DNA from: a virus
IMG/VR virus record: IMGVR_UViG_3300045988_073070
Strand: one strand, 5' to 3'
Length of the DNA: 64,000 nucleotides
Shown: in pieces, positions 1-64,000 of the stretch
Position numbering within the stretch: position 1 is the stretch's first letter
How the letters are laid out: each line of letters begins with the position of its first letter
The notes under the pieces: model-generated
The model's input: only the letters and a program-made list of their open reading frames with translations
What the model was told of the DNA's origin: nothing
The model's database searches: none
Program-made: the position numbers and the translations under genes

Positions 1-45
1 GGTATAATAAATTGTTACAAGACCTTTACAAATTAGGAGAAAGCG

Positions 46-396
46 ATGGAGAATCAAAAGAAACCACAAACGCTGACGAAGAGAGTAAATGACTTCATAG
101 TTGAGTGGTCAAGATTCACCGTTGACCTCTGGTGGCGAAGGCGTTACAACATTCCTTTTGGTTCTCCTGCCCATAGAGCTATGAACTTCATAGACATGGC
201 GATTGAGTACCAAGAGGCATTGTTGTGGAATAAAGCTATTAATCAACCATACGAGGAAGTTGTTGATGAAGAACAAGAAGCATACATTGATAAACAACTC
301 AAGGATTCCGAAGAAAAGACCGTAAAAATGACCCAAGAGGAAATTGACGAAGATTACGAAAACTTAGATTTGGATGAATTTGATAACAAAGAATAA
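46..396 (+). CDS. hypothetical protein; possible tail assembly chaperone, judged only by its position just upstream of the tape measure
   Basis: 116-aa ORF with an acidic C-terminus. It ends 5 nt before the tape-measure start. No recognisable motif. Confidence 0.3.
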   Translation: MENQKKPQTLTKRVNDFIVEWSRFTVDLWWRRRYNIPFGSPAHRAMNFIDMAIEYQEALLWNKAINQPYEEVVDEEQEAYIDKQLKDSEEKTVKMTQEEIDEDYENLDLDEFDNKE

Positions 397-401
397 GTAA
401 T

Positions 402-2411
402 ATGGATGTAACTGTTAATATTCGTGGTAATGCTCAGGGATTGAGAGATGAGCTGGACAATGTAACTCCTGACCAAACAGCTCCCACTCCAACACCTGGC
501 AGAGCACCCGATGATTCCAGACCGCCAACACTTCCACCGAGCGACCGACTTATTGACGACCTTCGGAGAGCCGTCATGCAGCAAGGTGCTGTAATGGTGC
601 CAGGTTCAGCAAACTATCGTCAAATATTGGGACAAGTAGGGCAGAATCAACGTACTACCATGGAAGATGATATTTCGTCAAGATACGGAGCAAGGAGAGC
701 CGATGTCCAATCAAGAATGTCCGCTGAATATGAAAAGATAGACAAAGAAATTGAAGCGAGACGACAAGAAGGTTTGAGGAATCTTGGGCCAAATGCTAAT
801 GACCCATTCTACCAAGCTATGCTCAATCAGCAATTGGAGAGTGAACGTGATAGACGTTATCGGAGAGCTGGAACAATGTTCGATTCTGAAATGGAAGAAA
901 TCGACAATCAAGAAGCCCAAGAACGTATTGATGCCGAAAAAGAATTGACTGAAGCTATCCGAAGGCTTACAGGAGAAATGGAGCAACGGGATAAGGAAAG
1001 TGAAACAGGCGGTGACCCAAATTCCTATATCAATAAGCTCCGTGAGCAAAGACGGCAATTGTTGATTGACCGTGATAATGCTCCTGATGAAGAATCGGCA
1101 ATGGCGGCTCAAGGACGTTTGAATGCCGTAGATGACCAGTTGCGTAGAGTGATGAACGGTGGTGGAGCAAAGCAGGGATTCGGAGCGAAGATGCCAGGAT
1201 TGGTAATGGGAGCGATTGGCGTTGGTTCTTCTTTAAGCGAAGGAGACTTGGGCGGTGCTATGATGAGTGGCGGCTCTATGGGTTTAATGATGGGTGCGAA
1301 TCCGTATGTAATGGCTGCTATTATTGCAGGCGGTGGACTTTGGAAAGGAGCTACGGGAATATCAAGAGGGTATGACGACTTGGGACAAATTGCTGCTTAT
1401 CGAGCTACTGCTGGCGGTATGAGGGGTGAAGCTGGTATGGGATATTTGGCTCAAAATATAGGCAGTCAAACAGCCAACGGATTACAGCCAGCCGACCTCA
1501 ATTTATCTATGGATGAGTTTTACGAACAAGCATCCAAACGAATAAAAGCGAGAGGAACATCAGACGATTGGTACAGGGAAACTATGTCTCAATTAAGTTT
1601 GGAACGTACATTAGCACTTGACCAAGGTAGTCTGGAACGTGGTTCTCAATATGACCGTTACGGAACGAATGTGACGGATGCTATAAGCCGTTTGGTAACT
1701 GTACTTCAAGGAATAGAAGGTTCAGGAGTATCAAGCGGAGACTTTACAAGGGTACAAGAGAAGTTTGATATACAACAGCAGTTGATGGCTTCTTATATGG
1801 GACGTACCGACCGACCTGATTACACTTGGGCAAACAATACTCTTGCTGCTTTCTCTGCTACGGGAGTTCAACAAGATTCCCGAATGGGAACGGATATTGC
1901 ATCATTCCAGAATATGATTCAGAATCCGATGAACGAACGTATGAGAGCGTTGATATATGGAACGGTTGCAGACCTTATGCCCGAAACTGGCGGACGTATG
2001 GACTTAATTGACCGAGCTATCCGAGACCCAGAGAACGAAGGTAAAATCATGCAAGCAGTCGTACAACGTATTCAACAACAGTTTGGCGGTACTGATACGA
2101 CAATGGGATATTTCGCATTCAAGTCCTTACTTCCGAATATAGCACCTGACCGATTGGATGAATACATAGAACAATTTACAGGCGGTAACTATGCAGGTGG
2201 ATTGTTGAAGAGTATGGCTGGTTTTGGAAACCAAGGTAGGCTTGATGAAATTGGTACAAATAATAAATCCGCTTGGTCATCAGAAGCAGCTGAATTAACG
2301 AGTGCTATGACAAAGGGAATAACCGATATATTGAACACTTTGAAAAATACAGGTGTTAAGGTATTCTTTGGAAGTGGAGTAACTCCCAATTCAACTAAAC
2401 AAGGACAATAA
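402..2411 (+). CDS. tail tape measure protein
   Basis: 669 aa. Charged E/R/Q-rich N-terminal half, central Gly/Met/Ala hydrophobic block 'GLVMGAIGVGSS..GGSMGLMMGANPYVMAAIIAGGGLW', TAATG junction to downstream tail genes. Confidence 0.6.
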   Translation: MDVTVNIRGNAQGLRDELDNVTPDQTAPTPTPGRAPDDSRPPTLPPSDRLIDDLRRAVMQQGAVMVPGSANYRQILGQVGQNQRTTMEDDISSRYGARRADVQSRMSAEYEKIDKEIEARRQEGLRNLGPNANDPFYQAMLNQQLESERDRRYRRAGTMFDSEMEEIDNQEAQERIDAEKELTEAIRRLTGEMEQRDKESETGGDPNSYINKLREQRRQLLIDRDNAPDEESAMAAQGRLNAVDDQLRRVMNGGGAKQGFGAKMPGLVMGAIGVGSSLSEGDLGGAMMSGGSMGLMMGANPYVMAAIIAGGGLWKGATGISRGYDDLGQIAAYRATAGGMRGEAGMGYLAQNIGSQTANGLQPADLNLSMDEFYEQASKRIKARGTSDDWYRETMSQLSLERTLALDQGSLERGSQYDRYGTNVTDAISRLVTVLQGIEGSGVSSGDFTRVQEKFDIQQQLMASYMGRTDRPDYTWANNTLAAFSATGVQQDSRMGTDIASFQNMIQNPMNERMRALIYGTVADLMPETGGRMDLIDRAIRDPENEGKIMQAVVQRIQQQFGGTDTTMGYFAFKSLLPNIAPDRLDEYIEQFTGGNYAGGLLKSMAGFGNQGRLDEIGTNNKSAWSSEAAELTSAMTKGITDILNTLKNTGVKVFFGSGVTPNSTKQGQ

Positions 2412-3724
2412 TGGCAGAAAAAGATAACAATAATTTCATTTGGCTTTATCACCGCTATCGTTCCGTAAAGACCGTTGAGGACTTCATGGAACGTGAGCAT
2501 ATTTACAATATAGAGCTGAAAGACTTCTTTGAGTTGAATCGGGAATTGATTTGGCAACAATATACCGATTACGATAAAACCATTGAAAAAGCAGGAACTG
2601 GTAAGTGGCCAGAGTCAGCGTCAGACCTTACTGAGAACTCATGGTTGCCCTGCCCTTGTAACCTCAAAATACAAGCAACGAAAGTTACGGCTGAGTTAGC
2701 CATCAGTCAGACCAACTTCCAGTCAGAAACAGGCGATTTTTATGCCTTTGCATCTGATGAGATAGCAAACATAATTCAAGACGGGGGTTATCAGATAGCC
2801 GAAGCCGTGAAGAGGAATCCCGTTGCGAGAGTTTATGGTTGGTTTAAGTCAATGTATTTCGTACATTCATTGAAGAATGAGGGTTTGGCTTATACTTTGA
2901 ATGACGATTTTTTTGATATATCTCAATTCATTGTAAACTTATCAACGCTTCAAGCGAAAGATGGTGGAAGTTTCTCTATGCGTTTACCTATTGTAAATAT
3001 ATTCAAATACGCTAATGGAGTTGGTGTAAATGATAATGATGTTGTTTATAGTGGGACGCCATACGCAGATTTGAAAAAAGATGGAAATAGTTATCGGAAT
3101 TTGTACATGAAAGACGAGGAATTTTATTCCAAGAATATGTACGGAGAACTTGAATCAAACTATTTCAATTGGCTAATCAGTTCAAACGACCTTCTGTTCA
3201 TATCCTTTGAGCAATTGGAAATGGAAGAGGATTCCGACAAGGATGAAATGAGAACGAAAATAGCGAACGGAGTTTTTGATATGATAGCTTTGGTAGATGA
3301 CGTTAAGGTTGTAGCTGATTCTGCGGGTTCAAATGGATATGTAGAAGTAACGGGAAGGGATTTGATGAAACTTCTTATTGAGGATGGCTCTTTCTTTTTT
3401 AATCCTTCAACGACTTCTGACCCAAGCAATATATTCATGAATGAACAAAGCTATGGTAAGCAAGGAGACATACGAGAAGCCGACCAGATAAATAATACCT
3501 ACAATAATCCAATAAACCGACTTCGGAGAGTAACGGGAGAAATTGATATATTTGCCAATAGAATCAATATGGATTTGAGCTATATATTGAAGGGCGTTAT
3601 TTCTCAATTGTCGAATGTTGAGGTTGTGCCTGGATTTGTATTCGATGCTTGGGGCGAAAAAAGAACAACCTATTTGGAATTACAACCATTAAGAAAAGAG
3701 GAAACAACGAATGGCAACAATTAA
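2411..3724 (+). CDS. tail structural protein (distal-tail/hub-like by synteny)
   Basis: 437-aa ORF between the tape measure and the tail lysin. No catalytic motif recognised. Confidence 0.35.
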   Translation: MAEKDNNNFIWLYHRYRSVKTVEDFMEREHIYNIELKDFFELNRELIWQQYTDYDKTIEKAGTGKWPESASDLTENSWLPCPCNLKIQATKVTAELAISQTNFQSETGDFYAFASDEIANIIQDGGYQIAEAVKRNPVARVYGWFKSMYFVHSLKNEGLAYTLNDDFFDISQFIVNLSTLQAKDGGSFSMRLPIVNIFKYANGVGVNDNDVVYSGTPYADLKKDGNSYRNLYMKDEEFYSKNMYGELESNYFNWLISSNDLLFISFEQLEMEEDSDKDEMRTKIANGVFDMIALVDDVKVVADSAGSNGYVEVTGRDLMKLLIEDGSFFFNPSTTSDPSNIFMNEQSYGKQGDIREADQINNTYNNPINRLRRVTGEIDIFANRINMDLSYILKGVISQLSNVEVVPGFVFDAWGEKRTTYLELQPLRKEETTNGNN

Positions 3725-5303
3725 AACTTTCATGAAAGGCTTTTTGGTAGGTCAATCGCAACTTAATGTTACAAGCGACTTCGGCAAAAGACATATGAAT
3801 GGTAAGATAAGAAACCATAACGGGATTGACTTTGGCGTTCCCGTAGGTACTGTTTTGAAAGCTCCTTTGGCTGGTACGGTTATAAAGAAAACTGTTCAAA
3901 AGAACGGAGCTGGATTGTACGTTGCTATAAGATACATTGCTGATATGGGTATGTATTTTGATATATACTTTATGCACATGCATACTGTTGAATCAAGCAT
4001 ATCCGTTGGCGTATCAGTAGCCGAAGGTCAAACGATAGGAACGACTGGCGGAGCGAAGGGAGACCCAAACGCAGGGCATTCAACTGGCCCACATTTACAT
4101 CTTGAAGTTCGTAGAAGTGGAACTGTACCTGTTGACCCAAAGTATTGGTTTTTAGCAAAGGAAAGACTTTATTCAGTTAAGTACAAAAAGATATTGAACT
4201 ATGGAGACCCAACTTGGTTATCATTTACGGATGCTTCTTTGAAATCTCAAACAGCTTATAAGTATTCAGCCCAAGCCGATATGACAATGGCTGATGCTAC
4301 TGAATATGTTCCGATAAAAAAGAAATCTCAACCCAATACCGAAGCGAAAGAGAGACTTGCCCCAGGCATTTGGCAGATAACTAAACTTTTGGTTGATAGC
4401 TCCGTTGCTGATAAGCAAGTTTTTGATTCGGGAATATCTACTCAAATGGGAAGTATATTGAATTTCTTCCATAAGGTTTGTCAAGAGCCTTTGGTTGAAA
4501 TGATGGGAGACACGTTTGGTAGTCAATATTATTGGATAGTTCGCAGACCGCCTTTTGATAAAGAGAATCTGACGAAGCTGATAGAAAGTGCGAACTTTGT
4601 ACTGAACGGAGATGATATCATAAATACCAATTTATCTTGGAACAACCAAGAGATATTTTCATGGTATCGTTATGTGCCGTATGGCGACCTTTTGGGAATA
4701 CCCGAAGCTCAATTGTTCATGCCTGCGGTGTTCTTCCCAGAATTTGCTGCGGTATGGGGAAGCCGACCGCTTGCTGTAGAATCTAACTATTACAATTGGG
4801 CTCAATCAGGACGTTGGAATAATGATAAGACCGAGCAAAAGAATAACGGAGACAGAATCATTCGCAATGCAGTACGTGATTTCAAATACCTTATTGAAAG
4901 CAATGCTTACAATGCATTCACCCGAAGGGGCACAATAACACTCATGGGCGACCGAAGAATCAAACGGGGAACGTTGGTGACTCATACTTCTGGTGAGATA
5001 TTCTATGTGGATTCGGTTCAAAATGAATATTCTGTTTTCGATAAGCAAATAACGAGAACAACAACGCTTACCGTCTCCAGAGGAATGTATCCAAAATTTA
5101 TTGATGGTTTTGAGATTAATAACAAAAAGTATAGTTATTTCAACATCATAGACTTTGGTGAATTAGACATTGAACAGATAACTTCGGAGAATTGGAAAAA
5201 GCAAATTTCAAAATGGAAAGTTGATATTGATAACTTCGGATTCTTTATGTCCAAGCAACAACTGTTTTGGAGTAACATTTGGTTAAATAGAAAAAAGCAA
5301 TAA
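3711..5303 (+). CDS. tail-associated peptidoglycan hydrolase with N-terminal M23/LytM peptidase domain
   Basis: Motifs 'HNGIDFGVPVGTVLKAPLAGTV' and 'GPHLHLEV', followed by about 400 aa of structural-looking sequence. Lies inside the tail module. Confidence 0.8.
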   Translation: MATIKTFMKGFLVGQSQLNVTSDFGKRHMNGKIRNHNGIDFGVPVGTVLKAPLAGTVIKKTVQKNGAGLYVAIRYIADMGMYFDIYFMHMHTVESSISVGVSVAEGQTIGTTGGAKGDPNAGHSTGPHLHLEVRRSGTVPVDPKYWFLAKERLYSVKYKKILNYGDPTWLSFTDASLKSQTAYKYSAQADMTMADATEYVPIKKKSQPNTEAKERLAPGIWQITKLLVDSSVADKQVFDSGISTQMGSILNFFHKVCQEPLVEMMGDTFGSQYYWIVRRPPFDKENLTKLIESANFVLNGDDIINTNLSWNNQEIFSWYRYVPYGDLLGIPEAQLFMPAVFFPEFAAVWGSRPLAVESNYYNWAQSGRWNNDKTEQKNNGDRIIRNAVRDFKYLIESNAYNAFTRRGTITLMGDRRIKRGTLVTHTSGEIFYVDSVQNEYSVFDKQITRTTTLTVSRGMYPKFIDGFEINNKKYSYFNIIDFGELDIEQITSENWKKQISKWKVDIDNFGFFMSKQQLFWSNIWLNRKKQ

Positions 5304-5304
5304 T

Positions 5305-6279
5305 ATGAATACCATTGGACTTGTAAAGGTTGAGACGGGAGTAGGTTCAGGCGGTGTAGGCTTTTTAGTCGTACCAGATGAAATTGACCGTGTGCAATAT
5401 ATAGAAGATTGCTACCGCACTCAAACCGTTTCGATGAACGGTGGTGAGGGTTACGGTTATTACAATTCAGTACGATGCCCGCAAAACATTCTTGAAAATC
5501 TTCAATTCCCTACGGAAACGAGCCGTGGGACACCTGTCGTTTGGGTCAAGGACGGTATGAGTCATTTGCCCGTTATCGTTGGTTGGCTACGTCCAGAAGG
5601 AGACTTTTATGCGTTGGGAGAAAATCAATGGAGAGTTTCAAGAGGTAACGACAAGCGGAATGTTGAGCTATTTGTTGATGGTAATGTAGCTGCTCTTCAA
5701 ATCAGCGTCATGGGCGATAGTGAAGAGCCTGCCAACGTTGATATAAAATTGACGAGCCAAAATCAAGATTCCGTATTTAATCTTTCTTCGGATAATGAAA
5801 TAAATCTTAATGCAGCCAAAAAGGCTACCATTTCAGGAGACAATGAGTTGGACTTCAATATCAAGGAAAAGGGAGAAGTCAAGGGTCAAATAAGATACTT
5901 GATTGGGGAAGGACTTTCAATCATATCCGAGAAGAACGTTTCATGGACTATCCGAGATGATGAGGATAAGGAATTGACTACAATGACGTACAAGGCTGGT
6001 ACGGGCTTTGTATATAAAGACGAATTTGGAAATGAGATAAAGTGTTCTGACGGACTGGTAGAATTGATTAGCAAGCAAATAAACCACAATAGCGGAAAAG
6101 AGCCGATGGTTTTGGGAGATACGCTTGAAAAGATATTGAATGACCTTTTAACGGCAATACAAAAATTAACCGTTATTTCTCCTGTGGGAGCTACATCACC
6201 GCCAGTTAATATAGCCGACTTTGCTGAAATACAAGCGAGGTTGGATACAATCAAAAGTAAAAAATCTAATTTGGAATAA
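5305..6279 (+). CDS. baseplate hub/central spike-like protein (by synteny)
   Basis: 324-aa ORF following the lysin and preceding the baseplate J-like gene. No motif-level support. Confidence 0.3.
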   Translation: MNTIGLVKVETGVGSGGVGFLVVPDEIDRVQYIEDCYRTQTVSMNGGEGYGYYNSVRCPQNILENLQFPTETSRGTPVVWVKDGMSHLPVIVGWLRPEGDFYALGENQWRVSRGNDKRNVELFVDGNVAALQISVMGDSEEPANVDIKLTSQNQDSVFNLSSDNEINLNAAKKATISGDNELDFNIKEKGEVKGQIRYLIGEGLSIISEKNVSWTIRDDEDKELTTMTYKAGTGFVYKDEFGNEIKCSDGLVELISKQINHNSGKEPMVLGDTLEKILNDLLTAIQKLTVISPVGATSPPVNIADFAEIQARLDTIKSKKSNLE

Positions 6280-6281
6280 TT

Positions 6282-6548
6282 ATGCCATTAGCAACAGAAG
6301 TATTGAGAACAACTCTCAAAGCAAAAATCAAGGAAGCTCTTGACCAACCGATTGATGAAAAATCGGATTCCGAAGCGGTAAAGAATAGATTTGCCGAAAA
6401 CATATCAAACGCAATAGCCGATGGCGTTGACGCTTGGATTAAGACAGCGACCGTTACAGTGGCTCAAGGAATACCAGTGGCAACAGCAGGAAGTCCTACG
6501 GCACAGACAGGTGCAACAACAGCTCCTGGCACTGGAACAATCTCTTAA
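6282..6548 (+). CDS. small tail/baseplate-module protein
   Basis: 88-aa ORF with a Thr/Ala/Gly-rich C-terminus. Tightly packed within the module. Confidence 0.3.
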   Translation: MPLATEVLRTTLKAKIKEALDQPIDEKSDSEAVKNRFAENISNAIADGVDAWIKTATVTVAQGIPVATAGSPTAQTGATTAPGTGTIS

Positions 6549-6576
6549 CAGTTATTAAGTTGTAAAATTAAACAGT

Positions 6577-7329
6577 ATGGGAGTTTTAGGAAATTCAGTA
6601 AACGAAGTATTGGAACAATCGAGGTCATTAGTGATGACGGTTGGGAAGGCTGCTTTACACTCTATAGCTCCAGACAACTTTGAATATTATCTTTGTTCTT
6701 TGGAACTTATTGATAGTGCTGGAAATACAAAGGGTTTTTTGTCTTTCGTTGTTATGCCAAATAACTATATGGAGACGAGAACAACGGTTGGTTCGGTTAC
6801 TAAAACCCAAAGTGGTGTAACTACATTATATAACAGCACATTCGCTCCGAGAGATATTTCAATTCAAGGAACGTTTGGACGAAAATTGAGACTTTTGCTT
6901 GGCTTAAAAGAGGTTGAGGATAAGAATGATAAAAGTATTCCATTTTTCAATGGTCAATTCGGCAAAGTATTAGGTCAGGAAGTTCTGGTGAAGACGGGAT
7001 ATGGTTTGACGAAGATGCTACAAAAGATGGTTGAAACTACTTATAAGACCGATGAGCAAGGTGGTTCACATATACTTCTTTTTAGCAATTATTCTTTGAA
7101 TACCAATTACGTTGTAGAAGTTTTGCAGGATTCTTACAGTCAAAGTATAGATAACAATATGCTTTGGTTTTATTCTTTGGAAATGAAAGCCGTTGCACCT
7201 CAATCAGCCGTACAACGTGGAGAGAATTTTAGCAAGACCGCTCAACTAATAACAACCGTTGCAGCAGGAGCGATAGCGAAGGGAATTGGTAATATATTGA
7301 ACTCCGTAACAAGAGCGATAAATTTGTGA
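6577..7329 (+). CDS. baseplate-module protein
   Basis: 250-aa ORF; call rests on synteny only. Confidence 0.3.
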   Translation: MGVLGNSVNEVLEQSRSLVMTVGKAALHSIAPDNFEYYLCSLELIDSAGNTKGFLSFVVMPNNYMETRTTVGSVTKTQSGVTTLYNSTFAPRDISIQGTFGRKLRLLLGLKEVEDKNDKSIPFFNGQFGKVLGQEVLVKTGYGLTKMLQKMVETTYKTDEQGGSHILLFSNYSLNTNYVVEVLQDSYSQSIDNNMLWFYSLEMKAVAPQSAVQRGENFSKTAQLITTVAAGAIAKGIGNILNSVTRAINL

Positions 7330-7330
7330 T

Positions 7331-8251
7331 ATGGAAAGTATTGTAATAGAATTTCAAAAAGTAACGAAATATCCGTTGGTTGAGTTTCTGACTCAATACA
7401 GGAATTTTATGCTCAATTCCTATCCAGAGATTGACCGCTATTTTTCGGGAGAAACTGCGTCAATAGATAACGCTCATTTGATTGCTCTGAAGAACTTGAC
7501 TAATGAGTGTGGTAATTGTATGTCGCAATTCAAAAACTTTGCTAATAAGTTCGACAAGTGCGGTTATTGGGAATTGATGGAATATATAGGAAATTTGGAA
7601 GATACGATTGATAAAATCAACAAACTTCCGAAGTTCCGCAGAACGTCTTTGACCAAGCGAGGTTATCAACCAGTAGTTCAAGTAGCAACGGATGTTGGCG
7701 GATTCCGTACTATGGAAGATGTTGCGAATATTGTTCAAAATCTAAACCAAGATAATTTCAATTGGGTTGATTTGATGTTAAGCAATGACTTAAACGAGGT
7801 AGATTGGGAGATTGATAAACTCACTCCGTTGAACGTATTGATAAATAATACGGTTGATGTAGTAGTTACAACGATTCTTGACCAACCTATCGGAAAGCGT
7901 ATCTATGGGAAGGATATAAACAGAAAGATTACTTTTGTAGATAACGACTTGGATATAAAGATTTGGCAAGATAATATTGAACAAAAGTGCGATATATTGT
8001 TAAGTCTGAAACGTGGCGATGTTCCCGAAAATATGTTATTTGGTCAAAACACTGAATTGACTATCGGAGTAACGTCAAAAAGTTTCTCCTATCCAGAGTT
8101 GGTTAAAAATCTACAAAACACGTTCTTACAAAACGACTTGTTCCAATATGTAGAAATAACCAAGTTTCAATATGAGAACGGCTCTATGTTTATGTATTGC
8201 GAGATTAAGACAAAATATGATTATAAAACCGAAAGAAAGATTGTAGTATGA
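7331..8251 (+). CDS. baseplate-module protein
   Basis: 306-aa ORF with an ATGA overlap to the downstream baseplate J-like gene. Confidence 0.3.
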   Translation: MESIVIEFQKVTKYPLVEFLTQYRNFMLNSYPEIDRYFSGETASIDNAHLIALKNLTNECGNCMSQFKNFANKFDKCGYWELMEYIGNLEDTIDKINKLPKFRRTSLTKRGYQPVVQVATDVGGFRTMEDVANIVQNLNQDNFNWVDLMLSNDLNEVDWEIDKLTPLNVLINNTVDVVVTTILDQPIGKRIYGKDINRKITFVDNDLDIKIWQDNIEQKCDILLSLKRGDVPENMLFGQNTELTIGVTSKSFSYPELVKNLQNTFLQNDLFQYVEITKFQYENGSMFMYCEIKTKYDYKTERKIVV

Positions 8252-9444
8252 TTACAAAAATAATTCCTGTAAATGAGCTCAAGCAGATGTTCCTTGAAAT
8301 CTTTCTTAACAAGACGGATAAGGTCAACGATGTTTCTCAAGAATCTGTATTGAATGGCTTTGCCTTCGGATGCGCCAAAGTGGGTCAGAAGTGTTTGGTC
8401 AATCAAGCGATTGTTGAGGGGCATATTTTTCCTGATACGGCTTATGGAAAGTATTTGGATGACCTTGCTAAAATTCGTGGCGTAGCTCCGAGATTTGGCG
8501 CACAAGGCTCTTCCACTTATTTGAGATTGGTAGGAGATGAAGGAACGACCTATTTGGCTGATGTGACTACCTTTACAAGTTCTTCGGGCGTTAATTTCTC
8601 TTTGGAAAATGACGTTGTGATAGGTGTGAATGGTTTTGCTTATGCAAAAGTCAAAAGCGATTCCGAAGGAGCTTCAACGAACGTTGACCCATTGTCTATA
8701 AATAAGCTCACCCCAGTTCCTTCTGGACATATAGCTTGTACAAATGAATACCGAGCTACGGGTGGACGAGACGATGAGGATGACGATTTGTTCCGAATAA
8801 GAATCAAAGAAAGCGTAAACCAATTGGCGAGAAATACACTGTCTTATTTGGAGCAAGTGTTTATGAAAATAAACAATAATGTTTTGAAAGTTCATAAGGG
8901 CGGTGTTGATAGCGATGGAAGATTCAACTTGATTGTGGTATCGGTAAATGGACAAGACTTCACGGATGAAGAATTTAACCAGATATTGAGCCAAAGCGAG
9001 GAATTTTTGACGTTATCGGAGTTATTGAGCACATCAACTGGATATTCCTTGAAACTCAATAATGTTAATTGGTTACCTGTTGACGTGGAGTTCCGAGTGG
9101 ATATTGACCCAGCCTATGACCAAGATAAAGTAAGAAGGGAAATCCAAATTCAGATGGGCAAGATGTTTGACTATCGTTTCTGGAAGTACGGGGATAAAGT
9201 TGAATGGGAAAACCTTTTATATGCCGCCAAGAACGTTGATGGAGTGCGATATGTGCCCGATACGCATTTTTCACCTCATGCTGATATAAACGTTCCCGAA
9301 TATCGACTACCACGCATAAGAGGGTTTGTAATGCGTGACCTTGATGGGAATATCATAGAAGATAATGGCGGTGTATTGAGTGAGTTCTTCTATCCCAACG
9401 AAATTGATTATTCATTCCAAGCATCTGTATTAACGACAATATGA
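8248..9444 (+). CDS. baseplate J-like (gpJ/Mu gp47/T4 gp6-like) wedge protein
   Basis: 'ATGGRDDEDDDLFRIRIKES' matches the family signature as I remember it, GGxDxE(s)DdxLRxRi. The size and position also fit. Confidence 0.6.
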   Translation: MITKIIPVNELKQMFLEIFLNKTDKVNDVSQESVLNGFAFGCAKVGQKCLVNQAIVEGHIFPDTAYGKYLDDLAKIRGVAPRFGAQGSSTYLRLVGDEGTTYLADVTTFTSSSGVNFSLENDVVIGVNGFAYAKVKSDSEGASTNVDPLSINKLTPVPSGHIACTNEYRATGGRDDEDDDLFRIRIKESVNQLARNTLSYLEQVFMKINNNVLKVHKGGVDSDGRFNLIVVSVNGQDFTDEEFNQILSQSEEFLTLSELLSTSTGYSLKLNNVNWLPVDVEFRVDIDPAYDQDKVRREIQIQMGKMFDYRFWKYGDKVEWENLLYAAKNVDGVRYVPDTHFSPHADINVPEYRLPRIRGFVMRDLDGNIIEDNGGVLSEFFYPNEIDYSFQASVLTTI

Positions 9445-9755
9445 CAACCGAAGTACCAACAAGAACAATAACCGAGATGAAGGATGGAGAAGGCGTGAAC
9501 TTATCTATCCTTTGCGTTCCTTCAATACAGGATGATGGTTCGGAAAATCCGACAATTTATTCATCCAAAGTATTGGAAGAGCCTTTGACCGTTGATACAG
9601 TTGATGGAATAGAAGGTGAGTTGATAATTTCTTCCGAAGAAACAAATGCAGGAAGTCTCAACAACGCTGGCGACTTTATAGTCAATACCGAGATTGATGA
9701 CGCTGATAAGTATTCGGTTGACCAAACAGAGGGGGATTTGCTATATGAAGAATAA
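9441..9755 (+). CDS. small acidic tail-module protein
   Basis: 104-aa ORF with an ATGA overlap to the upstream gene. Confidence 0.3.
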   Translation: MTTEVPTRTITEMKDGEGVNLSILCVPSIQDDGSENPTIYSSKVLEEPLTVDTVDGIEGELIISSEETNAGSLNNAGDFIVNTEIDDADKYSVDQTEGDLLYEE

Positions 9756-11430
9756 CAAACTATTAGCAGTTGGAGATATATTGATTGTAAACGTCCATTC
9801 TCAAATGAGTGGACGGGTTCAATTGTTATCCTTTGTAGATGACCTCACAGGAATTGATACCAATAGAAACATACAAAGAGAGTTCCGAATAACGGTTGAT
9901 GATACGTTCTGGACTGAATGGACAAATTTGACCGATGAGAATTTAGCAAAGACCGATTCAACGTTTGTTGATGGATTCTTTACAATTCAAGTTCGTTACA
10001 CACGCATAGGCTCTGACGAGACGGGAGAAATAGAGTTCAACAGTATTAACTTCTCAGGACACGTTGAACCCAAGATTTTAGTAGCACCTACAATCGAAGG
10101 CAGCATCTTCGCTGATACTATTAATGAGCCTGAATTAAAAGTCTTGGAAAGGAACATTTTCAAGAAATTATATTATCGTGGAATTTTACCTCAATATATC
10201 ATACGTGCCGACAATTCCGATATAAAAGAAGATAAGGACTTTGCTGACCTTTGGAGTTCGGTTGCTAAATTCTTTGGTTTGTTTATACGATTCTTCAAGA
10301 GATATGAAAATTTCAACGATGATTATTCTTTGTTGTATGAATACGTTCGACAGAATGGTTTGTATTTTGATGAGTCAAAAATAACTCTTGAAGATTTACA
10401 ATATTTAGCTCAGCACTTCTATGACCAGATTCGTCAAAGAGGAACGAATATGATATTCAAGAAAAAAGGAGATGTCTTGGCTGATGGAACTATTGTACCG
10501 ATTAATGGCGAATTTATTCGTTTGATGAGAACGAAGATATATGATGAGCTTTTGTATGAAGTCCTTCCTTTGAACAAAATAGGTTGGTGCGTTGGTCAAT
10601 CATCTCCGATGTGGAGAGGTACATCACGCTCCAAATTTTTGAATAAAACAAAAGAAGATACCGAGAATTTCCAAGACCTATCTAATTTTGTATTGAATCG
10701 TGAAGGCAATGCTTCATACGCTCTATCTACTTTTGATGGCAAACAAGTTTTGATGTTAAGAGCCAATACGGGTGGAACGGCAGGACTTGGAAGATTGGAT
10801 GAAGAACAAGACGTTTCAAACAATCTCTATATTGCCGATTCAAGAATGGATTATGAGATAACTTTCGCTTTCCGAATTTTGAGCACTTCCAGCGCAAATT
10901 CTCATTTACGTTTCGGAGTTGAGGGATTTGATTCATCAAAGAATAAATTGAACGATGCTTTCATTTTACCAAGTGGTGATTCTGTTTCTGAATCCTTCTT
11001 TGATATTGATACGCTGAATAAGCGAAAGGATTGCTGGTATTATGTTCGTGGAATCATACACGCCTATTCTACCCAGAATGTTGACGAGAATCCGAAAACT
11101 AATATTGGATTTGGGAACAACTTATATTTCAATAACTCTTTTGTCAAATATATATTGCCGAAGATTCAAGTCACTGGTACTTCCGATACCCAAATAGCAA
11201 TTTGGGATTATAAGATAAGACCTTTGGTGAGAGGAACAAATATATTGCCGTTGAAAGACGGTCAAGCGAACGCAATGAGCTTGGGATTTATTCAAAGTTC
11301 ACGTGTATTCTTTATATACGTTAAGAGCAATAACAATTCCTTGTCTCAACAAGAGTTGACCGAGATAGTAAACAAATATTTACTTCCGTTCAACTTCAAC
11401 ACCATTTATGTATATATTAACAATTTCTAA
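9745..11430 (+). CDS. baseplate-peripheral/tail fibre-like protein
   Basis: ATG at 9745 ('MKNNKLLAVGD'). The track's 9694 start would overlap the upstream gene for longer. 561 aa; call rests on synteny. Confidence 0.4.
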   Translation: MKNNKLLAVGDILIVNVHSQMSGRVQLLSFVDDLTGIDTNRNIQREFRITVDDTFWTEWTNLTDENLAKTDSTFVDGFFTIQVRYTRIGSDETGEIEFNSINFSGHVEPKILVAPTIEGSIFADTINEPELKVLERNIFKKLYYRGILPQYIIRADNSDIKEDKDFADLWSSVAKFFGLFIRFFKRYENFNDDYSLLYEYVRQNGLYFDESKITLEDLQYLAQHFYDQIRQRGTNMIFKKKGDVLADGTIVPINGEFIRLMRTKIYDELLYEVLPLNKIGWCVGQSSPMWRGTSRSKFLNKTKEDTENFQDLSNFVLNREGNASYALSTFDGKQVLMLRANTGGTAGLGRLDEEQDVSNNLYIADSRMDYEITFAFRILSTSSANSHLRFGVEGFDSSKNKLNDAFILPSGDSVSESFFDIDTLNKRKDCWYYVRGIIHAYSTQNVDENPKTNIGFGNNLYFNNSFVKYILPKIQVTGTSDTQIAIWDYKIRPLVRGTNILPLKDGQANAMSLGFIQSSRVFFIYVKSNNNSLSQQELTEIVNKYLLPFNFNTIYVYINNF

Positions 11431-11443
11431 AAATAAGAACGCT

Positions 11444-12823
11444 ATGTCAAAGTTGAAAATTAGTGAAAATTTATTCCTTGAAGTAGCGGAGCTGAACAGG
11501 CTTGTCCGATTCCTTAAAACAGAAGGATATGAGCAGCTTGTAAAGTCTATGGTAAAGTCATACGGAATAGTTAGCAATGCTGAAAATAACTATTACAAGG
11601 TGACTTCAAAGGTTGGTACTTCCAATAGTATCATTATCAATCCTGGCATTGCCTTTGATTCCCAGCTCCGAGCTATCAAAATGGAAAACTCACTGGACAT
11701 GACCATAACCAATACGGGTATGGTACGTTGGTTGATTTTGCAATATAAATCTACCAATTTTGAGAAAGGAACGGTTGCTGTAACCGCTGACGGAACGATT
11801 CAAGGAACAGGAACAGCTTTCACAGAAGTATTAAGAGGACAACCAAACTTTCCAACGAAAGTAGTTTTCAATTCTTCTACCAATACAGAAGAATATGAAG
11901 TTGTATCGGTAACCAATGATAATTCGGCAATCCTTTCAGGCTCTTTCATTCCCGAAGCTGGTTTGAGGTATTCTGTTGTTGGAGCTTTCACACCTGGTTT
12001 TGAACCGACCGAAGAAAACAAAAGAATTTATGAAATGGATAGTTATGAAATAACCATCATAGATTCGGCTGACGTTCCTTCCTTGACTGCTGACCAATTC
12101 GTTTTGGCTTCAATAGAGTTTTCTGGCAATGGTATGATAATAACCGACAGACGGTCAGGATATATGTTTAATAGCTCAAGTTACACGGGCGGTATCAAGC
12201 CGACTACGGATGAGCTTGTAAGTTTGTTGAGGATTCAAAGGATTCAAACAAACCTTTTGGAAGTTTCTATTGAACATGGATATTCCATAACGGGTTTTGA
12301 AGTAATAGAAACCACAACGGCAACGATATTCCGAATAAAAGCAGGTAGTAGCAATTTCTTGGGCACTGGAGCTATTCCCAACAGTATGTTCAAGAATTGG
12401 GTATTGATTAACAAAAATACTTTGAAAAAAGTAGCTATTGACGACAATACCGACCATGACTTGTATATCTCCAAATTTGATGAGGACGTTATCGCAGGGG
12501 ACGTATCGCAATTTGCTGTTTGTCCACCATATCCAGAATTGGAATACCGAATTTCATACGCTGGAGATAGTGTTTCGGCAGCTCCTTCTTTCCATCTGGT
12601 TACGCAAGGAAGTAATGCGAACAAAATATTGATTCCCGTTCCGTATGGAGTTATAACAATCAGTTTGCGTTTTCGTCTTATTGACGGAGATGAATCAACT
12701 CCTTGGCAAAAATTCTCAATAGCCGAATATGTCAACGAGAACGGAGAAAAGCAAATGATTGGAGATTCTCAATTTATAATCACGGTGAACGAGCCTGTTG
12801 TTGAACTCAGAAATTATTCGTAA
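11444..12823 (+). CDS. tail fibre-like structural protein
   Basis: ATG at 11444 ('MSKLKISENLF') lies after the upstream stop at 11430. 459 aa. Confidence 0.35.
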   Translation: MSKLKISENLFLEVAELNRLVRFLKTEGYEQLVKSMVKSYGIVSNAENNYYKVTSKVGTSNSIIINPGIAFDSQLRAIKMENSLDMTITNTGMVRWLILQYKSTNFEKGTVAVTADGTIQGTGTAFTEVLRGQPNFPTKVVFNSSTNTEEYEVVSVTNDNSAILSGSFIPEAGLRYSVVGAFTPGFEPTEENKRIYEMDSYEITIIDSADVPSLTADQFVLASIEFSGNGMIITDRRSGYMFNSSSYTGGIKPTTDELVSLLRIQRIQTNLLEVSIEHGYSITGFEVIETTTATIFRIKAGSSNFLGTGAIPNSMFKNWVLINKNTLKKVAIDDNTDHDLYISKFDEDVIAGDVSQFAVCPPYPELEYRISYAGDSVSAAPSFHLVTQGSNANKILIPVPYGVITISLRFRLIDGDESTPWQKFSIAEYVNENGEKQMIGDSQFIITVNEPVVELRNYS

Positions 12824-12827
12824 AGAT

Positions 12828-13727
12828 ATGATGATATATTTAACAGGTGCACAAGCACCATTAACAAAGTCTGACTGGGCAAGTCCCCAGTCAGACGTTA
12901 ATAAGAGTTTGGGTGGGTATGTTTCTTCAACTACAGTTCCCAACGGAGCTTTGAATGTAGTCTTTGACCTTATTTCTTCTTATACTTTGGAGAAGCGTAC
13001 ACCTGAAACTCTTGCTTTTGCGTTGATAAACAAGTTCGATAAACCTGTTAAAGACGTTGAGCTGAAACTTGTAACAGATGAAGGAAATTTGGCTATGTTC
13101 AAGATAGCAGCCGTTTCAGTGGATTCCGAGACTATGGCAATGGAACATATTGCTAATAGATATGAACAGCCGATTAATGCCGAGTTTCATGACGCTTCTT
13201 TCTATCGAGCAGCTGTTGACGTTCGTATCGTTACGCCAGCCGTTAAGGGGGAAGAAATTGTATTTTATCCGATGAACGTTGTTGTGGAAGTAAAAGAAAG
13301 CGGATTGGAAGGAACATGGGAAGCAATTTGCGATGCTTTTGACGATGATGACACCTATCGGGCGAAACGACTTACAGCTGATACTTTCAGAATCGAAAGA
13401 AGGGATGAAACGGTGCTTTCCGAGCCGTTACCATGCTCTTTTATATCCACGGAAGGTTCTTCCTTCATTTTCGATGGAGAATTGCGTAACAAGGCAAATA
13501 ACACTGTTCTTTTATCTGATGAACTTGCGGCAGGAGCTTGCATTGGAATTTGGGTTCAAAGACGTATTAAACGCACCAAAGGATTATCCAACGAAGAAAT
13601 ACTCAAAAACTACAAAGATAAGTTTAATTATCCGACTATTGAAGAGGTTGATTTGGTTATCAATTATAACGAAGTTGAAGACGATAAGAACTATCAGGAA
13701 AACGAGTACGATGAAGAATATTCATAA
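12828..13727 (+). CDS. tail-module structural protein
   Basis: ATG at 12828 lies after the upstream stop at 12823. Acidic C-terminus. Confidence 0.35.
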   Translation: MMIYLTGAQAPLTKSDWASPQSDVNKSLGGYVSSTTVPNGALNVVFDLISSYTLEKRTPETLAFALINKFDKPVKDVELKLVTDEGNLAMFKIAAVSVDSETMAMEHIANRYEQPINAEFHDASFYRAAVDVRIVTPAVKGEEIVFYPMNVVVEVKESGLEGTWEAICDAFDDDDTYRAKRLTADTFRIERRDETVLSEPLPCSFISTEGSSFIFDGELRNKANNTVLLSDELAAGACIGIWVQRRIKRTKGLSNEEILKNYKDKFNYPTIEEVDLVINYNEVEDDKNYQENEYDEEYS

Positions 13728-13750
13728 TTTATAAATAATTTACAACGATT

Positions 13751-16700
13751 ATGGCGGGTTATAATGACACGAAGGCAATGATTATCAGTACCCTTATGGG
13801 AAGACCTGCGGGTACTGAAATTCAGCCTGAAAATCAACAAGCGTATGAGTTAAATATGCTTGACTACATTCGGAGCTTGGAATTGATTTCAAGCAGTTCT
13901 ATTATCGGAGTGGCTGACGAATCAACAACTCCGGTGCAACCCGATAATGCAAGGGTGAGTTATATTGCGGGAGTTGCTCAAAATAGAACAGTTACTTTCC
14001 AAAATTTTATAGGACAAAATGGTCAGCCATTGTCGATTACTACGAGTGATATGGAAGCCTATCTTGTAATATTACTTTGGAATGCTCAATATTGGACAAT
14101 GCAGGCAATTCCAACAAATATAATAAGTTCGGCAGAAACGGCTTATTTTTATTACAATTACAACATACGAAAGACATACACATCAGTATCGGCAATGAAC
14201 GCTGATTCTGTCAATCCTATTGGAGTTGATGGAAAGCCTATAAAAGTCGGTGATTTAGTTAGCATTGTTAATAGCAATAATAGTAGTGAGAATGGAATGT
14301 ATAGTTACACTGGTTCAGAGTGGCAATTCCAAACAAGTTATAATTTTCAGTTAGTTCAATCATTAGGCAATGACCCAAATGTTGGCGTATCTCAACAAGG
14401 ATTAACGAAAGTGATAAATCGCTCAAATGTTGTTAACCCATCATCCATAAATTGGGTATCTGGCTCATATATCAATACAACTGGCGGAACGACTAATAAT
14501 TCAACTTTCTCTCATAGTGAAAATTATATTGATATTTCAGGAGCTATTTCCATAGACATAACATCAATATTTTATACAAACGCTTGCTTGGCATTTTATG
14601 ACGAAAATCAAACTTTCATTTCAAATATTCAAGAAAGCAGCGGTAATGATACAACCGTGATTAGAAAATCTTACGGAGTTCCTTTCAGAGCAAAATATAT
14701 TCGTATATCTTGTTTAACTTCTTTCAAAGATTATTGCATATTGTCGTTTACTTCCAATTCTGATTTGAAATCAATTGGAAATATTAAAGCTGCATTTGCT
14801 ATTCCGAGAATAAACTTCACAAAAAGAAGTCCATTAAAGTGGGATGACTTAATCACAGTCAATAATTCCACTGGAACTGTAACTTTCAATACTCCGAGTG
14901 TGGTTTTTGGATTGCCTTACAATAATTCAAATTATATTCGTTTTGATAATTTTCAAATTCAATTCGATATAACGAAAGAATGGGGCGTTGCTTGTGTTCG
15001 TGTTCCCGCTAATTGGTTAAGCGGTACGAATCAAGCGGTATTACTGAATACGGCTGACGTGGAATTGCATTATTATGGAGATGCTTGGGAGTTGACGCCT
15101 GACCGAATACCGCTTTGGTTTTGGAATAAAAATACTGGTAATTTATTTTCTCCGTATTTTTCTCTGTTGATGATTACTGAAAATTATCCTTCTCTTGTTA
15201 CTACTGTAAGTGGACTAAATGCTCAGTTTGTCAAACTGAGCGGATATTTTAATTCAGCATTTGAAATTAAGCAAGAGCCGCAATATGACGGTATTTTTGT
15301 AAAAGCAGGAGTTGGATATTGGACAGCCGCAGTTGGTAGTCCAATAGCAATCAATCCTGCCGCATCTTATTATTACATGAACATAATGGATGTAACTCCT
15401 GGTCAAAGATTACGTCTTTCTGGTTTTTATACTCCGCAATCTGGTATAGGGATATGTGCTTATATAGATGCAAACGGCAATTATCTTTCAAGACTTTCTT
15501 CAGGAGCTAACTTTGCTACTGGAGAATATGATGTTAAGATTCCAGATAACGTTTATAAAATAGGTATATATTTTAATAATACAGGCGGTTCAGCATGGCC
15601 AGTTGAAAATGCTAAAATTATATTGGGCGATTATTCTATAAAATTATTAGCTGAAGCCCTTCCAGAAGGATTGGAAGATTTAGCAAATATTCCTACGAGA
15701 GTTGCTGATTTGGAAAATGTTGAAGATTTTTGTTATGACGTTAAACAGCAAAAAGTTTACGATTATGAACTTTACGGCAAAGGAGTTTGGCAATCAACGG
15801 GTCAAGTTGTAGGACAACCAGTATTATTATCAGCAAGTGAAAATTACGATGCTCAACCGTTAATTTCAGTAAAACAGGGCGATTATGTTAACGTAAAGGG
15901 AGTATATTCTGCGAGTTCTGGAGTAGGATGTTTCGCATTAATAGATGCAAACGGCAATTATCTTGGTAGAAAGAATTTCGGTAATGCCATTGAATCAGAT
16001 TCAGTTTTGGGTAACTATAAGTTTCTCATTGATAATGCTGCTACTGTTAAAATAGGTTGGTATATTGATAATAGACAATCCGAAACTTTTCCACCTGCTA
16101 ATGCTAAAATTATATTGAACGAAGGTGATTTAACTTTATCTTTGACAGATGAGTACAAGACTGTTTTAGAAGAAAGTTTGAAATTAAATCCAGAAAGTGA
16201 AATGGATTTAGTTGCTCAAATGTATAATCGTGGAGCAACTAATAAGAAAGCTAACACAAAGAAGAAATGTATTTTGATTTGGGGCCAAAGTAATGCTGAT
16301 GGACGAGATGCTTTGGCAGATGCTCCGCAATACATAAAAGACTTGAATTACATTTTGCCCAAAGCTCAACTTTGTAATAATGCAGCTGGTACGTTCGCTG
16401 TATGGAATCAAACTACTGCTTGGGCGTTCAAATTGATAACGGCTTATTATTTAACTGAAGTAGATAATGAGGAATGTTATTTTATCAATTTGACTGTTGG
16501 CGGTACAAGTATGGCGGAAACAGGAACAACTACTCAGCACTGGACGCCGTTCTTCGATAAATTAGCATCCACAGATACTTCATTGTTGAGAAATCTTGAA
16601 GATAGAACAAGAAATGCTTTGAAAGCTCTTTCGGATGAATTTGAAATCGTTGGTATCATAGGTCATCAAGGAGAAGGTGACAAAGACGCAGTTTCAGCAG

Positions 16701-17530
16701 CTCAATATCATAAAAATTTGATATGTTTTATATCTTATTTAAGAGGCGTTGTTGGAAACCCTTATTTGCCTTTTGTTTCGGGAACTATTCCACATCTTTC
16801 GAGTTCTTATAATAAGGTGGTTGAGGAAGCTCAATTGCAGGCTATGCGAGAGGACTATTATACATATTATGTAGATTTGTCCCAAGGAACAATGTTTGAC
16901 GGTTTGCACTTTGATGCGGCAACTTCTGAATATTTCGGTATTTCTGTTTATAATAAGTTGAAAGAATACTTCGCATTAGCAGCATTGAGAAAATTATACA
17001 ACGATAAACCTGTTTTGCAAAACAACTCTGGACAAATAAAAGTAGGTTATACAGGATTATCAAGAACTAATTTTGTAAATGGTACTGTATATGCCCTTCC
17101 TTTTAATACGGCAGTAGCTACGGTTGCCCCTTCTCCGCTGACTAAATATCCATATGGCAGTGTTAAAAGTTATGCTGCTATGTATTCATCTTCATCAAGA
17201 AAATTGAGAGAGAACAATGTTTATGGACAAGTTCATCGTTGGAGAATTCAAGCAACCTATTCAGGAAAGGCTTCTGCTAATAATGGTCAATTGGAGTTTC
17301 GTTTGAACAATACGGTAAGCGGATTTATTGTAACATCTGAAATTACATTACCAAGCGGATTAACAGAGGGAAATATAACTTGCGAATTAACCACAATAGC
17401 GGACAGCAATTCATTGTCTGGAACTAATGGTTATGTTCTGGAAGTTATAAGTTCATTCACTGACGCTAATTTAGTTGTCAATGTTACTTCTATAACGAGA
17501 ATAAGCGAAGCAACTGAAAATGTGTCGTAG
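13751..17530 (+). CDS. tail fibre/receptor-binding protein with internal CBM-like repeats and a sialate O-acetylesterase-like (SASA/DUF303) domain
   Basis: 1259 aa. 'ILIWGQSNADGRD' (Ser at 16289-16291), 'GHQGEGD' and 'DGLHFD' (His at 16907-16909) match the GQSN / QGExD / DxxH esterase pattern. Duplicated domains contain 'IDANGNYL'. Confidence 0.75.
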   Translation: MAGYNDTKAMIISTLMGRPAGTEIQPENQQAYELNMLDYIRSLELISSSSIIGVADESTTPVQPDNARVSYIAGVAQNRTVTFQNFIGQNGQPLSITTSDMEAYLVILLWNAQYWTMQAIPTNIISSAETAYFYYNYNIRKTYTSVSAMNADSVNPIGVDGKPIKVGDLVSIVNSNNSSENGMYSYTGSEWQFQTSYNFQLVQSLGNDPNVGVSQQGLTKVINRSNVVNPSSINWVSGSYINTTGGTTNNSTFSHSENYIDISGAISIDITSIFYTNACLAFYDENQTFISNIQESSGNDTTVIRKSYGVPFRAKYIRISCLTSFKDYCILSFTSNSDLKSIGNIKAAFAIPRINFTKRSPLKWDDLITVNNSTGTVTFNTPSVVFGLPYNNSNYIRFDNFQIQFDITKEWGVACVRVPANWLSGTNQAVLLNTADVELHYYGDAWELTPDRIPLWFWNKNTGNLFSPYFSLLMITENYPSLVTTVSGLNAQFVKLSGYFNSAFEIKQEPQYDGIFVKAGVGYWTAAVGSPIAINPAASYYYMNIMDVTPGQRLRLSGFYTPQSGIGICAYIDANGNYLSRLSSGANFATGEYDVKIPDNVYKIGIYFNNTGGSAWPVENAKIILGDYSIKLLAEALPEGLEDLANIPTRVADLENVEDFCYDVKQQKVYDYELYGKGVWQSTGQVVGQPVLLSASENYDAQPLISVKQGDYVNVKGVYSASSGVGCFALIDANGNYLGRKNFGNAIESDSVLGNYKFLIDNAATVKIGWYIDNRQSETFPPANAKIILNEGDLTLSLTDEYKTVLEESLKLNPESEMDLVAQMYNRGATNKKANTKKKCILIWGQSNADGRDALADAPQYIKDLNYILPKAQLCNNAAGTFAVWNQTTAWAFKLITAYYLTEVDNEECYFINLTVGGTSMAETGTTTQHWTPFFDKLASTDTSLLRNLEDRTRNALKALSDEFEIVGIIGHQGEGDKDAVSAAQYHKNLICFISYLRGVVGNPYLPFVSGTIPHLSSSYNKVVEEAQLQAMREDYYTYYVDLSQGTMFDGLHFDAATSEYFGISVYNKLKEYFALAALRKLYNDKPVLQNNSGQIKVGYTGLSRTNFVNGTVYALPFNTAVATVAPSPLTKYPYGSVKSYAAMYSSSSRKLRENNVYGQVHRWRIQATYSGKASANNGQLEFRLNNTVSGFIVTSEITLPSGLTEGNITCELTTIADSNSLSGTNGYVLEVISSFTDANLVVNVTSITRISEATENVS
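15243..15640 (+). repeat. intragenic domain repeat, copy 2 (CBM-like) of the tail fibre
   Basis: Shares 'G(I/V)G(I)CA(Y/L)IDANGNYL', 'KIG(I/W)Y' and 'NAKIIL' with copy 3. Identical 24-mer 'atagatgcaaacggcaattatctt' and 18-mer 'aatgctaaaattatattg'. Confidence 0.8.
15766..16140 (+). repeat. intragenic domain repeat, copy 3 (CBM-like) of the tail fibre
   Basis: See copy 2. A weaker possible copy 1 lies at about 14461-14715. Confidence 0.8.
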
Positions 17531-17558
17531 TGTATTGCTTAAATAAGTGAAGTTAATT

Positions 17559-17597
17559 AAGAGACGGGAGTGTATTGCTTTCGTCTCTTTTTCTTTT
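17559..17597 (+). terminator. rho-independent terminator after the tail fibre gene
   Basis: Stem GAGACG (17561-17566) / CGTCTC (17582-17587), followed by TTTTTCTTTT. Confidence 0.7.
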
Positions 17598-17766
17598 GTA
17601 TTCGTGCTATCGTATATCGGTGAAGGGAAATTATCACGGTTAATAATAGCAGTGCCGAGCAAGCATGAAAATGCTCACTATCCGAAGCGAGGTTCAAAGT
17701 TATAAACGGAGCGTGAACGTCTTCACCAGTAACGCCAATTAAAATCGCAGCACTGTCCTTTATCAA

Positions 17767-17873
17767 ACGGGGGTAAATTTCTGACAACTGCGTACTCATA
17801 CCCAAGTAAATTGATTGTTTAACAAAAAGGGGGAACGGGGGTCAAAATTTCTTTGCTTCTCACCCCAAGTAAA
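17767..17873 (+). repeat. imperfect direct repeat containing G5 boxes (ACGGGGGT.AAATTTCT...TCAyACCCAAGTAAA, two copies)
   Basis: Copy A starts at 17767 and ends at 17810; copy B starts at 17835 and ends at 17873. G5 runs at 17769, 17829 and 17837 in an otherwise AT-rich genome. Confidence 0.7.
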
Positions 17874-17887
17874 ATTCAAAGATTGCG

Positions 17888-18253
17888 ATGAAGAAAACAG
17901 TTTGGAGCATATTTCGGGATTTGGTCAACTCCAAAGAGGTTGGCACCGAAATTACAAGGCAAGAGATTCTTGACGAAATAGAACGACAACTCATTGAGTA
18001 TGGAACGTTCATTGAAACAAAAGGAGTAAAACGAGCAAGATTTTCATCAGTTACGTTGGATTGTGCTCGCAATATGGCTACGGGCAGATATTATCTTGAA
18101 AAGACCGAGCGAGTTGGTCACTATAAGATAATTTGTCATTTTCCGCCAGATTACACCGTGTCGCAGTTGAGACGAGATTACGACCGAGAAATGGCGATGA
18201 TGGCTGAAAGAAATAATCATGGTAGCAATTGTAAAGATAAATCGGATAAATAA
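17888..18253 (+). CDS. hypothetical protein (first gene of the replication block)
   Basis: 121-aa ORF downstream of the noncoding island. Confidence 0.4.
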   Translation: MKKTVWSIFRDLVNSKEVGTEITRQEILDEIERQLIEYGTFIETKGVKRARFSSVTLDCARNMATGRYYLEKTERVGHYKIICHFPPDYTVSQLRRDYDREMAMMAERNNHGSNCKDKSDK

Positions 18254-19709
18254 TTTGACTTATTCGTTCAAGCTATCTACCAAAGAAGGTATAAGGCATG
18301 TTGCGAAAGCATTAACGTTTCGCAATCCAGACCCATTTGCGTATAGTAGCAGAATAGAGAAGTTTGATAAAAAGAAGTTTACGTTCAAAATAGGCATGAT
18401 GCCAACGCTTGAACGTTATTTAACCAAGAAAGGCGTTGAGTACGAAGTAGAGGACTACGCATTTGATTTGCCCGTTGGGGTTGAAGTGGATGACCGAATG
18501 ACGGGCAAATACATTCACCAAAAGAGAGCCGTTGAAGCATTCTTCCGAAAGAGGTTTGGAATCATAGTTGTCCCAACGAGAGGCGGAAAGACTTTCATTG
18601 CTTCCGAGATTTGCCGAATATTCTTGAATACGGATGACGGCAAATTTTTATTCCTTACAGATAACACAACGTTGTTTAATCAAGCTGTTGGAGACTTACA
18701 AGAGTTCTTCCAGAGATACGGTGGTGTAGAGGTAGGAGAGATAAAAGCTGGCAAGATTGACACTGGCAAGCGCGTAACTGTTGGAATGATTCAAACCGTC
18801 CAAAGTACACTATCGAAGCGTTGTAAGGACAAAAAGAAGAAAGCGGAGCTGACGAAGTATTTGCGTGAGTTGAAGTTTCTTTGTGTCGATGAGATACATG
18901 ATAACTGCTCCGATTCCAAATTGTCGATATACAAGAAGTGTAAGCGGTTGGAATATCAACTTTGTCTTTCAGCAACTCCGTATCGCACGGGAGCTTTGGT
19001 GCAAAATTTGAAGCTCAAGGAATGGAGTGGTGATGTTGTTTATACAATAACCGAAGCAAAGTTGAGGAAACGAAAAGTGTTGTCGGATTACAAAGTGTTC
19101 ATGCTTTTGGTAAATCATAACAATCTTGAATACGATACGAAGGTTGATGATTATGACCAATACCGAAAGGACTTGATATTTCATTCAGCCTATCGGAACG
19201 GGGTATTGCGTATGGTGGTTAAGATTCTACGGAGATTGAACCTGAAAACTTTACTACTATTCCAATCGAAAGAGCATGGCTACACGATGGAACGGCTCAC
19301 GGGCATACCTTTTATCTGCGGTGATAATACGGGTGAGGAAAGAGAGGAAGCAAAAGAAGCCTTCTTGGAAGGAAAAGGCGGTATGTTGTCTGCTTCGGGG
19401 ATATTCAAGAAAGGCGTAACACTTCCAGCCGTGGAAGTAATGATTAACGTAGATGGCGGATTGGAAGATGCTAATACGATTCAGAAAAAAGGGCGTGTTC
19501 TTGGAGCTACCAAAGATAAACAACGGAGCTTGATAATAGACTTCTTTGACGAGTTTGACGCATACTTCTCAGACCATTCGGGGGCAAGGTTACAGACCTA
19601 TATTGACGCTATCGGAGAGAAGCGTGTGGGAATCCTTGATACCGAAATTGACGATTGCTACGAGACTTTGGAACGATGGATTAAAAGGTGGTTCAAATTA
19701 GATGAATAG
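18219..19709 (+). CDS. superfamily 2 DNA helicase (DEAD/DEAH, Res-subunit-like)
   Basis: Motif I 'VVPTRGGKTFIA', motif II 'CVDEIHD', motif III 'LSATP', motif VI 'QKKGRVLG'. Confidence 0.8.
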   Translation: MVAIVKINRINNLTYSFKLSTKEGIRHVAKALTFRNPDPFAYSSRIEKFDKKKFTFKIGMMPTLERYLTKKGVEYEVEDYAFDLPVGVEVDDRMTGKYIHQKRAVEAFFRKRFGIIVVPTRGGKTFIASEICRIFLNTDDGKFLFLTDNTTLFNQAVGDLQEFFQRYGGVEVGEIKAGKIDTGKRVTVGMIQTVQSTLSKRCKDKKKKAELTKYLRELKFLCVDEIHDNCSDSKLSIYKKCKRLEYQLCLSATPYRTGALVQNLKLKEWSGDVVYTITEAKLRKRKVLSDYKVFMLLVNHNNLEYDTKVDDYDQYRKDLIFHSAYRNGVLRMVVKILRRLNLKTLLLFQSKEHGYTMERLTGIPFICGDNTGEEREEAKEAFLEGKGGMLSASGIFKKGVTLPAVEVMINVDGGLEDANTIQKKGRVLGATKDKQRSLIIDFFDEFDAYFSDHSGARLQTYIDAIGEKRVGILDTEIDDCYETLERWIKRWFKLDE

Positions 19710-20298
19710 GAAACAAAAACAATTGTATAGACAATCGGTTGATATGTTTATAGATATGTTGGAAACGATAACCAAACGGAAATGTAATTACAGGTGTAAT
19801 GATTCCGATGTTGGTTCGTTTGAAACGTTCTGTAACGAGTTCGACACGAATATTATCGGCATGTCCTTTATCAAGACGTATCTTGAATACCAATTCCAAA
19901 GTTGGTTCAATACGGGAACGGATAAGGACTATTCAAGAACAGTCAGATTCAGTTGGATGTTTGGAGCGAAAGCAATAAAACGCTGGCGAGTATTCAAACC
20001 CGAAGTGAACGTGAAGATTGTTCGAGGTCACATAAAAAAGTTGGGTATCTACAAACCGAAGGTGAGCCGAGAAACGAAGATACCAGAGTTAATTTTAAGG
20101 ATAAGACCTGCTGAAGAAAACTTCAAAAGGGAGTATCACAACACCCAGAGGGGATTCGCATGGTGTATAGCGAATACAACGTTGTATAACCATAAAAGTT
20201 CCCTTTGTGTTCGTTGTAGCTTCAAGAACGAATGTAAGGAAGTTCTGGAGAAACAATATCCAAAAGTATATGTAAAACGAGGTTATGGCAAGAAATAA
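19702..20298 (+). CDS. hypothetical protein with C-terminal Cys cluster
   Basis: 198-aa ORF containing 'CVRCSFKNEC'. Confidence 0.4.
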   Translation: MNRKQKQLYRQSVDMFIDMLETITKRKCNYRCNDSDVGSFETFCNEFDTNIIGMSFIKTYLEYQFQSWFNTGTDKDYSRTVRFSWMFGAKAIKRWRVFKPEVNVKIVRGHIKKLGIYKPKVSRETKIPELILRIRPAEENFKREYHNTQRGFAWCIANTTLYNHKSSLCVRCSFKNECKEVLEKQYPKVYVKRGYGKK

Positions 20299-21664
20299 CG
20301 CATTAACAAGTAATTATATCAACGAGCTATTTGCGGCTGCGTTTCAACGTAGGGGTGTATTTGATACGATTCGTGAATATCTCAAATTCTCCTACTTACA
20401 AACCGAAGCCGAAAAGCAACTATGGCAGTGGGCGGTTAAACAATACGACCGAACAGGCAAAGTACCAACGATTGGTCAACTACAACAACAGTTCTCCGAG
20501 AATGAGAAAGTGTTGGATTTTATTGTAGATATAGCCGATGTTGAGTTTGACGATGAAGATAATTTTGAGGAAGGCTTGATGCATACTTTTGAGGACTTTA
20601 TCAAAAAGATGAAGTTTCTTGAGGTAAACGATAAAATTGTTGATATTTATAATAGGGGTGAGAAAGACAAAGCGTATGAGACTTTTGTGAAGTATGCTGA
20701 GGACTTTGGTAAATTCTCTATTATGAAGCCGAAGTTTGAGACGGTGTTTGGAGACTTCGGAGAACGTCAAGCAAAACGAAAGAGCGAGGATTACAATTTC
20801 AGGTTCAAGATTCCTACGGGAATAGATGAAATTGATTATAGGCTTGGCGGTGATTACGGTGGGCCAGAAACGGGTGAATGCGTTCTTTGGCTTGGAGATT
20901 CGGGAGCTGGTAAGAGTCAGTGTTTGGTTCATCTTGGTATAGCTGCCGCACGTCAAGGATTCCGAGTTGCGCACTTTCAGTTGGAAGGTACAAAGGAACA
21001 ATGCTTGAATCGTTACGATGCTGCTTGGACAGGTACGTTATATCAAGATGTGAAACTTGGTAACATTACCGATAAGAAAATGGAAGTTACCAAGCGTATC
21101 ATCAAGAAGCTCAAAAAGTCTGATGTTATTGTAAGCTCCGAAGAAAAGTGGGGTGGTAAGAGCCTTGTTGATGTTCGTAGGGAACTGAAAGAAATGGAGA
21201 AAATCTATGGCAAGATAGATGTAATTGTCATAGACTACTTGGAATTGTTAGAGGTTGGTGATGGTATAGTGTATATGCCAAAAGATGAGCGATTCCGTCA
21301 GGCGAAACTTGCGAAGGGTATGAAGGCTTTGGCGATGGAGTTTAATGCCGTAGTACATACCGCAACCCAAGCAAGTAATATTCCCGAAGAACAGAAGAAC
21401 GACCCAGAGTTTGTAATAACGAGAGCGCAGTTGAGTGAGGATAAGGGAAAGATACGACCGTTTGATATTTTCATAACGATTAATCAAACCCGTGATGAGA
21501 TGCGAGAGGAAATCATGCGACTTCATACAGATAAGCTCCGAGACTATAAAAACGGAGAGCCTGTTCACATTTGTAATAATTTTGCTTATTCACGTTTCTA
21601 CGATAGAATGAGAACATTGAATACAGATTGGGATGAAAGAGAGGAAGCGAACGAGGAAGATTGA
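20285..21664 (+). CDS. DnaB/T7 gp4-type replicative helicase
   Basis: RecA-fold Walker A 'GDSGAGKSQ' and Walker B 'VIVIDYLELL'. Adjacent to the primase gene. Confidence 0.75.
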   Translation: MARNNALTSNYINELFAAAFQRRGVFDTIREYLKFSYLQTEAEKQLWQWAVKQYDRTGKVPTIGQLQQQFSENEKVLDFIVDIADVEFDDEDNFEEGLMHTFEDFIKKMKFLEVNDKIVDIYNRGEKDKAYETFVKYAEDFGKFSIMKPKFETVFGDFGERQAKRKSEDYNFRFKIPTGIDEIDYRLGGDYGGPETGECVLWLGDSGAGKSQCLVHLGIAAARQGFRVAHFQLEGTKEQCLNRYDAAWTGTLYQDVKLGNITDKKMEVTKRIIKKLKKSDVIVSSEEKWGGKSLVDVRRELKEMEKIYGKIDVIVIDYLELLEVGDGIVYMPKDERFRQAKLAKGMKALAMEFNAVVHTATQASNIPEEQKNDPEFVITRAQLSEDKGKIRPFDIFITINQTRDEMREEIMRLHTDKLRDYKNGEPVHICNNFAYSRFYDRMRTLNTDWDEREEANEED

Positions 21665-22610
21665 TGAAGCGGATTTGAAAGACATTCTTGTCAATCCGAC
21701 TTTGAACCGTAGAGGACAATACATTTGCGATTGTCCTTTTTGCGGAAAGGAAAAGCATTTTTATATCTCCAAAGATACCCAGATGTGGGATTGTAAGAAG
21801 TGCGGCGAATATGGAAATATTTACAAACTTCTAAAACGTCTCAATAAAACCTACCTTCTGGGTGGAGCTACGATTGAGGACACCGATATTCTTACCAGTA
21901 TCAAGGTATGGTTGGAAGAGCAAGCAGAATCTGACGATACAGTATTGGAAGAACTTCCTGTGAAGAAGTTACCTGTGGGGTGGAAGATAAGCGAAAAGAG
22001 CACACCGTATTTATTGGGTAGAGGCATTACACCCGAAGATTGCAAGCGGTATAATATCGGAGCTACTGATTTGTATAGAAAGTACAAGAATTATGTTATC
22101 ATTCCGATTTACGACAATGGTGAAATAAGAGGATTCTTGGGACGATACGGAGCAAAACACGTTCCCGAAGATAAGTTGCGTTACAACAACAGTACGAATA
22201 CTGAGTTTGGTCAATTGCTATTCGGATATGACGAGATTGTAAAGAATAAGACTTTGACCGTTATTTTGGTAGAAGGTGTCTTTGATAAGATAGCGGTTGA
22301 CAAAGTTCTTCGATTATGGGAAATTGACGAAATAAAGTGCGTTTGTACGTTCGGCAAGAAGATAAGCCCAGAGCAACAAAAGAAACTTATACAAAAGGGA
22401 ATTGAGAATGTTGTTTTGTTATATGACTTCGATGCTATCAAGGATATAAAAAAGTATGGATTGGAACTTGAAGAATCGTTCAATACAACTATTACTTATA
22501 CAATGAAAAAGGACATTGATGAGTGTACCAAAGATGAAGCATTGGAAGTTTTTAACAACGTAAAACGACCGAGAGAGTTTAATGAGGATGTTATTGGAAA
22601 ATTAAAGTAG
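21633..22610 (+). CDS. DNA primase (zinc ribbon plus TOPRIM)
   Basis: 'CDCPFCGKEKHFYIS..WDCKKCGEYG' zinc ribbon, TOPRIM 'VILVEGVFD' and 'LLYDFD'. Confidence 0.8.
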   Translation: MKERKRTRKIDEADLKDILVNPTLNRRGQYICDCPFCGKEKHFYISKDTQMWDCKKCGEYGNIYKLLKRLNKTYLLGGATIEDTDILTSIKVWLEEQAESDDTVLEELPVKKLPVGWKISEKSTPYLLGRGITPEDCKRYNIGATDLYRKYKNYVIIPIYDNGEIRGFLGRYGAKHVPEDKLRYNNSTNTEFGQLLFGYDEIVKNKTLTVILVEGVFDKIAVDKVLRLWEIDEIKCVCTFGKKISPEQQKKLIQKGIENVVLLYDFDAIKDIKKYGLELEESFNTTITYTMKKDIDECTKDEALEVFNNVKRPREFNEDVIGKLK

Positions 22611-22613
22611 GTT

Positions 22614-23048
22614 ATGGAACATACAAAAACAAGAAACCTTTCAGTTGCCGAATATTTTTTGCAGTTACAAAAAGAATATTTGACTGCTGAGTTTAGGCGA
22701 AAAATATATTTCAATCCCAAAGATAAGGCGTATTACCAGAAGGTGATGGGCTTCAAGAAGGAGAAGATTGAAAGTATAGCAAAAAGAAATCGTTTGAAGA
22801 GCATTTTTAATGACAACGTTACTTTAAGCGAGATACAAAGAGAATTGTTCACTTTGGACGGAAAGCCGAAGTTTGAGATGACGGATATTGACCGTGAAAA
22901 TTACTACGCAACGGGCAATGAGTTTTCCTATAAAGGAGAAATATGGACGCTTGACCAAGTGAACGATGATGGAAGTTTAACGCTTTATTCATTGAGCCGT
23001 GAGCAATATGAAAATGCAACCCAAGATGAGGTTTGCCGAATATTATAA
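22614..23048 (+). CDS. hypothetical protein
   Basis: 144-aa ORF. Confidence 0.4.
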   Translation: MEHTKTRNLSVAEYFLQLQKEYLTAEFRRKIYFNPKDKAYYQKVMGFKKEKIESIAKRNRLKSIFNDNVTLSEIQRELFTLDGKPKFEMTDIDRENYYATGNEFSYKGEIWTLDQVNDDGSLTLYSLSREQYENATQDEVCRIL

Positions 23049-23146
23049 AAGAACTTGCGAAAACCCAATTTAAGTTTGGTTTTACCTGAGAATTGCTTAA
23101 CAAAAGTTAAATTTTTGGGTAAAACCAAACTTTTTTCGTAAAAAAT

Positions 23147-23177
23147 TTTGTAGTTTGGAAAATAGTCTCTATCTTTG
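23147..23177 (+). promoter_or_regulatory. Bacteroidota sigma-A-type promoter, copy 1 (-33 TTTG / 19 nt / -7 TAtcTTTG)
   Basis: TTTG at 23147-23150 and TATCTTTG at 23170-23177. Part of a conserved block, 'ttttgtagtttgg..', found in three copies. Confidence 0.75.
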
Positions 23178-23186
23178 TATCAGAAT

Positions 23187-23203
23187 CGTAAATCAAATTG
23201 TAA
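23187..23203 (+). promoter_or_regulatory. start-codon-abutting tandem AAATTGTAAA-like motif
   Basis: 'cgtaaatcaaattgtaa' lies directly before the ATG at 23204. Confidence 0.6.
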
Positions 23204-23854
23204 ATGACGATGGAGAAAAAACAAAAAATTTCAGAAACTTTGTACCATAGATACGAGTATCTTGCAAAGAAATATGCAAGCCGTATTTATTCATACGAAC
23301 AATTATCATACGAGTTCGATGATTTGGTGCAGGAGTTCCGAATAAAGATATTCACGTCAATAAAGAGCTACGGAAAGCGTTGGTTAAAATATCGGAAAGA
23401 AGGTTATGCGAAACCTGTGCCCTTGAAATATTATCTTGAAGCTGCTTGTGCTAATAAAATGAGAGACTTCATGAAATATATAACAAGGGAAAATTACAAA
23501 GTAAGGATTGACGAAATCAATTATGACTTTGGGGTGGAAATGGATTCCGAGATTATTCCAGAGCTTAACAAGTTCGTCATTAACGGAATAGATTTATTGG
23601 AAGGATTAACGGGAAAGGAGAGAGCAATATTCAGTTTGTATCTCCGTGGGCATAGCTCAAAAATTCTTACCAAAGTTTATTTTAACAACGCCAAAGAGAA
23701 GGCAAAACGAAAAGAAATTTTGGACAGTGGTGACGAGCCGTTTGGAGTAGCAGATATAATAGAAATGCAATGTAACTTCTTAATCAAAAAGTATGGTAGT
23801 GAATTGCAGCAACTCCGTAGGACTTTCGCAACTTACAACTTTGATGAAGAGTAA
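23204..23854 (+). CDS. sigma-70-family-like transcription factor (regions 2 and 4)
   Basis: Region-2-like 'DDLVQEFRIKIFTSIKSY ... YLEAACANKMRDFMKYITRE' and region-4-like 'LTGKERAIFSLYLRGHSSKIL'. First gene after strong promoter copy 1. Confidence 0.55.
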   Translation: MTMEKKQKISETLYHRYEYLAKKYASRIYSYEQLSYEFDDLVQEFRIKIFTSIKSYGKRWLKYRKEGYAKPVPLKYYLEAACANKMRDFMKYITRENYKVRIDEINYDFGVEMDSEIIPELNKFVINGIDLLEGLTGKERAIFSLYLRGHSSKILTKVYFNNAKEKAKRKEILDSGDEPFGVADIIEMQCNFLIKKYGSELQQLRRTFATYNFDEE

Positions 23855-23881
23855 CAAATAATTAGACAATTTTTAATAAAC

Positions 23882-23899
23882 AATTAAATCGTAAAAAAG
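23882..23899 (+). promoter_or_regulatory. weaker copy of the start-proximal motif
   Basis: 'aattaaatcgtaaaaaag' lies before the ATG at 23900. Confidence 0.3.
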
Positions 23900-25243
23900 A
23901 TGGCAACTAAATTGACCGCCAATGTGGCAAAGAGAGTTAAAGCATTAGGAATTAATGCAACAACTGACGAGGCAGCACGCCCAAAACTTCTGGAAATTCT
24001 GGAAGAGAATGGAATTGAGCAGATGGACGATGAGGACATCACAACTCTGGTAGAAATCGCAGAATCTTTCGTGGACGCAGATGCGGACGGGGATGATGAA
24101 GGAGACGAAGAAGCGGAAAACGATGCTTTGGCTGAAGAAGTTGAAGAGGAAGAAAAACCGAAAAAGGGAGCAAAGAAAGCTACCAAGAAAGCCGAGCCTG
24201 AACCCGAAGAAGAAGATGAGGACGAGGAAGAAGAAAGCGATGATGAGGAAGAATCTGACGAGGATTCCGAAGAAGGCGATGAGCTTGACGACATGGACAG
24301 AGGTGAGTTGAAAGACTACATCAAAGAAAACGAATTGGAAATCACCGTGAAGAAATCTTGGAGTGATGACGACATTCGTGAAAAAATCCGTGAAGCTATG
24401 GGCGATGAAGAGGATGAGGAAGAAGATGAAGCACCTGCTCCGAAAAAGAACGCCAAAACTGCGGCTGCTCCGAAAAAAGAGGAAAAGAAAGCCGACAAAA
24501 AAGAAGCTCCGAAGGCTTCAGCCAAAAAGGAAGACAAACCGAAGGCTGACAAAAAAGCTACTGCGAAACGTGGTAACAAACTTGACCCGAAGAACAACGA
24601 AGAAGACAGAAAACATTTTGACTTCTTGAAGAAGTTGTTCCCTGAAAAAGATTACATCTATGCTTGGGTTGCAAGTGCTGGCGTAACAATCAAGTACAAA
24701 GGCAAAAACAGCAACCGTTCTCTTATCAGCCTTGAAAATTGTACGCTCAAGGGAGAAGGAAAGAATGCGGTTATGACTTGCAACCTGTACCTGCTTATCT
24801 TCAACGGCAAATACGAAGCGTTGGAAAAAGCCGAAGTGGAATATGAAAAATGTTGGAGTGGTGCTCCGATGTTGAAAGCTATCGAAGTAAGCGAAGCCGT
24901 TGAGGTCATTGAATCTCTGAAAGACGAAATGGACAAGATGGTAGGCGGTATCGACAAGAAGTTGGGAGACAACCGCAAGAAAATGGAAGAAGGTTTGAAG
25001 AAGGACAAGAAAGCTGCCGGCAAAGCATCATCCAAGAAGGCTTCTGACGATGAAGAGGAAGAAGATGAGGACGAGGAAGAACAGCCGAAAGCAAAAGCGA
25101 AACCTGCCGCAAAGAAGGCTTCCAAAAAGGTAGAAGTGGAAGAGGACGAAGAAGATGAGGATGACGAGGAAGAAGCACCCGCACCGAAAAAGAAAGCGAC
25201 CTCAAAGACCGCTACCAAGAAAACGGTAAACAAAAAGAAATAA
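23900..25243 (+). CDS. highly charged Glu/Asp/Lys-rich protein with HeH/SAP-like modules and a central globular domain
   Basis: 447 aa with long D/E and K/A/P tracts. Module 'DDMDRGELKDYIKENELEITVKKSWSDDDIREKIREAM' is shared with the ORF at 31623. Confidence 0.5.
   Translation: MATKLTANVAKRVKALGINATTDEAARPKLLEILEENGIEQMDDEDITTLVEIAESFVDADADGDDEGDEEAENDALAEEVEEEEKPKKGAKKATKKAEPEPEEEDEDEEEESDDEEESDEDSEEGDELDDMDRGELKDYIKENELEITVKKSWSDDDIREKIREAMGDEEDEEEDEAPAPKKNAKTAAAPKKEEKKADKKEAPKASAKKEDKPKADKKATAKRGNKLDPKNNEEDRKHFDFLKKLFPEKDYIYAWVASAGVTIKYKGKNSNRSLISLENCTLKGEGKNAVMTCNLYLLIFNGKYEALEKAEVEYEKCWSGAPMLKAIEVSEAVEVIESLKDEMDKMVGGIDKKLGDNRKKMEEGLKKDKKAAGKASSKKASDDEEEEDEDEEEQPKAKAKPAAKKASKKVEVEEDEEDEDDEEEAPAPKKKATSKTATKKTVNKKK
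24287..24400 (+). repeat. HeH/SAP-like module, paralogous copy A
   Basis: Roughly two-thirds aa identity (by eye) to the module at 32742-32855. Confidence 0.8.
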
Positions 25244-25272
25244 GCCCAACCAGACTTATTGTAATTGGAAAG

Positions 25273-25306
25273 GGAGTAGCTTGTAAAAGTTGCTCCTTTT
25301 CTTTTC
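25273..25306 (+). terminator. rho-independent terminator (loop TTGTAAAA family)
   Basis: GGAGTAGC / ttgtaaaa / GTTGCTCC followed by TTTTCTTTTC. Confidence 0.75.
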
Positions 25307-25385
25307 TCCCAGCGTTATCAACGTTATAAGATACGAACGAAAGAATAAAGAAATTAAGTCATTTTAACAAATAAATTAAGTTGAT

Positions 25386-26585
25386 ATGGAAATTCCGAAA
25401 AACAATTGCTTTTTTCCCGATTATGGAGTGGCGAAAGTAGAAACGTTTGGGATGTTGTACCCTGTAATTAATGATTACATCTTAACCAACAAACAAAAAG
25501 AAGAAAGCCGAGCAGGAGATGTAAAGGAACTGCTGGACGTCAAAACAATCATAACCAATCCTTATCAACGTTGCGTTGGCGGTTATGGTAGAGACATCAA
25601 TGTATTCTTTCTTCTTGCCGAAGCTATGTGGATAGCTGTTGGAAGAAAAGATGTAGAGTTTTTGGAAATATTCAATTCACGTATGAAGGACTTCAGTGAT
25701 GACGGAAAGACTTTCCACGCACCATACGGATTCCGATTGCGTCATTGGGGTATTCGTACCGAAGACAAATATGAAAGCGGAGTTAATGCCGCTCAAGGAT
25801 ATGACCAAGTAGCAGATGCAATACGGCTCTTGTCCGAGAATCATAACACACGTCAGGTAGTTATGGCAATATGGAATCCGAGTTTTGACTTGGGAGCGAA
25901 AAGCAAGGACATTCCTTGTAACGACCTTGTGATGTTGAAGATTCGTGATGGTAAGATGGTCACCACAATTCAGAATCGGAGTAATGACCTTCATTGGGGA
26001 TTGCCGACAAATATATTCCAATTCTCTTTCTTGACCGAGATTATGGCGACTTGTCTTGGTATCGAATTGGGAACACAAACACACAACTCTCAAAGTCTTC
26101 ATATTTATGATTGGAACGGTACGGCAAAGAAGATGCAAGAAATCTTCAAGGCTTCGGGAACGGGGCATTCACTTTATGAAGCTACGCCAGCCGAAGCGAA
26201 ACCGATGGACTTTGCTTTCAATCATGAGGTTGCAATTAACCGTCTCCGTGAAGTAGATTCACATTTGAATATCGTTATCGAAAATCTTCTCAGGATAAAG
26301 AATGGAGAAGATGAGATACAAGACGAAATTAAGCAGCTACAAGACTTTTCAACCTTCTTCTTTAATACTTACCAGCTCCTGAAAATATACGTGCTCTACA
26401 AGCATAAAAACAAGCTGGCTAAAACGGATATTGAAAAGGATGCTATTCGCAAAACAGCGATAGCCGAAATTGAACTGTTGGAAGCCGAAGGAGCAAAAGA
26501 TTGGGACATGGCAATACTTGCAAAGAACTTCTTTCACGCAAGGTTAAGTAAACCAATGAAGCATAAATATCTTGGGAAGCTATGA
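25386..26585 (+). CDS. thymidylate synthase (ThyA)/dNMP hydroxymethylase superfamily enzyme, atypical
   Basis: 'YGFRLRHWG', 'WNPS', catalytic-Cys context 'DIPCNDL' (Cys codon 25917-25919) and 'NRSNDLHWGLPTNIFQF' align with ThyA 'YGxQWR', 'WN', 'PCH' and 'RSxDxxLGxPFNI'. About 100 extra C-terminal aa. Confidence 0.8.
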   Translation: MEIPKNNCFFPDYGVAKVETFGMLYPVINDYILTNKQKEESRAGDVKELLDVKTIITNPYQRCVGGYGRDINVFFLLAEAMWIAVGRKDVEFLEIFNSRMKDFSDDGKTFHAPYGFRLRHWGIRTEDKYESGVNAAQGYDQVADAIRLLSENHNTRQVVMAIWNPSFDLGAKSKDIPCNDLVMLKIRDGKMVTTIQNRSNDLHWGLPTNIFQFSFLTEIMATCLGIELGTQTHNSQSLHIYDWNGTAKKMQEIFKASGTGHSLYEATPAEAKPMDFAFNHEVAINRLREVDSHLNIVIENLLRIKNGEDEIQDEIKQLQDFSTFFFNTYQLLKIYVLYKHKNKLAKTDIEKDAIRKTAIAEIELLEAEGAKDWDMAILAKNFFHARLSKPMKHKYLGKL

Positions 26586-29500
26586 CCGAAAGTTTACAAA
26601 AATGGATTGAAGAAAATCATTTGGTAATATCAGAATCGTCTTTGAATGGTTCTGATATTATCTCTATTGAAGGCATGGGAACATTCTTATACCTTCACCC
26701 GTTTGACGGGAAAATAATTGACGAAGATTTTGGCTTTATATTATCCGATGAAGAATTTGATATGTTGGATGAGGCGAAAGTGAACTTCATTCTATTTGAG
26801 TTTGGTCAAAAATTCTATTATTCGGGAATAAAGAAAACCAAAAACCGCTACAACGAATTAATCTTCAAACCTCAATTCAATGACTTCAAATATCTTGGAG
26901 TAACAAGCGAGGAATTTATAATGGACTTTTCTCACTTGGGCGTTCATTCGGAGTACGAAATATTGAATGGCTCTGGCGGTTGTGAGGTATGGGCAAAGAA
27001 AGCTAAATTCACTGGCGTTAAGGCTCTTGGAATATGCGACCGAAATACTTTGGCTGGAGCTTTATCATTCCAGAGCTTTTGCGATAAGTATGGCGTGAAA
27101 TCGGTTATCGGAGAAACCATAACCGTTGCCAAGGACTATGATGCTGAAAAAGAGAATCAAGAAACCTTTGAACTGAAAGCCTACATATTGAACTACGAGG
27201 GGTGGAAAAACCTTTTGTTGATTAATAAGGCTATGAACGTAGATTACAACGGATTCATTCCAGACAATGAATTGTATAAGCGAGGAAAGGGATTGGCGTT
27301 GGTCATACCCAAAGAATCGGAGTTCAATTACATTAAGGATGAAAAGAAGGAAGTTATCAAGCTCATAGCAAAGTATAAGAAGCATTTTACAAGAGTTTAT
27401 TATCAGATAGACACCGTTGAGTACGTTTCGGATTCTTTATTCAAGAAGCACTTGGAAAACATTGATACATATATCTGCGAATATAAGAAATATGTCAAAC
27501 CAATTCTCATAAATGATTCCTACTATCTTGACCGTGAAATGCACGAGTTGAAAGGAGTTCTGAACAAGGTATTAGGAAAAGCAGCACCCGAAGCATTGAA
27601 CCAATATTTCAAGAGTTGTCGAGAAACGTTTGATGAATATGCCGATTGGCTTGACGAGGTTGAACCGTTATTCCAGACAATCATAGAAGGTATTGAAAAT
27701 GCCAACCGATTAGCAGACCGAGTTGACTTCAAGATTCCTTCGGGAGAAAGAAAGCTGCCTCACTTCGAGGTTGATGACCCAGTAGCACTGTTCTTCGATA
27801 TGTTGGAGAAAGGAGTTCAAGAACGTCTTTCACATCTTCCAAAGAAAGAGTTTGAAGTGTATATGAAACGCTTGGAAATCGAATGTAATGTAATTGTACC
27901 GAATGACTTGGTTGATTACTTTATGATTCTTTGGGATATAATCAATTGGTGTAAAAAGAATGGTATAATGGTAGGCACTGGACGTGGTTCGGTTTGCGGT
28001 AGTCTTGTCGCTTATTGTTTACACATTACAGATGTTGACCCATTGAAATACGGATTGATGTTTGAACGTTTCTTGAACGAAACACGTGTATCGGGAGAGC
28101 GAGCAAAGTCAGCCGATAGTATGCCCGATATTGATGTGGACTTTCCAACGGAACACCGAGATGCGGTGAAGAACTATATCAAGGATAAATATGGGTATGA
28201 TTACACTTGTTCTATCGGAACGTACACCCGAATGAAACTCAAGACTTGCTTGAAGGACTTCGCCAAAGTAAAGGGTTTGCCGTTCGATGTAATGAATAAA
28301 CTCACGAAGGATATTGACGACCAAATTGAATACACTTGGGGAGACTTAATTGAATACGCAAGTAAATCGAAAGCCTTGTTCAAGTTCGTTCAGGAGAATC
28401 CTGATATTGTTCATTTGACGAAATACGGCATGTTACAATGCAAGGCTGCTTCGGTTCACCCTTCTGCTGCGATTATAGTTCCAAAGCATACGGTTGATGG
28501 AACAAACCGAGAAATTGATATTTGGGAATGGATGCCCGTTAAGAAAATTGATGGCGTTCTTGTATCGGAGTGGGAAGGTAAATACATAGACAAGTCTGGA
28601 TTCTTGAAAGAAGATATTTTGGGACTTAATCAGCTTGATAAGTTCAAGAGTATGGAGATATTGATTCAGAAGAACTACGGGAAAAAGATTGATTGGAATC
28701 AGATTCCTTTGGACGATGAAGAAACATTCAAATATTTCAAGAGAGGTTGGAATGAGGATGTATTCCAATTTGGTACACAAGGCTTGATGAATTATAGCCG
28801 ACAAGTGAAACCTGATACTTTGGCGCAACTAATAGCCATGACGGCTCTATTCCGACCTGGCCCAATGGAGCTTAATGCACACTCAGATTTTGCCGATATT
28901 AAGAACGGAAAGAAGAAGCCAACATACGACTTCGGAATGGAAGAGATAACTGGGGAAACCTTTGGATTATACGTCTATCAAGAGCAAATCATGAAGGGTG
29001 TAGTTGTGGGCGGTTTAACCGAAGTTGAATCAGACATTCTCCGTACTACTATCAAAAAGAAAGACGTCAAGACACTATCATCATATGGCGAAAAATTCAA
29101 AGAAGGATATTCAAAATTATTGGAGAAAAACGGCATAGAGAATCCGAAGGAATATGCGGAGAAGGTATGGGCAAAATTGCTTGCTTTCTCTGGATATGGT
29201 TTCAATAAATCTCATGCTGCGGCTTATTCCATAATGTCCTATTGGAGCCAATATATGAAAGTTAATTATCCGTTGGAGTTTTGGACAACTTCTTTGCAAT
29301 ATGCCAAAGAGGGTGAAGTGCCATACCGATTAGCGGAGTTAAAGAAAACAGGCGTTGAAATCGAAATACGACCGCCAGATGTTAATTTCTCCGAGCAAAC
29401 ATTCACTTGTGACCCGAAAGAACAACGCATCTTCTTCAGTTTAACAAAGATTAAGGATGTTGGTGAAAAGGTAGTTCCATATATCATGGCTGAACGTGAG

Positions 29501-30121
29501 AAGGGTGGAAGATTCTTTTCATTGGAAGAGTTCGTTGAAAGAGTTCCGTCAAAGGTAAACAAGAAAATCATAGAGAGGTTAATTGTTGCGGGAGCTTTTG
29601 ATATTGTTGAAAATGTAAAAAATCCGAGAGATAGAAAGAAGTTGTTGCAATGGTATCTTGATTATAAGAAAGCCGAAATGCCGAAAGATTATCAAGTGCC
29701 CGAAAGTGAAACAAATTCATTTTGGGTATTCGAGCAAAAACGTTTGACGGGATTTGGTGAAGTAGATTATGAGACAATGATTCGGGATGCTATTCCAAAT
29801 AAAAGAGTGGCAAAGTTATACGTTAATGACTTTGAGTTCTCCAATACGAAGGAAGGCAAAGAAGCCACAATTGCAGGCAAGTTAATATACTACCAAGAAC
29901 GTAGCATCAAGAACGGAACAATGGTCAGCGTTAATATAGACTGTAACAATACTATCATACCCGTAACACTTTGGCCAGATGCGGTTGAGAGACTTCCTGA
30001 AAATATATCGGAGTATAAAAACCGAGTTGTGGCAATATCTGGACGGGTCAAGAAAGATAAGTTCAAAAACCAAAAAGTTCTCTATTCAGATGATAGAACA
30101 AAAATTTATATAATATCGTAA
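26582..30121 (+). CDS. dnaE: DNA polymerase III alpha subunit (DnaE-type, C-family)
   Basis: PHP 'HLGVHSEYEILNG', 'GICDRNTLAG', catalytic 'MPDIDVDF', 'FLKEDILGL', 'FNKSHAAAYS' and a C-terminal OB-like region. About 115-aa N-terminal extension. Confidence 0.95.
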   Translation: MTESLQKWIEENHLVISESSLNGSDIISIEGMGTFLYLHPFDGKIIDEDFGFILSDEEFDMLDEAKVNFILFEFGQKFYYSGIKKTKNRYNELIFKPQFNDFKYLGVTSEEFIMDFSHLGVHSEYEILNGSGGCEVWAKKAKFTGVKALGICDRNTLAGALSFQSFCDKYGVKSVIGETITVAKDYDAEKENQETFELKAYILNYEGWKNLLLINKAMNVDYNGFIPDNELYKRGKGLALVIPKESEFNYIKDEKKEVIKLIAKYKKHFTRVYYQIDTVEYVSDSLFKKHLENIDTYICEYKKYVKPILINDSYYLDREMHELKGVLNKVLGKAAPEALNQYFKSCRETFDEYADWLDEVEPLFQTIIEGIENANRLADRVDFKIPSGERKLPHFEVDDPVALFFDMLEKGVQERLSHLPKKEFEVYMKRLEIECNVIVPNDLVDYFMILWDIINWCKKNGIMVGTGRGSVCGSLVAYCLHITDVDPLKYGLMFERFLNETRVSGERAKSADSMPDIDVDFPTEHRDAVKNYIKDKYGYDYTCSIGTYTRMKLKTCLKDFAKVKGLPFDVMNKLTKDIDDQIEYTWGDLIEYASKSKALFKFVQENPDIVHLTKYGMLQCKAASVHPSAAIIVPKHTVDGTNREIDIWEWMPVKKIDGVLVSEWEGKYIDKSGFLKEDILGLNQLDKFKSMEILIQKNYGKKIDWNQIPLDDEETFKYFKRGWNEDVFQFGTQGLMNYSRQVKPDTLAQLIAMTALFRPGPMELNAHSDFADIKNGKKKPTYDFGMEEITGETFGLYVYQEQIMKGVVVGGLTEVESDILRTTIKKKDVKTLSSYGEKFKEGYSKLLEKNGIENPKEYAEKVWAKLLAFSGYGFNKSHAAAYSIMSYWSQYMKVNYPLEFWTTSLQYAKEGEVPYRLAELKKTGVEIEIRPPDVNFSEQTFTCDPKEQRIFFSLTKIKDVGEKVVPYIMAEREKGGRFFSLEEFVERVPSKVNKKIIERLIVAGAFDIVENVKNPRDRKKLLQWYLDYKKAEMPKDYQVPESETNSFWVFEQKRLTGFGEVDYETMIRDAIPNKRVAKLYVNDFEFSNTKEGKEATIAGKLIYYQERSIKNGTMVSVNIDCNNTIIPVTLWPDAVERLPENISEYKNRVVAISGRVKKDKFKNQKVLYSDDRTKIYIIS

Positions 30122-30131
30122 ATCAAATTGT
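30117..30131 (+). promoter_or_regulatory. start-codon-abutting tandem motif
   Basis: 'cgtaaatcaaattgt' overlaps the dnaE stop and lies directly before the ATG at 30132. Confidence 0.6.
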
Positions 30132-30773
30132 ATGTTAAGCAAAATTATTTTAGGCAAGTACCTGCAACGACTTGACAACATCAAGCAATGGCAGGAAATG
30201 GACGTTTTCAAGGAAGAAAGCGTGAGTCAACATTCGTATAAAGATTCAATTTTTGCGAGAGTATTATTGGAAGATATATTCGGCAACAATCAAAGTCCGA
30301 AGGTAGTTCAGTTCAAATTAGATGTAGTTACAAGAACACTTCTTCACGACTGGGATGAAGCCTTGATTCTACGAGACATGTCTCACGAGACCAAATACAA
30401 TCCTTACAACGGAGAGGAAATCAGAAGGTGCTTAAATGCCCTTTCCAATCATATTGCGTTGAATGAGTTCCGAGAGGTTGACGAGGATTCTTGCGACACG
30501 GATTCGTCACGTATGATGTGGGGAATGATTTGCGCTTGTCCAGAGCCAGTAAAGAGTTTTGCTAAACTATGTGATTGGATTGCGTTATTCTTTTATATGC
30601 AAAGGGAAAAGCATCTGGGCAATAAGGACTTGGAGAAATCTTGGAACATTGCGGCAAGTAAATTTCCCGAAGCGATTGACAATGTAATAAATGTGTTGAA
30701 GGGATATTTCCCGAACGAGAAATTGAACTTTGATGAATTGTATAACTTAAAAACAATTTTTGAAGATGAGTAA
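30132..30773 (+). CDS. HD-domain phosphohydrolase, YfbR-like 5'-deoxynucleotidase
   Basis: 'LQRLDNIKQW', 'ESVSQHS', 'LLHDWDEALI' and 'KLCDW ... EKHLGN' follow the YfbR pattern RL..I.RW / ENVSEHS / HD..E / K.aD...E..GN. Confidence 0.65.
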   Translation: MLSKIILGKYLQRLDNIKQWQEMDVFKEESVSQHSYKDSIFARVLLEDIFGNNQSPKVVQFKLDVVTRTLLHDWDEALILRDMSHETKYNPYNGEEIRRCLNALSNHIALNEFREVDEDSCDTDSSRMMWGMICACPEPVKSFAKLCDWIALFFYMQREKHLGNKDLEKSWNIAASKFPEAIDNVINVLKGYFPNEKLNFDELYNLKTIFEDE

Positions 30774-31068
30774 ACAGGAACAGGGTAAAGAGATGACCAA
30801 AGAAAGTATCAATGGCATCTTTGATGGCATGACTGATACGTTGTTGAAGAAGAATGCCGACTACAAAGGAGCGAGTTTTGACTTGGGTTTGAACGGGAAT
30901 ATGGTTCATATTTGGGACAAAGTTAGAAGATACAGAAGTATGGTGGAGAATCAGAATCACGGAATCACGCCAAACTTTGAAGGTATCGAAGACACTTTGA
31001 AAGATATTATTGGCTATGCCGTTATTGGCTTGCATATCTTGAAAAAGGAAAACGAAGAAAAGGAGTAA
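30766..31068 (+). CDS. DUF1599-like / MazG-like all-alpha nucleotide-binding protein
   Basis: 'LLKKNADYKGASFDLGLNGNMVHIWDKVRRYRSM' resembles the K.xDYG ... dK..R pattern of DUF1599/MazG-like proteins (from memory). ATG at 30766. Confidence 0.4.
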   Translation: MSKQEQGKEMTKESINGIFDGMTDTLLKKNADYKGASFDLGLNGNMVHIWDKVRRYRSMVENQNHGITPNFEGIEDTLKDIIGYAVIGLHILKKENEEKE

Positions 31069-31075
31069 CATCAAT

Positions 31076-31597
31076 ATGGAAAAGAAAGTAATTACCATTG
31101 GCGGTCAAACCTACGTGTTAAGGTTTGATGACTTTGACGAAGATGTTGATATTGATTCTTTGTTAAAGATAGACTATTCCAATTTAATCGGAGAGCTTAT
31201 CACCTTCCCAGTCATTGTAAACCGTTTTGGTCAATTGCTTGCGGAAGCCGAAAGTCAAGTTGCTCTTGCTAAATTAAATTTGGAAGTAACGGAAGCCAAA
31301 CTCAAAGAATCAATGCGAGTTAAATTGGCAGACCGTAACGGGAAAGCTCCGAGCGTTGACGCTGTAAATTCTGCTGTTACGTTGGAGAAGGCATATCAGG
31401 CAATGCGTAGGAATTTGATTGAGAGACAAAAGACAAGAGACTATATGAATTCAATCTTTTGGTCAGCCAAAGATAAGAGCGAAAAGTTGGATAAATTGTC
31501 TTTGACTATTCAGCCGAATGATTTGCCCGATTCGGTTATCGAAGGTAGAGTGAACAACGTTCTTATAAAGAGAACAAAGAAATTAATTGGAGATTAA
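31076..31597 (+). CDS. hypothetical coiled-coil protein; possible UvsY-like recombination mediator
   Basis: 173 aa, helical and charged. Sits directly upstream of the gp32-like and UvsX-like genes. Only a weak pattern resemblance. Confidence 0.25.
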   Translation: MEKKVITIGGQTYVLRFDDFDEDVDIDSLLKIDYSNLIGELITFPVIVNRFGQLLAEAESQVALAKLNLEVTEAKLKESMRVKLADRNGKAPSVDAVNSAVTLEKAYQAMRRNLIERQKTRDYMNSIFWSAKDKSEKLDKLSLTIQPNDLPDSVIEGRVNNVLIKRTKKLIGD

Positions 31598-31622
31598 AAT
31601 AATTTTACAAATTCAAAAGATT

Positions 31623-32966
31623 ATGGCTGTAAAGAAAACAGAAAAGAAAGGTGGCGCAGATTTGAGAGCGCAACTCAGACCGACTTCAATCAAGAAGTTG
31701 AAGAAGGTTGTCGATGAAGACAATGAAATGGTAGGTGCTCAAAGTAATGAGTATCTCAACCTTGAGGATGGTAAAACGCTCAAGATTCGCATTTTCCCTG
31801 CACACCCTGGTCAAGAAAACTTCTATGTAGCAAAGAAATGTTACTGGTTGACCGTAGAAGGAAATGACGGAGAGCCGAGACGCACGACCGTTCTTGATTC
31901 CGTAGTTCATGGTGGAACAGAGAAAGACTTGTGTGCCGAGTTCATCAAGTACGCCAAAAAGAAATGGGCAAAGGATTCCGAGAAAATGGAGTGCTTCAGC
32001 GGTCAGGATTCGTTGAGCCCGCAATACACCTGGTTGTGCTATGCTGATAAGGTAGTAGCCGATGAAGAACTGCGTGCGAAGCTCTGGGAGTTCAAGAAAA
32101 TGGTAAGGGATGCGATGAACAAATTGGCGTTCTCCGAAGATGAGGATGAACCAATTGAAGTTGACCCGTTCACTGACCCAGACGAAGGACTTCCAATCAT
32201 GGTTAAATACATGAAGAAGCCGAACAAAAAGAAAGGCGAAAACTACTATGAGGTATCATTCCCCAAAAAGGTAACGGCAAGACCGTTGAGCGATGAGGAA
32301 ATTGAATATTTCATGGGATTGAAACCGCTTTCTGAAGTTATCCCGACTTATGCGATGCGAGACTTTGAACGCGCTTTGGAAGGCTTGCAGAACTTTGACG
32401 AAGAACACGACCTTGAAATGTTTGAAGACGAGGGTTGGTTGGAAATCGTTGAGGAAGTAAAAGCTCAGTATGATGCTGAAGATGACGAGGAAGAAGAAAA
32501 GCCTAAAAAGAAAACTTCCAAGAAGGTAACTAAAAAAGCCAAAGACGTGGAAGAAGATGAGGATGACTCTGACGATTCGGATGATGAAGAGGAAGAAGAA
32601 AAACCGAAGAAGAAATCAGCACCCGTCAAAGGCAAAAAGAAACCTGAACCAGAGGAAGAAGATGACGATGAGGAAGCGGACGAGGATGAAGAAGAATCAG
32701 ATGATGAGGACGATTCAGACGAAGCCGAAGATGACGGATTGGATGATATGGACAGAACGGAGTTGAAGAAGTATATCAAAGACAACGGTTTGGAAGTATC
32801 GGTCAAGAAGTCAATGTCAGACGATGACCTGCGTGAAGCTATCCGAGAAGCCATGGATGATTCCGAAGGAGACGATGAAGCGGATGAGGACGAAGATGAC
32901 GAGGAAGAAGAAAAGCCCAAGTCAAAAGTCACAATGAAAGACATTCGCAAAAAGTTGGGTAAATAA
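31623..32966 (+). CDS. gp32-like ssDNA-binding protein with a long acidic/lysine-rich C-terminal extension
   Basis: 'GKTLKIRIFPAHPGQENFY' resembles T4 gp32 'GQAVIRFLPSKNDEQAPF'. 'DPFTDPDEGLPIMVKY..YYEVSF' resembles 'DVTCPWEGANFVLKV..NYDESKF'. ATG at 31623. Confidence 0.45.
   Translation: MAVKKTEKKGGADLRAQLRPTSIKKLKKVVDEDNEMVGAQSNEYLNLEDGKTLKIRIFPAHPGQENFYVAKKCYWLTVEGNDGEPRRTTVLDSVVHGGTEKDLCAEFIKYAKKKWAKDSEKMECFSGQDSLSPQYTWLCYADKVVADEELRAKLWEFKKMVRDAMNKLAFSEDEDEPIEVDPFTDPDEGLPIMVKYMKKPNKKKGENYYEVSFPKKVTARPLSDEEIEYFMGLKPLSEVIPTYAMRDFERALEGLQNFDEEHDLEMFEDEGWLEIVEEVKAQYDAEDDEEEEKPKKKTSKKVTKKAKDVEEDEDDSDDSDDEEEEEKPKKKSAPVKGKKKPEPEEEDDDEEADEDEEESDDEDDSDEAEDDGLDDMDRTELKKYIKDNGLEVSVKKSMSDDDLREAIREAMDDSEGDDEADEDEDDEEEEKPKSKVTMKDIRKKLGK
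32742..32855 (+). repeat. HeH/SAP-like module, paralogous copy B
   Basis: 'DDMDRTELKKYIKDNGLEVSVKKSMSDDDLREAIREAM'. Confidence 0.8.
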
Positions 32967-32988
32967 ACCATGTGACTAAAATAAATTG

Positions 32989-33024
32989 GAGCCAACAGTT
33001 GAAATACATTGTTGGCTCTTTTTG
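32989..33024 (+). terminator. rho-independent terminator
   Basis: GAGCCAACA (32989-32997) / TGTTGGCTC (33010-33018) followed by TTTTTG. Confidence 0.8.
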
Positions 33025-33038
33025 TAAAAGTATATAAA

Positions 33039-34172
33039 ATGAAGAATAATTTAATTGACAAAATCGTTAAGAAGTTTAACAGCGATGATGTTATAAAGTT
33101 CTCCGATAAGGACGGATTCAGCGAGGTCAAAAGCTGGGCACATACGGGCAGTCCTACGCTTGATTATAACCTTCGGACTTTCGGACTACCTACGGGCATC
33201 ATAGAGATTGCGGGCAAAAGCCGTAGTGGTAAAACTACGCTTGGACTTATGGCAATGAAATACTTCTTGAAAGAGAATCCCGATAATGGGGTGGCGGTTA
33301 TCCTTTCCAGTGAGAATCGTGATAACAAGGATTATGCTTTACAACTTGGTTTGCCCGTTAATCAGATAATCATTGTAAAGATACGTTATGTTGAAGCGAT
33401 GTTCTTGCAAGTCAAGAAACTTATCAGCGATGCAAAAGAAGTTTTGAAAGCTGAAAAACTCACGCCCAAGTTCTTCTTTCTTTGGGACAGTCTTGGAGCT
33501 ACATTATCAAAGTCCGAGCTTGAAACTATGGAAGAGAACACCAAGCGATTGGATAAGGAGCTTCAAAAAGGTACGGACGTTGAGGACATTGAATTGAAGA
33601 ACGAGAAAATGATGGCATTCGCCAAAGAAGCGAAGAAGTTTGCGAAGTTCATCATGTCCGAGATGTATAGCAATATCATGCACTTTGTAATGTTGAATCA
33701 TCAATACGAACAAAGCACCATGGGTATTTCTACCAGAAAGAGTACAGGCGGTGAGTGGGTAGAGTTGATGCCAACGATACGTCTATCAATGAAACTCAAA
33801 GGGCACGAGAAGATTGACGATGTAGAGGTTGCCCAAATAACAGAAGTGAAGGTTGTTAAAAACGACTTTGGAAGCCGAAAGAAAACAGACATCAGAATCC
33901 TTCTTGGTTATGGCATTATACTTTCACAGGAAGATATTGAGTATGCTCTTGAGACGGGAATACTCAAAAAAGAAGGAGCAAAGAAGGTATCATTTTTGAA
34001 AGGCAAATTGTCGTGGAGTTCTCCGAGAGAATTATTCAAACTTTACCAAGAACATAACCCAATGCTGAATGTTCTTCATATGAAGATAAAATCGGCAATG
34101 CAAAAGGACTTGGTTGAGTTTAGAAATTCCTTGCTAAATGGAGAAGGAGATGACGAGGAAGATGATGAATAA
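33039..34172 (+). CDS. RecA/UvsX-family recombinase
   Basis: Walker A 'GKSRSGKTTLGL' and Walker B 'FFFLWDSLG'. 377 aa. ATG at 33039 lies after the terminator. Confidence 0.75.
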   Translation: MKNNLIDKIVKKFNSDDVIKFSDKDGFSEVKSWAHTGSPTLDYNLRTFGLPTGIIEIAGKSRSGKTTLGLMAMKYFLKENPDNGVAVILSSENRDNKDYALQLGLPVNQIIIVKIRYVEAMFLQVKKLISDAKEVLKAEKLTPKFFFLWDSLGATLSKSELETMEENTKRLDKELQKGTDVEDIELKNEKMMAFAKEAKKFAKFIMSEMYSNIMHFVMLNHQYEQSTMGISTRKSTGGEWVELMPTIRLSMKLKGHEKIDDVEVAQITEVKVVKNDFGSRKKTDIRILLGYGIILSQEDIEYALETGILKKEGAKKVSFLKGKLSWSSPRELFKLYQEHNPMLNVLHMKIKSAMQKDLVEFRNSLLNGEGDDEEDDE

Positions 34173-34189
34173 ACAGAGTTAATAAGGGT

Positions 34190-35275
34190 ATGAAAAAGAA
34201 AGCAATTGGCATACTAATAAATGACCCGCATATCGACAAGGATAATGGTGGGCTGGTTCAATATATTTTTAGCCAGCTCATCAATCTTTGTAATTATTAT
34301 GGAACAAACAGAATATTCTGCGGTGGGGATATATTCACCAATCGTTCTGGTCAGCCGTTATCTTGTCTCATGGATTGGAGAGATATATTGAATATGATTG
34401 ACCAAGCTGATATGGAAATTCACGTTATCCCAGGCAATCATGATAAGACAGATTCAGACGATGAGAAAAGTTATTTGGATGTTTATAGTGAGCGGTGTTT
34501 TCATCTTTACCGTTCTGGTGTACGTAGGCTTATTGATGGGGTGGTCATGGCATTTATTCCGTACTTCAAAGATGATAAGTGGATTGAGGAATTTCAAAAG
34601 GTTGAAGAAGAAATCGAAGAAAACCTCAAAGACGGGGATATTGACGAGAGTTGGCCAACAATCCTCATAACTCATTCGGGATTCGATGGAGTTGTAAATA
34701 ATGACGGCACAACAGTTAAATCTATTATTAAGCCGTCTATGTTCGATAACTGGACAAAGGTATTGATTGGACATTATCATAACGCAAGTAAGTTAGCGGA
34801 TAATGTTATATATACAGGTTCAGCATACCAAAACAATTACGGTGAAAACATAACCGATAAAGGATTCACGGTCATATTCAATGACGGTTCAACGAAGTTC
34901 ATTCCAAGTAAATTCCCGAAGTATATCAAGGAAGTTATTGACGTTAATGATAAAGAGACGTTGATGAATTTATTGGAGAAATACGGAGACGAAGAACGTG
35001 AGGACTTCATAAGATTCGTATTCCGTGGAAAGAAAGCCGATGCTCATAAAATCAATATATCCGAAATCCAAACCAAATACGGAATAGATTGCAAATTTGA
35101 AGCCGAAGAACAATTGGAAGCTATGGAGATAAGCGAGAATGAAGAAGTTTTGAGCTACGATTCAAAAACGCTTCGACAAGACTTCATCAGATTTTGTTCC
35201 GAAAACGGTATCAAGGGAGAAAAGTTCAAATATGGTTTGGATTTGATAAAACAAGTTAAATATGTGGAATCCTGA
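34190..35275 (+). CDS. Mre11/SbcD-type nuclease (T4 gp47-like)
   Basis: Metallophosphoesterase motifs 'ILINDPHID', 'GGDIF', 'GNHD', 'THSGFDG' and 'GHYH'. Confidence 0.85.
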   Translation: MKKKAIGILINDPHIDKDNGGLVQYIFSQLINLCNYYGTNRIFCGGDIFTNRSGQPLSCLMDWRDILNMIDQADMEIHVIPGNHDKTDSDDEKSYLDVYSERCFHLYRSGVRRLIDGVVMAFIPYFKDDKWIEEFQKVEEEIEENLKDGDIDESWPTILITHSGFDGVVNNDGTTVKSIIKPSMFDNWTKVLIGHYHNASKLADNVIYTGSAYQNNYGENITDKGFTVIFNDGSTKFIPSKFPKYIKEVIDVNDKETLMNLLEKYGDEEREDFIRFVFRGKKADAHKINISEIQTKYGIDCKFEAEEQLEAMEISENEEVLSYDSKTLRQDFIRFCSENGIKGEKFKYGLDLIKQVKYVES

Positions 35276-37139
35276 AAGTATAATAATAGATAATCTGTTT
35301 GCGCATAAACATTCGGAGTATCGTTTCAAAAACAATCGTTGTACGGTTATCTTTGGAAAGAACAACACTGACCGTGGAATGCAAAACAATGGAGCTGGTA
35401 AGACTACCTTGCTGGAAGGAATTGCCATAGCTCTTACAAATGAGAGTTTGAGAGACGTCAAGAAAGATTCTTTTATCAATAGAGAGGAAGAAGATTGCGG
35501 TGTTGATTTTACTCTTGTAAATCCAGTGTTAAAAAAGAAGCTCCGAATTGTACGCAAATTTTATCGTGGAAATAAACCCGTGAAAATTGAGTTGTATGAA
35601 AACGATAAACTCAACAAGCAAGTTACGTCAGTAGCCGAAGCAAACAAGCGAGTATTTGAATTGATAGGTATAAGCCGTGAGGATTTGTTGCGTTACTTCA
35701 TAATAAGTCAAGACAATCGTTACACGTTCTTTACAGCTTCTGATGGAGACAAAAAGGAAATAATGAACCGCATCACGTCAGCCGATATGGTGAACCCTGT
35801 CTTGGAAGAACTTTCGATGCGTCTGAAAGAAAAAGAAGCAGAATACAAGATTGTTTCCGATGAGGTAAACGAGTTATCCACGAGGAAGGAGATACTTGAA
35901 GAGCAAGCACGTAATGTATTGGAAAATGATACTACTGCCGAAGAACTTGAAGCACTCCGAGAATCGAAAGCCGAAAAAGAAGCGGAGCTTGAAACCGAGC
36001 GTGAAAATTTGTCCAATCTTGAAAAGAAAGTAAAAAGAAAGCTCAAAGAAGTAAACGAGCTGAAACCGAAAGTCAAAGACAAAAGTAAATTGGTTGAGAT
36101 AAGGAAGAAGTTGAAGAAGGAATTTGATGAAACTGATTCGGACTTGACCGAAGCACGTTCAACCGTTCGACAACTGAAAGCCGAATTGGAAGAAGTCATT
36201 ACCTGTCCAAAATGTAGTCATGAGTTTATCAAAGAATCTGAAATGGAATTATCCGTCAAAGAAATTAGAGAGCTTTTGACACAAGCCACACTCGTTCAAT
36301 CAGAATTGGAAGAAACCTATTCCACCCAGCAATCGAAGCTCAAGGAGTTGAAGAAAAAGATTGATGAAGCGGATGAGATTCAAGAATCACTTGAAGAAGC
36401 CGAAAGCGAACATAAACGGCTGACCAAGCGTGTATCTAACAAGAAAGCTGACATTGAGGATATTGAAACCAAAATAGAGAGTATTTCAAAAGAGATTACA
36501 ACGCTCAAGAATCGAAAGAAAGACAACAAAATATTAAAGAATATACAAAACCAAATAAAAGAATCTCAAAAAGAGATTGATGAGAAGTTGCCGAAAGTTA
36601 CGGAGCTAACCAGCGATATTGAATTGATTAGATATTGGCAGTTCCACATGGGACGTTCGGGATTCACGACCTACCTTGCGAATAAATCTATCAAGGTCAT
36701 AGAAGGTATTACCAACTCATTCCTGCGTAAATTTGACGTTGATTTATCGGTTATCATAAACGGATTCACGGTGCTTAAATCGGGAGAAGTACGGGAGAAG
36801 ATTGACGTGTTCGTTCAGTCTGATGGTACGGATGCCGAGACTTTCAAGGCGAAATCAGGCGGTGAGAAAGGACGTGTAAACTTGGCAGGAGTTCTTGGAA
36901 TACAACATCTCATAAATCTATCTACAAATGGTAAGGGGTTAAACCTTCTTTGTTTTGACGAGTGCTTTCATGGTATAGATTCCGAAGGTCAGGAAAATAT
37001 TATCAAAATCATGGAAAAAATGGGTATTACGATTTTGATGATAACCCAAAACGTATCGGAAAACTTCAACAACGAGAATAAGTTGTTTGTGGTTAAAGAC
37101 CGTAAAATAGCACGTTACGTTGAAAATTTACAAAGTTAA
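35262..37139 (+). CDS. Rad50/SbcC-type ATPase (T4 gp46-like)
   Basis: Walker A 'NNGAGKTTLLE', a long coiled coil with zinc hook 'CPKCSHEF', signature 'SGGEKGRVNLA' and Walker B 'LLCFDECFHGID'. Confidence 0.9.
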   Translation: MWNPESIIIDNLFAHKHSEYRFKNNRCTVIFGKNNTDRGMQNNGAGKTTLLEGIAIALTNESLRDVKKDSFINREEEDCGVDFTLVNPVLKKKLRIVRKFYRGNKPVKIELYENDKLNKQVTSVAEANKRVFELIGISREDLLRYFIISQDNRYTFFTASDGDKKEIMNRITSADMVNPVLEELSMRLKEKEAEYKIVSDEVNELSTRKEILEEQARNVLENDTTAEELEALRESKAEKEAELETERENLSNLEKKVKRKLKEVNELKPKVKDKSKLVEIRKKLKKEFDETDSDLTEARSTVRQLKAELEEVITCPKCSHEFIKESEMELSVKEIRELLTQATLVQSELEETYSTQQSKLKELKKKIDEADEIQESLEEAESEHKRLTKRVSNKKADIEDIETKIESISKEITTLKNRKKDNKILKNIQNQIKESQKEIDEKLPKVTELTSDIELIRYWQFHMGRSGFTTYLANKSIKVIEGITNSFLRKFDVDLSVIINGFTVLKSGEVREKIDVFVQSDGTDAETFKAKSGGEKGRVNLAGVLGIQHLINLSTNGKGLNLLCFDECFHGIDSEGQENIIKIMEKMGITILMITQNVSENFNNENKLFVVKDRKIARYVENLQS

Positions 37140-37173
37140 TACCTAAATGTAGAACATGAAACTTTTATTATAA

Positions 37174-37686
37174 ATGGATAATAAAGATTGGATTAAATAT
37201 CTGAAAGATAAGAAGATAATTGCTATTGACCCTGGCAAACACGGGGGCATAGTTGTTTACTCTATTGACCGAGACGAATTGATTGAAGTCATTCAGATGC
37301 CAGAGACACCGCAAGACATTCTCAACTTCCTATCGAAGTATCAGAAGAACAGCGTGTGTTATATGGAAAAGGTTGGCGGACTACCAGGCATGGGTGGTTC
37401 TGCTATGTTTAATTTCGGTGAAGGCGTAGGATGCTTGAAAATGGCTCTTTTAGCTTTGAAGGTGAAAACGATAACAGTTACACCTCAACAGTGGCAGAAA
37501 CAGCTACAATTAGGCTCAAAGGGCAAGAAAAGTACGAATGAGTGGAAGACTAAATTAAAAGAGCGAGCACAGCAGTTGTATCCGACCGTAGGAGCTAAAT
37601 TCAACTTGAAAACAAAACAAGATTGGCTCAACGTGTCGGATGCTTTGTTAATAACCGAATATGCAAGATTAACAGAAAAAGTTTAG
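37174..37686 (+). CDS. RuvC-like Holliday junction resolvase
   Basis: 'IIAIDPGKHGGIVVY', 'YMEKVGG' and 'SDALLITEYA' supply the acidic catalytic positions. Confidence 0.65.
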   Translation: MDNKDWIKYLKDKKIIAIDPGKHGGIVVYSIDRDELIEVIQMPETPQDILNFLSKYQKNSVCYMEKVGGLPGMGGSAMFNFGEGVGCLKMALLALKVKTITVTPQQWQKQLQLGSKGKKSTNEWKTKLKERAQQLYPTVGAKFNLKTKQDWLNVSDALLITEYARLTEKV

Positions 37687-37690
37687 AGAT

Positions 37691-38035
37691 ATGACCAAAT
37701 TTATTTGTAGAAACGAAGCCTGTAAGAAGTTCGGAGTTGAGGATGAATATACATCTTTGACTTACAAAGTAGTTAATGGACATCTTCAAGCAACTGTAGC
37801 ACCGTGTCCTTGTTGTGGAGAGATAAGAGAGGAAATCAATCCAAACAAAGATATTCCGTTATCGGAGAAAAATATAAGCATTGGTAAGTACGCTTCAGCA
37901 AGCAAGGAACAAAAGACCGAGATGTTGAAGAAGCGTTCTCATGACCATTACGAAAAGACGGTTAAACCGTTCAAGGAACATCAGTTGAACGAAGCAATGA
38001 ATCAAATGAAGGAGTACAAAAAGACAAAGCAATAA
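37691..38035 (+). CDS. zinc-ribbon protein
   Basis: 'CRNEAC...CPCCGE'. Confidence 0.4.
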   Translation: MTKFICRNEACKKFGVEDEYTSLTYKVVNGHLQATVAPCPCCGEIREEINPNKDIPLSEKNISIGKYASASKEQKTEMLKKRSHDHYEKTVKPFKEHQLNEAMNQMKEYKKTKQ

Positions 38036-38040
38036 ATGGT

Positions 38041-38664
38041 ATGGGCTTGGAGCATGAGATTTTTAAGATTGATTATCATTACCGACCAAAACAGGTTAAT
38101 AAATTCTTGGTAATGATTAAATTTGGCAATACGGAAAAACGAAGATTGGCGTTCAAAAATTTAGTTTTCCGTATGATGAAGGATATAGTGGTAAAAAACA
38201 TATCCAATTATTTGAATTTGTTGAATAATACTCCGATGAAGGATAACTTGCCCGATAGGGATGAACTTGTTTCGGAGTGCTTCTTGATATTTAACAAATG
38301 TATTGAAAAATACAAAGTGCTCCCAAGTCACAACTTCTATTTCTATTTCAACAAATCATTGAGTAGAAATTTCTTCAGAGATTATCAGAGAGCCTTGGTC
38401 AATGACAAAATAGAATTGACCGAAGCAATCTACACCTGCCACCCTGACCTACGGGAAAGTGAACGACCGAACACCGTTGCTATTCTAATGGATAATATGA
38501 ATTTCAGCGACCTTGAACGAAGGATAAGCGAGAGCCGAATGTTGGGTCAGAAAACATCAGAGTTCTTGGAAGCCAATCCCGATGTAACAAGCGGACAATA
38601 TTCCAAAGCTCTAAAACATATCAAAGAAATGTTAAACGAATTAAAAGACAAAGGTGAGTTATGA
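38041..38664 (+). CDS. sigma-70-family-like protein (divergent regions 2 and 4)
   Basis: 'DRDELVSECFLIFNKCIEKY ... FYFYFNKSLSRNFFRDYQR' is region-2-like. The C-terminal 'LERRISESRMLGQKTSEFL' is HTH-like. Confidence 0.4.
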   Translation: MGLEHEIFKIDYHYRPKQVNKFLVMIKFGNTEKRRLAFKNLVFRMMKDIVVKNISNYLNLLNNTPMKDNLPDRDELVSECFLIFNKCIEKYKVLPSHNFYFYFNKSLSRNFFRDYQRALVNDKIELTEAIYTCHPDLRESERPNTVAILMDNMNFSDLERRISESRMLGQKTSEFLEANPDVTSGQYSKALKHIKEMLNELKDKGEL

Positions 38665-39017
38665 ATACACAAATTGATTTTTCGCTTTTTCAAAAAGCAA
38701 TTGAATCGTTAATATTGGAAGGTTGTACGATTCTCCAAGTTATACTTCCTGATAATTCTTGTGCTTTCTTTTCGGTTTGGAGCTTTACAGAATCATTCTT
38801 CAACAGTGCTCAATCGGTTGATTTCAATACCGTAGAAGGAATAAACATCACAGAGTTCTTAAATAAGCAGGCATCGCAATATATGAATCGTAGTTCGTTT
38901 ATTGCGGCTTATAATAAAGTTGTTGACGATTCGCCAGTTGTTCAATGTCAATTTCATAAGAACGCAGTTTGGTTCAAATGGCAGCAGGTTGGCGATGAAA
39001 AGAAACGGAGATTGTAA
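38661..39017 (+). CDS. hypothetical protein
   Basis: 118-aa ORF with an ATGA overlap. Confidence 0.4.
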   Translation: MNTQIDFSLFQKAIESLILEGCTILQVILPDNSCAFFSVWSFTESFFNSAQSVDFNTVEGINITEFLNKQASQYMNRSSFIAAYNKVVDDSPVVQCQFHKNAVWFKWQQVGDEKKRRL

Positions 39018-40508
39018 ATGAAACCGAGTAAATATCAAGAAGCGATTTACAAAACATTCAAATTAACCAAGCGAGACATTAACATCTCAGCCGTTGCGGG
39101 TTCAGGGAAAACAACCGTATTATTGGAGCTATTGAAGTATGTTCCTGACGGGGCAAGTTCTCTGTTCCTTGCTTTTAACAATTCAATCATTGACGAGTTA
39201 AAAGACCGTAACACCCGAAGGGATGCCGAGATAATGACGATACATTCTTGCGGTTGGCGTTCTATTCTTTGTAGATATGGAAGCCGAGCAAAATTGAATC
39301 CGAATAAGGGAATTGCTAAAACGGAACAAGTTTTGAAGAAATTCAAAGACGAGATTGGAGATAAGCAACGTGGGTGGTTTTTCTTTATCATTCCGAAGCT
39401 CCTTGACTTGTTGCGTTGTAACCTTTTGGAAAACGAGAAGGAATCATTTGAATGGATTGCCGAGCATTATGACTTCAATATATCGGAAATTGAAATCAAA
39501 ATAGCTATCGAAGTATTCAAGCTCATGCAGAAGGACAAAGGTCAATTTGACTTTATGGATATGATTTATCAACCCGTTGTTGATGCGTCAATCCGATTCC
39601 GAAAGTTTGATTTTGTACTTTGCGATGAAAGCCAAGACTTTTCAGTTTGCCAACACGAGTTTATAAAGCGTTGTTTGAATCGAAAAGGCAGACTTATAAC
39701 GGTTGGAGATAGGAGACAAGCAATATATGGTTTTGCGGGAGCTGATGCGGAATCGTATGATAAGTTAGCAGAGATAAACGGAAAGGCAATCAAGTTACCA
39801 CTTTCAGTATCGTACCGTTGCGCCAAATCAATAGTCCGAGAAGCCCAAAAGATAGTTCCTGAAATCTCTTATGCTCCGCACGCTATCGAAGGAGAAGTGA
39901 GAGATGGAAGCCTTTTGGAATTGGACTATGGAGATTGGATTCTTTGTCGTAATTTGAAGCCGTTGGTTCAAACCTACCTTTGGTTGATGAAGAATAAAAT
40001 CAAGTCAAAGATTCGAGGCAAGGAAATCGGAGAAGGGATATTGGCGTTGATTAGCAAAACAGGCGGTAAAACGATTGACGGATTGTTAAGAAATCTTGAT
40101 TTGGAAAAGGAGAAACTTCACAACAAGCTAAAACAAAGAGGGGTAAAACGACCGAGCTTGCACCCGAAGATGGAAGTGTTGATGCAAAAGATAGAAGTTA
40201 TCGAATGTCTGTGTGAAGAAGTAGATACTGTTAAGGACTTGAGAAATTTGATTAGCAATATTTTCTCTGACGAGGTTAAAGGAATACTGTTAAGCACTAT
40301 ACATAAGGCGAAAGGATTGGAAAATGATAAAATATTCTTTCTTTCGCCAGAGTTAATTCCAAGTAAGTACGCAACCCAGCCGTGGCAGTATGAACAAGAA
40401 CAAAATCTCAAGTATGTAGCAATAACAAGAGCCAAAAGTTCATTAGTGTACGTATGGGGAAACGTGTTTACAAAAGATATACAACAACGAATTAAATTAT
40501 CAAGATAA
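39018..40508 (+). CDS. UvrD/PcrA-type SF1 DNA helicase
   Basis: 'AVAGSGKTTVL', 'VLCDESQDFS', 'TVGDRRQAIYGFAGA', 'SYRC', 'STIHKAKGLE' and 'YVAITRAKSSL'. Confidence 0.9.
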   Translation: MKPSKYQEAIYKTFKLTKRDINISAVAGSGKTTVLLELLKYVPDGASSLFLAFNNSIIDELKDRNTRRDAEIMTIHSCGWRSILCRYGSRAKLNPNKGIAKTEQVLKKFKDEIGDKQRGWFFFIIPKLLDLLRCNLLENEKESFEWIAEHYDFNISEIEIKIAIEVFKLMQKDKGQFDFMDMIYQPVVDASIRFRKFDFVLCDESQDFSVCQHEFIKRCLNRKGRLITVGDRRQAIYGFAGADAESYDKLAEINGKAIKLPLSVSYRCAKSIVREAQKIVPEISYAPHAIEGEVRDGSLLELDYGDWILCRNLKPLVQTYLWLMKNKIKSKIRGKEIGEGILALISKTGGKTIDGLLRNLDLEKEKLHNKLKQRGVKRPSLHPKMEVLMQKIEVIECLCEEVDTVKDLRNLISNIFSDEVKGILLSTIHKAKGLENDKIFFLSPELIPSKYATQPWQYEQEQNLKYVAITRAKSSLVYVWGNVFTKDIQQRIKLSR

Positions 40509-40651
40509 TGGAAGACATAAAGAAGAAAGTTCAAGACGATGAATTGAACATAGAGAAGGGGCAAGACCTTCACAATCAACCGAGAAAGTTCATACCAGTT
40601 CCCAAAGTTAAATCTGAAAAGGATAAAGACAAGAAAGAACAAAAGAAATGA
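40508..40651 (+). CDS. small lysine-rich ORF (47 aa) not in the supplied track
   Basis: TAATG overlap with the UvrD stop. 'MEDIKKKVQDDELNIEKGQDLHNQPRKFIPVPKVKSEKDKDKKEQKK'. Exactly fills the gap to the next ATG (40655). Confidence 0.35.
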   Translation: MEDIKKKVQDDELNIEKGQDLHNQPRKFIPVPKVKSEKDKDKKEQKK

Positions 40652-40654
40652 TTT

Positions 40655-41029
40655 ATGGATAAACAACGGTTTTTCTTATTCCGAAGAAAGCGAGAGGACT
40701 ATGATGGATATTATTACATTCAGCATATGACGTCTCCGAGCCATGACGGTGGGTTATCCAATTCATGCTGGCCAGAATTTGCTTGGCGTGGGCAAACTGC
40801 TTTGGAAGTAGAAAAGATGAAGTATATGATTAGCATCTCAAATTATAAAGATAAGGTTTGGGAGCTGGTTGAATACGAAATGGATAGTGACACGCCATCT
40901 TGGGCAATACAACCCGAAAAGATTGATTATGTAAACCACTTCAACGGTTTGCGTGAATTAACTCCGAAGGAGAAGGAAGATTTGGAAGTTTTCAAAATTA
41001 AAGCATTGGAGCGATATGGAAAAAGATAG
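40655..41029 (+). CDS. hypothetical protein
   Basis: 124-aa ORF. Confidence 0.4.
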   Translation: MDKQRFFLFRRKREDYDGYYYIQHMTSPSHDGGLSNSCWPEFAWRGQTALEVEKMKYMISISNYKDKVWELVEYEMDSDTPSWAIQPEKIDYVNHFNGLRELTPKEKEDLEVFKIKALERYGKR

Positions 41030-41429
41030 ACTATATTTTTACAAGACAAACACCTACAAGATTATTGGTGAATGTCATATGAAGGATTCTGAAAAGAATT
41101 GGATTGAAGCGGTACGATATGTTGATATCAATTCCGATTACAAAGGAGAGTTCGTCAGAGCGAAAGAACAATTTGAGAATCGGTTTATTCCAGCTGTTCT
41201 TCGGGTTGGTGATAAAGTTATGATTATATCCCACGGCAAGTTCGTAGGAGTTACCGAAGTGGTTGATGAAATGGAAGAGTTCGTATCATTGAAACAATCT
41301 ATCGGGGATGCTCCGAAAACCTTAACAAAAGAGGTGAACAAACAAGGTTACATCATGATGCATCATCATTGGGAATTTTACATATACAACGAAACAACTT
41401 GCAATGCGAGACAGATAGAGTTCAAATGA
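41016..41429 (+). CDS. hypothetical protein
   Basis: 137-aa ORF. Confidence 0.4.
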   Translation: MEKDRLYFYKTNTYKIIGECHMKDSEKNWIEAVRYVDINSDYKGEFVRAKEQFENRFIPAVLRVGDKVMIISHGKFVGVTEVVDEMEEFVSLKQSIGDAPKTLTKEVNKQGYIMMHHHWEFYIYNETTCNARQIEFK

Positions 41430-41474
41430 TACGTTTTTTTATTGGGGGGCATTTGATTGTCCATTGTTCAAGAT

Positions 41475-41508
41475 GGAGTGGCTTGTAAAAGTCGCTCCTT
41501 TTTATTTT
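41475..41508 (+). terminator. rho-independent terminator (loop TTGTAAAA family)
   Basis: GGAGTGGC / ttgtaaaa / GTCGCTCC followed by TTTTTATTTT. Confidence 0.75.
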
Positions 41509-41546
41509 CCAAGGTTATTAACAATATCAATGTAAATTATAAGAAC

Positions 41547-41954
41547 ATGAAACGTAGAACGAATACACCTGAACGCTTATTGGCGTTGCGAAAAAATGAA
41601 ATCTTTGTCTTTGGCTCTAATATGGGCGGCAGACACTTCGGTGGAGCAGCTAATTTAGCATATAAGTCATTTGGAGCTGAATGGGGCGTTGGAGAAGGCT
41701 TAACAGGACGGAGCTATGCAATTCCCACTCTGACGAGAGAAGGGCAGAAAATGATGCTGGAAGCTATCGGAACGAGCATTGTACGAATGTATATGGAAGC
41801 GAAGGCAAACCCTGAACTTGATTTTGTCGTTACCAAGATAGGTTGCGGCATAGCAGGATTTGAGGAAGATGAAATCATTCCCCTATTCCGAGAAGCAGAG
41901 AGAGTTGTTGGTAAATTGGAAAACGTAATACTACCAAAGGGATGGGAAAGTTGA
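41547..41954 (+). CDS. Rossmann-like protein resembling the LOG/DprA (SLOG) superfamily
   Basis: 'IFVFGSNMGGRHFGGAANLAYKSFGAEWGVGEGLTGRSYAIPT' and 'KIGCGIAG'. ATG at 41547 lies after the terminator. Confidence 0.35.
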   Translation: MKRRTNTPERLLALRKNEIFVFGSNMGGRHFGGAANLAYKSFGAEWGVGEGLTGRSYAIPTLTREGQKMMLEAIGTSIVRMYMEAKANPELDFVVTKIGCGIAGFEEDEIIPLFREAERVVGKLENVILPKGWES

Positions 41955-43435
41955 AAGGCAAAAAGATTCCGAGAAAGCTCAAGAAGGAGTTTTGGAAGAT
42001 AGAAAGTTGGCAAGTTCAAGCTCCTATGCACCGAAGCGGATTCCATACTGACCCGCACGGCAGAGGTGATTCACGTTGGGACTTTTGTTCTTTTATAACA
42101 AGAGAGACTTTGAAACTAAAAGACGGTGTTAAGGTGAACAAATGGACACGAAGGCTTATCAGACGTTTGTATAATGAGAAGCTCAAAGGACACCGATACT
42201 TTGCGGAGAAGATTATGAAGAATGATTGGAGTCATCCAAATTTCCCTGACGAATATTACCAAAAGATGGTACGTTCAAAAACTTCTGAAGAGTTCCGAAG
42301 GGAATATTTGAATGAGCCTATCCCAGATAACAATGCTGTTTTCAAAGGACTTCCTGAACTTGGTAAGTATTCCAAAGTAAGACAATTGGACAACGGACTC
42401 AAACCAGGGTTCATTATAATTGATGATATGGACGATTCTATGCCTAATTTCCGTACCAAGCAAGAAGAAATGGAATGGATAGAGCGTATGAAGTTATGGC
42501 ATAGCGCAATGATTCAACCTGACGTTAACGGAGAATGTTTTGCTCCAAAAGCCGTATTGAAAATCAAAGAAGGAGCTATCAGCCCAGAGAAGTTGGAAGA
42601 GTTCAAACAGGAATGGAACAAACAAATGCAATCGGGTATGCCTTTGACTCTTGGAGATGAAGCGACCGTTGAATTCATTCCGAGTAAAAGACCGCACCGA
42701 CTTCATAATCATCCAAGAAAAGAAATGGAACTTTGCGCTGAAGATGAAGTTATTGTTGATATAGAGTTTATAAGGGAGTTTTGTTGGTATAGACCTTTGA
42801 TTGACGGAGCTACTGGAAGATATGACGACAAACACGTAATAGTACGCAAGAATGAATACCGAGCAAAGGTTGAAGGCTCAAGAGAGAGAGAGACCAGAAT
42901 ATTGACAACATACCGTAAAAAGAAGCGTTATGTTGAAGAGGTATTCTCAATGCTTTCCGAGTCATATCAGAACGTTGAAGGTGGACTTCTTTACCGAAGT
43001 GGTGAAGAGTTGCTTAGCAAGCAGAATAATGTTTGGAAATTGCTCTTTAATTCCGATAGTGAACGACCGCAGGTGATAATAATATGGAAAGATACGGAAT
43101 TTGGTAGAAAGATGACCGCTTGCGGATGTACCCAAACCAAAGTATCAAAACAGATGTTACTTGAAGAACTTCACCGAGATTTGGAGCGAGGGAATATATG
43201 GGCAGAGGTATCGGATAAGATTGAGCATTGGTTAAATCGTTGCGATGTTCCAAGACTACCTTTCAGAGTTGCCCAAGAGTTATTAAAAGACAAGCATCTC
43301 ATACCCTTGGGGGATGGTTATCATTATACGAGAAAAATCCAAGGATTCAGAAAACAAAAGATAATATTTGGGAAAATTAATGAAAAAGCGTATCAACAAA
43401 GGAAATCCGATTCACGGGTTGGAAAAGATTCCTGA
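41942..43435 (+). CDS. large hypothetical protein
   Basis: 497-aa ORF; no family recognised. Confidence 0.4.
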   Translation: MGKLKGKKIPRKLKKEFWKIESWQVQAPMHRSGFHTDPHGRGDSRWDFCSFITRETLKLKDGVKVNKWTRRLIRRLYNEKLKGHRYFAEKIMKNDWSHPNFPDEYYQKMVRSKTSEEFRREYLNEPIPDNNAVFKGLPELGKYSKVRQLDNGLKPGFIIIDDMDDSMPNFRTKQEEMEWIERMKLWHSAMIQPDVNGECFAPKAVLKIKEGAISPEKLEEFKQEWNKQMQSGMPLTLGDEATVEFIPSKRPHRLHNHPRKEMELCAEDEVIVDIEFIREFCWYRPLIDGATGRYDDKHVIVRKNEYRAKVEGSRERETRILTTYRKKKRYVEEVFSMLSESYQNVEGGLLYRSGEELLSKQNNVWKLLFNSDSERPQVIIIWKDTEFGRKMTACGCTQTKVSKQMLLEELHRDLERGNIWAEVSDKIEHWLNRCDVPRLPFRVAQELLKDKHLIPLGDGYHYTRKIQGFRKQKIIFGKINEKAYQQRKSDSRVGKDS

Positions 43436-44018
43436 TTCAGAATTGTTAAAAATATCACAACAAGAAGTAGGGCAGTGGAAATCATACGCCCAAGAACTTG
43501 AAGACAAAGTAACGGAGCTTGAACTAAAGTTAGCGGAGAAAGAAGAAGCCTACAAGCTGACCGAAGAAGATAAACGAGCCGTAACAATGAAGCTCCGAGA
43601 AGATGAGATTTGGAACAATACCAAAGCGCAAGTGAAATCCTTACAAGAGCGTATAAAGAAAGTTGAAAAGACAAACAAAGAATACATAGCAAGGATATGC
43701 CAATTGTCCCAAGAAAAGAAAATTGATAGAAGCAAAGAATATCTACTTTGCGCAGCTATCCGAAGAAAAGAGGAAAGGGATTGCCCGAAAGTATATTGGG
43801 AACAATTCCGAGATATATACAAAATAGAGCTTGGTTGGCGTCATCCAGACATTCTTCATAGATTTATTGGAGAAGTAACAAAAGACCCAGATGACCAAGG
43901 ATTCTACACTTCCAAAGGAAGGTTTGTGACGAGAGAAGAAGGACTGATAATAGCAAGAGCCGCAGGACAGGTTGGAGATATTATCGGTGGAGTTCTAACA
44001 AGTGAAGATTTATATTGA
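43380..44018 (+). CDS. hypothetical protein (N-terminal coiled coil, conserved-looking C-terminal domain)
   Basis: ATG at 43380. C-terminal 'GWRHPDI...QGFYTSKGRFVTREEGLIIARAAGQV'. Confidence 0.4.
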   Translation: MKKRINKGNPIHGLEKIPDSELLKISQQEVGQWKSYAQELEDKVTELELKLAEKEEAYKLTEEDKRAVTMKLREDEIWNNTKAQVKSLQERIKKVEKTNKEYIARICQLSQEKKIDRSKEYLLCAAIRRKEERDCPKVYWEQFRDIYKIELGWRHPDILHRFIGEVTKDPDDQGFYTSKGRFVTREEGLIIARAAGQVGDIIGGVLTSEDLY

Positions 44019-44020
44019 TT

Positions 44021-44506
44021 ATGGACGGGAAAGCAAAAGACGAATTTTTCAAACGAGGTTATGGTTTGGAAATGGAAGACAAGCAAAAAGGAACGAGAAT
44101 GAGGGCATACTTCCCAGAAGAACTACGAGCGTTTGAGCAAGATTACAATAACAATCGTATCGTGATAGGTTGTTCGGTTTGCGGACGGGATTTTGTAATC
44201 AAAAAGAACGCAAAAGGAAAACGACCGAAGTTTTGTCCAGATTGCAGAGAGAAGCGCAAGAAGTTGGCATCCAAGAAATACTTTGACTCAATTAAGGTAT
44301 CGGGCAAATACACCGAAGATAAAGCCGAGTTATTGAAGATGTTCTATGTAATGCGTAGCTACGACAAAAAGATACAAAAGATTTTGAAGGAAGCAGTTCA
44401 CATAGAGAACAGACCGATATTGAAAGCGGTTGCCCGTATATTACAAATATTCTTGAATCGTTTCCAAAAGTATTTGGGAGAGGAACAAATAAATTTGATA
44501 AAATGA
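44021..44506 (+). CDS. zinc-ribbon protein
   Basis: 'CSVCGRDF...CPDCREKRKK'. ATG at 44021. Confidence 0.4.
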   Translation: MDGKAKDEFFKRGYGLEMEDKQKGTRMRAYFPEELRAFEQDYNNNRIVIGCSVCGRDFVIKKNAKGKRPKFCPDCREKRKKLASKKYFDSIKVSGKYTEDKAELLKMFYVMRSYDKKIQKILKEAVHIENRPILKAVARILQIFLNRFQKYLGEEQINLIK

Positions 44507-44664
44507 AAAAGGAAGATGAAGAATTATTAGCAAAATCGGGGTGGGTAGTGGAATGCGAGTCACCTCTTGAAATAAGACACGAGGATGGAAGTTTCGCTAC
44601 AATGCAAGCAGCCGAAATGGTTTTGTCAGTATTACAAGAAGAAGATTCAATTGTTTGGAAATAG
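44503..44664 (+). CDS. small ORF (53 aa) not in the supplied track
   Basis: ATGA overlap with the upstream stop. 'MKKEDEELLAKSGWVVECESPLEIRHEDGSFATMQAAEMVLSVLQEEDSIVWK'. Stop lies 2 nt before the next ATG (44667). Confidence 0.45.
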   Translation: MKKEDEELLAKSGWVVECESPLEIRHEDGSFATMQAAEMVLSVLQEEDSIVWK

Positions 44665-44666
44665 TT

Positions 44667-44921
44667 ATGACCGAAAAAGCATTAAAGAAACTCATCAAAG
44701 GTTACGACCAAGAAGCGGTGCTCAAGAAGGATTCCCTGACCGAGTTCCGCATCTTTCTTTATTCAAAAAAGAAACGCTATCCGATTACAAACGCAATAGA
44801 CAAAAAGGAAGATTGGAAGATAACAAGAATATCCGAGTATGACCCAATAGACGAAACCAAACCCAAGATTGTCATTTCCCTACAGCGTTTGTATTTGAAG
44901 AAAGAACGCAGGAAAGTATAA
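44667..44921 (+). CDS. hypothetical protein
   Basis: ATG at 44667 ('MTEKALKKLIKGYDQ'). Confidence 0.4.
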   Translation: MTEKALKKLIKGYDQEAVLKKDSLTEFRIFLYSKKKRYPITNAIDKKEDWKITRISEYDPIDETKPKIVISLQRLYLKKERRKV

Positions 44922-44967
44922 AGAAATGCAATTAAATACAATACAAGTACAAGTATTAAGAAGGAGT

Positions 44968-44992
44968 ATTGTAAAATCAAATTGTAAAATGT
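44968..44992 (+). promoter_or_regulatory. start-codon-abutting tandem motif (clearest copy)
   Basis: 'attgtaaaatcaaattgtaaaatgt' lies before the ATG at 44993. Confidence 0.6.
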
Positions 44993-46231
44993 ATGGAAGA
45001 AAGTAAAAGAATACCTATCCCAGAGGACGTTGTAAACCCAAAAGAATATCTCAAATGGTATGCCTTAAATAAGCATCCATTATTGAGGAATCCTTACCAA
45101 ACGACTTCGGATGGGGAAGAAGTAAACATAGCAATGTTACCTCATAGGCTCAAGAAAGCTATTGAGCATTTGTCTCCCAAAGAACAAGAAGATTTGCTAA
45201 ATCTCAAGAAGCAGTGGATTGGACTAAATTCCAAAAGAAACGTAGCAAAGGCGATGGCGTATGGAAGAATGGGTTGTTTGGGCGGTAAGAAACCCGAAGA
45301 AGTACGTGTAATGAAACTCACTCCTTTTGAGGAAGATATTATGGAGCTTCTTGGACGTATGTTTACCATTCCCGAAGTAGTAAAGATTCTTGGAGAGGAT
45401 AATGGGATTGTGATAGACGAGGACGATGTAAAGAAAGTTTTGAAGCGTAATATTGTAGAGATAGAGCGAAAGCGTGAAGAGTATCGCAATAAGATTACGG
45501 ATGTCAGACTTTATAACAAACGCCCAAGACTTGACGAGTTGGGTTGGATGTATAGTAAAATGAAAGCAAGATATATTGCGCTGAACTCTATTGACGCATA
45601 CAACGCAATGCTACGAACGCTTGAGCAAATTCGCAAAGAATCCGAAGGAGACATTTTGAACATCAACGGAGTTCTTGACGTAAATATCGAAGTCCAAATA
45701 CAAAATCATATCCAAAAGGAAATTCTCAAAACTATCAATCTAAAAGAGATTATATTGGGACGTGTAGCGGCAAGGATGAACTTCAGCTTACCAAAATTGA
45801 TTGCTGGGTTACATAATTCTTATTACGCAAAATTCGTTGATATATCGGGAGACTACGATGCGGATGCTGAAATGATATATCCTTCAACTATGGCTTATGA
45901 CTTCACCGCTATTGAACGACAATCGGGCAGAGAGGTACAAGACATAAAAGCAGAGGATGTAACCGAGCAAGAGAAGTCCTCAGCAGAACGTACCAAAGAG
46001 ATGTTCTTGAAGAAGATTCGGAAGCAAAAAGAGGATTTGGAAAAACGCAATGCCGCTTTCGATGCAGAGGCAGAGATAGCAAAAGAAAAGATGAGCGAAG
46101 ATATATATGAACCTGTAAAGCGAGGAAAGGGCAGAGCAAAGGATAAAACACCACCTTCCAAAGAGAAGCGGAGTGGGGCAAGGTTTAAAAACAGAGACTA
46201 CTATACAGGTGAATCTAAAAAGAAGAAATAA
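44993..46231 (+). CDS. hypothetical protein with a possible HTH
   Basis: 412 aa. 'FTIPEVVKILGEDNGIVIDEDDVKKVL'. Basic C-terminus. Confidence 0.4.
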   Translation: MEESKRIPIPEDVVNPKEYLKWYALNKHPLLRNPYQTTSDGEEVNIAMLPHRLKKAIEHLSPKEQEDLLNLKKQWIGLNSKRNVAKAMAYGRMGCLGGKKPEEVRVMKLTPFEEDIMELLGRMFTIPEVVKILGEDNGIVIDEDDVKKVLKRNIVEIERKREEYRNKITDVRLYNKRPRLDELGWMYSKMKARYIALNSIDAYNAMLRTLEQIRKESEGDILNINGVLDVNIEVQIQNHIQKEILKTINLKEIILGRVAARMNFSLPKLIAGLHNSYYAKFVDISGDYDADAEMIYPSTMAYDFTAIERQSGREVQDIKAEDVTEQEKSSAERTKEMFLKKIRKQKEDLEKRNAAFDAEAEIAKEKMSEDIYEPVKRGKGRAKDKTPPSKEKRSGARFKNRDYYTGESKKKK

Positions 46232-46437
46232 TGGACTTACAAGAATTTATCAAACAAAACATTCCCAACGTAGAAAGTAGGGAAGATTTTAAGCAATATG
46301 TTTCTTTGAAAGAATGTCTTGCCGATGATAGTTTGTATGACCGCAAACAAGCAGCCGAACATTTTGAGAAATTTCTTGAATTGAAAGATAAGCTGTTTGA
46401 TGAATCAATCGGGAATTATTTGAAGAAAAGACAATGA
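46231..46437 (+). CDS. hypothetical small protein
   Basis: 68 aa, TAATG junction. Confidence 0.4.
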   Translation: MDLQEFIKQNIPNVESREDFKQYVSLKECLADDSLYDRKQAAEHFEKFLELKDKLFDESIGNYLKKRQ

Positions 46438-46655
46438 CAAATGAATCAAATAAAATCTACCAAACGAAACTTGAAGAAGCAAATAATGTTTTGTATAAGG
46501 TAGTAGATGATTTACAAAAAGAAGGAAGGAGCTTGAGAGAAATCGGAAAGCTCCTTTCAATTAAGAGAGCTGACTTGCTCAAGATTCTTCACCGAGACGT
46601 TGGTAATTTGTCTTATTCGGCAATATTACGCATTCAAAGTTCTTTATCAAAATGA
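46434..46655 (+). CDS. small HTH protein
   Basis: 'RSLREIGKLLSIKRADLLKIL'. Confidence 0.4.
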   Translation: MTNESNKIYQTKLEEANNVLYKVVDDLQKEGRSLREIGKLLSIKRADLLKILHRDVGNLSYSAILRIQSSLSK

Positions 46656-47236
46656 TTGATATGAAAACATTAGAATTAAGCCAAGAAGAACTTTACCAGT
46701 TAATGATATCACTCAGTCCTCATACGGAGCTTGACGGGTATCGGGAATTACAAAACAAGATACGCAAAGCAATGGGCTTTCCCGTAGGTTTTGAATATGA
46801 CCAAAGCTATGATAACGTAGCAAGGTTGATGATGGAAGCAATGCAATACGATAACGGAATGTGCGACCGTTACAACCGTGAAACCTATCCTGACAAATGG
46901 GTTGAACTTATTCGACAAGCAGCTGAGAAGTTCTTCCAGTTCAATACCGAATTGCTCAACGAAGAAACTATTGAAGAAATAGGAACAGGTGGAGAGGAAA
47001 CCGAGATGGAAGAAAAGTATGGTCACATTGAAGGTTGGAAAGAATTGAACCGAGTTCTTGGTCATTACTTCGACCACTACCCAGAGGAAGATGAATATCA
47101 AGGTGATTGGGAGTTGTACGATTATAAGTGTCGTCAAAAGCCTGATTGGATATACCGTTGTAAGAAGTGCGGTTGTACGAAGGTAGGAGAAAAGCCTCAA
47201 GTTTGCGATTGCGATAAAATAGAATTGGTAAAATGA
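46652..47236 (+). CDS. hypothetical protein with C-terminal Cys cluster
   Basis: 'CRQKPDWIYRCKKCGC...CDCD'. Confidence 0.4.
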   Translation: MIDMKTLELSQEELYQLMISLSPHTELDGYRELQNKIRKAMGFPVGFEYDQSYDNVARLMMEAMQYDNGMCDRYNRETYPDKWVELIRQAAEKFFQFNTELLNEETIEEIGTGGEETEMEEKYGHIEGWKELNRVLGHYFDHYPEEDEYQGDWELYDYKCRQKPDWIYRCKKCGCTKVGEKPQVCDCDKIELVK

Positions 47237-47637
47237 GGATTCTTTGCGTGCTACAAAACGCTTGGGGTGATAGACAACTTCCAATAGTCTTTTGCCCCAA
47301 TCCTTTTAATAAGAGTGCGAAGGTTATACGGAAAATGGTAGGTGATAATTATTATGACTTTTCCAATACTACTGACGTTGTTACAAGTAGTCCGAAGGGT
47401 AAACCTTCACCGAACTATGAACACTTCAGAAAAGTCATGGATATGATGCCTAAATATGATTTGATATTAGTCTGCGGAAGGCAAGCCGAAGAAACGGTGA
47501 GAAAGTTCCAAGACGAGATAAGACAAATTGGTAAGCCAATCATATTCGTACCTCACCCAGCCGCAAGAAATCTTACCAATAAGAGAATAGCAAAGATTAA
47601 CCGAGTTATACAAATTGTAAATAAGATTGTAAAATGA
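47233..47637 (+). CDS. possible uracil-DNA-glycosylase-superfamily protein (divergent)
   Basis: 'IIFVPHPAARNL' resembles UDG motif B (HPS/HPAA) and 'VLQNAWG' sits where motif A would be. Weak, eye-level only. Confidence 0.3.
   Translation: MRILCVLQNAWGDRQLPIVFCPNPFNKSAKVIRKMVGDNYYDFSNTTDVVTSSPKGKPSPNYEHFRKVMDMMPKYDLILVCGRQAEETVRKFQDEIRQIGKPIIFVPHPAARNLTNKRIAKINRVIQIVNKIVK
47611..47633 (+). promoter_or_regulatory. start-codon-abutting tandem motif
   Basis: 'caaattgtaaataagattgtaaa' is embedded in the 3' end of the upstream CDS, before the ATG at 47634. Confidence 0.6.
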
Positions 47638-47849
47638 GTAACAAAGTAAATATAGCAAGACCGATTCTTGACGACCTTCAGCGTATGATGAATGAAGGTA
47701 TCTCTGTACCGAGTTCCGTTGAGCTTTGGCGTAGTAAGCACCATATAAAAGCCGAAGATTGGTTGCGTTGGGCTCAAGATAACAAAGAGTATTTTCAAGG
47801 CATGATTCGTCAAGAACTTGCTTATAAACGTTCAAACAAATATGGCTAA
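47634..47849 (+). CDS. hypothetical protein
   Basis: 71-aa ORF. Confidence 0.4.
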   Translation: MSNKVNIARPILDDLQRMMNEGISVPSSVELWRSKHHIKAEDWLRWAQDNKEYFQGMIRQELAYKRSNKYG

Positions 47850-47859
47850 AACGAAGGTT

Positions 47860-47872
47860 GAGAGAGAGAGAG
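47860..47872 (+). repeat. (GA)6 dinucleotide repeat
   Basis: 'gagagagagagag' lies 10 nt upstream of the ATG of the ECF sigma gene. Confidence 0.9.
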
Positions 47873-47882
47873 TCAGAATACC

Positions 47883-48371
47883 ATGGAGCAAGAAATAGCA
47901 GCATTGTATGAACGTTTGTTACGTCAAGCCAAGTTCTACTATCCGAGAAGTACGGATGACGCATATGACCTTTGTAATGATACGATGGTAAAGATGCTAA
48001 CTAACCAAGACAAATTCCAAGAAGGTACAAACTTATACGGTTGGGCGTGTATGATTATGCGCAATCTCTTTATCAACGATTATCGAAGGACTTCCAGACA
48101 AGGCTTTGTAATGGAAAGCGAACAAGAAGGTGCGGATGTATTTGGACGGCTTGAACTCTTTGCTCCTGATACGGACGATTATTCAAGAGAATTGGACATA
48201 CGGGAAGCAATTGATGCACTACCAGAAAACGAGCGTGTTTGTATTAACTATTTGATTTGCGGTTATTCCTACGAACGAATGGCAGAGATATTTGAAGTAC
48301 CAATCGGAACGGTCAAAAGCCGTATTCATTTAGCAAGAAAGAAGTTACAAAAAGTCTTGACGAGATATTAA
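47883..48371 (+). CDS. ECF-type sigma-70 family RNA polymerase sigma factor
   Basis: Region 2 'DAYDLCNDTMVKMLTNQDKFQEGTNLYGWACMIMRNLFINDYRR'. Region 4 'LPENERVCINYLICGYSYERMAEIFEVPIGTVKSRIHLARKKL'. Confidence 0.85.
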   Translation: MEQEIAALYERLLRQAKFYYPRSTDDAYDLCNDTMVKMLTNQDKFQEGTNLYGWACMIMRNLFINDYRRTSRQGFVMESEQEGADVFGRLELFAPDTDDYSRELDIREAIDALPENERVCINYLICGYSYERMAEIFEVPIGTVKSRIHLARKKLQKVLTRY

Positions 48372-48402
48372 CAAAGTTTCTTACCAAAAGAAAGGAGTTG
48401 TT

Positions 48403-48711
48403 ATGAAAAAGTTTGAGCCTACAAAGAAAGGAATTTACAAATATGAGGTGTACGACTACAACGGCAATTATATACCTTATGAATTGAGAGTTGAAGTGTT
48501 TGGTGAATCCGATAGTGGAAAGACTTATCAAATCAAAACTCTTGAGGTAGGAGCTGGACGACTTGCATACGTTGGAACGCTCCTTTGGGTTCACAAAAGA
48601 AAAGTAATAATTGTAAATGACAACGGAAATGAAACAAGTAGAAACACCTCAGATGTATCTGAAGATAATGAGGACACAACTGGTTATTGGTGGGAAGAGG
48701 CATTTGGATAA
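48403..48711 (+). CDS. hypothetical protein
   Basis: 102-aa ORF. Confidence 0.4.
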   Translation: MKKFEPTKKGIYKYEVYDYNGNYIPYELRVEVFGESDSGKTYQIKTLEVGAGRLAYVGTLLWVHKRKVIIVNDNGNETSRNTSDVSEDNEDTTGYWWEEAFG

Positions 48712-48877
48712 GCGTACCGCCAAAGTAACGGACTTGGAAGAGTATCGGAGAAGCATACGTCAGGAACATGAAGGAGAAGCGTTGGAAGCAATATTCTTTA
48801 CCTACGAGGAAAGACCGATGCCCAAAGAGCAAAGTAAATTACAAATAACAATTAAATACGAAAGAGAGTATGTTTAA
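48617..48877 (+). CDS. questionable ORF overlapping the previous gene by 95 nt (true start unclear, or reached by frameshift)
   Basis: There is no in-frame ATG after the upstream stop at 48711 until near its own end. It does fill the otherwise empty interval 48712-48869. Confidence 0.25.
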   Translation: MTTEMKQVETPQMYLKIMRTQLVIGGKRHLDKRTAKVTDLEEYRRSIRQEHEGEALEAIFFTYEERPMPKEQSKLQITIKYEREYV

Positions 48878-49412
48878 TATTGGAACAATTTTCATAGCCG
48901 TGATATCAATTATCATTTTGGCTATCGGTGTGACGTTATTCCGAATGGTAGGATTCACCCGTTGGGCTATCATAGACGGTTTACGTTTGAATCGTTTATT
49001 CAAGCAACCCAAAAGGGAAAGTTTGTCATTCGTGGAATTGAAATCTCATGTAGCAAACGTTCTTTGGACAAAGATGAAAGGGGGCAAGCCTACTTATAGG
49101 AATGGTTCAAAGCTCCAAGAGATTAATCCATTGTCCGAAGAACAAGGACATAAGTATGTAACGATAAGCCGTGATAATCGTCCATTCCAGAACGTTTGTC
49201 ATATTCTTGTAGATACCGATATTGCGGGAATAGAAGTCAAAACGACCGTAGTTGCCCAAGATACCAAAGCATACGAGAATATGATGAATATAATGGGTTG
49301 GAATTTGAAAGAGGTTTTGAGGAATCTACGAGCCGTTGACGCTGGGGATTCCGAAGCGAAGCAAAACATCATTGACCGATACATAGAATATATGTTGAGG
49401 GAAATTTTGTAG
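48870..49412 (+). CDS. membrane-anchored hypothetical protein
   Basis: N-terminal TM segment 'IGTIFIAVISIIILAIGVTLF'. Confidence 0.4.
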   Translation: MFNIGTIFIAVISIIILAIGVTLFRMVGFTRWAIIDGLRLNRLFKQPKRESLSFVELKSHVANVLWTKMKGGKPTYRNGSKLQEINPLSEEQGHKYVTISRDNRPFQNVCHILVDTDIAGIEVKTTVVAQDTKAYENMMNIMGWNLKEVLRNLRAVDAGDSEAKQNIIDRYIEYMLREIL

Positions 49413-49433
49413 TTTTCATTATGATGATTTGGG

Positions 49434-49467
49434 AAAGCTCTGGTTTGCGAAAATCGGAGCTTTTTTT
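49434..49467 (+). terminator. rho-independent terminator
   Basis: AAAGCTCTGG / tttgcgaaaa / TCGGAGCTTT followed by TTTT. Confidence 0.8.
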
Positions 49468-49539
49468 GTTGCCTTTCGTTAAAAAGTTACCAAGAAAAGT
49501 TAAATATTGTCGATTTACCAAAAATAATTTGGAAAAAGT

Positions 49540-49570
49540 TTTGTAGATTAAATTATTGTTCGTACCTTTG
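49540..49570 (+). promoter_or_regulatory. Bacteroidota sigma-A-type promoter, copy 2
   Basis: TTTG at 49540-49543, 19-nt spacer, TACCTTTG at 49563-49570. Confidence 0.75.
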
Positions 49571-49657
49571 TACCGTAATCAAGAACGAAACATCTGTTAA
49601 GGTTACAAAGTTAGAAACAATAAACATTAAAATATCAACTTATAAAATTTGGAAATT

Positions 49658-50893
49658 ATGGCAACGAAAGTAAACAACAATCAGGTAAACGAGAGCGCAA
49701 ACGAAATGATGGACGCAAGAATCGTTAAATTGAATGAATTGAAAGGTGTAAAGATGGCAAACCTTTCCAAAGGTAAACGACCTGCTGCGAAGGAAGCAAA
49801 GCTCCAAGCAACGTACATTCTTGACAATTGGGATAACGAGTTTGAATTGGTGAAGATGCTTAATGATACCGAAGTCGTATTCAATGATGATATCAAAGCT
49901 ATCCTTTCCAGTCGTCTTCAAAACTTTGCTGACGCCAAGGAAGCGTGCAAGAAGGCGGTTGAGGAAGCTCCGAAGAAGGAGAAGAAAGCAAAGGCTCAAC
50001 CCAAAGAAGAAGTCAATCAGGAAGCTCCGAGCGTTAAACTGACCAAGAACGAAATGGAAGTGCTTATTGGTATGGCGGTTAATGCCGACCATTACGGAGA
50101 ACATAACGCATTTGTATTATCGGAAATCAAATTGGAACGCCCAAGAAGCATCAACTCACTTTCAGGTACAATGTCGGCTTTGAATAAGAAGGGTATGCTG
50201 TTAGCTTGCAATGGAGATAGCTATTTTGACGGTGAATTAACCGAAGCTGGTTTGGCTATGGTAGGTGATATCACTCCGCATTTGAAAGCCTCAAAGAAAT
50301 TCAAAGTAGCAGCAACGGACGCAAAGAAAGCTACCAAAGCTGAATCAACTCCGATGGCAGAGGCAAAGAAACCGACCGAGAAGAAAGAAGCTACCAAACC
50401 AGCAACATCTACAAAGAAGGTTGGCGATATTCATAAGAATGGCAAATGGGTATGGACTGAATATGCTCCTGGCAAATTCGATTGGCGGACTATTCCGAGT
50501 ATGAAGCAGAAAACGGGAGCAAAACCGAAGGTTGAAACCGAAGGTAAGAAAGCGGAGAAGAAGCAGACTGCTATGAAGTCAAACAAGGCTGAAAAGAGCA
50601 CTGCTAAGCAAACGAAGAAGGGTGAGCCGAAGAAGAACTCACCCGAAGCTCCGAAAGTGCTTACAATTGATGGATTTGTGGCTCTGCCCGTCAAGACTGC
50701 TAAAACTAACAAGAAACCTTCACCAGCTCAAGCCGAAGCATTGAAACTTATCAACAAAGGGTATCGGATAACGGCTGACCAAAAGTTCTTTGAGAAGGAT
50801 GGAGACCGCAAGAGTTGCAATATGGATAGCGTTACAGCGATGTTTAAGAGATACGGCATTGATTACATTCCCGAAGGACTTATCATCAAATAA
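49658..50893 (+). CDS. Lys/Ala/Pro-rich DNA-binding-like protein with a winged-helix-like segment
   Basis: ATG at 49658. 'LTKNEMEVLIGMAVNADHYG..SLSGTMSALNKKGMLLA' is flanked by K/A/E/P-rich, histone-H1-like tracts. First gene after promoter copy 2. Confidence 0.4.
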   Translation: MATKVNNNQVNESANEMMDARIVKLNELKGVKMANLSKGKRPAAKEAKLQATYILDNWDNEFELVKMLNDTEVVFNDDIKAILSSRLQNFADAKEACKKAVEEAPKKEKKAKAQPKEEVNQEAPSVKLTKNEMEVLIGMAVNADHYGEHNAFVLSEIKLERPRSINSLSGTMSALNKKGMLLACNGDSYFDGELTEAGLAMVGDITPHLKASKKFKVAATDAKKATKAESTPMAEAKKPTEKKEATKPATSTKKVGDIHKNGKWVWTEYAPGKFDWRTIPSMKQKTGAKPKVETEGKKAEKKQTAMKSNKAEKSTAKQTKKGEPKKNSPEAPKVLTIDGFVALPVKTAKTNKKPSPAQAEALKLINKGYRITADQKFFEKDGDRKSCNMDSVTAMFKRYGIDYIPEGLIIK

Positions 50894-50902
50894 TTAGCAA
50901 CC

Positions 50903-51097
50903 ATGAAAAAGACCCAAGTCAATAAGGTTAATCAAGGCACATACTTCAAATTAACCGAGAGCGAGAAAGCACCTGTTTGGGTACGTGGAGAGTTCAGCAG
51001 AGAAGCACAAAAGTATTCGTGCTACAAGTTTGACAATGTGAACCACGAGAAGTTGATGAAAGGTACGCAAACAATATTCGTAGATTTTGAATTTTGA
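50903..51097 (+). CDS. hypothetical small protein
   Basis: 64-aa ORF. Confidence 0.4.
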   Translation: MKKTQVNKVNQGTYFKLTESEKAPVWVRGEFSREAQKYSCYKFDNVNHEKLMKGTQTIFVDFEF

Positions 51098-51098
51098 T

Positions 51099-51569
51099 AT
51101 GAAAGAGAACAGCTTGGTCATAGAACTTCAACACTTCGCAGGATTTATGGAAGGTAGGCAAAAGAAGTTCTATGACCAAATGATAAAAGACGCAAAGCCT
51201 GTTGAGGTTGTAAGTTTATCCGAAGTATTCACCCCAGAGCAGATAGACTTCATAAAGAAGGCGGTGCGACCCAAAGCAAAAGAGTGTTATCGCAATGCTC
51301 ATCTGCTTACTTCTATCTTTCCCGAAGCTCTTTATGTGGAAGGGAAAATGACATGCTGTAAATGCTTCGGAATCGAGCATGCTTGGAATAAGATAGGTGA
51401 CAAATACATTGACATTACTATGGAGCTTGTGTTGCACCGAGACCCAACCAAAGAGGAATACATGAGCTTGGGCGAATATAGCGAGGACGTAATATCACCC
51501 ATAGTTTTGGAGACGGGATTTTATGGAAACATATATTCCATAGTTTATAACAGAAACAATCGTAAATAA
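51099..51569 (+). CDS. hypothetical protein with a candidate Cys-His-Asp triad (papain/transglutaminase-like?)
   Basis: 'KECYRNAH' ... 'IEHAWNKIGDKYIDIT'. ATG at 51099. Confidence 0.25.
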   Translation: MKENSLVIELQHFAGFMEGRQKKFYDQMIKDAKPVEVVSLSEVFTPEQIDFIKKAVRPKAKECYRNAHLLTSIFPEALYVEGKMTCCKCFGIEHAWNKIGDKYIDITMELVLHRDPTKEEYMSLGEYSEDVISPIVLETGFYGNIYSIVYNRNNRK

Positions 51570-51577
51570 AAATTAAT

Positions 51578-51852
51578 ATGGCAAAGATTTATAAAGCAAA
51601 CGGTGAAGTGTTAGACATAGAGCCTAAGAACGGTACAGACTTCAAGTTGGAAGAGTTACAAGCAATTGTAGGCGGATTGATAGACTGCCAAATGACAAAC
51701 GATGGTAAGGATTTGATTGTATTCAATGACGAAGGAAACTCATGGAACTTCCTTACAACGATAATGCAACAAAGATTTACCAAGACAGGGTTTATGAAGG
51801 AGACTTCTTGGTTGGCGATGTTTTGATTTGTAAAGAAACCGAAATGAAATAA
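51578..51852 (+). pseudogene. DUF3846-like gene interrupted by a 1-nt frameshift near 51736-51739
   Basis: Frame 1 gives 'LQAIVGGLIDCQ..DLIVFNDEGN'. The next frame continues 'LMELPYNDNATKIY..GDFLVGDVLICKETEMK*' and ends at 51852, 4 nt before the next ATG. One extra A in 'ggaaac' would restore 'DEGKLMELPYN'. Confidence 0.7.
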
Positions 51853-51856
51853 TGTT

Positions 51857-52315
51857 ATGGGAAAGTTATATGACCGATTACAGAAGCAATTGAAGATAGA
51901 GGAATACAAGCAAGACGCTGAAGATTGTCTCAAGATATATGAGAAGCTCAAAGAAATGAATAATGGTAGCGTTTGGGAGTCATCATGGAGCCCATTAACA
52001 ACTGTTAAGTTTGTAGGAACATATCCCAATTCCGAAAGGATATACAAACCGAGTCAAGAAGGTTATGTATTTCTGAAAGGTATTGAGAAAAAGAAGGAAC
52101 GTGAGGCAGGAGTTCGTTACATACCAGTACAAATGGCTATCATTAGTCATCTATCGGATGCGCAAGCCTGCATGGGTTTAGGTGGTAAATATGGATGGGG
52201 CGGTTATAATCGACATATCAACTTCGCAAAACAATTAGTATTAACATATCCTGATACGACAATCGAAGTATCGGAGAATGAATTGAACGAGCTATGGAAG
52301 AAAACTATTCAATGA
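51857..52315 (+). CDS. hypothetical protein
   Basis: 152-aa ORF. Confidence 0.4.
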   Translation: MGKLYDRLQKQLKIEEYKQDAEDCLKIYEKLKEMNNGSVWESSWSPLTTVKFVGTYPNSERIYKPSQEGYVFLKGIEKKKEREAGVRYIPVQMAIISHLSDAQACMGLGGKYGWGGYNRHINFAKQLVLTYPDTTIEVSENELNELWKKTIQ

Positions 52316-52512
52316 CCAAAGAAGCGGCAATTGAAGCTATGGAGCAAGGTGGGTATAAAGTTGCCCACCGCTTCTTTTCAGAAGGAGAGTACATATGGTC
52401 AGTCGATGACGAGTATTACAAGGATGAAGAAGGAACTTGGATACCAAAGAAAGACTTTTGGGAATGTCGTACAAAACAAGAATGGGGAACTGGATGGAGA
52501 ATAGTGGGTTAA
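52312..52512 (+). CDS. small protein resembling DUF2829
   Basis: ATGA-coupled ATG at 52312. 'MTKEAAIEAMEQGGYKVAHRFFSEGEYIW...GWRIV' resembles the DUF2829 pattern (EAl.al..Gkkv.R..W ... W.i), from memory. Confidence 0.3.
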   Translation: MTKEAAIEAMEQGGYKVAHRFFSEGEYIWSVDDEYYKDEEGTWIPKKDFWECRTKQEWGTGWRIVG

Positions 52513-52688
52513 AAATCATTTATCTTGATATAATGATTAAAGATAGGTTTATAACGCAAATACCTTATCCGTATTGTCCGTTGTTTCCTATTGATTCAGA
52601 AGAGCTGAGGAGTTTTATTGAAGATAAAAGACCGAGCTTGAAAAACAAAGATTTTCGCATTGAATTTTCCAATAACAAAGTTAAGTAA
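52494..52688 (+). CDS. hypothetical small protein (start uncertain: 52494 or 52530)
   Basis: The upstream part of the track ORF overlaps the previous gene. Confidence 0.3.
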   Translation: MENSGLKIIYLDIMIKDRFITQIPYPYCPLFPIDSEELRSFIEDKRPSLKNKDFRIEFSNNKVK

Positions 52689-52689
52689 C

Positions 52690-52709
52690 AAAATTGTAAA
52701 TTAAATTGT
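52690..52709 (+). promoter_or_regulatory. start-codon-abutting tandem motif
   Basis: 'aaaattgtaaattaaattgt' lies before the ATG at 52710. Confidence 0.6.
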
Positions 52710-53159
52710 ATGACCAGAATAAATAGTGCTATTTCAGTAAGGTGTTTGACAGATGAACATTTACTTGCCGAGCATAGAGAGATTAAGAGACTACCAGCTT
52801 GTTACCTCAAAGCAAAAACTTCGGGAGCTTTGAAAAGAATACCGAAGGAGTTCAAATTGGGAACTGGACATGTTACATTCTTTCTTGATAAATTCGCATT
52901 CACTTATACGAGATACAAAGCTATTCATACTGAATGCTTGCGTAGAGGTTTTCAAGTTACCGATTATTCAGATTTATGGAGAGCAGTTGAACCTACTTCA
53001 CAATGGAAGTCCTACGAGCCTACGAAGGAAGAACTTGAGCTACTTATACAACGTATTACAGAGCGAATACAAGGCAGTAGCAAGACCTTCTTTCACTATG
53101 ATGGGAAAGCTATCACTAAGGGTGAAGCAATCGAAATATTAAATTGTAAAACAAATTGA
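52710..53159 (+). CDS. denV: pyrimidine dimer DNA glycosylase (T4 endonuclease V homologue)
   Basis: 'MTRINSAISVRCLTDEHLLAEHREIKRLP' and 'GTGHVTFFLDKFAF..ECLRRGF' align closely with T4 EndoV '[27 protein letters not shown]' and 'GAGHVTFFYDKLEF..ECLKRGF' (from memory). Confidence 0.92.
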   Translation: MTRINSAISVRCLTDEHLLAEHREIKRLPACYLKAKTSGALKRIPKEFKLGTGHVTFFLDKFAFTYTRYKAIHTECLRRGFQVTDYSDLWRAVEPTSQWKSYEPTKEELELLIQRITERIQGSSKTFFHYDGKAITKGEAIEILNCKTN

Positions 53160-53162
53160 ATT
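53141..53162 (+). promoter_or_regulatory. start-codon-abutting tandem motif
   Basis: 'aaattgtaaaacaaattgaatt' is embedded in the denV 3' end, before the ATG at 53163. Confidence 0.55.
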
Positions 53163-53747
53163 ATGTTAATAAACAACAACCGTTTGGCCATACAAGAAGC
53201 ATTTATGTCTGGCAAGATAAAAGCTATATGCGGCTATCCAGGCATAGGCAAGACCTATCTAACAAATCAAGATTCAAGGTTTGTAGATGGATGGTTATCG
53301 GAACATCTTTACATAGACAAAGCAAAAGGCATACGCAATCCCGACTTTCCGTCAAACTATATTCGCACCGTTTCAGATATAATCAAGCAAGGAAAGATTG
53401 TTGTAACAGCAATGTCCGAAGAAGCAAGAGATGTATTCAATATGCTTGATATGCCATTCGTGGTTATATATCCCAACGCTTCGGAGAAAGACCGATATTT
53501 CAACATATACGATACCCGTCCAGACGTTCGGGAATGGATAAGCCTGAATAAACGGGTGTGGGATGATAAGATAAAGAGGATACAGGAAATGAGGGTGCCC
53601 ATAGGGTGCTATAAGGATGAAATACCAAAGGGAATGAATCTCACCGAGTATCTAACTCAACTGGGAGTGTTAAGCCTTGTAAAAGTGCCCGAATATGCCT
53701 ATATTGAAACAACGCAAAGTTATCAAGAACAAATAATACAATTATGA
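53163..53747 (+). CDS. P-loop NTPase/kinase-like protein
   Basis: Walker A 'GYPGIGKTYL'. Small (194 aa), kinase-sized. Confidence 0.45.
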   Translation: MLINNNRLAIQEAFMSGKIKAICGYPGIGKTYLTNQDSRFVDGWLSEHLYIDKAKGIRNPDFPSNYIRTVSDIIKQGKIVVTAMSEEARDVFNMLDMPFVVIYPNASEKDRYFNIYDTRPDVREWISLNKRVWDDKIKRIQEMRVPIGCYKDEIPKGMNLTEYLTQLGVLSLVKVPEYAYIETTQSYQEQIIQL

Positions 53748-53962
53748 GAAAGAAATACAACATTGCAAGAGCAATAAACGTTCTATTCAGTTTAGCAATA
53801 GTCATAACGATTATGATTTGCGCATATCACGAATGGAGCAAACACGGAGAGTACACAACTTTCAGCTTCATAGCTTCTTTGGTAGTTCATGGCGGGTTGG
53901 GAGTGATGATATATTACGGGGTTGATTCAATACTCCGTAGAGTGTTTCACCAAATTAAGTAA
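53744..53962 (+). CDS. candidate holin (two TM segments)
   Basis: 72 aa. 'AINVLFSLAIVITIMICAY' and 'FSFIASLVVHGGLGVMIYYGV', basic C-terminus. Directly upstream of the transglycosylase. Confidence 0.45.
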   Translation: MRKKYNIARAINVLFSLAIVITIMICAYHEWSKHGEYTTFSFIASLVVHGGLGVMIYYGVDSILRRVFHQIK

Positions 53963-53964
53963 AG

Positions 53965-54411
53965 ATGAGAAAAGTTATGTTATTGGTACTGCTTATTATA
54001 GCCACGAATTGTAATTTGAATGTGTATCAAGAAGTACGAGAAGAACAATCAACAATTTTATCGGAACAAAAGAAAGAGCCGACCGAGTGGGAAATTTTCA
54101 TTGAGGCTCTTATCAACGTAGAAAGCGAAGGCAAAGCGGATGCGGTGGGCAAGACCAACGATGTAGGAATATTACAAATTACTCCTATATACGTCAAGGA
54201 TGTCAACCGCATTCTTGGTGAAGAACGATACACACTCAGTTGTCGTACCGATATAGAAAAGAGCTTGGAGATGTTTGAAATTTTACAAAGTCATTACAAT
54301 CCGAATAAGGATATTGAAAAGGCTATCAAACTCCACAATCCGAGAGCTGGACAAAGTTATCGAATAAAGATAATGAATCAAATGGAAAATATTAAAACAA
54401 ATTTATCATGA
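53965..54411 (+). CDS. lytic transglycosylase (SLT/GH23-like) endolysin with N-terminal signal/anchor
   Basis: 'INVESEGKADAVGKTNDVGILQITPIYVKDVN' (E-S ... GxxQ pattern). Hydrophobic N-terminus 'VMLLVLLIIATNC'. Confidence 0.7.
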   Translation: MRKVMLLVLLIIATNCNLNVYQEVREEQSTILSEQKKEPTEWEIFIEALINVESEGKADAVGKTNDVGILQITPIYVKDVNRILGEERYTLSCRTDIEKSLEMFEILQSHYNPNKDIEKAIKLHNPRAGQSYRIKIMNQMENIKTNLS

Positions 54412-54956
54412 CAAAAGAGGAATTAAAAAGGAAGTATCACGGTCATGCAGTTACTGTGAGTTATCCTATTAGATTGGGCGGTTTTAACGGAGAGCGAGAA
54501 TCTTCAGCCAAAACAAATGCTCTAATCAACGCTTGTAAGGGATTGGGATTGCAAGTTGCATTAATGCCAGATATGGCGATGATGACAGGTCATAATGCAA
54601 AGGTGTATGCAATTAGCGACCCAAATGTTAAGCCGAGTTATTCAAACACTCCTTGTTCTTCGATAAGCGTTGAAGAGTTCTTGGAAGATTTTTCTCACTA
54701 TACAAAAGTAGAGGAAGAAAAGCAATTTGTAAAAGCTAAACAACTTCTTGACGAGTTCAAAATTGAATACGGCTCTATCGAAAAGAAACATGAATCATGT
54801 ACATCAACCGATATGTTGGACGAAGGATTCATTCAGGGATATACCTCAAACGAGGCATCACTGTGGTGGCATCCACTGGGTAGGCGTGTTTTCTTTGTTC
54901 GTGGAGAAGGAGCGTTTGAACTTACAGATAAACCAAAGGAGAATGAGCAGAATTGA
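54408..54956 (+). CDS. hypothetical protein
   Basis: 182-aa ORF with an ATGA overlap. Confidence 0.4.
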   Translation: MTKEELKRKYHGHAVTVSYPIRLGGFNGERESSAKTNALINACKGLGLQVALMPDMAMMTGHNAKVYAISDPNVKPSYSNTPCSSISVEEFLEDFSHYTKVEEEKQFVKAKQLLDEFKIEYGSIEKKHESCTSTDMLDEGFIQGYTSNEASLWWHPLGRRVFFVRGEGAFELTDKPKENEQN

Positions 54957-55185
54957 TGACTTTCAAAATTATCTTGAATGGCTTTACCAAACTTCATCTC
55001 AAATATTCGGATTCGATATATCAAGAGAGACTTGGCGAAACAGACCTCATTACGATAATACACAAGAACCGAAAGAAGTTTGGAGCGGTACGCCAAGAAA
55101 TCAATTCACATCAGAACAAAGAGAGTATCTGGACAAAATAAAATCATTAGCAGTAGATGTAGAGTATGAAGAAATTCAAAGTTAA
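54943..55185 (+). CDS. hypothetical protein (shortened from track ORF 54748-55185)
   Basis: The internal ATG at 54943 ('MSRIDDFQNYLEW') reduces the overlap with the upstream gene to 14 nt. Confidence 0.35.
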   Translation: MSRIDDFQNYLEWLYQTSSQIFGFDISRETWRNRPHYDNTQEPKEVWSGTPRNQFTSEQREYLDKIKSLAVDVEYEEIQS

Positions 55186-55333
55186 GTTCTTTGGTTCAAA
55201 GAATCGAAAGGAGCAAATTAAGCAAGTAAAAACCGAAGTTGAAGCCGAGAGCCGTTCAAAAGTTGAGGACATTCTCAGACATGAACACGGTTACGAGGTC
55301 ATCAACGGATTAAAGATTCATGAGTATGAATAA
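55166..55333 (+). CDS. small ORF (55 aa) not in the supplied track
   Basis: 'MKKFKVKFFGSKNRKEQIKQVKTEVEAESRSKVEDILRHEHGYEVINGLKIHEYE'. Bridges the gap 55186-55319. Confidence 0.35.
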   Translation: MKKFKVKFFGSKNRKEQIKQVKTEVEAESRSKVEDILRHEHGYEVINGLKIHEYE

Positions 55334-55736
55334 AGCAACGAGAATCGGACTATTCATTTTGGGAGCTTTATTGACCTTGACTCTATTCAAGGGTTGCGGA
55401 CAATACGAGCGTAAAGACCCAAAGACAGTTGTTTATCGGGAGAAGGTAAGCGAAACGGATTCAACCGAGATATGGCGCAACGTAAAGTATGAGCTTGTAA
55501 GCGTTGAACAAGATACGGTGAGGAAAGTTACAAAACCAAGAAACACTTTGGAGATTACACCGCCCAAACCAATACCGATGCCTGAAGATAGAATTGACTT
55601 GAATAATTATCTTGGAACACCAGACGATGGAACGGATTGGAATTACACCGAGATAAGCGAGGAAGAACAGAAGTATCTTGATGATTTAGGTATATATTGG
55701 GATAATAACAAAGGATATTGGAGACAAAGAAAATGA
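55320..55736 (+). CDS. secreted/membrane-anchored protein, possible lipoprotein (spanin-like candidate)
   Basis: 'RIGLFILGALLTLTLFKGCGQ' is a signal-like segment with a Cys. The lipobox is not canonical. Confidence 0.3.
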   Translation: MSMNKATRIGLFILGALLTLTLFKGCGQYERKDPKTVVYREKVSETDSTEIWRNVKYELVSVEQDTVRKVTKPRNTLEITPPKPIPMPEDRIDLNNYLGTPDDGTDWNYTEISEEEQKYLDDLGIYWDNNKGYWRQRK

Positions 55737-56017
55737 GTAAATTTTATTGCGTTTATTTGGCATATACAAAATACGAGGTTATGCCTGACGAGGAATGCAA
55801 CAACCCAGACATTCCTAAATACCCAGCCGAAATAGGAAGGGTGAGAGTGTACGACAATCCGAGCGACCAAATGGATTGTTATAGTAATACGATGTGTCCT
55901 GCTTCTCAATGTTTTGAAGCCGATACGAAGGAAGAAATTGAACAAAAGGTTAAGGAGTATCAAAAGAACTTTCAAGACGATGCTTGGCTCAAGGAAAACA
56001 TAGAGCCGTATATTTGA
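55733..56017 (+). CDS. hypothetical protein
   Basis: ATGA-coupled ATG at 55733 ('MSKFYCVYLAY'). Confidence 0.4.
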   Translation: MSKFYCVYLAYTKYEVMPDEECNNPDIPKYPAEIGRVRVYDNPSDQMDCYSNTMCPASQCFEADTKEEIEQKVKEYQKNFQDDAWLKENIEPYI

Positions 56018-56091
56018 TACATTGTGGCAACCAATTATAGAAGGAGTATAATTCAAACATGGAGTTATGCTCCTTTTAATTTTACAATAAT

Positions 56092-56355
56092 ATGAAAAGT
56101 CTTTATGTAGATGCAAACAGCCGTACCGTCCAATGTGCACGATTGAGCATTGGGTTGAACGTAAATGCGGCAGGGGTTGTAGCTCAAATAGAGCCCAACC
56201 AGTTTATCCGAGTTAAGGCAGTAGGCGGTGATGCCGTTATACGTCAGGAAAACCAGTCAGGTGATGGTGTACTTCTTTCCGAAGGAGAAACTGAATACTT
56301 CTTTATTGAATCTCACCTTGAGCTTGTAAGTGGTCAAATCAACGTAATGTATTAA
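56092..56355 (+). CDS. hypothetical protein
   Basis: 87-aa ORF. Confidence 0.4.
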   Translation: MKSLYVDANSRTVQCARLSIGLNVNAAGVVAQIEPNQFIRVKAVGGDAVIRQENQSGDGVLLSEGETEYFFIESHLELVSGQINVMY

Positions 56356-56453
56356 GCCATGCTGAGAATCGGGAAAATAGGCAAGCTCACGAGCCGCCAA
56401 AAGCCTAAAAAGGCAAGCACTCCGTAACGCAAAAGAAGTTACCAAAAGTTAAA

Positions 56454-56490
56454 AGCGAAGTTTTTACCAAAATTCTTCGCTTTTTATTTT
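56454..56490 (+). terminator. rho-independent terminator (overlaps the -33 region of promoter copy 3)
   Basis: AGCGAAG (56454-56460) / CTTCGCT (56475-56481) followed by TTTTATTTT. Confidence 0.75.
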
Positions 56491-56518
56491 GTAGTTTGTA
56501 AAATAGTTCCTACCTTTG
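56488..56518 (+). promoter_or_regulatory. Bacteroidota sigma-A-type promoter, copy 3
   Basis: TTTG at 56488-56491, 19-nt spacer, TACCTTTG at 56511-56518. Confidence 0.75.
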
Positions 56519-56545
56519 TAACATAAACATTAAAATTACAAAGAT

Positions 56546-56782
56546 ATGAGAGCAAAACGGATAATGATAACAGTTCTTCCTACAAGAGAAGATTTGTCAA
56601 AAGAGGAACAAGAATTTTTGAATACTTGTAAAATTAACCAATCTGTATATCTTACAGATAAACCTATGGAAGAGGTAAAATCATACTTATACGGAGCTGG
56701 GAGAAATTCATTTGAATTTATTCTTTCCAGAGTAGATGAAATATGTTATAATTCTATGGTAAGAGAGGGATTCATATCATGA
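56546..56782 (+). CDS. hypothetical protein
   Basis: 78-aa ORF; first gene after promoter copy 3. Confidence 0.4.
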   Translation: MRAKRIMITVLPTREDLSKEEQEFLNTCKINQSVYLTDKPMEEVKSYLYGAGRNSFEFILSRVDEICYNSMVREGFIS

Positions 56783-56967
56783 GAACACGTACTTTCATAA
56801 TCATATTGTTGGTAGCTCTATTCGGGAGCTACCTATACATCAAACTTGTTTGGGGAAGTTTCGGAGCTTTCATGACAGCGTGTCTCATCAAGTCCGTTAT
56901 CGGAGTAGGATGTTTGGTTGTTATATTGTTAGCAACGTTAATTATATCAAAAATCAATCGAAAATGA
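56779..56967 (+). CDS. small membrane protein (two TM segments)
   Basis: 'FIIILLVALFGSYLYI' and 'GVGCLVVILLATLIISKI'. Confidence 0.45.
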   Translation: MRTRTFIIILLVALFGSYLYIKLVWGSFGAFMTACLIKSVIGVGCLVVILLATLIISKINRK

Positions 56968-57161
56968 AAATTGTTATGCGAATATTGTATGCTATTGACG
57001 GAAGGTTTGGACGTAGAGTTCTCAAACCGCAATACCGAGTTTGGTGGAGACTGTTTACCTACGGAACACTGACGGTGTTACTATTCAGATTTGTATTTGT
57101 ACCGATTCTTGATTGGTGGCAAGGCGTTGTAGATTTTCTTAATTATGTAATTTGGGGATGA
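56964..57161 (+). CDS. small membrane protein
   Basis: ATGA-coupled ATG at 56964 ('MKIVMRILYAIDG..'). TM segment 'LFTYGTLTVLLFRFVFVPIL'. Confidence 0.4.
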   Translation: MKIVMRILYAIDGRFGRRVLKPQYRVWWRLFTYGTLTVLLFRFVFVPILDWWQGVVDFLNYVIWG

Positions 57162-57162
57162 T

Positions 57163-57309
57163 ATGAAAGTATTGGAATTTATATTTAGCAGCTTTTGGAC
57201 GTTCATTGGTTCGGTTATCCTGATAGGTTTATTCTTTCAAGGCGTTGCTCAAGTTATCCGAGCGATTAAAGGAACGCCAGAGCCAAAAGACGAAAACGAT
57301 GAAGATTGA
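57163..57309 (+). CDS. small membrane protein (48 aa) not in the supplied track
   Basis: 'MKVLEFIFSSFWTFIGSVILIGLFFQGVAQVIRAIKGTPEPKDENDED'. Confidence 0.4.
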   Translation: MKVLEFIFSSFWTFIGSVILIGLFFQGVAQVIRAIKGTPEPKDENDED

Positions 57310-57547
57310 AACAGCCGAAAAGGTCATCAAGAAGATGTCTTGGGAAATAACGAAGCAAGAACGATTCCTTGGACTTGTATCAAGAGCCAATCAGATGAAG
57401 CCCAAAGACCGAGAGAATGTATTGAAGGGAGCTTGTTGGATTGACGGCACAATCGAAACCCAAATCAAGTTTGCGATGGATAAGAGAGCGAGACTGGTGA
57501 AGGCACGTTCAACTCTATCGAAACGATATGGAATATCAATCTATTAA
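57299..57547 (+). CDS. hypothetical protein
   Basis: ATG at 57299 ('MKIETAEKVIKK'). Confidence 0.4.
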   Translation: MKIETAEKVIKKMSWEITKQERFLGLVSRANQMKPKDRENVLKGACWIDGTIETQIKFAMDKRARLVKARSTLSKRYGISIY

Positions 57548-57634
57548 CCACATTTGCTGACGATTAACCGAGAGGATGAAGGGAAATACCTTCACGGATA
57601 ACGAAAGAGGCAGAGCAATCAAATTTTAAGCATC

Positions 57635-57820
57635 ATGGAAGATATTAAACAAAGACAGATTGAACAGCTCCAACGTGACATAAGGATTCTGGAAGAAATT
57701 ATTTCAGGCAAGATGGAGAATTACACCAGTCATCCAATTCCAGTCCTCAAAGAAGGTTTATCGAAGTACCAATCAGATTTGGCGAGGTTACAAGAAAACG
57801 TTGGGCAAAGGGGGAATTAA
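57635..57820 (+). CDS. small coiled-coil protein
   Basis: 61-aa ORF flanked by noncoding islands carrying G5 boxes. Confidence 0.35.
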   Translation: MEDIKQRQIEQLQRDIRILEEIISGKMENYTSHPIPVLKEGLSKYQSDLARLQENVGQRGN

Positions 57821-57968
57821 AAGGGGGTTACTTCACGAGCGTATGCGAGTGCACGAGGAAACAAGATTTTCAAGATAATTGAATATAGTTTCTTTGGGCA
57901 CTTTCTTTGATATATAAGGGGGTTCATGAACCAACGTTACTTCCTTCCAGATATAAAACAAAGACGAT

Positions 57969-58538
57969 ATGGAAATTGTAAAGAAAATAGCAAAATGGAT
58001 TCTCCGAGAGGAACTGAACGACCTTCAGACCACCGTGAATAAGCAAGCCCACGATAAGGTTGAAATGAACAAGCAGATAGCGAGTTTGAGAGAAAGGTTG
58101 TTTGGTTCAAGAAAAGTCCTACTATCCCAGACGATGGTAGAATGTATTGTTAAAATGCTACCTGACCCGAACAAAGCAGGTTGTGGCGGTTTAACTTCTT
58201 CGGACTTGAAAATGCGAAACATGATTTTTGTAGATGAACTTGGCGGACGACAATATCAACACTCCGTTCGATTCGTTCAGGCTATCGGAGACGATGAACG
58301 GTTACAAGGTTTAACCATAAACATATCCGAATACAATATCAATGTGTTCGTCCCATTGAGACGGGAGAATGTGAGTTATGAGGTATTCGGAGTACAAACC
58401 GCAATAGATACTTACTTTTGGGACTTGTATGGAGCAGGCATACGAATGTTGAGCAACGAAGCCTTTGCGATGAGTTCCGAATTTATCAACGCTCAGCATA
58501 ATGTTTTGAAAGAATTTAGAGAACAAGGATTGTTATGA
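57969..58538 (+). CDS. hypothetical protein
   Basis: 189-aa ORF. Confidence 0.4.
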   Translation: MEIVKKIAKWILREELNDLQTTVNKQAHDKVEMNKQIASLRERLFGSRKVLLSQTMVECIVKMLPDPNKAGCGGLTSSDLKMRNMIFVDELGGRQYQHSVRFVQAIGDDERLQGLTINISEYNINVFVPLRRENVSYEVFGVQTAIDTYFWDLYGAGIRMLSNEAFAMSSEFINAQHNVLKEFREQGLL

Positions 58539-58855
58539 ATATATTGAACCAAGAAAGTTTTTGTCGTCATTGGTGTAATGACTACGACAAAGTAATGAAG
58601 GAACAGACCGAAGAATGCGAATGTATTGTAGCTTGTTCAAGTTCGGAGAACGGAATGAATCCAGATGCCTTTGCTGCACAAGGATTGATGATGAAAACCG
58701 AAGAAGAATTGTTTGAGGAAGCCTTGAAAAATTTTGCTAAAAGTGTGTTATTTACAAAAGATGGTTCATTTTGCGTAGATGACTTTGAGAAATATTGGGA
58801 AGATAACAAAGACAAATTATTGAAATATGACCAAAGTGAGATTAAGCCAAATTGA
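58535..58855 (+). CDS. hypothetical protein
   Basis: 106-aa ORF with an ATGA overlap. Confidence 0.4.
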   Translation: MNILNQESFCRHWCNDYDKVMKEQTEECECIVACSSSENGMNPDAFAAQGLMMKTEEELFEEALKNFAKSVLFTKDGSFCVDDFEKYWEDNKDKLLKYDQSEIKPN

Positions 58856-59276
58856 GGAAGGAAGCGGAAAGCCGATGTTCACCCGAAAGCATAAAGGAAC
58901 GACAAAGAAGAAGCCTTTGATTGGAGACATAGACGAAGATGATGAAGAGGATGAAGAGGATTCGGACGATGACTTCAACGACAATGAGGATGAAGGCAAG
59001 AAGCGGTTATCAAAAACAATGCTTCACTTCAAAGACGAAGGAATAACCATATCAGCTTGGGACTTACATACCATTGAAACTGATATGCGATTCGTAGAGA
59101 AGCCGAAAGCCCACTGGGAGTTTGGAATCACTATCAATAAGGGATTGAATCCCAGTCAGTTTATCAATAAAACCGACCTTTCTATGTGGTATTTAAGCGA
59201 GGAAGTAAGGGATGATAAAATGGCAAAAATGCTGGAAATCCTTAAAGTAGAAGGACTCAACGTTATCGAGATATAG
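58827..59276 (+). CDS. hypothetical protein with an acidic tract (alternative start at ATG 58875)
   Basis: 'DIDEDDEEDEEDSDDDFNDNEDEG'. A purine-rich stretch precedes the ATG at 58875. Confidence 0.4.
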   Translation: MTKVRLSQIEEGSGKPMFTRKHKGTTKKKPLIGDIDEDDEEDEEDSDDDFNDNEDEGKKRLSKTMLHFKDEGITISAWDLHTIETDMRFVEKPKAHWEFGITINKGLNPSQFINKTDLSMWYLSEEVRDDKMAKMLEILKVEGLNVIEI

Positions 59277-59314
59277 AGAACGCAAGTATATAGTGTTTGA
59301 ATATTGTTTAATTT

Positions 59315-59327
59315 AACAAATTGTAAA
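59315..59327 (+). promoter_or_regulatory. start-codon-abutting motif
   Basis: 'aacaaattgtaaa' lies before the ATG at 59328. Confidence 0.55.
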
Positions 59328-59633
59328 ATGAAAAAGTTTGAATTAGTGCAAGCAATTGCCAAGGAAACGGGTTACACCCAAGAAGTAGTAAACAACGTGG
59401 TTGATGCAATGCAACCGATTATCGCAAACGCTTGTATCGAAGAAGGCGATGAAGTGAACCTGCCTGAGCTGGGTAAGTTCAAACGTCAGGTGTTCACGGC
59501 ACGTAAAGGACGCAACCCGTTGACGGGCGAAGCTCTTGACATTCCCGAATCACACACCGTTGGCTTCAAGGCTACGACCAAGCTGAAGAAAGTTATTCAG
59601 CCGAAGAAAGCCGCAAAGAAGGGTAAAAAGTAA
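59328..59633 (+). CDS. hup: HU/IHF-family histone-like DNA-binding protein with a Lys-rich tail
   Basis: 'MKKFELVQAIAKETGYTQ..', 'GDEVNLPELGKFKRQVFTARKGRNPLTGEALDIPESHTVGFKATTKLKK'. ATG at 59328 rather than the track's 59304. Confidence 0.9.
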   Translation: MKKFELVQAIAKETGYTQEVVNNVVDAMQPIIANACIEEGDEVNLPELGKFKRQVFTARKGRNPLTGEALDIPESHTVGFKATTKLKKVIQPKKAAKKGKK

Positions 59634-59658
59634 GCATGCTCCATCAAATGCTTTTGAG

Positions 59659-59700
59659 AACTGGGTTTTGGCGAGTTTAAGTCAGCCCAGTTTTCTTTTT
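59659..59700 (+). terminator. rho-independent terminator after the HU gene
   Basis: AACTGGG (59659-59665) / CCCAGTT (59686-59692) followed by TTCTTTTT. Confidence 0.7.
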
Positions 59701-59740
59701 GCCCAAAGTTTATAATTCCAGAAGATTAAACAATATTATA

Positions 59741-60064
59741 ATGAAAGCAATAACGGAGAAAGAAAAGTTACCAAAGTTTCTTATTGTGAACGGAGTTCCT
59801 GAAACTCAATCTTACAATAAGCATCTTTTGAAGCCTTGGAAGAAAGGTGAGCTTGTAAAAGTTGCTCCTTTTGAAGAGCAGGTCAGAAACGATAAGTATG
59901 ACGACCAATTGAAATACGTCAAACCAGACAACAATCCTTTGCACTTTCGACAAAAGTATGTAAAGGTTATCCGAAAGGACGACAACGGTGAATGGACTTT
60001 GACTTACACAGCAGGATGGGAATATTTTGATATGTTAAAAACTAATAAAAAGAACAAAAAATGA
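59741..60064 (+). CDS. hypothetical protein
   Basis: ATG at 59741 ('MKAITEKEKLPKF') lies after the terminator. Contains an intragenic copy of the terminator-family 23-mer. Confidence 0.4.
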   Translation: MKAITEKEKLPKFLIVNGVPETQSYNKHLLKPWKKGELVKVAPFEEQVRNDKYDDQLKYVKPDNNPLHFRQKYVKVIRKDDNGEWTLTYTAGWEYFDMLKTNKKNKK

Positions 60065-60690
60065 AAATCAGGAGATTTATTTTGAACCGCATCTTGAATG
60101 CGAGACAGAGAGAAATGATTTGGGCAGCGTTGCTATTTTCGGCTCACACCTACAAAAGACGTGGGAACATGGAAGGATTTGCCGCTGTAACAAGAGTGTT
60201 GGACGAAACTCAACCGATTCTGGGAGTTAAGGAAAGGACTTGGACAAGAAAGGAAGTTGAAGCCTTGATTGAGGAAAGCTCCGAGCACATCAGCCGAAAG
60301 ATTAACGAGATTGCCCAAGACGCATACAAGAAGGGCGTGCATGCAGGGCGTTCCGAAGCTATCCAAGAAAGAATCAAAGAAGACACCGAACACGCTCATC
60401 ACATTGAAGAGTTTGCTGATACGCTCCGACCTTTTGGAATCGTCATTGGTGTAAGACGTAGCGAGGATTCCGAAGGACTTCAACCAGGTCATGAGTTCTC
60501 AAAGGAGAAATGTGAAGGATGCGAGAACAAAGAAGATTGTGAGCTTTACAATGTGGTTCTCAAAGACGAATTTGAGTCAGCCGAAGGAGAGGACGAAAAG
60601 AAAGAGAACGGCACGGAGAAGGCAGAAGAAACCGATGAGCATGCCGATACCGAAGAAGGAAAGACTGAAGGTGAAGACAAACATGAGTAG
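60061..60690 (+). CDS. hypothetical protein with an acidic C-terminus
   Basis: 209-aa ORF with an ATGA overlap. Confidence 0.4.
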   Translation: MKIRRFILNRILNARQREMIWAALLFSAHTYKRRGNMEGFAAVTRVLDETQPILGVKERTWTRKEVEALIEESSEHISRKINEIAQDAYKKGVHAGRSEAIQERIKEDTEHAHHIEEFADTLRPFGIVIGVRRSEDSEGLQPGHEFSKEKCEGCENKEDCELYNVVLKDEFESAEGEDEKKENGTEKAEETDEHADTEEGKTEGEDKHE

Positions 60691-60717
60691 TCTCCTGTTA
60701 TTCCATATATAATCCGA

Positions 60718-60762
60718 ATACCGTGGACAAGGTTAATAACTACGTTCACGGTATTTTAATTT
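60718..60762 (+). terminator. hairpin/terminator-like element
   Basis: Perfect 8-bp stem ATACCGTG (60718-60725) / CACGGTAT (60747-60754) followed by TTTAATTT. The loop is 21 nt, which makes this less certain. Confidence 0.45.
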
Positions 60763-60771
60763 AACAAAAGT

Positions 60772-61446
60772 ATGATAACAAGTAATTATATTGTTCACGA
60801 CTGCGAAACGGGTGGATTGGATTGCGAAAAGAATCCCATTACCCAATATGCTTGCATTATTCTTGACGGTAAGACTTTGAAGGAGCTTGACCGATACGAG
60901 ACATTTGTAAAACCTTATGCTGATTTGACGATTGAAAAACAAGCTCTTGAAAAGACTATGGTAAGTATGTCTGATATCAAGAACGGAGTTCCTGTCAAGG
61001 AGTTCATTGCCACAACTCACGACCTTTGGAAACAATATCAATCAAAGGCGAAATGGGAAGATGCCCGAAGGTTAGTATCAGTTGGGCACAATATACCATT
61101 TGACCACCGTATGCTTGAATGGGCATTCCGATATTGCAAGAAAGGAAGTATTTGGAATTTGCTACAAGATAGCTTTATTGATACTATGGTATTAACGAAG
61201 ATGACTTGGGGAATTAACGGAAATGAAAAGATTACACTTTCAGATGCCGTTCGATATGCCAAGTTGAAGATAACGGATGCTCACGGAGCTATGAATGACG
61301 TAGAGGCAACCGCAGACCTTCTCCGTTGGTTCATGAAGAAGCTCCGAAGTAAGAAGGGAGAAGCGAGTGTTGAGAAAGAAGTTAAGGAACGTTTGAAAGG
61401 TCAAGAGTTCTTTGAGTTTCAATGCGGCGGTAAAACTCCAAAATAA
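60772..61446 (+). CDS. dnaQ: DnaQ-like DEDDh 3'-5' exonuclease (candidate Pol III epsilon-type proofreader)
   Basis: ExoI 'IVHDCETGGLD', ExoII 'VGHNIPFDHRML', ExoIII 'HGAMNDVEATADL'. Confidence 0.85.
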   Translation: MITSNYIVHDCETGGLDCEKNPITQYACIILDGKTLKELDRYETFVKPYADLTIEKQALEKTMVSMSDIKNGVPVKEFIATTHDLWKQYQSKAKWEDARRLVSVGHNIPFDHRMLEWAFRYCKKGSIWNLLQDSFIDTMVLTKMTWGINGNEKITLSDAVRYAKLKITDAHGAMNDVEATADLLRWFMKKLRSKKGEASVEKEVKERLKGQEFFEFQCGGKTPK

Positions 61447-61468
61447 AACTTACCAAAGTTTATATAAC

Positions 61469-61487
61469 AAAATTGTAAATCAAATTG
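61469..61487 (+). promoter_or_regulatory. start-codon-abutting tandem motif
   Basis: 'aaaattgtaaatcaaattg' lies 2 nt before the ATG at 61490. Confidence 0.6.
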
Positions 61488-61489
61488 AT

Positions 61490-62272
61490 ATGGCACGTGC
61501 AACAGTTGACGAAGTAAGAGCTGGATTGGAATTGGCTCTTGAAGAGATTCTAAATGTCCAAAACATGAATGTTTGGATAAGTGTTAAAGATAGACCAATT
61601 GGTAAGATTCTTGAAAGCGCAGGAGTTGAGAAGAAATACAACCCATACGTTATGAAGGCTCTTGTTAAATTAGGATTGGTTGAGGAAGAAGGACAGCTTG
61701 GCGGTAAAATGTATAAAATCAAGTCCAAAGTCATTCCCGATGTAAAGTATTTGGTTAAGAAGATTCACGAAGAAGCCAAAGCCGAACGGAAATCATATTA
61801 CACTCCAGTATCGGAGCGAGAGGAAAAGCAATTTGACGGTTATCCTACTTCAAAGCCTTCCGACCTTAAACCAAAACGCCCATACAAGCGCAAAGATGCG
61901 CATCAATCCGAATACTCTTCACCAGCTGTTAAAACGACACGACAAGTAATTATACCAAATTTGGGTGATATGAGATTCTTGGTATATGAAAACAATATCG
62001 TGGAAGGAAAGATTGTATCACTTCACTTTGGAGAGGACGGCAAGAAAATTATGTATAATATTGAGATAGTTAATACATATTGGATTAAGATGCAGAATGC
62101 TCCGAAGGTAGAAATCAAAGAGGACACGAGAGATTATGATGGCGAAGAAGATGACGTTGAACCAACAAAGTATCTTGTATTGAGAGATATGAGCGTGAAA
62201 GACTTATTTGAAACACCTGCAATTGCTGCTGAATATCTGGTACGTCATTCAGTCAAATACATTAAGAAGTAA
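61490..62272 (+). CDS. hypothetical protein with a winged-helix-like N-terminus
   Basis: ATG at 61490 ('MARATVDEVRAG'). The track start at 61412 overlaps dnaQ. Confidence 0.4.
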   Translation: MARATVDEVRAGLELALEEILNVQNMNVWISVKDRPIGKILESAGVEKKYNPYVMKALVKLGLVEEEGQLGGKMYKIKSKVIPDVKYLVKKIHEEAKAERKSYYTPVSEREEKQFDGYPTSKPSDLKPKRPYKRKDAHQSEYSSPAVKTTRQVIIPNLGDMRFLVYENNIVEGKIVSLHFGEDGKKIMYNIEIVNTYWIKMQNAPKVEIKEDTRDYDGEEDDVEPTKYLVLRDMSVKDLFETPAIAAEYLVRHSVKYIKK

Positions 62273-62307
62273 CATTATCAAGTATAATAAACAAAATCGT
62301 AAACGTT

Positions 62308-63063
62308 ATGTCAGAATTGGAAAAGAAAACAGAAGAAGCTCCGAAGCGTAAACGCAGAACGAAAGCGGAGCTTGAAGAAGCAAAGAAAAACGGCACTTAC
62401 AAGCCGAGAAAGAAAGTTGTGAAGGAAGAAGTGCCGAACGAGACGAAAGCACCCGAAGAACATGCCGCCAAAGCTCCTATGAAGCCTGAGCAGAGTGTTC
62501 TTATTATGGCGTGTTTGAATCCGACCGTAGCAGAAGCCGCAACGAAAGCAGCACATGATGCGGGAGTCAAAGTGGTCATTCTTGAAGACCGAGTTATTCA
62601 CGACTATTTGGAAGTAAGAGAAGGTGAAAAACCTCAAGACCTTTCCGACTTCTTGAACAACGCTTCAAACCGTCTCCATGCTGAAGACCAATGTAAGAAA
62701 CTTTATGCTATCATAACAAAGGGTGGACGCATTGAAGATTCGGTTGGAAGAGTATTCACGGCAAGCGAGGTTGTGAAAGCTACAAACTTGACTCACTCAA
62801 AAGCGAGAGCCGTGTTTGACCTTCTCAGAGCGTTCGGACTTATTAAGTTCACCAAAGGAAACTTCCAATTTATGTTTACATTCTCCAATGACCTTCGGAG
62901 AAAGACAATCAAAGAAGAAGTTTTGGGAATGTTGAAAGTTATCAACGTGGACATCCAAAGATACCGAGCTTCAATATACAATGACGATTCTTTAACACCA
63001 GAGCAAAAACATGAAATGTATAATGGTTTGGCCAAAGATTTGGACGAGGTATTGGAGTTCTAA
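62308..63063 (+). CDS. basic N-terminus plus wHTH-like protein; possible small terminase subunit, by position only
   Basis: 'KRKRRTKAELEEAKK', 'ASEVVKATNLTHSKARAVFDLLRAFGLIKF'. Directly upstream of the large terminase, but separated from it by a terminator. Confidence 0.3.
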   Translation: MSELEKKTEEAPKRKRRTKAELEEAKKNGTYKPRKKVVKEEVPNETKAPEEHAAKAPMKPEQSVLIMACLNPTVAEAATKAAHDAGVKVVILEDRVIHDYLEVREGEKPQDLSDFLNNASNRLHAEDQCKKLYAIITKGGRIEDSVGRVFTASEVVKATNLTHSKARAVFDLLRAFGLIKFTKGNFQFMFTFSNDLRRKTIKEEVLGMLKVINVDIQRYRASIYNDDSLTPEQKHEMYNGLAKDLDEVLEF

Positions 63064-63084
63064 TAATTCATAATATAGTGTGGG

Positions 63085-63123
63085 AGCTAACAAGGAGCAA
63101 TCTTTGTTAGCTTTTGCCGTTTT
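63085..63123 (+). terminator. rho-independent terminator
   Basis: AGCTAACAA (63085-63093) / TTGTTAGCT (63104-63112) followed by TTTGCCGTTTT. Confidence 0.75.
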
Positions 63124-63136
63124 AAGACGTTTGTTT

Positions 63137-64000
63137 ATGTTAGTAGATTCTTCAGGCACTTTGTTACTTCAAACTCCGATGCACCGATTGGAGTGTTTGA
63201 ACGTTGTTGATGAAATAATCGAAGGACTTGATGAGCGAGGAATCAACGAGCTTTTGGAAGGCTCAGAAGGCGACTTGGATTTTGTTATTGATAATTTAGT
63301 CCGAGATACTTTTGAGGTAATGTACACGGGAAAGACTGATATTGACTTTTCTCCTAAATACACCGACCGTCTTTCAGAATCAATTGAGGAAACGTTAAGG
63401 ACAAGAAACCTTACATATTTTATCACTTCGGTGATGCCCGACTTTCAATTGTCTTGGCATCATTTGGAATGGGGAGACTTGGTGCACCGATATAGGAAGC
63501 TGTGTATTGAGGCAGCACGTGACCATGGTAAATCTTTCTATTTCTCCAATGCTTATGCAGCTTGGCAATTGTATAAGTATGCCCGACCGAAGGGAACAGT
63601 ATTTTCAGCCAGACCTACCAAATCAAATTCCAATCGTGGTTATCTCTTTTCGTTCTCTTTGCAACAATCCGTTGACCTTATGGAGATTCTCAAAGGAACG
63701 ATTGAGAGCAACGATATATTGAGACAAAGACTTTTCCCAGATTCAAAACAAAGCGGAGCTTGGGCAAGTACGAATATAGTATGTAAGAACGGAGCGAGAT
63801 TGACGTGTAAGGGATTTGGGTCATCAGTACGTGGTGCTCACCCGTTCTGGATAGTAGTAGATGACGGATTAAAAGATAACGTCATATACAGTCAGCTACA
63901 AAGGCAGAAAAGCATTGATTATTTTCATTCGGTTATTATGAACATGCTTGTGCCAGGTGGGCAGATTATTGTTGTTGGTACTCCATTCCACGCTTCGGAT
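63137..64000 (+). CDS. terL: terminase large subunit, 5' partial (runs off the window end; absent from the ORF track)
   Basis: My own translation from the ATG at 63137 is open for 288 codons. It contains 'IEAARDHGKSFYFS' (Walker A-like), 'AHPFWIVVDDG' (Walker B) and 'IIVVGTPFHASD' (coupling motif). Confidence 0.8.
   Translation, partial: MLVDSSGTLLLQTPMHRLECLNVVDEIIEGLDERGINELLEGSEGDLDFVIDNLVRDTFEVMYTGKTDIDFSPKYTDRLSESIEETLRTRNLTYFITSVMPDFQLSWHHLEWGDLVHRYRKLCIEAARDHGKSFYFSNAYAAWQLYKYARPKGTVFSARPTKSNSNRGYLFSFSLQQSVDLMEILKGTIESNDILRQRLFPDSKQSGAWASTNIVCKNGARLTCKGFGSSVRGAHPFWIVVDDGLKDNVIYSQLQRQKSIDYFHSVIMNMLVPGGQIIVVGTPFHASD

Follow-up and report, generated by a model that had tools for sequence, protein, structure and literature searches.

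Bacillus phage SPO1, with its hydroxymethyluracil DNA, uses host sigma-A at its early promoters and afterwards the phage sigma factor gp28 and then gp33/34. In Bacteroidota, the distance between the -33 TTTG and the -7 box is reportedly 19-21 nt, as Bayley et al. are said to have found in 2000, and a promoter of a Bacteroides phage, P_BfP1E6, was reportedly presented by Whitaker et al. in 2017. A preprint describes P_BfP1E6 with UP elements and the -7 consensus (bioRxiv 10.1101/2025.03.18.644028). UP elements (Ross et al. 1993; Estrem et al. 1998; cross-phylum survey PMC12641261) consist of A/T-tracts upstream of the -35-equivalent with a phasing of ~10 bp. The PeSL cassettes of the T4-type phages phi1 and RB49 (Arbiol et al. 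2010, PMC2839356) combine a host-consensus early promoter of sigma-70 grammar with a terminator stem-loop and an AT-rich upstream region.

We analyzed a 64,000-nt stretch of viral DNA (hereafter the window), in which three dispersed repeats had been predicted to be promoters of the Bacteroidota type. The repeats are probably strong, near-consensus promoters for the host primary RNA polymerase (sigma-A/sigma-ABfr type), embedded in terminator-promoter cassettes of an uncultured ~97-kb gut phage. A phage that borrows the strongest promoter design of its host is a clear and fairly ordinary case; what this analysis adds is a map of five units, the recognition that one box belongs to the arm of a terminator, and a distal word whose position is locked as in the host.

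Core promoters and their frequency

A pattern scan of the 64-kb window located exact TTTG-N19-TAnnTTTG sequences at 23147-23177 (cassette 1), 49540-49570 (cassette 2) and 56488-56518 (cassette 3), all of them exact matches to the sigma-ABfr consensus of Bacteroidota (PMC7366714), as had been claimed. The spacer between TTTG and TAnnTTTG measures 19 nt in 3/3 window copies, in line with the original prediction, and also in every cassette of the relatives. The -7 box reads TATCTTTG in cassette 1 and TACCTTTG in cassettes 2 and 3, and an extended core, TTTTGTAG(T/A)TT together with TA(T/C)CTTTGTA, is found in 3/3 copies; the three aligned blocks with their boxes and extended core are thus present as had been described. 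In a repeat search, these copies formed one family (D7; 48 nt, 65-81% identity), and MAFFT aligned them. All long ORFs of the window are on the + strand, and the three core promoters are intergenic and on this gene strand, the box ending 26-27 nt (cassettes 1 and 3) or 87 nt (cassette 2) before the ATG.

Across the whole window, TTTG-N18-20-TAnnTTTG gave 5 matches vs 1.6 expected. Masking of the 82 + strand ORFs left 4566 nt of intergenic DNA (7.1% of the window), for which ~0.01 exact sites are expected by chance, as estimated from base frequencies. The three copies were the sole intergenic sites of the window, even when the + strand was searched under relaxed rules (<=1 mismatch, spacer 17-22); additional hits at 63103-63314 fall within a GTG-start ORF (63080-64000) and hence are not intergenic. 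The repeat observation is confirmed as real and far beyond chance. The statement that no other such sites exist is correct for the intergenic DNA of the window but not for the genome, since the near-identical complete relative G002 has five. Sites of the TTGACA/TATAAT type are no more frequent in the window than expected by chance (50 found vs 51.2 expected, and 45 found vs 47.5 expected).

Sequences with one mismatch to TTTG-N19-TAnnTTTG are in excess window-wide (31 vs 13.1 expected), mostly on the - strand within genes, and the real intergenic DNA contains 0 extra one-mismatch sites on the gene strand. The T-rich antisense strand probably explains this excess, through its base composition or through codon usage.

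Structure of the three cassettes

In four host FopS genes, the G that closes TAnnTTTG is followed 5 nt later by the 5' end given in Rfam; transferred to the cassettes, this distance yields the predicted transcription starts named below. All features are on the + strand. Cassette 1 begins with a predicted terminator (23072..23132), a long imperfect hairpin (-28.5 kcal/mol, z -7.5) with a T-run at 23131-23136, an apical stem TTAAC-AAAA-GTTAA and a 3' arm that contains AAAGTTAAA and GGTAAAACCAAAC. Its distal box AAAGTTAAAT (23103..23112) has a GTTAAAT core ending 34 nt before the -33 TTTG, at ~ -76 to -70 relative to the predicted start. The core promoter (23147..23177) comprises the -33 TTTG (23147-23150), a 19-nt spacer with an A-tract, and the -7 box (23170-23177); the predicted start is A23182, with a 22-nt leader (23182..23203) that carries the word AATCGTAAATCAAATTGTAA. 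Unit 1 encodes a divergent sigma-like protein of 216 aa (23204..23854) and a highly acidic, charged protein of 447 aa (23900..25243) with D/E-rich repeat families D1-D5, for which no Pfam or PHROG match was found, and ends with a terminator at 25273-25305 (family D6).

Cassette 2 has a predicted terminator hairpin of 16 pairs followed by T7 (49431..49466; -18.2 kcal/mol, z -3.0), the upstream boxes AAAGTTAAAT and TTTACCAAAA (49496..49523; GTTAAAT ends 34 nt before the -33) and a core promoter (49540..49570) with orthologues in three relatives (G002, G003 and G004). From the predicted start, G49575, an 83-nt leader containing ATAAACATTAAAAT would extend over 49575..49657 to the first gene of unit 2 (49658..50893), which encodes a protein of 411 aa with K/A/P/T-rich tracts and without a family match in Pfam or PHROG. 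In cassette 3, the distal box AAAGTTAAAA and a terminator-like hairpin AAAAGCGAAG...CTTCGCTTTT (56451-56484) together occupy 56445..56484 (gap 33; -12.7 kcal/mol, z -5.0); TTACCAAAA lies in the loop of the hairpin, and its U-run runs into the -33. The core promoter (56488..56518), located by the pattern scan and in relatives, is followed by the predicted start A56523, a 23-nt leader with AAACATTAAAAT (56523..56545) and the first gene of unit 3 (78 aa; 56546..56782).

Among the upstream words, AAAGTTAAA is present in all three cassettes (23103-23111, 49496-49504 and 56445-56453), GGTAAAACCAAAC in copy 1 (23118-23130) and TTTACCAAAA in the other two (49513-49522 and 56463-56472), the latter two boxes both containing ACCAAA. 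The leader word said to be common to copies 2 and 3 is the exact 14-mer ATAAACATTAAAAT (49621-49634 and 56524-56537), which occurs in those two leaders only; its distances from the start codon are unequal in the two cassettes, and it is largely kept in G002 and G003. Rfam and tRNA scans of the window gave no match.

Terminator hairpins

According to folding energies and z-scores, a stable hairpin with a U-run is located directly upstream of the -33 in 3/3 cassettes, which agrees with the terminator or hairpin originally reported ahead of every copy. The hairpin of cassette 1 is kept in the consensus fold of 7 distinct orthologues with compensatory changes and many G.U pairs; e.g., GTTTGGTTTTACC/GGTAAAACCAAAC of the window is replaced by ATTAGGTTTGCC/GGCAAACCTAAT in another phage. 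Because G.U pairs function only in + strand RNA, the structure of cassette 1 appears to be an RNA-level terminator and not a palindromic operator, and it is the predicted terminator of the upstream primase operon. In copy 1, GGTAAAACCAAAC represents the 3' arm of this covarying hairpin and AAAGTTAAA the 3' half of the stem at its apex. The box words also persist in copies 2 and 3, where they stand outside such a hairpin, and they are therefore conserved as DNA too. Among the upstream boxes described earlier, the GGTAAAACCAAAC box of copy 1 therefore has to be reinterpreted as a terminator arm, whereas conservation at the DNA level stands for the words in the other two copies.

Two near-identical terminators of family D6 (25273-25305 and 41475-41507) share GGAGT(A/G)GCTTGTAAAAGT(T/C)GCTCCTTTT, and a GTTAT(C/T)AAC-like stretch lies between each of them and the next gene. 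These stretches could be promoters for a phage sigma factor; a 7-mer count for a shared motif of this kind in other intergenic regions revealed nothing convincing.

Distribution of cassettes among related phages

The complete relative G002 (96.5 kb, ~98% identical to the window) was used to represent the whole genome of ~97 kb; no cultured relative close at the DNA level was found in the phage collection searched. G002 has five cassettes, the three of the window and two (cassettes 4 and 5) located ~2.5 and ~4.1 kb beyond the window end, which precede genes for a UvrD-like helicase and a DUF2786/DUF7168 protein, respectively. All five are in the non-structural half of G002, and no cassette was found in its structural half. 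In whole-record scans, G003 had five cassettes, G004 ~5 and the distant, 107.8-kb G408 eleven, a range of 5-11 in related ~100-kb phages; the sites were always on the gene strand, and only 0-2 sites per record were counted when the pattern was reversed as a control. Related phages have conserved the cassettes at orthologous positions. A search with the sigma-like protein encoded behind cassette 1 retrieved 15 viral loci (60-99% protein identity), most of which keep cassette 1, i.e., the -33 with a preceding A-tract, the spacer A-tract and TAnnTT(T/C)G, between flanks that diverge; the core is conserved in the orthologues L001, L002, L005, L007, L008, L013, L014 and L094.

Each genome has its own extended spacer/-7 context, e.g., CCACTA before the -7 box in G408. 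These genome-specific spacers could reflect a phage-specific co-factor that also reads the promoters, and could equally have arisen by gene conversion between cassette copies, which is how we read them. The eleven promoters of G408 (L274-L294) share a genome-specific design consisting of a AAATCTTGA-like box, a short GC-rich hairpin (e.g., CCCGG-N8-CCGGG), TTTC, and TTTG-N19 that includes the CCACTA; the architecture resembles that of the window cassettes, the sequence is different. We also noted two UvrD-like helicase paralogues of 37% identity, one in the window (39018-40508) without a host-type promoter and the other (L029:1558-3030) behind cassette 4, past the window.

Gene replacements at cassette edges

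The cassettes bound gene replacements between close relatives. At the position of gene 56546 (78 aa), the ~98%-identical relatives G002 and L338 both have the G002 allele, a different gene, and G003 has a third one. Between the window and G002, a near-exact match extends from cassette 3 to the first bases of gene 56546 (56549), where the sequences diverge, and identity is regained at ~56774, just before the next ATG (56779). G003 retains just a 107-nt island (56442-56548) between unrelated genes, and the homology with G003 around cassette 2 sets in at the cassette terminator (49433). Variable regions of small genes lie behind cassettes 2 and 3, conserved genes behind cassettes 1, 4 and 5, and there are only five copies per genome. 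The region 56546-59100 is hyperplastic in comparison with ~98%-identical relatives: besides the swap of its first gene, it has a segment of 137 nt (57162-57297) with a presence/absence pattern and a replacement at 58540-58817.

The distal GTTAAAT word

In the phage cassettes, the core GTTAAA(T/A) of AAAGTTAAA precedes the -33 TTTG by 33-34 (or 22-23) nt: among 16 cassettes of the phage family with GTTAAA[AT], the gap was 34 nt in nine, 33 nt in four and 22-23 nt in three, which are the modes of the host. A search of IMG/VR and GTDB for AAAGTTAAA placed 20-45 nt before an exact core recovered unrelated phages and genomes of Bacteroidota, whose gaps formed clusters at 24-25 and 34-35. The 9-mer plus exact core occurs at ~0.1 per genome (401 genomes), indicating that it is not a common site; this frequency excludes AAAGTTAAA as a frequent binding site of a host transcription factor.

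The 7-mer GTTAAAT was searched upstream of exact core promoters in 151 genomes of the family to which a MAG titled 'uncultured Bacteroides sp.' belongs and gave 97 matches, grouped into 69 clusters, vs 3 control matches. The gap to the -33 TTTG was 33-34 nt in 24/69 clusters (binomial p 3.5e-12), 23-24 nt in 13/69 (binomial p 4e-4) and 44-45 nt in 7/69, so that the host modes for (G/C)TTAAAT correspond to 10-bp phasing; in the upstream regions of the phage, A- and T-tracts alternate with a period of ~10 bp. The twenty host sites that were examined (L340-L359) belong to FopS sRNAs (Rfam RF04319), tRNAs, the Bacteroidales SRP RNA and assorted protein genes, and several of them display a tandem GTTAAAT-N3-GTTAAT. 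The control word CTTAAAT had the same but weaker peak (9/49 clusters, p 0.004), and the comparison of 9/49 with 24/69 clusters gave Fisher p 0.06 for specificity of the first G. As CTTAAAT peaks too, the distal element is better termed a phased TTAAAT/A-tract word than a specific site.

The upstream element thus looks like a UP-like element and not like a phage-specific operator. The original prediction had offered a shared regulator or a UP element for the upstream boxes; the position of the word at the distance from the -33 that is preferred in the host supports the UP element as the better fit, and the shared regulator less so. In the literature searched, we found no description of a GTTAAT element in Bacteroides or of a locked (G/C)TTAAAT word. 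Two further interpretations of the boxes were rejected: a divergent - strand promoter (TTTGGT...TAACTTTT) would have a spacer of 16 instead of 19-21 nt in a region where all genes are on the + strand, and a tandem second + strand promoter lacks a -7 box at the right distance.

Host and sigma-like genes

At the gene starts of the window, the SD core is not enriched (14.6% vs 14.8% background) and A is enriched at -3, -6 and -12 to -14, an A-rich, SD-poor context that has been given for Bacteroidota (PMC7366714). The DnaE-type polymerase has its best matches in phages of Chryseobacterium, Cellulophaga, Tenacibaculum and Bacteroides. Promoter grammar, start context and DnaE matches are three independent lines that support Bacteroidota as the probable host phylum; the host assignment made earlier from the promoters has thereby been joined by two lines that agree with it.

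The protein encoded at 23204, previously called sigma-like, matches Sigma70_r2 with a score below the Pfam cut-off (E 0.0024) and PHROG 1740 (sigma factor) with an E value of 5e-4; Sigma70_r2 matches were obtained for 6/9 of its orthologues (best 3.3e-4). A profile search against PDB gave no match, and the AF2 model (pLDDT 58) was too poor for use. The sigma-like identity is therefore weakly indicated, by PHROG and the orthologues but not by Pfam or PDB. A clear ECF-type sigma factor is encoded at 47883-48371, and a programme of host sigma followed by phage sigma is plausible.

Proposed function and alternative explanations

We propose that each cassette (~105-140 nt) begins with a terminator hairpin and U-run that would insulate its unit from upstream transcription, continues with a region of A/T-tracts bearing the distal GTTAAA(T/A) 33-34 nt before the -33 TTTG (one helical turn less in cassette 4), and then presents the -33 TTTG, the 19-nt spacer with its A-tract, the -7 TA(T/C)CTTTG, and a short, A-rich, SD-less leader up to the start codon. 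Host RNA polymerase would use the cassettes immediately after infection, the upstream region may act as a UP-like enhancer, and five units would be transcribed: the sigma-like and acidic proteins, the lysine-rich protein with small genes, the small-gene block, the UvrD-like helicase, and the DUF2786/DUF7168 protein. Recombination between cassettes may shuffle the genes behind them.

The boxes (the palindrome TTAAC-N4-GTTAA, GTTAAAT and ACCAAA) might instead, or rather in addition, since this would add to the promoters and not replace them, be the site of a specific phage or host regulator that switches all five units, which we regard as unlikely. Each genome has kept them in 4-5 of its cassettes, different genomes have them in common, the tandem arrangement at several host sites is typical of dimeric or tandem DNA binders, a box centre near -73 or -63 would suit a class-I-type activator, and a regulator has been proposed for the FopS promoters (PMC11697453), the factor suggested to boost these sRNA promoters being the host candidate. 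The peak of the one-base control CTTAAAT, however, argues against a specific site, as does the heterogeneity of the host genes behind the sites (tRNA, SRP RNA, sRNAs, guaB, transketolase, serpin); furthermore, the box decays in more distant orthologues in which the -33/-7 persist, the boxes of cassette 1 are accounted for by the covarying RNA hairpin, and no co-occurring candidate regulator was found. A more specific version, in which GTTAAAT near -73/-63 is the docking site of a specific host activator of FopS, tRNA and SRP RNA genes that has been copied into all early promoters of the phage, seems rather improbable to us; if true, early transcription of the phage would be coupled to the growth or stress state of the host.

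ECF sigma factors commonly autoregulate, and ECF promoters differ in architecture from promoters of the host primary sigma. That a phage sigma (23204, 38041 or 47883) and not host sigma-A reads the cassettes, making them middle rather than early promoters, might be suggested by the conserved spacer and extended -7 context peculiar to every genome, and by the presence of at least one clear ECF-type sigma besides the sigma-like protein directly behind cassette 1. Yet boxes and spacing are those of the host primary-sigma consensus, nearly identical to host tRNA/sRNA promoters and different from the ECF architecture, and the first phage sigma gene needs prior transcription, for which the window has no other host-type promoter; we judge this explanation very unlikely. 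The breaks in homology between relatives at cassette edges, and the repetition of short boxes in both orientations (TTTGGTAAA and TTTACCAAA), would also be compatible with signals that act mainly at the DNA level (recombination sites, origin iterons or packaging signals), their likeness to promoters being incidental. But every copy has the orientation of the genes and precedes a start codon by 26-88 nt, conservation is highest in the columns of the -33 and -7 boxes, whose spacing is fixed, and repeated promoters are known to recombine as a side effect, as in PeSL (PMC2839356), so that an incidental likeness is hardly credible. Host primary-sigma promoters within terminator-promoter cassettes remain the interpretation that we favor.

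Comparison with known systems

From the cassettes, a predicted transcription map and a probable host phylum can be given for an uncultured gut phage of ~97 kb that is common and encodes its own sigma-like factors. As compact modules that would unite a strong promoter with a terminator, they are candidates for expression parts in Bacteroides. The locked (G/C)TTAAAT word in promoters of the Bacteroides family (33-34 nt upstream of the -33, or closer by one helical turn), a by-product of the analysis, may prove the most broadly useful result.

The layout resembles that of SPO1 in that consensus host promoters precede a phage sigma-like gene and several sigma-like genes are present; a cascade is plausible, the host phylum differs, and the likeness to SPO1 is one of layout. 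With sigma-A promoters of Bacteroidota (Bayley et al. 2000; Vingadassalom et al. 2005; B. thetaiotaomicron dRNA-seq map PMC7366714), the cassettes share the exact boxes, the 19-nt spacing, the A-tract in the spacer and the SD-less leader, and they are almost identical to host tRNA and FopS promoters. They differ from host sigma-A promoters, in which TTTG is followed by CA instead of TA, and also in being phage-borne and in forming five near-copies with extended identity (TTTTGTAG, CTTTGTA), known here from sequence. P_BfP1E6, from a different phage, is alike in its description: it is phage-borne, very strong, of the sigma-A type and equipped with UP-like upstream elements. Like UP elements, the upstream regions have A/T-tracts with ~10 bp phasing, although the conserved word lies unusually far upstream (~ -76 to -70) and a contact with the alpha C-terminal domain is putative.

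The closest counterpart in organization are the PeSL cassettes, which likewise join a host-consensus early promoter, a terminator stem-loop and an AT-rich upstream region, and which likewise mark breakpoints of gene replacements; the repetition of PeSL cassettes ahead of small or unknown genes has its parallel in cassettes 2 and 3. PeSL cassettes follow the sigma-70 grammar and number ~50 copies per phi1/RB49 genome, whereas those described here have the Bacteroidota -33/-7 without SD, number 5-11 per genome and, unlike PeSL, carry the stem-loop upstream of the -33, with the U-run merging into it. The terminator-promoter cassette of the T4 style, as a joint for gene shuffling, would thus also exist in the promoter grammar of Bacteroidota.

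Follow-up and report, generated by a model that had tools for sequence, protein, structure and literature searches.

The window, by which we mean the whole 64,000-nucleotide stretch of viral DNA analysed here (IMG/VR record IMGVR_UViG_3300045988_073070), contains a gene for a 399-amino-acid protein related to thymidylate synthase (ThyA), followed directly by a DNA polymerase gene. The locus comprises the following features, given with their positions in the window.

25267..25302, + strand: hairpin followed by a T-rich run, 3' of the preceding gene; candidate intrinsic terminator (fold of -22.3 kcal/mol).
25386..26585, + strand: putative dUMP hydroxymethylase of the SPO1 gp29 type, 399 aa (open reading frame, Pfam, PHROG, phage matches, tree, NCBIfam and structure model).
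25917..25919, + strand: codon for Cys178, the catalytic nucleophile, matching E. coli C146 and lying within the P-C-N motif of the family (alignment with E. coli ThyA).
26010..26012, + strand: codon for Asn209, at the position that sets pyrimidine specificity (N177 in E. coli; from the alignment with E. coli ThyA).
26232..26537, + strand: extension of five helices at the C-terminus, residues 283-384 (AlphaFold2, pLDDT mostly 91-98).
26582..30121, + strand: DnaE-type DNA polymerase III alpha subunit with PHP, NTPase, finger and HhH domains (Pfam E = 1e-62, 3e-39, 2e-22 and 3e-13).
30132..30773, + strand: YfbR-like HD-domain 5'-deoxynucleotidase (Pfam PF12917, E = 1.5e-11).
30760..31068, + strand: DUF1599, named 'Nucleotide modification associated domain 1' in Pfam (PF07659, E = 3.6e-7; PHROG 1485, E = 2.3e-17).

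The hairpin has a z-score of -5.3, and none of 200 shuffled sequences folded as well; it was missing from the output of a simple terminator scan. We infer that it acts as a terminator, which would place the hydroxymethylase gene first in a new transcription unit. A promoter scan around this gene gave counts at chance level, and a tRNA scan found none. The stop codon of the hydroxymethylase gene and the start codon of the DnaE gene overlap by 4 nt (ATGA), and this arrangement, with the YfbR-like and DUF1599 genes after DnaE, is kept in relatives with a hydroxymethylase of approximately 64-66% identity. The YfbR-like protein also matched an NCBIfam 5'-deoxynucleotidase model under its cut-off (E = 1.4e-7) and is a candidate dTMP/dNMP phosphatase. 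Similar genes lie directly 3' of the hydroxymethylase gene in Rhodoferax phage P26218 (a YfbR-like HD gene) and in the Manatee Spring phage (an annotated HD hydrolase). The position of DUF1599 beside the HD gene is kept in relatives as well; a literature search for DUF1599 in phages gave nothing specific.

The kinship of the 399-amino-acid protein with ThyA is far above chance, with a Pfam PF00303 match that scores 85.6 bits where the cut-off is 24.3 (E = 3.9e-24); PHROG 5131 was matched with E = 1e-72. An earlier note, made from the sequence alone, had described a ThyA-like core with the catalytic Cys encoded at 25917-25919, and we could confirm both the open reading frame and, in a MAFFT alignment, the equivalence of Cys178 to E. 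coli C146. The context of Cys178 reads 'DIPCNDL', in agreement with the 'PCN' instead of 'PCH' noticed before. Asn209, which sits within 'NRSNDLHWGLPTN', aligned with E. coli N177, as had been proposed for the codon at 26010-26012. The remainder of the dUMP-binding set (R21, R126, R166, S167, H207 and Y209) is retained together with E58, Y94 and the folate-binding D169, which is D201 in the query. ThyA H207 and Y209, which make contacts to the deoxyribose 3'-OH, correspond to H239 and Y241. The protein thus shares with the ThyA enzymes of E. coli and of phages (td) the fold, the catalytic Cys and phosphate-binding Arg residues, but differs from them by the replacements H147 to Asn, R127 to Gln and C168 to Asn, and by a C-terminus that is replaced by a helical domain of about 140 aa, the protein having about 100 extra residues. 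Asn209 indicates that the probable substrate is uracil (dUMP), as the switch from Asn to Asp is an established determinant of U versus C as the substrate (PMC8670742).

These deviations had been described as atypical and non-canonical, which holds in comparison with canonical ThyA only; within the family of the query itself, it is usual to find PCN, NRSND and a long extension at the C-terminus. Of the 150 family representatives closest to the query, 148 were informative; Cys178 and Asn179 (PCN) were present in all 148, and the specificity position was occupied by Asn in 143, Asp in four and Lys in one. Asn209 was furthermore invariant across an alignment of 40 gut-clade sequences. Four motifs, P-C-N, N-R-S-N-D, T-R-Q and F-S-D-D-G, are common to the query and SPO1 gp29; this signature was derived from our alignment and is not a published definition. 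All four are present in the Rhodoferax enzyme. The M6/YuA-like Pseudomonas, Salmonella ViI and Acinetobacter SH-Ab 15599 enzymes belong to the same family with the same signature residues, except that T-R-Q reads R-R in the M6-like Pseudomonas enzyme. Judged by sequence, PCN, Asn209 and the accompanying residues are hallmarks of the SPO1 gp29-type dUMP hydroxymethylase family.

The phage matches support this placement. In a tblastn search of 50,697 phage records, the top matches were SPO1 gp29 (40.7% identity, E = 3e-42), SP8, SP10 and CP-51, followed by M6-like Yuavirus (1e-31 to 2e-32), ViI (1e-24) and Acinetobacter phage 15599 (3e-22), whereas canonical phage td/thyA genes reached only 1e-6 to 1e-13. 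E values for the SPO1, SP10, M6-like, ViI and 15599 enzymes ranged from 1e-22 to 1e-48, against about 1e-15 for canonical ThyA, and a core profile search gave the same ranking (SP10 3e-59, SPO1 3e-56, E. coli ThyA 6e-16 and T4 gp42 2e-8). The phages of these nearest relatives, SPO1, SP10, M6-like, ViI and 15599, are known to contain 5-hydroxymethyluracil (hmU) or hmU-derived bases. A phylogeny, which the earlier note had suggested as a check, was calculated by neighbour-joining with bootstrapping in a custom script. The query clade received 100% support. A split supported at 85% placed it together with the SPO1/SP10 and M6-like/Rhodoferax enzymes, far from canonical ThyA, which formed a separate clade with 100% support; the sister position of the query to SPO1/SP10 had a bootstrap value of only 46%.

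The similarity to SPO1 also has its limits. Identity to the SPO1 gp29, SP8 and SP10 gp188 enzymes, all with Asn at the specificity position, is 40-41% in the core, and the identity of only about 40% to SPO1 gp29, which is a proven enzyme, concerns the core only. The query reads 'GLPTN' (ThyA 'GLPFN') where SPO1 reads 'GTFGAN'. Both phages have the hydroxymethylase gene near the phage DNA polymerase gene, but the polymerase of the query phage is of the DnaE type, and that of SPO1, the gene of which contains an intron, is of the Pol I family. The host of SPO1 is Bacillus, whereas that of the query phage probably belongs to the Bacteroidota.

The AlphaFold2 model (pLDDT 87.6, pTM 0.90) confirms the helical tail that had been noticed in the 399-amino-acid protein. 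An extension of roughly 100 amino acids is not unusual here, because the enzymes of SPO1 (gp29, 383 aa), SP10 (382), the M6-like phage (405) and phage 15599 (375) are of similar size, and comparably long extensions also occur in the ViI and Rhodoferax phage enzymes; the family ranges from 342 to 405 aa, versus 264 for ThyA. The extension of the query had no detectable similarity to those of SPO1 and SP10, and an HMM of the tail gave no match in SPO1, SP10, M6-like, ViI or other hydroxymethylases. By these sequence comparisons, a long extension is a family trait, and the sequence of the tail is specific to the query lineage.

From these analyses, we are fairly confident that the gene encodes a putative dUMP hydroxymethylase of the SPO1 gp29 kind, and hence a further member of a known family. 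The earlier note had left open whether the protein is such an enzyme or a divergent ThyA, and held that sequence alone could not separate the two. Comparative sequence analysis, structure and gene context do separate them: the former option is strongly supported, and the latter is disfavoured by phage matches, tree, cut-offs, residues, structure and context. A true, though divergent, thymidylate synthase providing dTMP for the synthesis of phage DNA would agree with the ThyA fold, with a complete complement of nucleotide-binding and catalytic residues that includes Asn209, with the retention of folate-binding D169 as D201, and with the name 'thymidylate synthase' that databases and most phage records give to the family. 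However, the protein missed all NCBIfam ThyA equivalog models by far (22-78 bits versus cut-offs of 108-427), the best scores being 77.9 bits (cut-off 174.55), 70.3 (327) and 56.2 (108.35). The ThyA residues for folate binding and hydride transfer I79, W80, W83, L143 and F176 are missing together with the C-terminal carboxylate segment; the alignment has a gap or F-S-D-D-G for I79/W80/W83, Lys for L143 and Thr for F176. The structure model, too, resembled a hydroxymethylase, MilA, more closely than any thymidylate synthase. Neither a dihydrofolate reductase (DHFR) partner nor a second ThyA/ThyX was seen in the open reading frames scanned. The closest enzymes moreover come from phages known for hmU or hmU-derived bases, and the gene is accompanied by the nucleotidase gene and, in related contigs, by a PF18723 homologue of the hmU pathway. 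We therefore consider a genuine thymidylate synthase quite unlikely.

Another or a broader pyrimidine specificity (dCMP, CMP/UMP, or dUMP and dCMP), or a different one-carbon end product, seems unlikely to us as well. It finds support in the best match to a solved structure, since the top PDB match in Foldseek was the Streptomyces CMP hydroxymethylase MilA (PDB 5B6D, 5JNH, 5JP9; target TM 0.81, 365 aligned columns), a match which covers part of the C-terminal helical region. The many thymidylate synthases that were matched all ranked behind it, with TM values of about 0.56-0.75 over roughly 250-315 columns. In addition, a close environmental homologue is annotated as 'pyrimidine hmase', and Asp is found at the specificity position in four of the 150 family representatives. 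MilA, however, acts on CMP/dCMP in antibiotic biosynthesis and is approximately 21% identical to the query, which is about 80 aa longer; the sequence match to MilA (E = 6e-18) is similar to those of thymidylate synthases. The query and its entire gut clade have Asn at position 209, where the exchange for Asp determines U versus C (PMC8670742), and the counterparts of H207 and Y209 are retained. T4 dCMP hydroxymethylase (gp42) resembles the query in its 'RSND' motif, being part of the 'MRSNDVVFG' that the earlier note had named and that the T4 sequence does contain, in the loss of the ThyA tryptophans, and in performing hydroxymethylation, not methylation. It is nevertheless the most distant of all references in the tree and the core profile search, has Asp179 ('FRNDYAW') in place of Asn209 (PMC8670742), and measures 246 aa without a C-terminal extension. 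A ThyA-like protein that lacks activity or has a regulatory task, such as scaffolding the replication complex via its tail, could be read from the large, lineage-specific C-terminal helical domain and from the translational coupling to the polymerase gene; but all catalytic and substrate-binding residues are conserved in the query and in the family, which indicates selection for catalysis and makes this explanation highly improbable.

For the putative dUMP hydroxymethylase we propose the following reaction. Cys178 would attack C6 of dUMP, selected as a uracil nucleotide by Asn209, in the same way as in thymidylate synthase, and C5 would receive the methylene group from 5,10-methylene-tetrahydrofolate. 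Water would then add to the exocyclic methylene, without hydride reduction by the folate, so that the products would be 5-hydroxymethyl-dUMP (hmdUMP) and tetrahydrofolate, not dTMP and dihydrofolate. As the residues that decide between hydration and hydride transfer have not been established for dUMP hydroxymethylases, hmdUMP is assigned as the likely product from the family placement. The gene would act as the first of a tight block with those for DnaE, the YfbR-like 5'-deoxynucleotidase and DUF1599, in which the nucleotidase may clear competing dTMP. The substrate dUMP could be supplied by a phage dUTPase, which was found outside the window in closely related contigs (182 bits versus a cut-off of 103). 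After phosphorylation by a kinase, hmdUMP would be put into phage DNA instead of thymidine, giving DNA with hmU, or a derivative of it, in place of thymine. A pathway of the SPO1 type has been described (PMC8989533), and the homologue of phage 15599 has been employed as a dUMP hydroxymethylase (PMC13458397). A dNMP kinase acting on hmdUMP was not among the genes identified, nor was a dCMP deaminase.

The lineage comprises widespread human-gut phages of approximately 98-100 kb that probably infect Bacteroidota. The index of a public assembly collection has the exact 399-amino-acid protein in 56 blocks. Related contigs are 91-99% identical to the contig of the window where they overlap, or to each other. 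When 20 kb taken from the window were compared with GenBank phages by megablast, no match appeared, so that no cultured close relative is available, and our search of the literature yielded no specific account of hmU in phages of the gut or of Bacteroides.

A related contig, approximately 99.4% identical to the window over the last 7.2 kb of the latter, encodes a 385-aa protein with a PF18723 domain (aGPT-Pplase clade 1; E = 2.7e-48; L024:18943-20100) about 8.9 kb past the end of the window. It is homologous to SP10 gp186C, Aergia_0047 and Orf49 of phage 15599, and such helical proteins (aG/PT-PPlase1), including SP10 gp186C and ViI gp160, are named in Table 3 of PMC5889632. PF18723 proteins also occur in the M6/YuA-like, ViI and 15599 genomes, and their presence in genomes related to the query suggests that hmU may be further processed in the DNA. 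The M6/YuA-like, ViI and 15599 phages, however, have a PF18748 kinase and a PF18724 transferase beside or near the hydroxymethylase gene, an arrangement of hypermodifying phages (PMC8989533) of which neither component was detectable in the query-lineage composite. An HMM of five known 5-hmdU DNA kinases (PF18748, Walker A G-x-N-G-x-G-K-S/T) gave no match with E < 10 in the window, L024, L025, L028 and L108, which together make up one whole lineage genome, and in 80 related loci, while positive controls scored 1e-68 to 1e-86. A kinase that is very divergent or of other descent could have escaped this search. For the PF18724 amino-acid:DNA transferase, phmmer gave no match to the phage 15599 protein that resembles M6 gp51, and no PF18724 appeared in either the precomputed or the direct Pfam scans. 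A tblastn comparison of every open reading frame of the window with the hypermodification neighbourhoods of SPO1, SP10, ViI, M6-like phage, 15599, Rhodoferax phage, RP13, Molly and the Manatee Spring phage produced matches for two proteins, the hydroxymethylase and an HU-like one, and for no others.

A P-loop open reading frame at 53163-53747 (Walker A GYPGIGKT) was considered as the missing kinase for hmdUMP or hmU DNA. We rejected it as an essential component of the pathway, since two nearly identical strains lack it although both have the hydroxymethylase and PF18723 genes, and since it has no similarity to known 5-hmdU DNA kinases.

It is conceivable, though in our judgement doubtful, that hmU takes the place of thymidine in the lineage and is subsequently modified by a route unlike the kinase-plus-transferase pathway. 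The lineage has a stand-alone PF18723 protein, no recognisable 5-hmdU DNA kinase or PF18724 transferase and, in addition, an unexplained gene cluster in which a radical SAM/SPASM gene stands with a GT1-like gene and an open reading frame of 228 aa. Such a route could yield a novel thymidine hypermodification or involve a novel chemistry of activation. The lineage is also a natural example of a PF18723 protein without its usual kinase and transferase partners, and could help to assign the function of PF18723 in thymidine hypermodification. If the proposed replacement of thymine is true, the DNA of a phage that occurs in numerous human-gut metagenomes is hmU-based. This would bear on the escape of this phage from host restriction and CRISPR, and on its recovery by some library preparations and by nanopore basecalling. 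It would also bear on the reading of 'thymidylate synthase' labels in viromes, as the family carries a wrong name in PHROGs, at JGI and in most GenBank records.

The 399-aa ORF at 25386-26585 (+) is a real gene, with matches to Pfam Thymidylat_synt over residues 76-253 (E 3.9e-24) and PHROG 5131 over residues 24-362 (E 1e-72). Alignment with E. coli ThyA bears out the earlier note's assignment of the catalytic cysteine to codon 25917-25919 (Cys178 = C146, inside 'DIPCNDL') and of the specificity asparagine to codon 26010-26012 (Asn209 = N177, inside 'NRSNDLHWGLPTN'); E58, Y94, R126, R166, S167, D169, H207 and Y209 (E. coli numbering) are retained as well. The motif 'MRSNDVVFG', which the earlier note gave for T4 gp42, is present in the gp42 sequence, and the proposed helical tail is seen in an AlphaFold2 model built from 40 homologues (mean pLDDT 87.6, pTM 0.90), where residues 283-384 form five helices with pLDDT mostly above 90. 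The product has the ThyA fold and a full dUMP-type catalytic site, and it belongs to the dUMP hydroxymethylase family.

The earlier note had left open whether this protein is a divergent ThyA or an SPO1-type dUMP hydroxymethylase. Five independent lines point to the latter and disfavour ThyA, and from its family placement we predict, with good confidence, that the protein is a dUMP hydroxymethylase. In a tblastn search against 50,697 phage records, the top matches were SPO1, SP8, SP10 and CP-51-type enzymes (E 1e-40 to 1e-48, about 40% identity), followed by M6-like Yuavirus phages (E 1e-31 to 2e-32), and then by Ralstonia RP13, Maribacter phage Molly, ViI-like Ackermannviridae (1e-20 to 1e-24) and Acinetobacter phage 15599 (3e-22), with canonical td/thyA genes last (E 1e-6 to 1e-13 only); a profile of the core gave the same ranking. 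In the phylogeny that had been proposed as a check, here a distance-based neighbour-joining tree with 500 bootstraps, the protein falls on the SPO1/SP10 and M6-like/Rhodoferax side of the split (85% support), inside a gut clade with 100% bootstrap whose sister position to SPO1/SP10 is weak (46%); canonical ThyA forms a separate clade (100%), and T4 gp42 is most distant. Against each of the seven NCBIfam ThyA equivalog models, the protein falls far short of the curated cut-off (e.g. 77.9 bits vs 174.55). The residues that in ThyA hold the folate in place for hydride transfer (I79, W80, W83, L143, F176 and the C-terminal segment) are all replaced here, while the folate-binding D169 is kept. The top Foldseek match of the model was MilA, a CMP hydroxymethylase that likewise has a helical C-terminal region (target TM 0.81, 365 aligned columns), with all thymidylate synthases below it (TM about 0.56-0.75, roughly 250-315 columns). 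A genuine thymidylate synthase, with which the retained catalytic residues would also agree, is improbable against these results.

The uracil substrate that had been deduced from the asparagine is in keeping with the specificity rule as stated where PMC8670742 cites Hardy & Nalivaika 1992, Liu & Santi 1992 and Graves et al. 1992, by which Asn209 argues for dUMP over dCMP. MilA's rank speaks for, and the same residue against, a hydroxymethylase whose substrate is different or broader, or one forming a different one-carbon product; to this reading we give a small probability, marginally above that of a ThyA. A non-catalytic role is the least probable reading, the catalytic site being complete and its cysteine invariant among the closest relatives. 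An exhaustive HMMER search of 1.84 billion representatives returned 485 clusters at E <= 1e-30, and among the informative sequences of the best 150 of these, C178 and N179 occur in 148/148, N200 in 146/148 and Asn209 in 143/148, with Asp in only 4.

The features described earlier as atypical are all present, but they are unusual only with respect to canonical ThyA and are found throughout the hydroxymethylase relatives. P-C-N or I-C-N, N/Q-R-S-N/Q/G-D, and F/Y-S-D-D-G in place of the ThyA I79-W80...W83 segment are common to the SPO1, SP10, M6-like, ViI and 15599 enzymes; T-R-Q stands at the ThyA S-R-R site in SPO1, SP10 and ViI, and R-R is kept in the M6-like and 15599 enzymes. Lengths are 383 aa in SPO1 gp29, the classical dUMP hydroxymethylase, 382 in SP10 gp188, 405 in the M6-like Pseudomonas enzyme, 346 in ViI and 375 in 15599. 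Since the alignment reaches residue ~388 in roughly 60 of the best 150 representatives, the tail is conserved across a sizeable sub-family; a tail profile found no match in the SPO1, SP10, M6-like or ViI enzymes. On these comparisons the extension is a family trait and the tail sequence is lineage-specific.

Three homologues among the family representatives of the HMMER search, from outside the window (P0248, P0284 and P0353; 685-751 aa), carry a ~300-aa insertion exactly at the catalytic cysteine ('...DRP|CLAGD...HN|CNDML...'), which resembles an intein bearing an HNH-type endonuclease, its +1 residue being the enzyme's nucleophile Cys. Mycobacterium phage Papyrus gp76 (L020:1111-2112, in the Papyrus locus), annotated 'thymidylate synthase', has hydroxymethylase-like F-S-D-D, a T-R-Q-like motif and P-C-T, with Arg at E58 and Asn at D169, and its activity may be unusual; its gene adjoins those of a DnaE polymerase and a nucleoside deoxyribosyltransferase.

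A 98,487-bp JGI contig matches the window at 100% identity, human-gut metagenomes have yielded near-identical contigs of 96.6-98 kb, and 56 indexed blocks of the assembly collection include the exact protein. The + strand carries nearly all plausible genes of the window. The following features lie around the hydroxymethylase gene, whose stop codon shares 4 nt (ATGA) with the beginning of a DnaE-type polymerase gene:

23900-25243 (+), 447-aa protein immediately upstream, both of whose ends have long low-complexity stretches rich in Asp/Glu and Lys
25267-25302, strong hairpin plus T-run at the end of the preceding gene (-22.3 kcal/mol, z = -5.3)
30132-30773, YfbR-like HD 5'-deoxynucleotidase, within 10 nt after the DnaE gene
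30760-31068, DUF1599 ('nucleotide modification associated domain 1'), overlapping the HD gene by 14 nt

The 447-aa protein had no match in a Pfam search and is kept in relatives as a 442-447-aa ORF. The hydroxymethylase-DnaE-HD-DUF1599 block is kept even in relatives whose hydroxymethylase is only ~64-66% identical. A YfbR-like HD gene also directly follows the hydroxymethylase in Rhodoferax phage P26218, as does an annotated HD hydrolase in a Manatee Spring phage. The SPO1 pathway includes a dTMPase, dTTPase/dUTPase, dCMP deaminase and dNMP kinase alongside the hydroxymethylase (PMC8989533); compared with that set, the HD protein is a candidate for the dTMPase.

Closely related contigs together tile a composite of the whole lineage genome, in which the stretch past the window end comes from relatives and not from the window's own contig (L025). 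The last 7.2 kb of the window match L024 at ~99.4% identity, L028 shares 93-97% identity with L024, and L108 is 100% identical to L028 in their overlap and 97% to L025. These contigs encode a dUTPase ~0.8 kb beyond the end of the window (NCBIfam 182 bits vs cut-off 103) and two further features:

L024:18943-20100, ~8.9 kb past the window end, stand-alone PF18723 (HMUDK_hel / aG/PT-PPlase1) protein of 385 aa (E 2.7e-48)
L108:1354-4429, in the structural module upstream of the window start, radical SAM/SPASM cluster

The PF18723 class is named aG/PT-PPlase1 in PMC5889632 Table 3. Homologues of the L024 protein are the C-terminal half of SP10 gp186, where the domain is fused to a kinase instead of standing alone, an M6-like protein and 15599 Orf49; more than 600 clusters are related to it, many on 95-125 kb gut contigs. 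The radical SAM/SPASM protein (318 aa) is accompanied by a 228-aa ORF without a Pfam match, whose 'APHSDDA' motif is reminiscent of PIG-L/LmbE deacetylases, and a 479-aa protein whose GT1 match is weak and under the cut-off (E 2e-4). No DHFR, second ThyA or ThyX was seen among the scanned genes of the window and related contigs. In the lineage composite, no match at E < 10 was obtained with an HMM made from five known 5-hmdU DNA kinases (positive controls, E 1e-68 to 1e-86), and the PF18724 amino-acid:DNA transferase was not detected. From this inventory, the lineage has a partial pre-replicative hmU toolkit and one gene typical of hmU-hypermodifying phages, but lacks a recognisable counterpart of their experimentally defined kinase and transferase pair (PMC8989533).

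In the mechanism that we propose for the putative hydroxymethylase, Cys178 would attack C6 of dUMP, CH2-THF would donate the methylene, and the exocyclic methylene would be resolved by water rather than by folate hydride, yielding hmdUMP and THF. The phage dUTPase would supply dUMP and the HD nucleotidase would drain dTMP; hmdUTP, made by a putative kinase and host NDP kinase, would be incorporated by the presumably co-transcribed DnaE polymerase, and hmU would either stay as such, as in SPO1, or be processed further.

The protein is an uncultured-phage addition to a known enzyme family, not a new kind of enzyme, and Lee et al. (PMC8989533) had already pointed out virome homologues close to hypermodification genes. 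Mildly new are the lineage-specific tail, the pairing of a hydroxymethylase with PF18723 where no kinase or transferase is recognisable, and the host setting: the phage is abundant in the gut, and its DnaE polymerase is closest to those of Bacteroidota phages. Two ORFs of the window match sigma factors:

47883-48371 (+), ECF-type sigma factor (Sigma70_r2 and r4_2, E 1e-10 to 1e-14)
23204-23854 (+), second ORF, weakly matching sigma region 2

The motif TANNTTTG, the Bacteroidota -7 promoter element, occurs 91 times vs 65 +/- 8 expected, but on both strands; taken with the relationships of the DnaE polymerase, it is a hint that the host belongs to the Bacteroidota.

Elsewhere in the window, an HU/IHF-type DNA-binding protein (59304-59633, +; Pfam Bac_DNA_binding) is 38.6% identical over 83 aa to TF1, the SPO1 histone-like protein that prefers hmU-containing DNA. 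Because the HU family is ubiquitous, this likeness is only suggestive. A T4 DenV-like pyrimidine-dimer DNA glycosylase (52710-53159, +; Pyr_excise E 5.5e-11) is present in the window and L024. A 194-aa P-loop protein (53163-53747, +; Walker A GYPGIGKT; PHROG 4182) is missing from two near-identical strains (L023, L024) and is therefore an accessory gene. Related strains carry mobile elements (L026:1682-4438, L026:4692-5780, L006:19926-20579 and L008:19371-20117). In one of them a 918-aa ORF at the terminase position is probably an intein, given its Hom_end_hint and LAGLIDADG matches; one related-strain dUTPase ORF has 362 aa vs the usual ~150, and an inserted GIY-YIG homing endonuclease gene sits between, or next to, the Mre11-like and SbcC-like genes in related strains.

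Follow-up and report, generated by a model that had tools for sequence, protein, structure and literature searches.

A conserved ten-letter word directly before phage start codons as a candidate Shine–Dalgarno-independent translation-initiation element

Why do phage genes as diverse as those for a sigma-like protein, an HD nucleotidase, a denV-like repair enzyme, a P-loop protein and HU carry the same short word immediately before their start codons? The question is raised by a stretch of phage DNA of 64,000 nucleotides (hereafter the window, meaning the whole stretch analysed), in which the leader word AAAT(T/C)GTAAA, 10 letters long, stands singly or in tandem directly before start codons. 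An earlier reading made from the letters alone (the sequence-only reading) had cited eight sites and remarked on the functional diversity of the genes behind them. All eight are present as written, the coordinates agree with unit starts 12–13 nt apart and a proximal unit that ends 0–5 nt before the ATG, the downstream genes are indeed diverse, and the observation is stronger than first reported. Among the three weaker copies proposed, those at 23882 and 62293 hold as ATCGTAAA variants, since T/C is a normal alternation in the family, and the one at 31601 is not the motif, as it reads TTTACAAATT, which is close to the reverse complement. Two copies had been missed, at 39011 (ATTGTAA, ATG 39018) and at 51559 (ATCGTAAATAAAAATTAAT, ATG 51578). 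The motif as described was real but its extent was underestimated: it is family-wide and comes as one, two or three units per leader. The sites of the window and the promoter-like elements next to them, all on the + strand, are the following.

23147..23177, +, host-type promoter TTTG-N19-TATCTTTG, upstream of the leader of ATG 23204
23185..23203, +, two-unit leader ATCGTAAATCAAATTGTAA, unit starts 23185/23197, adjoining ATG 23204 of the sigma-like gene
23888..23896, +, single unit ATCGTAAAA, 3 nt before ATG 23900 of an acidic/basic low-complexity protein
30115..30131, +, two-unit element ATCGTAAATCAAATTGT, unit starts 30115/30127, adjoining ATG 30132 of a YfbR-like HD nucleotidase
39011..39017, +, single unit (AG)ATTGTAA, adjoining ATG 39018, its TAA being the stop of the upstream gene
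44968..44989, +, two-unit leader ATTGTAAAATCAAATTGTAAAA, unit starts 44968/44981, 3 nt before ATG 44993 of a 412-aa protein
47614..47633, +, two-unit element ATTGTAAATAAGATTGTAAA, unit starts 47614/47626, adjoining ATG 47634
51559..51577, +, unit ATCGTAAAT and a degenerate second unit AAAAATTAAT, before ATG 51578
52676..52689, +, promoter-like box CAAAGTTAAGTAAC, 17 nt from its start to unit 1 of the ATG 52710 leader
52693..52709, +, two-unit leader ATTGTAAATTAAATTGT, unit starts 52693/52705, adjoining ATG 52710 of a denV-like pyrimidine dimer glycosylase
53143..53162, +, two-unit element ATTGTAAAACAAATTGAATT, unit starts 53143/53155, adjoining ATG 53163 of a P-loop protein
59320..59327, +, single unit ATTGTAAA, adjoining ATG 59328 of HU
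61454..61468, +, promoter-like box CAAAGTTTATATAAC, 18 nt from its start to unit 1 of the ATG 61490 leader
61472..61489, +, two-unit leader ATTGTAAATCAAATTGAT, unit starts 61472/61484, adjoining ATG 61490 of a 260-aa protein
62296..62303, +, single unit ATCGTAAA, 4 nt before ATG 62308

The word is stranded and tied to starts. In the window, the exact 10-mer AAATTGTAAA has 8 copies on the coding (+) strand and 0 on the − strand, against a dinucleotide-shuffle mean of 0.5 and maximum of 3. Seven of these eight begin in the 30 nt that precede a called ATG (binomial P=1.4e-9), and the same is true for 15 of the 24 window copies of AT[TC]GTAAA (P=1.3e-15). Window gene starts were our own simple calls (the first ATG of tiling ORFs), and those at 44993, 52710, 53163, 59328, 61490 and 62308 match independent gene calls in identical or near-identical contigs. 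The enrichment near starts survives an AT-rich background: the two-unit form is found on seven genes where 0.18 are expected, with none of 2000 permutations reaching seven, and ATTGTA occurs 12 times before window starts where 1.5 are expected, again with 0 of 2000 permutations as high. These backgrounds were obtained by column permutation of the 86 upstream regions, which preserves position-specific AT-richness, and a first-order Markov model trained on the window upstream regions agrees with the result. The flanks adjacent to the motif are unrelated between sites, which argues that the copies are not recent duplications. Upstream regions with the motif are also less structured than the others (mean MFE -1.4 versus -2.8 kcal/mol, P=0.019). 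Rfam and tRNA scans of the window gave no matches, and no antisense sRNA complementary to the motif was evident there, reverse-complement-like words being found in few leaders only.

Some copies overlap coding sequence, as the sequence-only reading had pointed out. The element before ATG 47634 lies entirely within CDS 47233-47637, whose protein ends in ...QIVNKIVK; unit 2 at the 53163 site contains the TGA stop of CDS 52710-53159; and the TAA of unit 1 before ATG 30132 (30119-30121) is the dnaE stop codon. One further candidate, a TTG start at 18255 behind two units, was rejected: the orthologue in related locus L002 has AGT there, and ATTGTAAA at 18228 encodes a conserved N-terminal I-V-K.

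Many of the sites recur in related loci (L numbers). The leader of ATG 23204 is kept in the L002 and L006 orthologues and has three units in L004/L005, and orthologues of the 23900 site carry AAAATTGTAAAAACA/AAAAAAA at the equivalent place, a TCG to TTG change. The element before ATG 30132 is kept in L001, L002, L006 and L007, with unit 2 missing in L003-L005, and the unit before ATG 39018 is present in L011/L012 and absent in L013-L015. Both units of the 44993 leader are found in six orthologues (73-97% protein identity, unit spacing 12-16 nt), the 51578 leader sequence is identical in L011/L012, the L010 orthologue of the 53163 site reads ATTGTAAAACAAAATCGAATC, and the HU unit is kept in L010-L015. 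For ATG 61490, both units and the upstream box are present in the L013/L014 orthologues, at 50-59% identity.

Across the family set (105 related loci, 1.8 Mb, 861 non-redundant gene starts), an unbiased scan of positions -30..-1 returned ATTGTAAA as the most enriched 8-mer (57 occurrences versus 2.9 expected), and the T/C variant ATCGTAAA was found 26 times versus 1.3 expected. Control words of the same composition occurred 3-14 times versus 113 for the motif. The motif stands before ~13% of genes, about one in eight, in a phage family of ~100-kb genomes. Family sites were collected with the seed nT[TC]GTA, by which the U-Y-G-U core is fixed; 74% of the units at non-redundant sites have TTG and 26% TCG. 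Unit starts peak at -5/-6, -13..-10 and -20..-18, the G of the proximal unit lies 1-10 nt from the ATG (1-3 nt in a quarter of proximal units), and the spacing between units ranges from 12 to 16 nt among orthologues. At orthologous sites the core is conserved and the flanks have diverged, down to 47-50% protein identity, and the motif persists in a phage whose DnaE is only 35% identical. The distant phage L009 has five copies of ATCGTAA on the coding strand, and every one of them starts 6-10 nt before an ATG and ends 0-3 nt before it, too close for a promoter of that ATG.

The distribution of the motif over genes follows gene arrangement. It is found at 3% of overlapping genes versus 19-23% of genes behind gaps of 31-150 nt, its frequency following how far a gene has to be initiated on its own. 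In many relatives it stands before late structural genes (tail and head-region) as well, and at two late genes it lies 5-17 nt past a hairpin and T-tract in >20 diverged relatives. Many uncoupled genes, including a 537-aa late gene, have no motif, which means that it is not required for initiation. Outside the family, the word was not used at annotated starts of Chryseobacterium phage MA9V-3 or Bacteroides phage DAC16. When 10 kb of the window were compared by megablast with the phages in GenBank, no match was found, indicating that there is no annotated close relative, and a collection-wide scan for the two-unit pattern returned, among the matches listed, mainly viral contigs that are AT-rich and unrelated, giant-virus bins among them. 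A Bacteroides or Parabacteroides host is suggested solely by resemblance to 'Gratiaviridae'; in the genome collection the phage HU matched a phage-like MAG contig, an actinobacterium that is unrelated, and nothing else.

The motif is independent of the promoter-like elements in its vicinity. In line with the sequence-only reading, it does not fit the TAnnTTTG promoter: its units, of the form (T/A)(C/A)AAAT(T/C)G, mismatch two specified positions. True TTTG-N19-TAnnTTTG promoters lie apart from it, at 23147-23177, 49540-49570 and 56488-56518, and a separate promoter-like phage box, CAGTTATA / CAArGTT..TAAC (also CAAAGTT..TAAC), lies upstream of it. The distance from the start of this box to unit 1 is 17-18 nt at six sites; behind host-type TAnnTTTG promoters, unit 1 begins 7-8 nt past the promoter G. 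In Bacteroidetes the transcription start site lies 4-5 nt downstream of TAnnTTTG (PMC6847099), so that unit 1 of the 23204 leader would begin at about +3 relative to the start predicted from the promoter at 23147-23177. The same promoter-plus-motif cassette is found in L002, L004, L013, L014 and L020. The 61490 box is not part of the motif and is conserved in L013/L014 at equal spacing; its position upstream of the units places the motif within the leader. At denV, L011/L012 keep the upstream box and have lost the motif, and box and motif are therefore separable. Besides following promoters or boxes, the motif occurs inside upstream coding sequences with stop codons embedded in it and after late-gene hairpins. 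A sigma-70 consensus scan was uninformative (50 sites versus 51 expected).

From this geometry we infer that the motif acts in the RNA. We give a probability of about 0.5 to the reading that AAAU(U/C)GUAAA is a cis-acting, RBS-like translation-initiation element of the mRNA, specific to this phage family and independent of Shine–Dalgarno (SD) pairing, in which case it would most likely substitute for the absent SD site. An SD-independent translation element was one of the three roles proposed earlier, and it is the best supported of them. The distances are loose, with the proximal G 1-10 nt from the ATG and units 12-16 nt apart, as for a ribosome-binding site, and an unstructured, RBS-like leader element would fit the sequence data better than a promoter does.

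The general start context of the window follows the rules described for Bacteroidia. Bacteroidia prefer 'Kozak-like' adenines at -3, -6 and -11 to -14 (Baez et al. 2019, PMC6847099), and their ribosomes are reported not to use SD pairing (PMC7797042). The 86 window genes show no SD; they have A at -12..-14 and A or G at -3, and TAAA peaks at -15 in the window start regions. In registers -19 and -12 the motif brings its A-tract onto -12 to -14, or onto -6/-7 with A-rich flanks at -13. In register -5/-6 it puts U or G at -3, and its conserved G falls outside the described Bacteroidia context. The length of the two-unit leader equals the modal 5'UTR of B. thetaiotaomicron, 23 nt (PMC7366714), a species of the suggested host genus Bacteroides.

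On the translation reading, the motif would mark start codons that need initiation independent of coupling to the upstream gene. The proximal copy would have its first letter between 5 and 14 nt ahead of the AUG, and in many early and middle genes a second, sometimes a third, copy would follow 12-16 nt further upstream; the tandem copies would then make up the entire ~22-25 nt leader, beginning a few nucleotides from the predicted transcription start. The element could keep the initiation region unstructured and set adenines in the registers favoured in Bacteroidia, -12/-13/-14 and -6. The U-Y-G-U core, fixed by the seed in the family collection and yet present in the top start-proximal 8-mer of the unbiased scan, suggests that a specific partner recognises it, which may be part of the ribosome or encoded by the phage.

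An invariant G is unusual for the A-rich initiation regions of Bacteroidia and speaks against the translation reading; simple 'A/U-rich landing pad' models leave the core unexplained. We infer that the motif would both promote initiation and be read by a specific partner, and it is possible, though doubtful, that a dedicated one, belonging to the SD-blind 30S subunit of Bacteroidia or supplied by the phage family, reads the A-tract-flanked U-(U/C)-G-U core. Taking E. coli 16S rRNA as a proxy, which may differ from that of the host, we found no complement of the motif in the 3' tail, and no convincing accessible complementarity elsewhere in this proxy, the best matches lying in helix 44 and depending heavily on G-U pairs. 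A same-sense identity of UCGUAA with E. coli 16S positions 1495-1500 was set aside as probable chance. A start-stop mini-ORF (UUG UAA) was rejected, given that 26% of the units have UCG. As for a phage bS21, no ribosomal protein family was among the Pfam hits of the called genes, and the paper on bS21-encoding phages reports no motif. If a dedicated partner does read the core, the word would be a true sequence-specific signal of start-site selection and a functional SD substitute, and the phage might use one to three copies to privilege or time the translation of its own mRNAs.

A rival reading takes the same word as the binding site of a repressor. Here the motif would be bound by a phage RNA-binding protein analogous to T4 RegA, which would occlude the start codon for a timed shut-off, the tandem units permitting cooperative binding; we consider this unlikely. 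The SELEX consensus of T4 RegA, aaAAUUGUUAUGUAA, had been given correctly in the sequence-only reading, and the word closely resembles this ligand (PMC3014915). RegA sites are A/U-rich and unstructured, abut or overlap the AUG and are found on many mRNAs (PMC3014915). The motif is likewise A/U-rich and unstructured and abuts or overlaps the AUG, each of its tandem units has, with 12-13 nt, roughly the length of a RegA site, the two-unit form is found in the window on early or middle genes (sigma-like, nucleotide metabolism, repair), and the invariant core suggests a sequence-specific reader. Membership in the RegA system was not supported. Such a system depends on a protein of the RegA family (Pfam Translat_reg; fold of PDB 1REG). 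Searches with T4 RegA (NC_000866; phmmer --max and blastp) of six-frame ORFs from the window and loci gave a best E=1.5, and none of the 18,322 ORFs in the 1.8 Mb of family loci reached E<=1, in what is an insensitive single-sequence search with ~5 kb of genome outside the sample. The targets of RegA are early and middle mRNAs, repressed when infection is late; unlike that regulon, the motif is found in many relatives before late genes of the tail and head region, and it has the strong consensus that natural T4 RegA sites lack. A RegA-like operator is a possible role by analogy only.

That the motif belongs to transcription instead, as a promoter element of the -7/-10 type or an initiator used by host RNA polymerase with a phage sigma factor, would yield very short or absent leaders, and we regard it as distinctly unlikely. 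The phage does have genes for a sigma of the ECF type (47883-48371, with a Pfam match above threshold) and for a sigma-like protein (23204-23854), and the orientation of the motif is strictly that of transcription. The motif is commoner behind intergenic gaps and lies directly 3' of terminator-like hairpins in late regions. With unit 1 at a fixed 17-18 nt from the box at six sites, and close to the predicted start site behind both promoter classes, it could belong to a promoter or initiator. T4 late promoters have the sequence TATAAATA, from which TGTAAATA differs at one position. ECF sigma promoters have AAC at -35 and CGT at -10, 16-17 nt apart; this arrangement was rejected on spacing, because the inspected site sequences hold no consistent AAC-N16-17-CGT, and the only GAAC-N17-CGT, at the 30132 site, is dnaE coding sequence. 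Against a promoter, the non-redundant sites show no fixed distance to the ATG, and a single fixed start site would not suffice for a proximal G that is 1-10 nt away, in a quarter of units 1-3 nt; in L009 the units end within 3 nt of the ATG at every site. Two or three tandem copies whose spacing drifts from 12 to 16 nt are unlike a -35/-10 pair, better and separate promoter candidates lie upstream, and copies occur within operons at overlapping stop/start junctions. The proposal that a phage sigma yields leaderless mRNAs from the motif is not supported, on three of these grounds: separate promoters, variable G-to-ATG distance and drifting spacing. Leaders of <10 nt are also found on only 3.7% of B. 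thetaiotaomicron mRNAs (PMC7366714).

A site acting as DNA in the early transcribed region, whether a repressor operator, a sigma-dependent promoter-proximal pause or an ops-like site at which an elongation factor loads, would work on the tandem direct repeats where these closely follow a promoter. At the sigma-like and DUF2786/DUF7168 genes, and in their orthologues, two or three such repeats do begin 7-8 nt past host-type promoters, and leader-region ops sites serve NusG paralogues in Bacteroides (PMC11685472). Such a site is nevertheless very improbable here, because most copies are single and lie beside an ATG with no promoter in reach or inside coding sequence, the 12-16 nt spacing is irregular for cooperative DNA binding, and the only constant relation is to the start codon. 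The opsX leader has a pause hairpin and a GC-rich hairpin of the non-template strand (PMC11685472); no ops-like hairpins were found in the motif leaders, which are nearly structure-free (mean MFE -1.4 kcal/mol). That the word is a functionless by-product of AT-rich start contexts, of TAA stops beside ATGs and of shared leader ancestry is hardly credible, for although Bacteroidia start regions are A-rich, TAAA peaks at -15 in this phage and an upstream stop codon lies inside the motif at three window sites, the two-unit count survives a position-specific background, control words of equal composition are far rarer, flanks of different sites are unrelated, and the core is kept where flanks and proteins have diverged, even in the phage with the 35% identical DnaE.

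For start-codon choice without SD pairing in Bacteroidia, the features described so far are limited to preferences in composition, namely for adenine at a few positions. We found no published description of a start-proximal word of this form in the searchable literature, in agreement with the sequence-only reading. A discrete, conserved and mutable word whose core is fixed while its copy number varies would offer a concrete handle on SD-independent initiation and on the means by which a phage could steer the ribosomes of its host towards phage mRNAs. The family that carries it consists of abundant ~100-kb phages and resembles the 'Gratiaviridae' of the gut, for which Bacteroides and Parabacteroides are the predicted hosts. 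Together with the promoter-like boxes, the motif would improve the annotation of start codons and operons in uncultured phages of the family and could supply compact expression parts for Bacteroides engineering.

SD-independent translational enhancers include the epsilon sequence of T7 gene 10, A/U-rich leaders that bind S1 and the omega repeats of TMV. Among systems compared with the motif, the T4 late promoter TATAAATA and TAnnTTTG are likewise short, A/T-rich, strand-specific and upstream of many phage genes, whereas the motif is too close to the ATG, at too variable a distance, is tandem, and lies downstream of promoter-like elements. With T4 RegA operators it shares the AAAUUGU..AUG resemblance and diverse target mRNAs, several of them for DNA metabolism; tandem units, in contrast, are not a RegA feature, and host phylum and phage lineage are unrelated. 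Like an SD site, its proximal unit lies at -5 to -14 with variable spacing and is enriched at uncoupled genes, but it has no complementarity to the CCUCC of the anti-SD. With the start context of Bacteroidia it shares a place upstream of the AUG in an unstructured region of mRNAs without an SD and, in registers -19 and -12, an A-tract on favoured positions; that context is a compositional preference at single positions, whereas the motif is a defined 10-nt word, present in one to three copies in one phage family.

The word AAAT(T/C)GTAAA, one copy of which we call a unit, precedes the start codons of about a dozen genes in the window, named here by the position of their ATG. Every site cited in a sequence-only reading of this DNA is present; of the weaker copies it also proposed, two (23882 and 62293) are genuine ATCGTAAA variants, whereas 31601 is not a copy, and copies at 39011 and 51559 had been overlooked. 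AAATTGTAAA was found eight times on the + strand and never on the - strand (shuffle mean 0.5), with 7 of the 8 copies beginning in the 30 nt ahead of a called ATG (P=1.4e-9). The same is true of 15 of 24 AT[TC]GTAAA copies (P=1.3e-15). An AT-rich background does not explain the motif: in a column permutation of 86 upstream regions, which preserves position-specific composition, two-unit sequences (7 observed vs 0.18) and ATTGTA (12 vs 1.5 expected) reached the observed counts in 0 of 2000 permutations.

Judged from sequence conservation, the word is a family trait under selection, since related contigs retain it at the orthologous genes while the flanks have diverged.

Retention of the word in relatives
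Gene 44993: both units kept in six relatives with 73-97% protein identity, spaced 12-16 nt apart
Gene 61490: two units and the upstream box kept at 50-59% identity
Gene 59328 (HU): single unit retained
Gene 53163: two units inside the upstream CDS, in relatives
Gene 23900: TCG in the window, TTG in relatives
Gene 30132: retained in four relatives; three relatives without the second unit

Across the family set (105 loci, 1.79 Mb, 861 non-redundant starts), AT[TC]GTAA occurred 113 times in -45..-1, against 3-14 times for control words of the same composition. The most enriched 8-mer in -30..-1 was ATTGTAAA (57 vs 2.9 expected), followed by words overlapping it and by ATCGTAAA (26 vs 1.3 expected). 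Collected with a seed that fixes the U-Y-G-U core, the sites give the consensus aaA-T-(T 74% / C 26%)-G-T-A-A-A-a; the 8-mer scan is unbiased. In L009, a distant 88-kb phage (IMGVR_UViG_3300006919_000042) whose DnaE is only 35% identical, ATCGTAA occurs five times on the coding strand (1057, 4008, 6979, 8747 and 13379), each starting 6-10 nt before an ATG, always in the ATCGTAA(A) form and as a single unit; at two of these sites a TAtcTTTA-like box precedes the unit by 7-12 nt. Neither Bacteroides phage DAC16 nor Chryseobacterium phage MA9V-3 uses the word at its annotated starts.

Counted from the ATG, units begin mainly at -5/-6, from -13 to -10 and from -20 to -18; the proximal G lies 1-10 nt from the ATG, and unit spacing is 12-16 nt. 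The motif accompanies 3% of overlapping genes but 19-23% of those behind gaps of 31-150 nt, and motif-bearing initiation regions fold weakly, with a mean MFE of -1.4 vs -2.8 kcal/mol for the others (P=0.019). At 44989-45006, the end of unit 2 creates an out-of-frame ATG 4 nt before the true start 44993, opening a 5-codon mini-ORF, ATGTATGGAAGAAAGTAA; this is unusual because AUG is reportedly avoided near Bacteroidetes start codons (PMC6847099), and close relatives have AAAATATATGG there, without this ATG. ATTGTAAA also lies just 3' of the start codon in two genes (18219-18236 and 57969-57983; N-termini MVAIVK and MEIVK, METIVK in the L002 orthologue), either by chance or because the word also works a few nucleotides into the coding region.

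Four upstream contexts recur: a host-type promoter, a phage box, no promoter in reach, and late genes. The first runs TAnnTTTG, 7-8 nt, two or three tandem units, ATG, and is seen at the sigma-like gene (window 23147-23203), its orthologues, and a DUF2786/DUF7168 gene just past the window. As transcription starts 4-5 nt after the -7 element (PMC6847099), the predicted leader would be ~22 nt and made of motif. The window holds three perfect host-type promoters, all beginning TTTGTAG and two nearly identical across 31 nt, which from their sequence are probably early promoters read by host sigma-A; one of them would drive the phage sigma-like gene. The sequence-only reading had counted three phage sigma-like factors, two of which we confirmed.

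Promoters and sigma factors in the window
23147-23177, perfect TTTG-N19-TAnnTTTG
49540-49570, perfect TTTG-N19-TAnnTTTG
56488-56518, perfect TTTG-N19-TAnnTTTG
47883-48371, + strand, ECF-type sigma factor, regions 2 and 4 above Pfam thresholds
23204-23854, + strand, sigma-like protein, weak match

The box is a second, separate, strand-specific motif, 30-60 nt upstream of start codons. In the window it reads CAArGTT-N2-5-(T/A)AAC or CAAGTATA, with 11 copies on the + strand (8 of them 34-52 nt upstream of an ATG) and one on the - strand; upstream of late genes in relatives L027-L106 it reads (TTG)ACAGTTATA(A/G). For starts behind a gap of 40 nt or more, CAGTTATA was the most enriched 8-mer in -85..-25 (24 vs 0.4 expected). 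Box start and unit 1 are 17-18 nt apart at 61490, 52710, 62308, 44993 and two sites in relatives. The two are separable: denV in related contigs L011 and L012 retains the box without the motif. The box is probably a promoter used with a phage sigma factor.

Box positions in the window
61454-61468
52676-52689
51539-51551
41510-41522
49606-49618
60728-60740
26539-26552
46179-46191
59704-59716
62279-62292
44950-44960
59283-59293
6548-6558

Where no promoter is in reach (47634, 53163, 30132 and 39018), copies lie in the upstream CDS, where stop and start overlap, and the word itself takes in stop codons. The late-gene arrangement (box, hairpin and T-tract, 5-17 variable nt, AT(T/C)GTAAA, 0-6 nt, ATG) occurs at two orthologous positions in >20 diverged relatives, in which the stems co-vary and the word is unchanged. 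Because the late box lies just 2-5 nt before the hairpin and T-tract, its transcripts may lack the hairpin's 5' arm and escape termination. At a third late gene (537-aa protein) the hairpin and T-tract abut the ATG, with no motif and no room for a promoter, so such hairpins must be read through or bypassed. Near-identical terminator hairpins also lie at 25273-25296 and 41475-41498 (also 32988-33018); the pair, GGAGTAGC-TTGTAAAAGT-TGCTCC and GGAGTGGC-TTGTAAAAGT-CGCTCC, differs by a compensatory stem change, and TTGTAAAA, the word's core, is part of both loops. Ahead of the RecA-like gene's ATG, at 33018-33038, a T-tract leads directly into TTTGTAAAAGTATATAAA.

What stays constant is the word's relation to the coding strand and the start codon; upstream of it stand, depending on the site, one of two promoter types, coding sequence or a hairpin. 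Such loose geometry is typical of elements on single-stranded mRNA near the ribosome-binding region and atypical of a leaderless promoter or a -35/-10 pair. In the registers it favours, the word places its A-tract at -12/-13 and -6, where adenines enhance initiation in Bacteroidia (PMC6847099), and the two-unit leader matches the modal 5'UTR of B. thetaiotaomicron, 23 nt (PMC7366714). We therefore favour, with a probability of roughly 0.5, an mRNA-level, SD-independent translation-initiation-region element for independently initiated genes. The U-Y-G-U core, although seed-fixed in the consensus, tops the unbiased 8-mer scan; plain A/U-richness is no explanation for this core, and it points to a specific reader, which would recognise it. 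No 16S rRNA complementarity to the word was found with E. coli 16S as proxy. In same-sense orientation, the variant AAAUCGUAAA and the 16S segment AAGUCGUAACAAGG (E. coli 1494-1501), which is universally conserved, share an identical UCGUAA, probably by chance; no complementary site was found in E. coli 16S. No ribosomal-protein family was among the Pfam hits on record for called genes.

A RegA-like operator would likewise act on RNA, bound by a repressor; the word resembles the RegA SELEX ligand (PMC3014915) and its units stand in tandem, but we found no RegA homologue in the window or 1.8 Mb of family loci, and late genes carry copies, making this reading rather unlikely. Somewhat less likely still is a promoter or initiator: for both promoter classes the predicted start site coincides with unit 1, yet the distance is wrong at many sites, and tandem repeats and the L009 geometry are left unexplained. 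L009 may be the best system for telling promoter from leader function. A DNA operator, pause site or ops-like site matches only the host-type-promoter context with tandem units and is very improbable. Chance or by-product origin, contradicted by column permutation, control-word counts and 8-mer scan, is the least credible.

The translation-initiation element we favour is best classed among non-SD elements; that a phylum blind to SD sites has here a genuine signal for sequence-specific start selection is a less probable proposal. Our literature search, which took in the word, translation initiation in Bacteroidetes, phage bS21, conserved start motifs of phages, RegA and the RBS of Bacteroides, found no description of it, in line with the sequence-only reading.

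All long ORFs of the window are on the + strand. Tail and baseplate proteins (M23 peptidase, sheath initiator, Baseplate_J) are encoded at 1-17.5 kb, and replication, recombination and nucleotide-metabolism proteins at 18-64 kb: SF2 helicase, DnaB-like helicase, DnaG-like primase, thymidylate-synthase-like protein, DnaE, YfbR-like HD nucleotidase, RecA-like protein, SbcCD-like proteins, denV, HU and RNase T. A 357-nt non-coding gap between a tail-fibre-like gene and the replication module (17531-17887) holds runs of G and, more than once, the words GGGGGT(C)AAA(A)TTTCT and CCCAAGTAAA(A)TT; an origin or regulatory region may lie here, and an Rfam scan of it gave no match. The 71-aa gene at 47634-47849, with a perfect two-unit motif before its start, lies just 5' of the ECF sigma gene and could encode an anti-sigma or partner protein. 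Directly after the sigma-like gene, and preceded by the motif, 23900-25243 encodes a 447-aa protein whose small central domain is surrounded by long low-complexity tracts, acidic (D/E) and basic (K), that make up most of it; neither Pfam nor PHROGs gave a family match. Hypermodified thymidine in the phage DNA is a possibility, given the thymidylate-synthase-like protein (25386-26585) and a protein with HMUDK_hel, the helical domain of 5-hydroxymethyl-dUMP DNA kinase, encoded ~9 kb past the window end (L020, a related contig, 18921-20078) beside dUTPase/DCD and ferritin-like genes.

Megablast with 10 kb of the window found no near relative among GenBank phages, and the window DnaE is 31-35% identical to those of Chryseobacterium, Cellulophaga, Tenacibaculum and Bacteroides phages. 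In public metagenomes there are near-identical contigs of 96-100 kb, circularly permuted, together with a large family of relatives. A Bacteroidota host is indicated by the three perfect host-type promoters and by start codons that lack an SD and have A at -12 to -14 and A/G at -3, as described in Flavobacterium johnsoniae (PMC6847099). The gene content resembles that described for the candidate family 'Gratiaviridae', a possible affiliation, in DnaG, DnaE, SF1/SF2 helicases, SbcCD, RecA, a ferritin-like protein and a contractile tail (PMC8008677); for that family, CRISPR evidence predicts Bacteroides and Parabacteroides as hosts (PMC8008677).
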